NCBI GenBank assembly: GCA_028282295.1 | Contig: JANQIE010000310.1 | Location: 1 to 22,723, forward strand | Length of the DNA stretch: 22,723 bases | Direction of reading: 5' to 3' | From: Desulfobacterales bacterium | GTDB lineage: Bacteria > Desulfobacterota > Desulfobacteria > Desulfobacterales > JANQIE01 | Shown: positions 1-22,723 of the stretch, one piece after another | How the letters are laid out: each line of letters starts with the position of its first letter | Numbering within the stretch: position 1 is the first letter of the stretch | The notes under the pieces: model-generated | Seen by the model: the letters and a program-made list of their open reading frames with translations, nothing else | What the model was told of the DNA's origin: nothing | The model's database searches: none | Translations under genes and position numbers: made by a program

Positions 1-128
1 AGGAAATAGGTCCTGTCCCCGTCTTGCGCGATTCATGACATGGTGCCATGCATTCGGATAATCGATTCTTAATGGTCGTGACATGGGTGCACGTATATCA
101 ATAGGGGTGACGTAAGTCAAACGGAGAC

Positions 129-187
129 TTGACCCCCAAATTAATTGAAATTGAAATTGACCCCCAAATTAAATTGACCCCCAAATC
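129..187. repeat. Three direct copies of the 13-mer TTGACCCCCAAAT (129-141, 157-169, 175-187) interleaved with TTGAAATTGAAATT. These lie in the 3' flank of the island operon.
   Basis: Direct reading of the sequence. A fourth related copy lies at 6242-6254. Confidence 0.85.
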
Positions 188-335
188 CCTGAATCCCTGG
201 ATTTTATGTCGATGATTTGTCAAGAGTTTCTACCATCCCTCTGCATAAGCTCCTAAATTTCCTGGGATTATGGTATATTGTGCATAATGCGTCAAGGGCA
301 GATTTGATCCCATTTTCATGGATGTCTCCGGACTC

Positions 336-977
336 CTAGTTGATAGCCACAAATATGGGGGTGCCTAAAATAACAGGCAATCCAGAGCGTCCGCTCCAGG
401 AGTATTCAAGGTTATCGGATGGATATGTTAGCAGTGTTTTCGCAAGAAAAGTCATATTCTGTTTAAGACCCGTCATTTGCGTCGTCGCTATCTCAATCGC
501 ACATAGAGTTTCTGATTCAATGGATTGCATGTTATTAGTTACTCCACCATGATTGCGAACTAGTTGCTCATTGAGTGCCGCAACAAGATAAGGTGTTGCC
601 GAGTGAGAGCATGGCGAGCTATCACCACTTCCTCCTATAATATGTTTCTCAGATCCACCGAGACCGATGACAACGTCACTTTTAGATCCAAAATATACTA
701 GTCCTGAATCGTACGGCCCCCATCTCATTTCTTTAGTATCTTTAAAATATTCTTTTGGCTCTTTAGTATTCCCGATTAGATTTTGTGTTGATAAGAACTT
801 TTCAATAATTTGAACTTTTGAATGTATTTTTTTTTCCTTAGGGATTTCAGAAAACTCCGTTTTAATGAGTTTCAGATCAATAGTAAGTTTACCAGCAACA
901 GTCTCCAAAAGTTTTTCTGGAATCTGTGAGTACAACATGTCGACTTTGCTCTCTGAAATATAAACATAATAACGCAT
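336..977 (-). CDS. Hypothetical protein (213 aa), last gene of the AT-rich island operon. No recognisable domain; contains a Gly/Ser-rich segment.
   Basis: Complete ORF with ATG at 977, preceded by a strong RBS (AAGGAGAAAAT). It lies 30 bp downstream of the preceding gene on the same strand. Its AT-rich codon usage matches its neighbours. Confidence 0.6.
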   Translation of the reverse strand: MRYYVYISESKVDMLYSQIPEKLLETVAGKLTIDLKLIKTEFSEIPKEKKIHSKVQIIEKFLSTQNLIGNTKEPKEYFKDTKEMRWGPYDSGLVYFGSKSDVVIGLGGSEKHIIGGSGDSSPCSHSATPYLVAALNEQLVRNHGGVTNNMQSIESETLCAIEIATTQMTGLKQNMTFLAKTLLTYPSDNLEYSWSGRSGLPVILGTPIFVAIN

Positions 978-1007
978 ATTTTCTCCTTTTGGCTGGTAAG
1001 TTGAATT

Positions 1008-2114
1008 TTATACTTCTAAAAATCCCCTTTTTTCAATATCTGAAATGCTAGATATAAGTTCGTCAATTTTCAAAAAATCTAATACCCACCAAGATCCAAT
1101 TCCACTGCTATATCCAGAAACGAATCCTTTTGGTGAGGAGTATTCTATATGAATATCAGGATGTAGTGCTTTTGCTAAATAACAACCGACTGCTTGTAAT
1201 TTGCTACCAGATGGTGTAAGTAATATTCTGTGGTCAACAGACAATTCCCAGTAAAGTTTCAGCAGCAACTGGACAGTTTCTTTGTAGTATAAAGTTGAGA
1301 CAGCCCTTTTCGGCAAAATGGCGCCTCGGCGTTTATCGTAATAAGTAGGGTTATCTTCTTGCCACTCTTTTCTAAGTTTATCATGAATCCATGCCGTTGC
1401 TTCTTCTCTCCATTTGTGCACAGGCGGTTTTCCGTTGATCAATAAAAGTCTGCACGGATATACACTATTAAGAATAGATTGCGTGAGGATGTCATTAAAT
1501 GACATGAATACTATCGCTGCAGTAGGCTGCCCCTGCATAGCAACACTCGCAAGAGAGCTGGCGCTAACAACTCCATATACTCCATCAAAGATTTGAATAG
1601 ATGGTTGGTGTATTTTGTCAAGTTTTCGACATTTTTCAAACTCATCGATAGTCGGCCTATAAGCTTTGGCTTCAAAATAAATGATTTTAACTTTTACATC
1701 AGCATTCTTGCACGCGTTTAAAACAAGCATGATCTGTAGTTTGGACATTGTAGATATGTCTATAGTAACTCGCCTTGTTCTTGCTTCACGCAGCCTCGAA
1801 ATTATCTTGCTTTCAAAATCGCCTGGTTCAAATCTACTATATTCTATTATATCCTTATCCTGAATTGGTAAATTTATAGAAGATAGGTAGCTACGAACCT
1901 CTCCAAATTTATTTTCAGAATTAAATGGAATGAAACTTAGCAATATAGAAATTGATCCCATCTTAAATTGAACCGCATTTTTAAAGCCCAAAGTGCGGTC
2001 TTCAAAACCTGGTGAGTGAATAAATACTTCACCCTTGTCGATCACAACTTTTTCATTCAATTTCAGATCTGGCAACATACTGTTAAGATTGAGTGATGAA
2101 ATTGTCTCTTTCAT
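1008..2114 (-). CDS. Hypothetical protein (368 aa); speculative PD-(D/E)xK-like nuclease signature (NAD-x9-EAK).
   Basis: Complete ORF with ATG at 2114 and RBS GAGGGA. It lies 25 bp downstream of the kinase-NTPase gene. The segment ...TIDIS...NADVKVKIIYFEAKAY... fits a D-x(9)-E-x-K pattern, but this is not diagnostic. Confidence 0.6.
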   Translation of the reverse strand: MKETISSLNLNSMLPDLKLNEKVVIDKGEVFIHSPGFEDRTLGFKNAVQFKMGSISILLSFIPFNSENKFGEVRSYLSSINLPIQDKDIIEYSRFEPGDFESKIISRLREARTRRVTIDISTMSKLQIMLVLNACKNADVKVKIIYFEAKAYRPTIDEFEKCRKLDKIHQPSIQIFDGVYGVVSASSLASVAMQGQPTAAIVFMSFNDILTQSILNSVYPCRLLLINGKPPVHKWREEATAWIHDKLRKEWQEDNPTYYDKRRGAILPKRAVSTLYYKETVQLLLKLYWELSVDHRILLTPSGSKLQAVGCYLAKALHPDIHIEYSSPKGFVSGYSSGIGSWWVLDFLKIDELISSISDIEKRGFLEV

Positions 2115-2139
2115 AGACTATCCCTCATAACTTTATTTG

Positions 2140-4866
2140 TTAATCTAAATCATTGTATGCTGGATCATGATTATCTGACACTATCCTTTCGTCAGGAAAA
2201 AGAGTTAGTTGATTTTGAGTGCTTTGTGTCTGTTTCGGTTGTCTGCGTGTAATATAGCTTTTTTTGAAAGTATCAGGAAACAATAGGAGATTGTTGAATG
2301 CCTCGCAAGTCAGTTGGACACTGTCGCGCTTCGAGATAGCTAAGCTGCAAAAAGGAAGTAGTAGTCTCCGAAGATAAAGTCTGGGGACGAAGGTGCCCCG
2401 GATGCTCTTTCCCCGACTGTCACGCATAAATATTCCATAGCGAACAAGATCCCGGTATATTTCCTTGGCAATACCATCTATCCTGAACTCATCTATAATT
2501 TCTATGCGAAAAGCCATTCTTGGTACTTCTCTAACCGAATTGCCGTGCTTTATTTGATAGGGAGGCTCAAAAAGTAGAAATCTAGCAGCAGAAACAAACG
2601 CCTCGACAACGGCCTTGAGGTGATCTCCATATTCACCTCCACAAAATTTATAACTAAAACCATCATTCTCTAATAATTCGCATTCTTTTCTTATAATTTC
2701 GGGTGAGCTGGGATCATTTCTAGTAATAGAATTTAACCACTCTCCGCCTCTGTTGCGAAAAACACGGTCTTGAATAGCATCTTTAATTGGCAATGGTATT
2801 TCATTTTGTGTAAATTCATGTTGTGTAGACTCGGAAACCTGGTCGACCAAATCAGCTATAAGTTGAATCATTGTTCGAGTGTCACCTGACCATAAGTTAG
2901 AAAATATTTCATCCCCAAAGTAGTAAACTCTGGGTCTGGAGCGACCTCTCCTTTGTGAATCGCCAAGAATAGACGTAGATTTGCCATTTTTTTCATCCAA
3001 TTTTGTGCTTCGTAACCTGCGGGCAAATTCTGTTTTCGAAATATCAAAACGTCCTAGAATAAAATGTAGAGAGTTTTTACCCTCTAAAATGCGAGGGTCA
3101 AATTTCAATCTTTTAGAAAAAACCTCATTAAGAAATGCGAGTCTCTCTGATTCAGGTAAAAATAATGCTTCTTCACCCATATCAACGAGTTGATAGTCAT
3201 CTCCATCTTGAAGAATTTTGCCACTGGAGTCTTCTGAGACAAAGGTGCTTGATGCTTCGGTAGCTATTTTTGCAAGAAACTCGGAGGATCTTTGTAAAAA
3301 AAGTCGATTAAGTACACGTTGCATTCCAAACGAAACACGCGGTATAGAAAAATCATCTATAAAAAGTAGCACATAACGTTCCCCTATCCAATTGCAGCAT
3401 TTTCTTATTTTTCCAATAAAATTGGGCAACCATCTATGCTGTGACATGAGTTGATAGCCTGGAAAGGTATTGCGCATGTTATTTTTCGTGGGAAATTTCC
3501 ATTTAATTTCCTCCAGAACCGTACGAAAATGTTCTAAACTATCTTCACCCTCGACTAAGGTTATTGTGTCTTCTTCAGACATAAGTAATGATCTAACAAG
3601 TTTGATAAGATCATCAGAGGCGTTATCACCGAATCGGCCAGATCTGGCAGATTGCACTGAGAGTAGGTCGGCTAAGATACATAAGTTCGCATAACAAATT
3701 AACTGCGATTCATCTTCAATTGTTGGGTTAGTAGGGAAATGTGTAAATGCATCAGAAAAATCATTAGCATTTACATAAAAAGCGACAAATTGGGTTGGGG
3801 AATTATGTGAAGTAATCTCCTCACATTCAACCATCAATCTTTCGCTGAGGCGCCTCAGTAGCATAGTTTTCCCACAACCGCGAGGCCCTGTCAGAACTGT
3901 TGGGATATCTAGCGCAAGAATTTTTGATCTTGCAGGAACTTCTGGCACAAAAAGGAAACGCCACCATTCCCAACGATCACCTATCATCTCACTGACTTGA
4001 AATTGGCCAACGTTATGCTTTCGCTCCATAATTGGCGGCAAAAGATTACTATCTTTTTTAATTGCCGAACCGTTTGTACTTAATTCGTGTGATTGAGCCC
4101 GACGTTTAATGTCTTTTAGATGTTTAAGTAACTCAAATGGTTTTATACGCTCAGCGTTATTAGGCTCCTTGAGCAACTTGCTAAATATCTTTTTGATTGA
4201 TTTTAAAATCTGGCGGTCCGTGACGGACGATTTCGTGTAATCTACCTTTCTGACCATTTCATTGAAAATGTTAATGAGTCCTTCGTAGTCATCCCTATAT
4301 CTGGCTTGAGTACCAGTTGCGCCATAGCCAAAATCAGATACAAAAATAGGAACGCGTGATTCAAGAGAGTCATTTAGCGTAGAAGTTGATATGTCACCAA
4401 TAAGAATGTTGCCAGGATGTAAATCACCATGTCGCGAAACTCCATTATCTTGACAAGCATGAAGAACATGTAATATCTGATTGACAACAGAGTAAAGGAA
4501 ACTGGTTTGAACTTGTTTCACGCGATCAATATAACTTTTTAGATTTTCACCAGGTGATATGAAATCCCAAGCAGTATATTGGCATAAATGTATCTCGTTC
4601 TTATGTTTTATTGATGCGGTACCTAACTCATGGAAATGAACAACACCCTGGACAAGAGCTAACCTCATCACTTTTATAACCTCACTGTCCCAACCACTAT
4701 TTAGGTCATCAAAAATGAGTTTGATCGCTCTGTCTAAACCTGGAAGATCATTATGCTCCGCTCTGTATACATACCCTATTTTGCCTGCACCCACGAATTC
4801 TCGCAGAGTGTAGTTGCCTACAACTTTATCATTTAGATCTTTAAACCAAGATTTATTCGCGGCCAT
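2140..4866 (-). CDS. Fusion of a protein-kinase-like domain and a P-loop NTPase (908 aa), STAND/AAA+-like.
   Basis: Kinase-like motifs in the N-terminal domain: Gly-rich loop VGAGKIGYVYRA, Lys in AIKLI, catalytic loop HGDLHPGNILIG (Asp codon near nt ~4420) and DFG-like SDFGYG. Middle domain: Walker A GPRGCGKT (near nt ~3885) and Walker B-like VLLFIDDF. About 250 aa of C-terminal extension follow. Confidence 0.8.
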   Translation of the reverse strand: MAANKSWFKDLNDKVVGNYTLREFVGAGKIGYVYRAEHNDLPGLDRAIKLIFDDLNSGWDSEVIKVMRLALVQGVVHFHELGTASIKHKNEIHLCQYTAWDFISPGENLKSYIDRVKQVQTSFLYSVVNQILHVLHACQDNGVSRHGDLHPGNILIGDISTSTLNDSLESRVPIFVSDFGYGATGTQARYRDDYEGLINIFNEMVRKVDYTKSSVTDRQILKSIKKIFSKLLKEPNNAERIKPFELLKHLKDIKRRAQSHELSTNGSAIKKDSNLLPPIMERKHNVGQFQVSEMIGDRWEWWRFLFVPEVPARSKILALDIPTVLTGPRGCGKTMLLRRLSERLMVECEEITSHNSPTQFVAFYVNANDFSDAFTHFPTNPTIEDESQLICYANLCILADLLSVQSARSGRFGDNASDDLIKLVRSLLMSEEDTITLVEGEDSLEHFRTVLEEIKWKFPTKNNMRNTFPGYQLMSQHRWLPNFIGKIRKCCNWIGERYVLLFIDDFSIPRVSFGMQRVLNRLFLQRSSEFLAKIATEASSTFVSEDSSGKILQDGDDYQLVDMGEEALFLPESERLAFLNEVFSKRLKFDPRILEGKNSLHFILGRFDISKTEFARRLRSTKLDEKNGKSTSILGDSQRRGRSRPRVYYFGDEIFSNLWSGDTRTMIQLIADLVDQVSESTQHEFTQNEIPLPIKDAIQDRVFRNRGGEWLNSITRNDPSSPEIIRKECELLENDGFSYKFCGGEYGDHLKAVVEAFVSAARFLLFEPPYQIKHGNSVREVPRMAFRIEIIDEFRIDGIAKEIYRDLVRYGIFMRDSRGKSIRGTFVPRLYLRRLLLPFCSLAISKRDSVQLTCEAFNNLLLFPDTFKKSYITRRQPKQTQSTQNQLTLFPDERIVSDNHDPAYNDLD

Positions 4867-4920
4867 TTGTCTACCTATTTTGCAACATGCTATTAAACCG
4901 AAAAAATTCCAGACACTTAA

Positions 4921-6048
4921 TTAAGTTTTTTGGAACACAAGTGCTGATTCTTTTTTAGTTCCACGGCATTCTCTTCGAGATCTGCGAATATCTGGAATCG
5001 TATCCTCATATGTAGATATAAGTTGAAAGGATCCCAATATATTTTCAGTTTTAAATAGTTCTTTAGTAATTTTTGTCGTTTTCCCATTGCGAAAATTACC
5101 TTTTTGAGCATCACCAACAACAAGGATCATATAACCGCCTTCAAGGATCCCAGGTGCGAGCCTTATGCAAACTGATTTAATTAAATCTCTGAATGCTTGA
5201 ACTTTTTCACGACGGATATCTTCGACACCGTTCGGAATATTGCGCCTTATGAACCAAATGCGGAGTCTGTTATCTCGAACGTAATCTAACTCATTCATAT
5301 ATGGCGGACTAGTAATAACTGCATTGATGTTATTTGTGTGCGGAAATTTTCGGGCATCAATTTCTATAACCTTTTTTAATAGATTATAATTTTTAGGAGT
5401 GCGTCGAAATGTCCTTTTTATTTTCGCTTGAAGGCGTATAAGAACATCTCTTGGCTCATACATTTCAGGATAACTCTGTCTCGGAAATTTTTTGTCTCTC
5501 AGATAAGGAACTAAATGACTTGCCGGGTACGACAAGAAACCAGGACGTTGGTGATGAAGAATACCTAACAGGCATGCTAAAAGAAAATCGTCACCTATAT
5601 CAACACATGCGTCACGAAATGCTAACGCATGCTTTAGTGTGGTTGGGTGAAAAAAATTACGAACCCACTTAGGAACTGATCGTAGGTCTTGTTTTGCGTG
5701 GCGATTTCTTGAAAGTTCCCAAGCTATTTTTAATCTTGACTCAGCATCAAGTAAGTTTTCAGGTGGGAATAACTTAGCTCGCGTGAGCAAGGCTGCATAT
5801 GGATTCCAATCAGCAGCAATAACTGGTCTGCCAGCTGCAACTGCCTCCAATGCTACAACACCAGAACCACAAAATGGATCGATAATCAAATCCCCAATCT
5901 TTGTATATTTTTTTATAAGCGATGAGGCTATAGATGTTTTCATTCTACCTATATAAGGCGCTATTTGGTGAAAAGTCCAATCATACTTGAGGGTTGCTTT
6001 GTTGGTCCAGATCGGATTCAAGGACGAGCTATCACAATTTCTGTCCAT
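4921..6048 (-). CDS. DNA methyltransferase of the N4-cytosine/N6-adenine family (375 aa).
   Basis: The N-terminal block FHQIAPYIGRMKTSIASSLIKKYTKIGDLIIDPFCGSGVVALEAVAAGRPVIAADWNPYAALLTRAKL matches the AdoMet-binding region of N6_N4 MTases (motif I DPFxGSG). Catalytic motif IV TSPPY lies near nt ~5300. ATG at 6048 with RBS GGTGA. Confidence 0.8.
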   Translation of the reverse strand: MDRNCDSSSLNPIWTNKATLKYDWTFHQIAPYIGRMKTSIASSLIKKYTKIGDLIIDPFCGSGVVALEAVAAGRPVIAADWNPYAALLTRAKLFPPENLLDAESRLKIAWELSRNRHAKQDLRSVPKWVRNFFHPTTLKHALAFRDACVDIGDDFLLACLLGILHHQRPGFLSYPASHLVPYLRDKKFPRQSYPEMYEPRDVLIRLQAKIKRTFRRTPKNYNLLKKVIEIDARKFPHTNNINAVITSPPYMNELDYVRDNRLRIWFIRRNIPNGVEDIRREKVQAFRDLIKSVCIRLAPGILEGGYMILVVGDAQKGNFRNGKTTKITKELFKTENILGSFQLISTYEDTIPDIRRSRRECRGTKKESALVFQKT

Positions 6049-6241
6049 AGAAATATCACCATAAAAAAATAATAATAAAGTACTTGTTATTATAAAATAG
6101 TTAAAAGCATGAATATATGGGGGGCCTGCCTTTAACTTAATTGAAAATCAAAAAAAATGCACAAAAAACAGGGCAAAATAAATAAAATGTGCAAAAAGAT
6201 CATGGAGTATTATTTAAATCATAGATTTGAAAATTAGATTT

Positions 6242-6265
6242 TTGACCCGAAAATTCATTGAAATT
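6242..6265. promoter_or_regulatory. The 24-bp element TTGACCCGAAAATTCATTGAAATT, a 21/24 direct-repeat match to 129-152 (TTGACCCCCAAATTAATTGAAATT). It lies in the promoter region upstream of the methyltransferase gene.
   Basis: Direct comparison of the two sites. Both are in the same orientation and bracket the four-gene operon. Confidence 0.7.
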
Positions 6266-6355
6266 CTAAGGTGATGGCTCCTCTCCTACTATCAGTACTT
6301 TTTCTTAAAAAGCATAAAATTGAGTGAAGATTGCAATTTGTGGTCCAGTTTAATA

Positions 6356-6694
6356 TTAACATTCAGTTGGGTTGGAAATAAGCGTCTCAATAACCTCATC
6401 GAAGTTTTGGTCGCTGAACTGCTTGGGATCGCTATTAGGATAATCCGCGTCTGTTATTTTAAACCGAAAACTATTTCGATTTAGGTCAATTCTTGGATAG
6501 GTAAATTCAAGTAGCTGGATCGGAACGGAGGAGTCAGGTTTTGGGTAATTGTTTTTCTTTATCAAGTTGCGTAGCGCTTCGGATACCTTGAGTCCTTCGA
6601 TTTTTATCCAGCGTTGAATGTCGTCAGCAGATTTTTTAGGTAATTCCGTTATCGGGGTTGTGCTGATGAGCGTTAGATCTGGCTTTTTGGTCAT
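6356..6694 (-). CDS. Small hypothetical protein (112 aa from M21; 132 aa if started at 6754); possible ribbon-helix-helix-like regulator.
   Basis: The ORF lies in the AT-rich island upstream of the operon, on the same strand. The internal Met (MTKKPDL...) is preceded by GAGGAGG at good spacing, so 6694 is preferred over 6754. The N-terminal segment LTLISTTPITELPKK...SEALRNLIKK loosely resembles an RHH fold. Confidence 0.4.
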   Translation of the reverse strand: MTKKPDLTLISTTPITELPKKSADDIQRWIKIEGLKVSEALRNLIKKNNYPKPDSSVPIQLLEFTYPRIDLNRNSFRFKITDADYPNSDPKQFSDQNFDEVIETLISNPTEC

Positions 6695-7013
6695 CTTGCG
6701 CCTCCTCGAAGATCCATCTTGTAATTGCACCAGTGAACGGATACACTTTTCCATTCACCTTTTGGCTGGCCGGTATCAAAGGCCTCTATATAATGCTACA
6801 TTAGATACCCATCATCCTTTCGGAACAGGGATTTTCAATTTCTTGAGGACTTTTTTAAGATAACGTCTTTTGCTTTCACTCAAAGTACCGACCCACTCCG
6901 TCATTAAGCCAATGGTATTAAGTAGCTTTCTGGATTCCGGCGTTCGCCGGAATGACGGCAACTCAGAGTGACTGAGTTCTGCGTTAATTACGTGCGCTCT
7001 CTTACGAGTAAAT

Positions 7014-10000
7014 CTACGACTCACCACTTTTATCAGGCATAGCTTTATTTCGGCTTTTCGCGGATCGCTTTCTTTCCCGCATTTCATTCTCAAGAAAAGC
7101 TACAAAATGCTGATACTTACGACTTTTCGGTTTTAAGGTCAAAGCGTTCTTAACGTCGCTGAGCGAGCGTTTGTGGTCTTTTTTGTTATACCAGGCGATG
7201 CCGCGGTTGTAGTAGGATTCGTGGTCATTGGGATCGACTTCGATGGCTTTGGTGTAGTAGGCGATGCCTTCGTCGAAGTCGCCTTTTTCGCGGATGACGC
7301 CTTGGTAGGCGGTGCGCAGGCCGGTGAGGGCGATGGCGATCTGGCTGATCTGTTTGGATTGCTTGCGGGTTTCGGTCAGGGCCGGTTCCATCCAGGCGTG
7401 CATGAGGGCGAATTGCTTTTCGATGACGTCGATCATTTCATTGGGGAGCGGGCCGGTGGTTGCGAGTGATTCGGGGCGGGCGGATTGATCGACGATGGCT
7501 TTGGTTTGGGTGATGAGTTGTTGGAGTTGGGTCATGGTTTCGTCGGAGAAGGTCATTTGCATGGGGGCTTCTTCGACCGGTGTTTGGGGTTGGGCGTTCT
7601 GGGCGGCGGTGGCGATGACTTTGCGGATGGCGTCGAGGCCTCCCTGGAAGGCGGAGAGTTGGGCCACCACACGGTTGATCGGGTCGCTGGTGTCGGCGCC
7701 CTGGAAGAGTTGTTTTTGTTTGTAGGCGGCGATGATCTCTTCCCAGCGGTCTTCTTCGGCCGGGGTGATCCAGCCGGTCATTTTCTTGAATTTGAGCAGG
7801 TTGGCTTCGGTGCCGGTGGTCAGGGTCTGGGCTTCGTTTTCGTAGTGGGCCATGATCAGGGTTTTGAGTTCGTCGTCGTTCATAATGGGGACGATTTTTT
7901 CGACAATGCGGTTCATGTTGCGGTAGGAACCCTGGAGTTTGAAGGCCGGTTCGGTGCGGTATTCGTCGGCTTGGCCGGCGGAGTAGATGTACTGCTGGTT
8001 GACCTTGAGGATGACGTCCCGGACGACCATCATCTTTTGCATGACGCTGACCATTTCATCGACTTCCTCCACCGAGTAAGTGCCGGTGAACTCGGCGCCT
8101 TCGCGGCTGTTGTTGGCGGCGATTTTGATGACGCTGTAGACGTCCTGCTGGCTTTTGCTGGCCAGTTTGTTGAGCACGGCGTTGGAGGTGAGCGAGTTTT
8201 CCAGGTAGCTCATTTCGAAATCGTCGGCGGTGTCGCCGATGATGTCGCCCAGGTTGTAGGTGTCGGCGCGGTTGGCGAGCATGTCGGGGATTTTGAATTT
8301 TTCGCCGCTTTCGGTGTAGGGATTGCCGGCCATGACCACGGCGACTTTTTTGCCGCGAAAATCGTAGGTGCGGCTGCGGCCCTTGTAGACGCCTTCGATT
8401 TTGCGCTGGGCGTCGCACAGGGAGATGAATTTTTGCAGGAACTCGGAGTTGCAGTGTTGGATGTCGTCCACGTAGATCATGACGTTGTCGCCCATTTCAA
8501 AGGAGAGGTTCAGCTTCTGCAATTCCTCCTTGGCGCTGGCGTTGGGGGCTTCGGCCGGGTCGAGGGAGGTGACGGTGTGGCCGATGGCCGGGCCGTTGAT
8601 CTTCATGAAGATGATGCCGAGCCGGTTGGCCAGGTATTCCATGAGGGTGGTCTTGCCGTAGCCGGGGGGGGAGATGAGCAGCAGCAGGCCCATGAGGTCG
8701 GTCCGTTTGCTTTCGCCGACCACGCCGACCTGTTTGGCCAGGTTGTCGCCCACCAGGGGCAGGTAGACTTTGTTGATCAGTTTGTTGCGCACAAAGGACG
8801 AGAGGATGCGCGGTTTGAATTCATCCAGGCGCATGGTGGTGCGCATGTCGTCGGTAAGTTTGCTTTTTAAGGCGTGGAAGTTTTCGTATAGCGGCCGGAC
8901 GTGTTCTTCGAACCGGGTCAGTTTGGCCATGAAGCGGATGTAGTTGAAAGCGTAGGCGCTTTTTTCGATGACGGCATGGTCGCCCACCAGGCCTTCCAGT
9001 GCGGCGGTCATGGGCACGTTGACGGCATCGCGCAGTTGCAGCAGGTTGCTTTGGTCCACCGGGTCCTTGCCGGCCACGAAGACCAGGGCGGCAGCTTCGT
9101 CGATGTAGTCGGCGGTGCCGTTTTCGTCCTGGGCGGCGGCGTAGCTGCCGACCCAATCGCGCACCAGTTCGAAGTCGTTGGCCGGGGTTTGCGTTAGGTC
9201 CTTGCGGGCGGCTTTGAATTTGGCGTCGAAGCGGTGGTGTTTGATGTGGGCTTCGAAGCCGCGGGCCAGGTCGAGGGCGGTTTTGCTGATTTCAAAATGG
9301 CCTTTGCGGGCCGGTTCGTGGTCGCAGAGTTCCAGGAACAGGTAGCGGGCCGCGGCCGGGGCATCGGTGGTGCCGAACAGGCCGTTGGTTTCCAGAAAAG
9401 CGGTGATCAGGCCGGTGAGTTCGGCGATGTAGTTGTCCTGGTCCTTGCGGTTGGGGAACAGGCTGCGGAGCTGACCGAAGGCGCTCAGTTTGGCGATGAG
9501 CAGGTCGCGGTTCTGTTTGTCGTCGTACAGGGCCCAGAAGATGCGGGCCAGGGCGCGCACCCGGGGATGGAACCGGAGCAGGCCCACGGCGAAATGGATG
9601 CCGGCCAGGGCTTTGAAGATCTTTTCGCCGTCGTTGTCGTGGATGCCTTTGGCGTAGCCTTCGGTGTAGCGCGGGCCCATAAACTGCTGCACGTGGGCGG
9701 TGAGTTCTTCGTCGTTGTCGGCGGCGATGGCGTCGAGCAGGGTTTGGCGGTCTTCGTCGGAGGCGGCTTTGAGTTCGTCGAGCAGTTTGAAAGCCAGGTA
9801 CTCGCCCCGGTAGACGTTCCTGTTTTCCGAGGGGAGGGTCATGTCCCAGACGTCGCGGGTCTGCGCGAAGGTGTCGTCTTCGATGGCTTCGAAGAAGTTG
9901 GTGCCGGTGAGGTGGAACAACTGCTGGTCGTCGCGCTTGACCACGGTGAGGTCCAGAGGCTGGCGGTTGACCGAGAACTTATGGTTGCCGAACTGGATCA

Positions 10001-12560
10001 CCTGTTCGCCGTCCACGAAGAGTTCCTGGCGGTCCTTGAGCTGGCGCACGGTGTCTTCGCGGATGGTTTTCAAGCGGGCCTGGATGTCATCGGCTTTGAC
10101 GGTGTCGCCGATCTCAAGGAGCTGGGCCACGATTTCGCGGGTTTTCTCCACCATCAGGTCCGAGGCGAAATAGCCGTTGATGGCGTTGATGTCGTCGTAG
10201 GTGGCCACGCGGGTGGCGATCCCTTTGAGAATCCGTTCAGCCGAGCGGAGCAGGGTGTCGGCCCGTTTGTTGCGCGCTTCGATGAGGCCGAGTTTGCGTG
10301 ATTCAAAGGCGTTGTAGAGTTCGTCGCGTTTTTCCGAGAGTTGCAGCACAAAGTCGTCGAAGTCGGCGAAACGGCCTTCGAGTTCTTCAATCTGGACCAT
10401 GACCTTGGTCAGGAACTCATCGCATTTTTCCGGGGTGTCGCAGATGTCCAGGTAGTTGATCACGCTCTGGTTGAGCAGCTTGATCTGGGCGTTGAACTGG
10501 GCCACCCCTTCCACGCTTTGCAGGCTCTTGATTTTGTTTTTAAGCCCGGCTTTGTGCTGGTTCAGGGTGGCGAAGACGGTGGAGATGTTGTCGATGATGC
10601 GGGTGGTCTGGGTGGCGTCCTCGATTTTTAGATTGCTCACGATTTCGATGAGCATCTCCAGTTCGGCACCGGCCTTGTCGGCTTTTTCCTGGAGCTGTTT
10701 GCCTTCGGTGACCCGGTCGAGGGCTTCGATCCGGTTGCCGATATCGGCGACCTTGGTTTCGTAAGGCGTCAGGGCTTCGGGACCGAGCAGAAATTCGACG
10801 CAGCCGGTGGACATGGCGTCGGTGGCCGCGCGGACTTTTTCCTCCAGGGCTTCGATGGCAGGCAGGTCGACGTAGCGCAGTTCTTTCAGGGAGATGATTT
10901 CGCCCCGCACGGTGCGCAGTTGCATGAGGCCGTCCACAAACAGGTCGATGCTGTCGAGTACATCCGGTTTGAGTCCGTCGAGCAGTTGCCGGGCCGCTTT
11001 GGATACCCGGCCGACTTCGTTGGCGGTGTTTTTTTTCAGGCGGACGACTTTTTCGAATTCGTCGATGGCCCCGGCCGCGGCGGCCTTGATCTCCTGGATG
11101 GCTTCCTTGATGTTGAAGGCGTCTTCACGGTCGAGCCAGAAATAGGTGTCGCTGATGTCGGTGGCTTTTTTGACCAGATCGATGTAGAGCCCGGCGTAGA
11201 TGTCTTCGCGGCTGAGGAGTTTGAACAGTTCGTTGCATTCGGCCATGCAGCGGACGATGTCGGGATTGCCGATTTTGTAAAGGAAACTGTCGCTTTTTTC
11301 GGTGACGGCGTGGGTGCTTTCGATAAAAGGCGTTTGCCAGATTTGCACCACGTGGTGACGGGTCGGTTCCTCGTCGCTGCGGAAATAGAGCATTTCGCCG
11401 TTGGCGAAGTTGGAAAAGCCGCTGCAGGTGATCGGGTTTTCGACCTTTTGTTCGATGATGTTATAGGGCAGCAGGGCGTAGTCGCCGGAGTCGCGTTTGT
11501 AGAAGCTGAAGAGAAAGTCCTCGCCGTTGGCCGAGGTGATGCGGTTTTCAAAGACCATCTGGGGGGCGCCGTTTTCAAACTGTTTGAGTTCGCCGGTCTG
11601 CAAGTAGTAGCCGTTGGCGAAGATCAGGCCCTGGTCGTCGGGCAGGAGCACGCAGGCCGCGCCGATGGCGTCCACCCGGCAGACTTCCTGGATTTTTTCG
11701 TTGAAGATGAAATAGCGGGTTTCCTTTTCCATGTAGGGCTGGATGCGCACCAGGATCATGTGGCCGACAACGGCGTAGTCGATCTGGGCGTCGTCCAGGG
11801 TCTGGTCCGGGTTTTCCACCGGTTCGGCATAGATGCCCTGGCCCGAGGCGGTGTTGTCTTCGACCTTGAAAGTGATGTCGCCGCCCACGGCTTCCACGAA
11901 GAGGCGGTCTTCAATGGAGATGTGTGGGAATTCGCCGAACCGGTGGGCGTCGCGGGTGGTCCGTTCCCAGGTGAATTCGTGCTGGGGCGGGAATTTGAAT
12001 TCGTGGTCGCTGCGGTTGTCCACGTAGTCGAGTTTGCCGTCCTGCAGGACCCACTTGAAGGTTTTGATGTCGGTGACGGCTTTGCCCACCCGGAAGACCA
12101 TGAACAGGTAGGGGCCGATGATGGAGAATTTTACGAAGGCCGTGTCCTTGTAATATTTGTAGAGGGCCTGGAAGTCTTCTTCGAAGCGTCCGGTTTTGAG
12201 GATGTCGAGGGGTTGGGCGGTGAAGGTGCGGTCTTTGTATTCGTAGACCGCGAAAACGTCGCTGAGCCGGGTTTCGGTTTTCAGGCCCATGTGGACGTTG
12301 TAGCCGAAGATGAAGCATTCGTCGGACAGGGCCACCATATCGCGCGGGGTGCAGTTGTTGCTGGTGGTGAGCCGTTCGGTGGCCAGCAGGGTCGGTTCGA
12401 TGGCCCCGAAGATGTCCTTGCGGGCCTGGTTGAGTTGGCCCAGGCGGTTTTTCAGTTCCTTGCCGTGGGACAGGAGCCGTTTGCGGATGATTTCGTAGGT
12501 GTCGCCTTCCAGGATGGTGTCCTGTTGCGGGGTGGGGCTGGTTTCTTCGGGTGCGGTCAT
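7014..12560 (-). CDS. Giant multidomain protein (1848 aa). An N-terminal ~600-aa domain of unknown fold is followed by a long coiled coil and a MoxR/AAA_5-type ATPase, ending in C-terminal TPR repeats.
   Basis: Uninterrupted 5.5-kb ORF with ATG at 12560 and RBS AAGGAAAT. Walker A LLLISPPGYGKTTL, Walker B VMIYVDD, and the sensor region VMAGNPYTESGEKFKIPDMLANRAD (MoxR/McrB/dynein-type) are present. The C-terminal repeats AYYTKAIEVDPNDHESYYNRGIAWYNKKDHKRSLSDVKNAL are TPR-like. The central region is heptad-rich, charged and predicted coiled coil. Confidence 0.85.
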   Translation of the reverse strand: MTAPEETSPTPQQDTILEGDTYEIIRKRLLSHGKELKNRLGQLNQARKDIFGAIEPTLLATERLTTSNNCTPRDMVALSDECFIFGYNVHMGLKTETRLSDVFAVYEYKDRTFTAQPLDILKTGRFEEDFQALYKYYKDTAFVKFSIIGPYLFMVFRVGKAVTDIKTFKWVLQDGKLDYVDNRSDHEFKFPPQHEFTWERTTRDAHRFGEFPHISIEDRLFVEAVGGDITFKVEDNTASGQGIYAEPVENPDQTLDDAQIDYAVVGHMILVRIQPYMEKETRYFIFNEKIQEVCRVDAIGAACVLLPDDQGLIFANGYYLQTGELKQFENGAPQMVFENRITSANGEDFLFSFYKRDSGDYALLPYNIIEQKVENPITCSGFSNFANGEMLYFRSDEEPTRHHVVQIWQTPFIESTHAVTEKSDSFLYKIGNPDIVRCMAECNELFKLLSREDIYAGLYIDLVKKATDISDTYFWLDREDAFNIKEAIQEIKAAAAGAIDEFEKVVRLKKNTANEVGRVSKAARQLLDGLKPDVLDSIDLFVDGLMQLRTVRGEIISLKELRYVDLPAIEALEEKVRAATDAMSTGCVEFLLGPEALTPYETKVADIGNRIEALDRVTEGKQLQEKADKAGAELEMLIEIVSNLKIEDATQTTRIIDNISTVFATLNQHKAGLKNKIKSLQSVEGVAQFNAQIKLLNQSVINYLDICDTPEKCDEFLTKVMVQIEELEGRFADFDDFVLQLSEKRDELYNAFESRKLGLIEARNKRADTLLRSAERILKGIATRVATYDDINAINGYFASDLMVEKTREIVAQLLEIGDTVKADDIQARLKTIREDTVRQLKDRQELFVDGEQVIQFGNHKFSVNRQPLDLTVVKRDDQQLFHLTGTNFFEAIEDDTFAQTRDVWDMTLPSENRNVYRGEYLAFKLLDELKAASDEDRQTLLDAIAADNDEELTAHVQQFMGPRYTEGYAKGIHDNDGEKIFKALAGIHFAVGLLRFHPRVRALARIFWALYDDKQNRDLLIAKLSAFGQLRSLFPNRKDQDNYIAELTGLITAFLETNGLFGTTDAPAAARYLFLELCDHEPARKGHFEISKTALDLARGFEAHIKHHRFDAKFKAARKDLTQTPANDFELVRDWVGSYAAAQDENGTADYIDEAAALVFVAGKDPVDQSNLLQLRDAVNVPMTAALEGLVGDHAVIEKSAYAFNYIRFMAKLTRFEEHVRPLYENFHALKSKLTDDMRTTMRLDEFKPRILSSFVRNKLINKVYLPLVGDNLAKQVGVVGESKRTDLMGLLLLISPPGYGKTTLMEYLANRLGIIFMKINGPAIGHTVTSLDPAEAPNASAKEELQKLNLSFEMGDNVMIYVDDIQHCNSEFLQKFISLCDAQRKIEGVYKGRSRTYDFRGKKVAVVMAGNPYTESGEKFKIPDMLANRADTYNLGDIIGDTADDFEMSYLENSLTSNAVLNKLASKSQQDVYSVIKIAANNSREGAEFTGTYSVEEVDEMVSVMQKMMVVRDVILKVNQQYIYSAGQADEYRTEPAFKLQGSYRNMNRIVEKIVPIMNDDELKTLIMAHYENEAQTLTTGTEANLLKFKKMTGWITPAEEDRWEEIIAAYKQKQLFQGADTSDPINRVVAQLSAFQGGLDAIRKVIATAAQNAQPQTPVEEAPMQMTFSDETMTQLQQLITQTKAIVDQSARPESLATTGPLPNEMIDVIEKQFALMHAWMEPALTETRKQSKQISQIAIALTGLRTAYQGVIREKGDFDEGIAYYTKAIEVDPNDHESYYNRGIAWYNKKDHKRSLSDVKNALTLKPKSRKYQHFVAFLENEMRERKRSAKSRNKAMPDKSGES

Positions 12561-12684
12561 GCGGGTATTTCCTTGTTAGTGGTTTGTAACCGGTTGCTGT
12601 GCGTTTGTGTCATTGCGGGATTGTCCCGGAAATAATCGTTTTTTTTTGCCCTGAGCCTCCGATAAACGCTGTGGGAGAGGTCTT

Positions 12685-13140
12685 TTTGTCGATTTGATTC
12701 TGGACCCCGGCGTTCGCCGGGGTGACGGGGGGGTGGGTGTGGTTGCGGTTGTGCTAGCGGTGCAACCTGTCGCGGGTAGCGGCGTTTTTTGCCTCACCCG
12801 GTCGTCATGCCGGACTTGATCCGGCCTCCAGCATCTAATGGGCTATATCCTCTTAAAATCGTCTCCCGGCGTTCGTCGGGGGAAAATGTATTTTGTCGAT
12901 CTGATTCTGGACCCCGGCGTTCGCCGGGGTGACGGGGGGTGTGGGTGTGGTTGCGGTTGTGCTAGCGGTGCAACCTGTCGCGGGTAGCGGCGTTTTTGCC
13001 TCACCCGGTCGTCATGCCGGACTTGATCCGGTATCCAGAATCTAATGGGCTATATCCTTTTAAATTGTCTCCCGGCGTTCGTCGGGGGAAAATGTATTTT
13101 GTCGATCTGATTCTGGACCCCGGCGTTCGCCGGGGTGACG
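12685..13140. repeat. Tandem repeat with a 206-bp period: two full units (12685-12890 and 12891-13096) plus a 44-bp partial third unit.
   Basis: Near-identical units begin TTTTGTCGAT(T/C)TGATTCTGGACCCCGGCGTTCGCCGGGGTGACG. Each unit contains several GC-rich hairpins, e.g. CCCCGGCG-TT-CGCCGGGG and TGCCGGA-CTTGA-TCCGGCA. The array lies in the upstream region of the giant gene. Confidence 0.9.
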
Positions 13141-13232
13141 AGAGGGTGGTCGATTTTATGGAGCTTTCTATCGGCGGTAGCAGCACCCTTTTCAAAAGCT
13201 GTTGTCATTCCGGCGAAAGCCGGAATCCAGAA
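13097..13232. repeat. Direct repeat copy A (~136 bp). It consists of a module shared with the tandem array plus a module carrying the TTCCGGC-GAAA-GCCGGAA hairpin. It flanks the GIY-YIG gene.
   Basis: Near-identical to 13601-13736, with 3 mismatches by eye. The GNRA-loop hairpin is at 13208-13225. Confidence 0.85.
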
Positions 13233-13266
13233 TCGTTAATCGTTTTTTTAACCACCTTTAAGGCCG

Positions 13267-13557
13267 CTAAATAACAGATTGGTAAAGATCTTCCCAATTC
13301 GGATTTTTTTCTTCGATCAGATCTAACTTCCAGATGCGCTTCCAATCTTTTAACCGCTTTTCCCGAACGATCGCGGATTCCATATTTTCGTGCAGTTCGT
13401 ACCAGACCAGTTGGTAGACGTTGTAGCGCTTGGTAAATCCAGCCACCTTGTCATTTTTATGCTCCCAAATGCGTTTTGCGAGGTTTGATGTTACACCGAC
13501 GTAGAGTGTACCATTGCGCGCGTTCGCTAAAATGTAAACAGCCGGTTGCTTTTGCAT
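13267..13557 (-). CDS. Small GIY-YIG family nuclease (96 aa), YhbQ/YazA-like.
   Basis: The GIY-YIG core AVYILANARNGTLYVGVTSNLAKRIWEH is present. A conserved Glu/Arg region (REKRLKDW) follows. ATG at 13557. Confidence 0.85.
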   Translation of the reverse strand: MQKQPAVYILANARNGTLYVGVTSNLAKRIWEHKNDKVAGFTKRYNVYQLVWYELHENMESAIVREKRLKDWKRIWKLDLIEEKNPNWEDLYQSVI

Positions 13558-13600
13558 GGTTGTTTGCTCAAGTTTCGGTTTATACCGGTACGCAAAGGTA

Positions 13601-13736
13601 TTCTGTCGATCTGATTCTGGACCCCGGCGTTCGCCGGGGTGACGAGAGGGTGGTCGATTTTATGATGCTTTCTATCGGCAGTAGCAGCACCCTTTTCAAA
13701 AGCTGTTGTCATTCCGGCGAAAGCCGGAATCCAGAA
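13601..13736. repeat. Direct repeat copy B (~136 bp), partner of 13097-13232. It lies in the 3' region of the flotillin gene.
   Basis: Same sequence as copy A, with a GAAA-loop hairpin at 13712-13729. Confidence 0.85.
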
Positions 13737-13843
13737 GGTTTTTATCCGGTAGCCTGTGGTTTGCCTTGCTTCAACTGCGTCAAGTTGATGATTCGCCGGC
13801 CCTGTCTATGTTTCAGAGAAGACCGGTTTATTGCCTGCCGGGC

Positions 13844-15904
13844 TTATTCACTTGCGGTTGCTTTCGCCTTCACCGCGTCGACGATTTTATCCCCCACCCC
13901 CGACCGCTCGGCCATGGCCAGCAGGTCGTAGAGCTGACCGCGCTCGTCGGCGTTGTCGGTGAGGCTGATCAGCTTGGTCAGGGCGGCGGAGACCGACAGG
14001 TCTTTCAGGTCGCCGGCGCTGATGCCGAATTGGTTGAAAAAGCGTTTGATACGGGCGTGGAAATATTCCGGGTCGCTGTTGAAGAAGGTCTCCTTGACGT
14101 CGCTGAGAACCTTGCTGTTGTGCACGTAACGGTCCACGGCTTTGCCGCCGGTGACGGCGTGGGTGATTTTGTCGAAGAACATGGACTCACCGCCCACGAT
14201 GTCGACTTTGGCCGTTTTGAGGGCTTCACCCAAAACCACGGCCTGCTGCTCGGCGATCTGCTTGCGGTTGTCGATCTCGGCCAGTTCAATGGCTTTTTCT
14301 TTGTCCAGTTCCAGTTTGAATTCCTCGTGTTCGCGGCCCACGGCGTCGAGCAGCTTCATGGCGTTGGCTTTGTCTTCGATGCCCTTGGCTTCGGCCTGGA
14401 ATTTCATTGTCAGCACCTTGGCTTCGGCTTCGCCTTTTTGTTCGATGAGAAAATTGTTCTGCTCGGTGACCTTGACGTCGGCCAGGCCCGGCGCGGCGTG
14501 TTCGGCAACGGCGGCGTCGGCAAGCATTTTTTTGGCCGTGGATTCTTTTTCCGCCGCGCTTTGGGTGGCTTCGGCCAGGATGACTTTCTCCTCGGCCTGC
14601 ATTTCAGCGGCGGTCTTGGAGGCTTCGGCGCCGGTAACGGTTTCGTAGCGCGCTTCGTCGGCTTTGAGCTCGGCGGCTTTCTTGGCGGCTTCGGCGCCCT
14701 TGATTTCAATGACCAGGGCCTGTTCAGCGTCCTTTTCGGCCTGGGTCACGGCCACCCGTTTTTCACGGTCGGCGGTGGCAAATGCCTGGGTGTCCTTGAT
14801 CCGTTCCTGTTCTTCGACCACGGTTTTTTCCACCATGACCCGCTCGCGGATGACGTCCTGAATCGCCTTTTTCTCCACTTCTACCGATTTGTCCTTTTCG
14901 ATGCCGGCCAGGGCCACCACCCGTTCGCGCTCGGTGGCTTCGAGCAGTTGGTCCTTTTGCACGCGCTCGTTTTCAATGGCTTCGGTGCGCTCCTTGTTTT
15001 TTTGGGCCACGATGATCTGGCGCTCCTTGTTTTGCTCGGCGACAAGGACTTCTTCTTCCGTGCGGATGCGGGCCGATTCGGCTTTTAAATGTTCTTCCTG
15101 CTGGATCTTTTTTGTCTCGGCTTCCTCGCGGGCCTTGTTGGCTTCAACTTCGCGTTGCTGCCGGTTTTCCGATTCGGCCAGTTGGCGGTTGAGTTCCAGG
15201 ATCGCTTCCTTGGCCTCCACGTCCTGTTTGGTGATGGTCTTTTCCTTTTCACGCTCGATCTCGTTGGCCCGGATTTTTTGCTCGGCGGTCAGGCCGGTGA
15301 TTTTTTTGATACCTTCGGAATCGAGAATGTTGTCCGGGTTGAGCATGTCCACGGAGGTTTGCTCCAGAAAATCGATGGCGGCGTCGTCGAGCACAAAGCC
15401 GTTCAGGTCGGTGCCGATGTTTTTCAGGATTTCCTCTTTGAAGCGTTCGCGCGAGGTGTACAGTTCCACGAAATCGAATTGCTTGCCCACGGTTTTCAGG
15501 GCTTCGGAAAATTTGGCTTCGAACAGTTCCTGGAGGGCGTCGCGGTGTGAGGCCCGGTCGCAGCCGATGGATTGGGCCACCTTCAACACGTCTTCGACGG
15601 TTTTGTTCACGCGTACGAAAAAGGCCACTTTTATATCGGCGCGCATGTTGTCCATACAGATCAGGCCTTCCTGGCCGTTGCGGTCGATATTGACCCGCTT
15701 GACCGAGATGTCGATCAATTCGAAGCGGTGCAGCACCGGGATGACGATGATACCGGAAAAAGAGACTTTGGTTCCGCCCATGCCGTTGCGCACGATGGCC
15801 TGACCCTGCTCCACCTTGCGGTAGCATTTGACGAGCATGGCAAAGATACCGACCAGGATTAAAATGACAATTGTGATGGCAATTCCGATTACAGTTTGTG
15901 GCAT
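13844..15904 (-). CDS. Flotillin-like SPFH/band-7 protein (686 aa), YqiK/FloT-like.
   Basis: An N-terminal transmembrane helix is followed by an SPFH domain (…GGTKVSFSGIIVIPVLHRFELIDISVKRVNID…). A very long Glu/Ala/Lys-rich coiled-coil (EA-repeat) region and a C-terminal flotillin-tail domain follow. ATG at 15904 with a strong RBS GGAGGAG. It starts 16 bp after the upstream NfeD-like gene. Confidence 0.9.
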   Translation of the reverse strand: MPQTVIGIAITIVILILVGIFAMLVKCYRKVEQGQAIVRNGMGGTKVSFSGIIVIPVLHRFELIDISVKRVNIDRNGQEGLICMDNMRADIKVAFFVRVNKTVEDVLKVAQSIGCDRASHRDALQELFEAKFSEALKTVGKQFDFVELYTSRERFKEEILKNIGTDLNGFVLDDAAIDFLEQTSVDMLNPDNILDSEGIKKITGLTAEQKIRANEIEREKEKTITKQDVEAKEAILELNRQLAESENRQQREVEANKAREEAETKKIQQEEHLKAESARIRTEEEVLVAEQNKERQIIVAQKNKERTEAIENERVQKDQLLEATERERVVALAGIEKDKSVEVEKKAIQDVIRERVMVEKTVVEEQERIKDTQAFATADREKRVAVTQAEKDAEQALVIEIKGAEAAKKAAELKADEARYETVTGAEASKTAAEMQAEEKVILAEATQSAAEKESTAKKMLADAAVAEHAAPGLADVKVTEQNNFLIEQKGEAEAKVLTMKFQAEAKGIEDKANAMKLLDAVGREHEEFKLELDKEKAIELAEIDNRKQIAEQQAVVLGEALKTAKVDIVGGESMFFDKITHAVTGGKAVDRYVHNSKVLSDVKETFFNSDPEYFHARIKRFFNQFGISAGDLKDLSVSAALTKLISLTDNADERGQLYDLLAMAERSGVGDKIVDAVKAKATASE

Positions 15905-15920
15905 GTTGCTCCTCCGTTAT

Positions 15921-16580
15921 TTATTCTTCAAATTTTTCAACAAAAAAGATCCCTTTGTCTTTATCTTCGTCGTAGACCACCGCTTTGTCGCCTTTTTTCA
16001 GTACGGTGCCCTCGGTGGTGCGCACATTGATCAACAGTGGCGCGCCTTTGGTTTCGATTTCAAGCTGTCCGAACGAAGAGGTGACTTCACTGGTAACCAC
16101 CGTGCCGGCGCGCAGCAGGATTTTTTCGTGGGTCTCCTCTTTTTCGAAGGTTGAGAAAATTTTACGCAGGGGCCGGGTGATGACCCCGGCGACAAACAGA
16201 CTGGCAATGATATTCGGAATCAGCAGTGCGGCCCCCCAGATTATCGACAGGCCGGGGTTGAGGTAATAGTTGGCCAGCATGGAGATGGTCCAGCCTACCA
16301 GGATCATGGCGCTGAAAATGACCATGACCGGGACTTCCCCGATATTCATGAGGTTGAAGAACCAACGCAGCAAGCCGCCGGGTTGATCCGCGCCCACGTC
16401 GGCATCCGCGTCCGCGCCGGCGTCCAGGTCGGCATCCGATTCAAAATCGAAGTCAACGTCGAACAGGTTCACATCCAGGGCCCCCAGGATCACAAAGATC
16501 CAGTACAGTACGATCAGCGCCAGGAGCACCGTCCAGGGCAGGTTGACCAGGGCGATCGAGGCTTGCATGACTTCTACCAT
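15921..16580 (-). CDS. YqiJ/NfeD-like inner-membrane protein (219 aa), the usual partner of flotillin.
   Basis: Two N-terminal transmembrane helices are followed by an acidic low-complexity segment (DVDFDFESDADLDAGADADADVGAD). More transmembrane segments follow, then a C-terminal soluble beta-rich (OB-like) tail. Its position immediately upstream of flotillin is typical for yqiJ-yqiK / nfeD-floT operons. Confidence 0.75.
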   Translation of the reverse strand: MVEVMQASIALVNLPWTVLLALIVLYWIFVILGALDVNLFDVDFDFESDADLDAGADADADVGADQPGGLLRWFFNLMNIGEVPVMVIFSAMILVGWTISMLANYYLNPGLSIIWGAALLIPNIIASLFVAGVITRPLRKIFSTFEKEETHEKILLRAGTVVTSEVTSSFGQLEIETKGAPLLINVRTTEGTVLKKGDKAVVYDEDKDKGIFFVEKFEE

Positions 16581-16681
16581 TGTGTCTCCTTTTGATTTTG
16601 CGCGAGCTCTGAGTGTTAAGCGGTTAACTTAGCATTTCAATTTTTGGATAATCAAGCAGAAAATATTTTTCCTGAAGCATA

Positions 16682-17833
16682 TCAGGCGGCTTTGCTTTTG
16701 TGCAGCGCCTTGAACAGGGTCGGGCCGATCAGACAGGTCAGCACGGCCAGAAGTACAACCGCATCCTTCATTTTGGGTGTGATAAGACCTTCGGCCACAC
16801 CGATGGAGGCCGCCGCCACGATCAGGCTCAGGCGTGTGGCCATCAGGATGCCGATGTTCAGGGCTGCGCGCAACGAAGCGCCCTGGGTGACCATCAACAG
16901 TGATGGGAGTATTTTGACCGTCAGGGCCAGAATCAGTAATTTGGAGGCAAACAGGATCGCCTGCGGATTGAGCAGGTTGGCAAGGTCGAACTGCATGCCC
17001 ACGTTGATAAAGAAGATGGGGACCAGAAAACCGAAGCCGAGAGCGGACAGTTTGTCTTCCAGGTCGCCCCGGTCCCGGAAGACGAAGGAGAGCACGCAGC
17101 CGCCAAGAAAGGCCCCCAGCACGGCTTCGATGTGGACCAGCTCCGACAGGGCGACGAACAAGAATAGCAGGGCCAGGGAAAGGCGAACGCCCAGTTCCTG
17201 GTTGTCGCCGGTGGCGAGCAGGCGTTGGGCTTTTTGCGGGTGCCACCAGGCCCACAGGCGCACGAGGCGAAGCACCAGGCCGAAACCGATGAAGAGCGGC
17301 AGGGGGTAGACAAAGTGCCAGCTGATGCCGTGTTTGTGCCACAGGATGAAAACGGTGATGCCCAGCAGGGTTAAAAAATCGGCCAGGGTGGCGGCGATCA
17401 GGATCGCTTGTCCCAGGGCGGTTTTGTTCAGGCCGAGTTCTTTTAATGTCGGCATGACCAGCCCCAGTGAGGTGGTGGAGAGCACCAGGGCCATAAAGAC
17501 GCCCAGGCCCATCAGGTGGGCCAGCAGCAGGGACAAAGTCAGAGTGAGAAAAAAAATGGCGAACTGGGCCAGCAGTTGGGTGCGGCTCTGGCGCCGCAGG
17601 ATGGCGAAATCGATCTCCATGCCGGCATGGAACATGAGCAGTAAAAAACCGAGGTGAGCGAGAAAGACCAGCCAGTCGCCGCCAAATTGCAGTCCCAGGC
17701 AGCTTTTGCCGAGAATGATGCCGAGCAGGATTTCCGTGACTGCAGCCGGCAGACGGATCAGACGGCTGATGCCCGGCATCAGGGCGGCTGCCAGGGCCAC
17801 GATGAGCAGTGCAAGGGTGTCGTGAATGACCAA
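16682..17833 (-). CDS. Cation/H+ antiporter (CPA-family Na+/H+ or K+/H+ exchanger; 383 aa).
   Basis: Polytopic membrane protein with about 11-12 transmembrane helices. The sequence LPAAVTEILLGIILGKSCLG...MFHAGMEIDF is typical of the Na_H_Exchanger fold. The apparent start codon is TTG at 17833, with AGGAG 8 nt upstream. The first in-frame ATG is 18 codons in. Confidence 0.8.
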   Translation of the reverse strand: MVIHDTLALLIVALAAALMPGISRLIRLPAAVTEILLGIILGKSCLGLQFGGDWLVFLAHLGFLLLMFHAGMEIDFAILRRQSRTQLLAQFAIFFLTLTLSLLLAHLMGLGVFMALVLSTTSLGLVMPTLKELGLNKTALGQAILIAATLADFLTLLGITVFILWHKHGISWHFVYPLPLFIGFGLVLRLVRLWAWWHPQKAQRLLATGDNQELGVRLSLALLFLFVALSELVHIEAVLGAFLGGCVLSFVFRDRGDLEDKLSALGFGFLVPIFFINVGMQFDLANLLNPQAILFASKLLILALTVKILPSLLMVTQGASLRAALNIGILMATRLSLIVAAASIGVAEGLITPKMKDAVVLLAVLTCLIGPTLFKALHKSKAA

Positions 17834-17870
17834 GGGGGTTGCTCCTGTATAAAAAATGCTCCGAAGTTAA

Positions 17871-17970
17871 GGTGGAAATTGAAATTTGAAACTGGAAATT
17901 TGAAACTTGGATAAGGCAACGTCAGGGGTGTGGCGGCCGAATTTCAAGTTTCCGGTTTCAAGTTTCAACC
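17871..17970. promoter_or_regulatory. Imperfect long inverted repeat built from TTGAAA-type hexamers, lying between the RCK-USP gene and the antiporter gene. Left arm at 17871-17910 (GGAAATTGAAATTTGAAACTGGAAATTTGAAACTTGG) and right arm at 17937-17970 (CCGAATTTCAAGTTTCCGGTTTCAAGTTTCAACC).
   Basis: GAAATTTGAAAC occurs twice on the left and GTTTCAAG-type units twice on the right in opposite orientation. The spacer is ~26 bp. The element lies in the 173-bp intergenic region that must hold the antiporter promoter. Confidence 0.5.
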
Positions 17971-18006
17971 ACAAAGAGATCCGTCAACGTCGATACTCTA
18001 TGTGCT

Positions 18007-19422
18007 TCATGATGCGATCACCATCACCGAGCAGGCGGCCTTGCGGGCCAGTAGTTCGCCCACGTGGGGCGAAAACAGTGACCCTTCCTTGGTGGTGCTG
18101 CCGAGCACCAGCAGATCGAAATCCTTTGACAGTTCGGCGATCTCGGTTACCGGGTTGCCCTGTTTGCAGATTTCCTCGATTTTTACTTTGTGCACATGGG
18201 CCAGATGCCGGATTTTACGAGTGGCCTGTTGCACCCAGCTTTCATCATTCGCGCCATGGATAAACTCCGGTTCCTGGACAATGACGGCGGTTAGCCGGCC
18301 GTTGACCTGGTGGGAAAGGTTGATGGCGATCTCAAGGGCCTGCTCGGCGCGGAAGGTGGCGTTGAACGGCACCAGGATTCGTTCGAAGGGCCAGCAGTTG
18401 CGCGCCACGAAGAGCGGGCAGGGCAGGGCGTGGGCCAGGTCGATGATTTCGGATTTGGTAAGCGATTTGATGAACGACGGATCAAAGGGCGGGATCACCG
18501 CCATGCCGATGTTGTGTTCGGCGCAGACGCTTTTGATTTGGCCGATGAAATTGTCGCCGGTGGTTTCAAAGCGGATATCGATCCCCTGGACAAGGTTGCC
18601 GAAGCGCTGTTGGGGGTCGCCTTTGCCGGCGGCGCCGAGGACCGTGATTTGCCGCAGGCTGGTGTTCTGGGCCAATTGAAAACTTTCGGCCATCAGGCGT
18701 TCTTCGTCCAGGTCCTTTTTCGGCGGCAGGGCCAGTAGCAGACCGCGTCCGTAATTGAGCGGAAAATCGAGATCCTTGACGTTGAAGACATTGCAGATGG
18801 CCTCGAAACTTTCAAAATTGCCGACAATGATCAGCCGGTCGCCGTCCTGTACCTCGGTGCGCAGATCCGGAAACAGCAGGTCTGCCTGGCGCATCACCGC
18901 CACCGGCCGCCATCTGGCTCCGCCCAGGGTGATCACTTTTTTGCCGGTGATGCCCATCTGAGGGGTGACATCGATTTCCAGGATTTCGCCGCGTCCCTGT
19001 CCCATGGGGGTGACGATCAGGCGCGGGTCCTGCAGGTAGTGGTAGATGGTGCGGGCGATCATGGTGTTGACCATGACGGTCTTGACCCCCAATGCCTGAA
19101 AGTCGGCTTGCAGTTGCGGATCATGAACCCGGGCAAAGAGGTGGTCGACCCCTTTGGCGTGGGCATGCCGGCAGACAGCCAGGTTCACCGGATCGTTGTT
19201 GGTCAGGGCCAGTACGTAGTCGTGCCCTTCAACATCGGCCTCGTCGAGCACCACCGGGCTGGACGCGTCGCCCGCCCATACCTGCGCGATGTCCGGGTAG
19301 ATATTGGTCAAGGCGGTCAGCACCTCCCCGGATTTTTCAATCACACTGACCTGCCAGGTTTCCCCCAGCCGTTTGAGCAGTTCACGGGCGATTTTGCCGG
19401 CCCCGCAGACCAAAACTTTCAT
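18007..19422 (-). CDS. TrkA/RCK-domain protein fused to a C-terminal universal stress protein (USP) domain (471 aa).
   Basis: N-terminal Rossmann RCK_N (MKVLVCGAGKIARELLKRLG), a TrkA_C-like middle segment, and a USP-like C-terminal region (…LLVLGSTTKEGSLFSPHVGELLARKAACSVMVIAS). ATG at 19422 with RBS AAGGAAT. Confidence 0.8.
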   Translation of the reverse strand: MKVLVCGAGKIARELLKRLGETWQVSVIEKSGEVLTALTNIYPDIAQVWAGDASSPVVLDEADVEGHDYVLALTNNDPVNLAVCRHAHAKGVDHLFARVHDPQLQADFQALGVKTVMVNTMIARTIYHYLQDPRLIVTPMGQGRGEILEIDVTPQMGITGKKVITLGGARWRPVAVMRQADLLFPDLRTEVQDGDRLIIVGNFESFEAICNVFNVKDLDFPLNYGRGLLLALPPKKDLDEERLMAESFQLAQNTSLRQITVLGAAGKGDPQQRFGNLVQGIDIRFETTGDNFIGQIKSVCAEHNIGMAVIPPFDPSFIKSLTKSEIIDLAHALPCPLFVARNCWPFERILVPFNATFRAEQALEIAINLSHQVNGRLTAVIVQEPEFIHGANDESWVQQATRKIRHLAHVHKVKIEEICKQGNPVTEIAELSKDFDLLVLGSTTKEGSLFSPHVGELLARKAACSVMVIAS

Positions 19423-19557
19423 GGTTGGCGCAATTCCTTAAATTAAGGGATTTCGGGTAGTACGCTGTATGAGTGACATCGATCGGCTTCCGGTGTTCAG
19501 TACAACACTTTGCCGCGGGTTGCAATCGAAGGCTTGAAGAGTGTGTTGGGGCTCGCT

Positions 19558-19648
19558 AGTGTCCATCCGGAAATAGTATCTTTTGGCTCAGGTCGGCGTT
19601 TTCACGAATTTGACCTGAACCAAAATCTACTATTTCCGGGTGGGCACG
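19558..19648. repeat. Nested palindromic element (~90 bp). The outer inverted repeat is AGTGTCCATCCGGAAATAGTATC / CTACTATTTCCGGGTGGGCAC. It encloses an inner 13-bp-stem hairpin TTTGGCTCAGGTC...GACCTGAACCAAA.
   Basis: Outer arms at 19558-19580 and 19628-19648 match at 18/21 positions. Inner arms at 19582-19594 and 19611-19623 match at 12/13. The element starts 9 bp after the stop of the glycosyltransferase-like gene. Confidence 0.75.
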
Positions 19649-19656
19649 CGCTAACT

Positions 19657-20535
19657 CTAAGCGTAAGGTGGGGCGGGGGGGGAAGAGATGTATGTGGTTT
19701 CAAGATCGGTAATCGCCGGGCGCAGGTACTTTGAGATCGGACGGGCACTAATAAGCTCGAACCCTTTTTGTGCCAGGCGCTTGCGCTTTTCGGGCGCATG
19801 AATCAGTTCGCAGGCGCGCTCTGTTAATTGATTATAGTCGGCAAACGCAACGCCTTCGGAAAATTTGGTATCCTCTTGCAGGTTGGAACTATGCTCCGAT
19901 AAAACGGTGCATTTGTTGGCCAGCAGGTAGGAAATGCGGACCATTTCAAGTATTTTCGTGCTGTAGATGTGGAGGTTGAGCACTAGCTTTGCTCGTCCGA
20001 TCAATGCATCGCGCTCCCTGCCGTATACGCCAAACAAGGTTTTAACCTGAAGTCCGGCGGCTCGCATTTGATTGATGATTTTACGGCGCCTGGCGGTTAT
20101 TGATCCGAAGAACAATACATCGATATCGGGCTCCTGTGCCGGTTGGATGCGTGTAAGTTCCTCAACATAACCGATTGGGAGAATCCGGGCGACCTGAACC
20201 CCCATGGTTTCAAGCGCTTTTTGATTTTGAACGTTATAGTCCCAAACTTCATGGCGTTGGAATAACTTGATCAATTTCGAGCAGATCCAGTACGAGTCGG
20301 TGGCCACTTGTTCCAGATTATACAAAATAGCGTCCCGGGCCAGCGGTAAATTGTAATTGGGCAATAAATTGGAACCTAAAACGATATGTCGACGCCCTGG
20401 CAACTGTCCTTCGGATGTTATGATCGAGTTATAGCCAAGCGATTGCAGGCCATAATGAAGGGTTTCGGCAATTTCACTAAATGCGGCTGAGTGCATATAT
20501 CCGGGGGGCTTTACTACTGTTACGGCGAATTTCAT
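19657..20535 (-). CDS. Hypothetical protein (292 aa), glycosyltransferase-like (GT-B C-terminal-half-like); low confidence on function.
   Basis: Complete ORF with ATG at 20535. The segment DVLFFGSITARRRKIINQMRAAGLQVKTLFGVYGRERDALIGRAKLVLNLHIY...E resembles the nucleotide-sugar-binding half of GT1/GT4 enzymes. Confidence 0.55.
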   Translation of the reverse strand: MKFAVTVVKPPGYMHSAAFSEIAETLHYGLQSLGYNSIITSEGQLPGRRHIVLGSNLLPNYNLPLARDAILYNLEQVATDSYWICSKLIKLFQRHEVWDYNVQNQKALETMGVQVARILPIGYVEELTRIQPAQEPDIDVLFFGSITARRRKIINQMRAAGLQVKTLFGVYGRERDALIGRAKLVLNLHIYSTKILEMVRISYLLANKCTVLSEHSSNLQEDTKFSEGVAFADYNQLTERACELIHAPEKRKRLAQKGFELISARPISKYLRPAITDLETTYISSPPAPPYA

Positions 20536-20997
20536 TTTTATTTCCGATGGACACTATCTTCATCACAGGTGCCGGGCGTACTTCATTTGGAATGATATTA
20601 ACCCGGCAATAAAATATCTTTAAAATTGTGATTCCGGCGAGCGCCGGAATCAAGCGTCGATTCTGGATGCCGGATCAAGTCCGGCATGACGAAGACTTAC
20701 ATATTTAGTCGCCGGTTTAATAGATCACATGTTTGAAATGAAACCGTGCTGATATCGCGCGAAAGGTGCTATTTCCAAATGGACGCTATCTACCTGGTTG
20801 GCCAACTATTATGTTGGGATCATAGCCTATTTCAATTTATGGTGTAAATCGGGGATTTCCTGAATGTGTCAGGTGAAAAATCTCAACGTGGTGTTCCAAT
20901 TTGATGCAGTTGATGCCGATCTGCAAATAGCATCTTTGGGCCCAGGCCGGCGTTCTTACGAAGTGAACCAAATTGTATGTTGAAGTTCGACAATGGG

Positions 20998-22584
20998 CTA
21001 CATTACATCGCGGGTTTTGTAAAAATCGATGTCCGGCCATTCCTTCATGCAGTAGTCAAGTTGAAAGTTGCTGGTGGTCAGATAGGACAGGCATCCCTCG
21101 GCGTCGCGGGCCAGGTTGGCGGTGTTCTTTTTTTCGAAAGCGGCCAGTTTGCCGGGATCTTCGCAATCGACCCAGCGGGCCACGGCATAGTCGACCGGCT
21201 CGTAGACGGCGTCCACGCCGTATTCGGCTTGCAGGCGGGCCATGGTCACATCGAACTGCAACACTCCCACCGCGCCGAGGATATAATCGCTGCCCATGAC
21301 CGGTCGGAAAACTTGCACGGCCCCTTCCTCGGCAAGCTGGATCAATCCTTTTTGGAGCTGTTTGGTTTTCATCGGATTGCGCAGGCGCACCCGGCGGAAG
21401 ATTTCCGGGGCGAAATTGGGGATGCCGCTGAATTTCAGCCGTTCCTTTTCGGTGAACGTATCCCCGATTTTGATGGTGCCGTGGTTGTAAAGTCCGATGA
21501 TGTCGCCCGGGTATGCCTCTTCCACGTTGCGGCGGTCCTGGGCCATGAAAATGGTGGCGTTGGACAGGGTCACTTCCTTGCCGAGGCGGTGGTGCATGAC
21601 TTTCATGCCGCGTTTGAATTTGCCGGAGCAGATGCGCACAAAGGCGATCCGGTCGCGGTGGGCCGGGTTCATGTTGGCCTGGATTTTAAAGGCAAAACCG
21701 GAAAACGGTTTTTCATAGGGTGAGACGTCGCGCGAAACCGCCGCCCGTGGCCCGGGGTGGGGAGCGGTTTCGACAAAGGCGTCGAGCAGTTCTTTGACGC
21801 CGAAATTGTTGATGGCACTGCCGAAAAAAACCGGCGACTGGCTGCCGATCAGGTATTGCGCCGGGTCGAATGGATCGGTGGCCCCTTCGATCAGTTCGAT
21901 ATCTTCGCGCAGTTGATCGGCCTGGCTGCCCAGCAGGTCGTCAAGAAGCGGGTCGGTCAGGTCCTTGACCACGAGCCCTTTATCCTGCCGGGTGTCGCTG
22001 CCGGCGTCAAAAAGGTGCAATTGCTTGCGGTACAGGTTGTAAACGCCGCGAAACCGCTTGCCCATGCCGATGGGCCAGGACAGAGGTGTGCATTCGATTT
22101 GCAGTTTGTTTTCGATGTCATCGAGGATATCGAGCGGCGCCAGGCCCTCGCGGTCGAGTTTGTTGATGAAGGTCATGATCGGCGTGTTGCGCATGCGGCA
22201 GACTTCCATCAGCTTTTCGGTTTGTGGTTCCACGCCCTTGGCGCTGTCGATGACCATCATGGCGCTGTCCACCGCGGTCAATACGCGGTAGGTGTCCTCG
22301 GAAAAATCCTGATGGCCGGGGGTGTCGAGCAGGTTGATATCGTAATTGCGGTAATTGAATTTCATCACCGAGGAGGTGACCGAAATGCCGCGCTCTTTTT
22401 CAATGGCCATCCAGTCGCTGGTGGCGTGGCGGGCGGCCTTTTTGGCTTTGACGGCGCCGGCCTGCTGGATAGCGCCGCCAAAGAGCAGCAGTTTTTCCGT
22501 CAAGGTGGTTTTGCCGGCGTCCGGGTGACTGATGATGCCGAAGGTTCGCCGGCGCTGGATCTGTTTTTGATTGTAGTGTTCCAT
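20998..22584 (-). CDS. prfC: Peptide chain release factor 3 (RF3), translational GTPase.
   Basis: N-terminal G-domain [31 protein letters not shown] and NKLDREG, with RF3-specific signatures throughout the 528-aa full-length ORF. ATG at 22584. Confidence 0.95.
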
Positions 22585-22673
22585 GGGGTTATCGTGCGGT
22601 TCAATCCTTTTTTAAATCAAGGGTCGCACCGTACCAAGGTCTACCGGGAATGTAAACCCTAAGGGCCGCGGAA

Positions 22674-22723
22674 AAAATAAAATATCCCAAATACGAACGT
22701 ACTTTAGGATATTTTATTTTTTC
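22674..22723. terminator. AT-rich stem-loop (AAATAAAATATCC ... GGATATTTTATTT) followed by TTTTTTC; terminator-like hairpin at the window edge.
   Basis: 13-bp perfect inverted repeat with a 19-nt loop and a T-run 3' on the plus strand (A-run on the other side). It is located upstream of prfC. It could terminate a gene outside the window on either strand. Confidence 0.35.

Follow-up and report, generated by a model that had tools for sequence, protein, structure and literature searches.

A putative Ssn-family nuclease gene within an array of CGTC-tagged hairpin repeats inserted in a flotillin operon of a Desulfobacterales-like genome

The window analysed here (the whole 22.7-kb contig of a Desulfobacterales-like metagenome-assembled genome, MAG) contains a flotillin-like gene (13844–15904, minus strand) and a giant DUF3686/AAA/TPR gene (7014–12560, minus strand), separated by a spacer of 1283 nt (12561–13843). 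The spacer holds an intact open reading frame, here called ssn (13267–13557, minus strand, stop codon TAG), which encodes a 96-residue single-domain GIY-YIG protein of the Ssn family. This gene is embedded among short hairpins of the SRM type and among longer repeat units that are built from such hairpins and lie on both sides of it.

The GIY-YIG assignment of the preliminary description is borne out by a Pfam match to PF01541 at residues 6–76 (E 1.2e-17). The protein has no second domain, and no other Pfam or NCBIfam family scores above its own cut-off. BLASTP aligns it at 63% identity over 93 residues (E 2e-44) with the N. gonorrhoeae SsnA orthologue, a 94-aa ORF located by tblastn and called SsnA from its length, residues Y6, Y17 and E64 and NTS flanks rather than from an accession number. 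The match lies well within the homology threshold used for the Ssn family by Chenal et al. 2025 (E < 1e-10; PMC11893778). Four residues of the window protein (Y8, Y19, R29 and E66) are invariant across 25 homologues, and Y8, Y19 and E66 match SsnA Y6, Y17 and E64 at identical spacing (11 and 47 residues). Mutation of Y6, Y17 or E64 abolishes cleavage by SsnA (PMC11893778). The AlphaFold2 model of the protein has a β-β-α-β-α order and moderate confidence (pLDDT 68); a Foldseek search of the PDB with this model returned nothing below E 0.3. On its sequence, the protein is an Ssn-family member with predicted GIY-YIG nuclease activity. The earlier label 'YhbQ-like' is imprecise and membership in UPF0213/YhbQ was rejected: the sole solved relative from that group, BH0048 (1zg2), matches weakly (E 1e-3, 22 bits) compared with E 2e-44 for the SsnA orthologue. 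The protein was also rejected as an I-TevI-type homing endonuclease, with a TIGR01453 score of 24.4 bits, where the cut-off is 56, and a chain that ends at residue 96.

The hairpins share a 28-nt architecture, CGTC-stem-loop-stem-CCAG. The published SRM pattern matches seven sites in the 22.7-kb window, all of them intergenic, compared with 0.13 expected from mononucleotide shuffles, and chance is therefore excluded. With two variants that carry 5-nt loops, the count for this single contig is seven canonical and two variant SRMs. They represent a subtype with a CCGG-based stem in which two stem variants co-occur: TGTC-ATTCCGGC-GAAA-GCCGGAAT-CCAG, and CGTC-ACCCCGGC-GAAC-GCCGGGGT-CCAG, where stem positions 1–2 are AC and not the usual AT. 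The hairpin nearest the ssn start (CGTCACCCCGGCGAACGCCGGGGTCCAG; 13617–13644, minus strand) lies on the gene strand, 59 nt ahead of the ATG, and is predicted to fold as single-stranded DNA (ssDNA) with an 8-bp stem (−9.8 kcal/mol). The hairpin nearest the stop codon (TGTCATTCCGGCGAAAGCCGGAATCCAG; 13203–13230, plus strand), identified by the SRM pattern and ssDNA folding, is inverted relative to ssn and lies 36 nt past the stop, in the orientation that prevails around homologues. The same two methods identify a solo SRM (6930–6957, minus strand) 56 nt past the stop codon of the DUF3686 gene. One 5-nt-loop variant (CGTCATGCCGGACTTGATCCGGCCTCCAG; 12803–12831, plus strand) was read from the sequence and is missed by the published pattern, and the other (CGTCATGCCGGACTTGATCCGGTATCCAG; 13010–13038, plus strand) was recognised by reading the sequence and aligning the repeat units. 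The CTTGA-loop variant at 12803–12831 also flanks ssn homologues at two metagenome loci (L138 and L169).

The direct repeats reported to flank the gene are real, and repeat searches and pairwise alignment extend each of them to 143 nt. Copy A (13090–13232) lies downstream of ssn and copy B (13594–13736) lies between the flotillin gene and ssn; their left edges fall 7 nt beyond the earlier boundaries at 13097 and 13601, and their right boundary is sharp, directly after ...TCCAGAA. The copies are 97% identical, with five mismatches, none inside the hairpins. Each is a head-to-head SRM dimer composed of a 23-nt leader, an SRM on the minus strand, a 62-nt core and an SRM on the plus strand. The SRM closest to ssn is one arm of each copy; the remaining arms, both found with the SRM pattern, are the inner arm of copy A (13113–13140, minus strand) and the outer arm of copy B (13707–13734, plus strand). 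The terminal hairpin described earlier, TTCCGGC-GAAA-GCCGGAA, is recovered by ssDNA folding (8-bp stem, 4-nt loop, −9 kcal/mol, z −3.9). Each copy also opens with a second, inverted hairpin, GATTCTGGACCCCGGCGTTCGCCGGGGTGAC, which had been overlooked; it has four mismatch-free occurrences in the window and gives the unit inverted ends of 31–36 nt. As ssDNA, the complete 143-nt unit is predicted to form a single long hairpin (−36 kcal/mol, z −6.2).

Two further units of about 207 nt, identified by repeat search and alignment and about 96% identical, are arranged in tandem at 12684–13097. Each consists of a leader, a minus-strand SRM (12700–12727 in unit 1 and 12907–12934 in unit 2, both from the SRM pattern), a 75-nt G-rich core, a plus-strand 5-nt-loop SRM variant and a degenerate hairpin. 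The left end of the 143-nt copies (leader and left hairpin) also heads both 207-nt units, which indicates that the 143-nt copies are array members and not one split element; they are better read as two members of a hairpin-dimer array. Because two SRM dimers bracket ssn, the gene has SRMs as its immediate neighbours on either side, inverted as is typical of the family. No homologue of the whole 143-nt or 207-nt unit was found in 119 motif-bearing loci, to which the 30–47-nt hairpin module alone is common.

Comparison with orthologous operons, as the preliminary description had proposed, shows that the spacer is unusual. In three such operons, the flotillin and DUF3686 genes are separated by 21, 17 and 1 nt without any SRM, whereas the window spacer spans 1283 nt, and both gene ends beside it are collinear with the orthologue. 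It follows that the entire cluster of SRMs and ssn, 1.28 kb in size, has been inserted into the otherwise tightly packed yqiJ–flotillin–DUF3686 operon of this Desulfobacterales-like genome. Neither a target-site duplication nor an exact insertion boundary could be defined at the window locus, and no transposase domain was detected among the scanned window ORFs.

The association between SRMs and ssn was examined at 73 distinct metagenome loci encoding 55–78% identical homologues. An SRM in the canonical orientation lies within 150 nt of the gene at 47 of the 73 loci, and on both sides at 19; the published association has an SRM nearby in 71% of homologues and on both sides in 42% (PMC11893778). 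The median gap between gene and SRM is 15 nt upstream and 0 nt downstream, and orientations are strongly biased (42:8 upstream, 34:7 downstream). More than 500 nt from homologues, SRMs occur at a background of 0.059 per kb, so that the oriented association is enriched about 50-fold. The window gene follows the published pattern in having SRMs on both sides, but its gaps (59 and 36 nt) are among the longer ones in the family distribution, indicating that this locus is not a flush canonical unit. Inspection of these gaps by eye, against the flanks of the closest homologues, revealed no convincing decayed SRMs.

Of the earlier suggestion that the repeat family is associated with, or mobilised by, small GIY-YIG nucleases, the association is thus upheld, both at these 73 loci and in the literature (PMC11893778), and mobilisation is conjectural. 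It had also been proposed that the link would fail if other repeat copies were never found near GIY-YIG genes. Such a gene is nearby at 2 of 119 repeat-motif loci; the test is badly posed, since a single-copy gene that serves a dispersed repeat is expected to be far from most copies of the repeat. Each locus has one homologue, with no second copy at any of 80 loci. MAGs from many phyla carry the 28-nt motif without a single changed letter. No homologue is present in 50,697 phage records, and in a plasmid collection every match but one falls on a non-mobilizable record, in most cases a megabase replicon or a mislabelled chromosome.

These features are best explained by an Ssn locus, in which a single-domain GIY-YIG nuclease is accompanied by its cognate SRM hairpins, themselves CGTC-tagged REPs; we place the probability of this reading at roughly 85%. 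Natural competence is the process that Ssn modulates in Neisseria. SsnA binds the SRM-type hairpin exclusively as ssDNA and cuts just 5′ of it, RNA binding by SsnA was reported to be absent, and characterised relatives leave duplex DNA uncut (PMC11893778). If the window protein works like its characterised homologues from Neisseria and Wolbachia, an SRM in the window would fold into its 8-bp hairpin whenever replication, repair, DNA uptake or conjugation exposes the DNA as a single strand. Ssn would then bind in a strand-specific way, recognising not only the hairpin but also the GTC and C bases on its flanks; its cut would fall on the 5′ side of the CGTC tag, a few nucleotides away, and duplex DNA and RNA would not be substrates. 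From this analogy we infer the biochemical activity of the window protein, and a role in restriction or processing of SRM-bearing ssDNA, in spread of the repeats, or in both.

The locus resembles the published Ssn and NTS/SRM systems (PMC11893778) in several respects: the proteins there are likewise single-domain GIY-YIG enzymes of about 94 residues with the same Tyr/Tyr/Glu spacing, the hairpins here fit the published SRM pattern, and the gene is embedded among alternately oriented repeats. The stem differs, being CCGG-based here (ATTCCGGC or ACCCCGGC) compared with ATTCCCGC. In addition, the SRM heads face the gene at the N. gonorrhoeae locus, whereas the nearest SRMs here point their tails at ssn. 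The host is a Desulfobacterales-like MAG and no symbiont or pathogen, and the activity and biological role of Ssn in it are putative.

The window SRMs also appear, from their tag and stem, to belong with the Neisseria dRS3/NTS repeats among the CGTC-tagged REPs. This class (Di Nocera et al., BMC Genomics 2013; PMC3733652) includes Neisseria dRS3 and Rickettsia RPE-4/-6. The shared features are a CGTC/TGTC tag, a stem of 8 bp (8–9 bp in the class), a 4- or 5-nt loop, a CCA(G) tail, intergenic placement and frequent heterodimers of two stem variants. In contrast to the near-invariant AT of the class, one stem type here starts with AC, and no dedicated enzyme was found in that study (PMC3733652).

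Two other repeat systems provide useful comparisons. Neisseria intergenic mosaic elements (NIMEs) are arrays of 50–150-nt intergenic units bounded by inverted short palindromic repeats, and the 143-nt and 207-nt units of the window are built in exactly this way. Their core sequences are unrelated to those of the window, the lineage is different, and here a nuclease gene lies inside the array. Clusters of dRS3 repeats have been described in Neisseria (PMC11893778). As in REPINs and BIMEs, inverted hairpin doublets in the window form long ssDNA hairpins, and as in REPIN/RAYT systems a single-copy gene for an enzyme predicted to be specific for ssDNA hairpins is flanked by its own repeats, which are also dispersed intergenically. 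The enzyme here is a GIY-YIG protein rather than an HUH/Y1 (IS200/IS605-type) transposase, the tag is CGTC rather than GTAG, and mobilisation is hypothetical. Membership in REPIN/RAYT was rejected on the GIY-YIG gene, the CGTC tag and the lack of a transposase domain in the scanned window ORFs.

A more ambitious reading, compatible with the Ssn locus, is that SRM-ssn-SRM forms an insertion-sequence-like element in which Ssn excises and copies SRM dimers, the 143-nt and 207-nt units being locally multiplied non-autonomous derivatives. We regard this as possible and somewhat doubtful. It agrees with the insertion of the cluster into an operon that is compact among relatives, and with the inverted SRMs that bound the ORFs of related proteins almost flush. 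Gene-less SRM doublets with inward tails and spacers of about 16 nt are the commonest arrangement in the 119 motif loci (47 tails-inward, 14 head-to-tail and 5 head-to-head doublets). The identity of the 28-nt motif in MAGs across many phyla is also in keeping with mobility; Di Nocera et al. report no transposase for CGTC-tagged REPs (PMC3733652), and Chenal et al. raise the analogy with insertion sequences (PMC11893778). Against this, transposition or excision has been demonstrated for no Ssn, and a nuclease by itself has no known strand-transfer activity. The spacers of empty doublets bear no recognisable similarity to ssn-proximal spacers on the same contigs. The undefined insertion boundary and target-site duplication, the lack of phage homologues and the nearly complete restriction of plasmid-collection matches to non-mobilizable records likewise count against it. 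The corresponding proposal, that Ssn supplies the mobilising activity long missing for CGTC-type REPs and that SRM-ssn-SRM is or recently was an autonomous element, is equally tentative.

The preliminary description offered, as one of two scenarios, an event in which a free-standing GIY-YIG gene inserted into, or was captured by, a single 143-nt repeat and thereby duplicated it. The near identity and direct orientation of the flanking copies fit this idea, as do direct repeats on both sides of several ssn loci elsewhere (e.g. 191 nt at L156 and 108 nt at L194). However, 143 nt far exceeds any known target-site duplication, and the closest relatives of the gene lie between SRMs without such duplications. 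The leader and left hairpin also head the 207-nt units; array membership is preferred, and duplication by insertion is improbable.

The hairpins had also been considered terminators or RNA-stability elements, and in the strongest form of this view they would be ordinary REP-type terminators or mRNA stabilisers of the flotillin operon, with the GIY-YIG gene an unrelated neighbour. REPs typically follow genes and are in many cases transcribed (PMC3733652), and the solo SRM lies just 3′ of the giant gene. The oriented association of SRMs with ssn argues against an unrelated neighbour, and the operons of relatives are hairpin-free. The coding (minus) strand of the window has no terminator-like sites and their overall number is no higher than in shuffles; an Rfam search of the window gave nothing at the gathering score nor at E ≤ 1, and no tRNA genes were found. 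With SsnA also reported to lack RNA binding (PMC11893778), we consider this explanation very unlikely; where transcribed, the hairpins may have effects on RNA. Just as unlikely is a homing endonuclease of the classical GIY-YIG kind, which would cut empty SRM dimers in duplex DNA and copy itself in by repair. This would account for a gene that at most loci has a conserved 28-nt sequence in inverted copies on its two sides, and for the weak alignment (residues 6–37) with TIGR01453, the model for group I intron endonucleases. Against it stand the sub-threshold score, the lack of the C-terminal DNA-binding domain of I-TevI-type enzymes, the sparing of duplex DNA by characterised relatives (PMC11893778) and the single copy per locus.

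The link between GIY-YIG nucleases and hairpin repeats is already published (Chenal et al., Nat Commun 2025; PMC11893778), so that the Ssn locus described here adds an example and no new principle. The pairing of a closely matching Ssn with SRMs of a CCGG-stem subtype could add to the sequence-specific ssDNA nucleases on offer to biotechnology. Clean comparative evidence that an ssn-carrying SRM array can be inserted between functional genes comes from the orthologous sites that are empty, and this bears on the mobility of Ssn/SRM and on what propagates CGTC-tagged REPs. If Ssn does mobilise these repeats, SRM-ssn-SRM would have given rise to non-autonomous derivatives, namely the SRM doublets that lack a gene and the 143-nt and 207-nt units, and the invaded flotillin–DUF3686 operon would be a natural record of transposition or amplification. 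Ssn/SRM would then represent a second, GIY-YIG-based counterpart of RAYT/REPIN.

The 96-aa GIY-YIG ORF, ssn (13267-13557, minus strand), lies between two direct repeats of 143 nt (copy A, 13090-13232; copy B, 13594-13736) that are 97% identical. Pairwise alignment places none of their five mismatches within the hairpins, and the repeat has a sharp right edge after TCCAGAA. The preliminary description of a GIY-YIG gene between near-identical direct repeats was genuine and well observed, with small corrections. Each copy ends in the hairpin ATTCCGGC-GAAA-GCCGGAAT (-9 kcal/mol, z -3.9 when folded as ssDNA) and starts with a second, inverted hairpin, GATTCTGGA-CCCCGGCGTTCGCCGGGG-TGAC, which gives the unit inverted ends of 31-36 nt. 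As ssDNA, the entire unit forms a single long hairpin (-36 and -33 kcal/mol, z -6.2 and -5.0, on the two strands). The left-end hairpin has four mismatch-free occurrences (12696, 12903, 13109 and 13613), the first two heading tandem ~207-nt units that are ~96% identical and whose other arm is a 5-nt-loop variant, CGTCATGCCGGACTTGATCCGG..TCCAG (12803-12831 and 13010-13038).

The locus is a rediscovery of the Ssn/SRM system published in 2025. CGTC-tagged REPs, a class that takes in Neisseria dRS3 and Rickettsia RPEs, are defined by a stem of 8-9 bp and a loop of 4-5 nt, with CGTC or TGTC as the tag and CCA as the tail; a dedicated transposase is 'apparently' absent (Di Nocera et al. 2013, PMC3733652). 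The NTS (CGTCATTCCCGCGMAVGCGGGAATCYRG) is an oriented form of dRS3 whose relatives are termed SRM (Ssn-related motif), and both are linked across phyla to SsnA, a 94-aa single-domain GIY-YIG protein (CDD cd10448). SsnA binds the hairpin as ssDNA only, on a single strand only, and cuts a few nucleotides 5' of it; the enzyme is inactive on dsDNA and RNA, and cleavage is abolished by Y6A, Y17A and E64A. In N. meningitidis, NTS-bearing DNA transforms less because of SsnA (Chenal et al. 2025, PMC11893778). Seven sites in the window fit the published SRM pattern, HGTCWYN(0-2)YYVSBRHN(0-5)WNVSBRGN(0-2)RNCYNB, versus 0.13 in shuffles. Six of them are 12700-12727, 12907-12934, 13113-13140 and 13617-13644 on the minus strand and 13203-13230 and 13707-13734 on the plus strand; the seventh is a solo hairpin (6930-6957, minus strand) directly 3' of the DUF3686/AAA/TPR gene. 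Each 207-nt unit also holds the hairpin TCTCCCGGCGTTCGTCGGGGGA (12862-12883 and 13068-13089), an SRM-like stem-loop with neither CGTC tag nor CCAG tail that scored as terminator-like on the antisense strand only.

The window protein matches PF01541 across residues 6-76 (E 1.2e-17), and a domain search of its 96 residues found no second domain. It is 63% identical over 93 residues (E 2e-44) to a 94-aa N. gonorrhoeae ORF, located by tblastn against a plasmid collection, that carries Y6, Y17 and E64 and sits amid NTS repeats, nine of which fit the SRM pattern. Alignment with 24 homologues shows Y8, Y19, R29, H33 and E66 to be invariant, with the Tyr, Tyr and Glu spaced exactly as in SsnA. The earlier label 'YhbQ-like' is imprecise, because BH0048 (UPF0213, YhbQ family), the sole solved relative by sequence, matches at E 1e-3. 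The closest homologue (L206, 80% identical) has the same two stem variants as the window, ACCCCGGC and ATTCCGGC. The best-supported reading is that ssn encodes an SRM-specific ssDNA nuclease that would act like its characterised relatives. The N. gonorrhoeae records (NZ_CP119140.1, our L204, and NZ_CP119142.1; 2.17 Mb) are evidently chromosomes misfiled as plasmids; the ssnA orthologue carries no annotation in L204, where the proximal NTS repeats point their heads toward it, the opposite of the orientation in the window's family.

A metagenome scan yielded 80 loci with homologues 55-78% identical, most with the layout ...CGTCATTCCGGCGAAAGCCGGAATCCAG-(about 10-18 nt)-ATG/GTG...ORF...stop-CTGGATTCCGGCTTTCGCCGGAATGACG. 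Under the strict published pattern, 47 of 73 distinct loci carry a canonically oriented SRM no more than 150 nt away on at least one side, and 19 on both; in the published survey, 71% of homologues have an SRM nearby and 42% have one on each side (PMC11893778). The median gap to the gene is 15 nt on the upstream side and 0 nt on the downstream side, with SRM orientation skewed 42:8 and 34:7, respectively; the background more than 500 nt from the gene is 0.059 per kb. In the window, the SRMs closest to ssn are canonically oriented and separated from the ORF by 59 and 36 nt, the long end of this gap distribution. Some flanking SRMs hold a second hairpin nested in the loop, e.g. cgtcattccggtcccgcatcaagtgcgggataaactccagccggaatccag (L207 2779-2888, L208 1189-1298, L205 625-734, and the downstream flanks of L123, L127 and L139); these composites escape the published pattern.

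Scanning one genome per species with the degenerate pattern GTCAYYCCGGCGAAMGCCGGRRTCCAGAA matched at least 119 stretches, those listed including Deltaproteobacteria, Dehalococcoidia, Bacteroidota, Elusimicrobia, Binatia and Alpha-, Beta- and Gammaproteobacteria, among others. The listed matches share only a 30-47-nt hairpin module; whole 143-nt and 207-nt units were not found among them. Two of the 119 listed loci (fetched at up to 8 kb) encode an ssn homologue, as would be expected if a single gene served many dispersed repeats. In many listed deltaproteobacterial MAG loci (within L001-L119), a conserved ~25 nt (..tgatgrtctcgtaaaaagtc..) precedes an SRM doublet, which suggests a longer dispersed element with the doublet as its basis.

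This part of the window comprises YqiJ-like (15921-16580), flotillin-like (13844-15904), GIY-YIG and DUF3686/AAA/TPR (7014-12560, 1848 aa) genes, all on the minus strand, so that ssn shares the operon's orientation. The best named relatives of the flotillin-like protein are Desulfobacterales (Desulfococcaceae, Desulfonema ishimotonii, strain HSG16; 65-69% identity). The comparison with relatives lacking the insert, proposed in the preliminary description, was run: three orthologues of the locus (flotillin identity 80, 78 and 72%) maintain the yqiJ-flotillin-DUF3686 order, with flotillin-to-DUF3686 spacers of 21, 17 and 1 nt versus 1283 nt in the window, and none contains an SRM at any position. 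Because the window flotillin C-terminus and DUF3686 N-terminus align end to end with an orthologue, the 1283-nt spacer (12561-13843), almost wholly SRM-based units and ssn, is inserted DNA between two intact genes. In D. ishimotonii this spacer measures 442 nt and is occupied by another hairpin-repeat family; unrelated REP-like repeats have thus colonised this spot independently. That spacer (L203 8107-8548, BEXT01000001.1) carries about three copies of catcgttccaacgctctgcgttggaatg ... gcgttggaacgatg with shared modules. On the left of the window, 336-6350 encodes DUF7019, an unassigned 368-aa ORF, a 908-aa protein that combines a protein kinase with an ORC/CDC6-like ATPase, and a DNA methyltransferase-like protein, followed by a strikingly AT-rich 300 nt (6040-6350); the whole resembles an accessory or defence islet beside the DUF3686 gene. 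Neither of two small minus-strand ORFs, 6356-6754 (132 aa) and 6812-7093 (93 aa), belongs to a Pfam or NCBIfam family, and the second is probably spurious because it overlaps the solo SRM and the DUF3686 3' end.

It was earlier proposed that the repeats are associated with, or mobilised by, such nucleases; in essence this was correct, as association holds (47/73 loci), whereas mobilisation is conjectural. Ssn may also propagate its repeats in the manner of an IS or a RAYT/REPIN system, though we consider this less likely than not. In favour, the cluster is an insertion, inverted SRMs lie near-flush around homologues, and gene-less doublets with ~16-nt spacers predominate (47 tail-to-tail, 14 head-to-tail, 5 head-to-head). 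Against it, neither an insertion boundary nor a target duplication is definable, spacers of empty doublets show no sequence link to gene-proximal ones, and a search of 50,697 phage records found no phage-borne copies. The other earlier scenario, in which insertion or capture of the gene itself duplicated the 143-nt repeat, is unlikely, since the 207-nt units next to it begin with that very leader and hairpin. A terminator or RNA-stability role for the hairpins is unsupported: a scan found the sense strand free of terminator-like sites, the total of five lies within the shuffle range (3.5 +/- 1.6), and Rfam gave no matches. A classical GIY-YIG homing endonuclease is unlikely given the protein's small size, a score of 24 bits with TIGR01453 (cut-off 56), and relatives that do not cut duplex DNA (PMC11893778).

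Beyond the published system, the value of the locus lies in a CCGG-stem SRM subtype and in a clear empty-site comparison, which bears on how SRM repeats spread.
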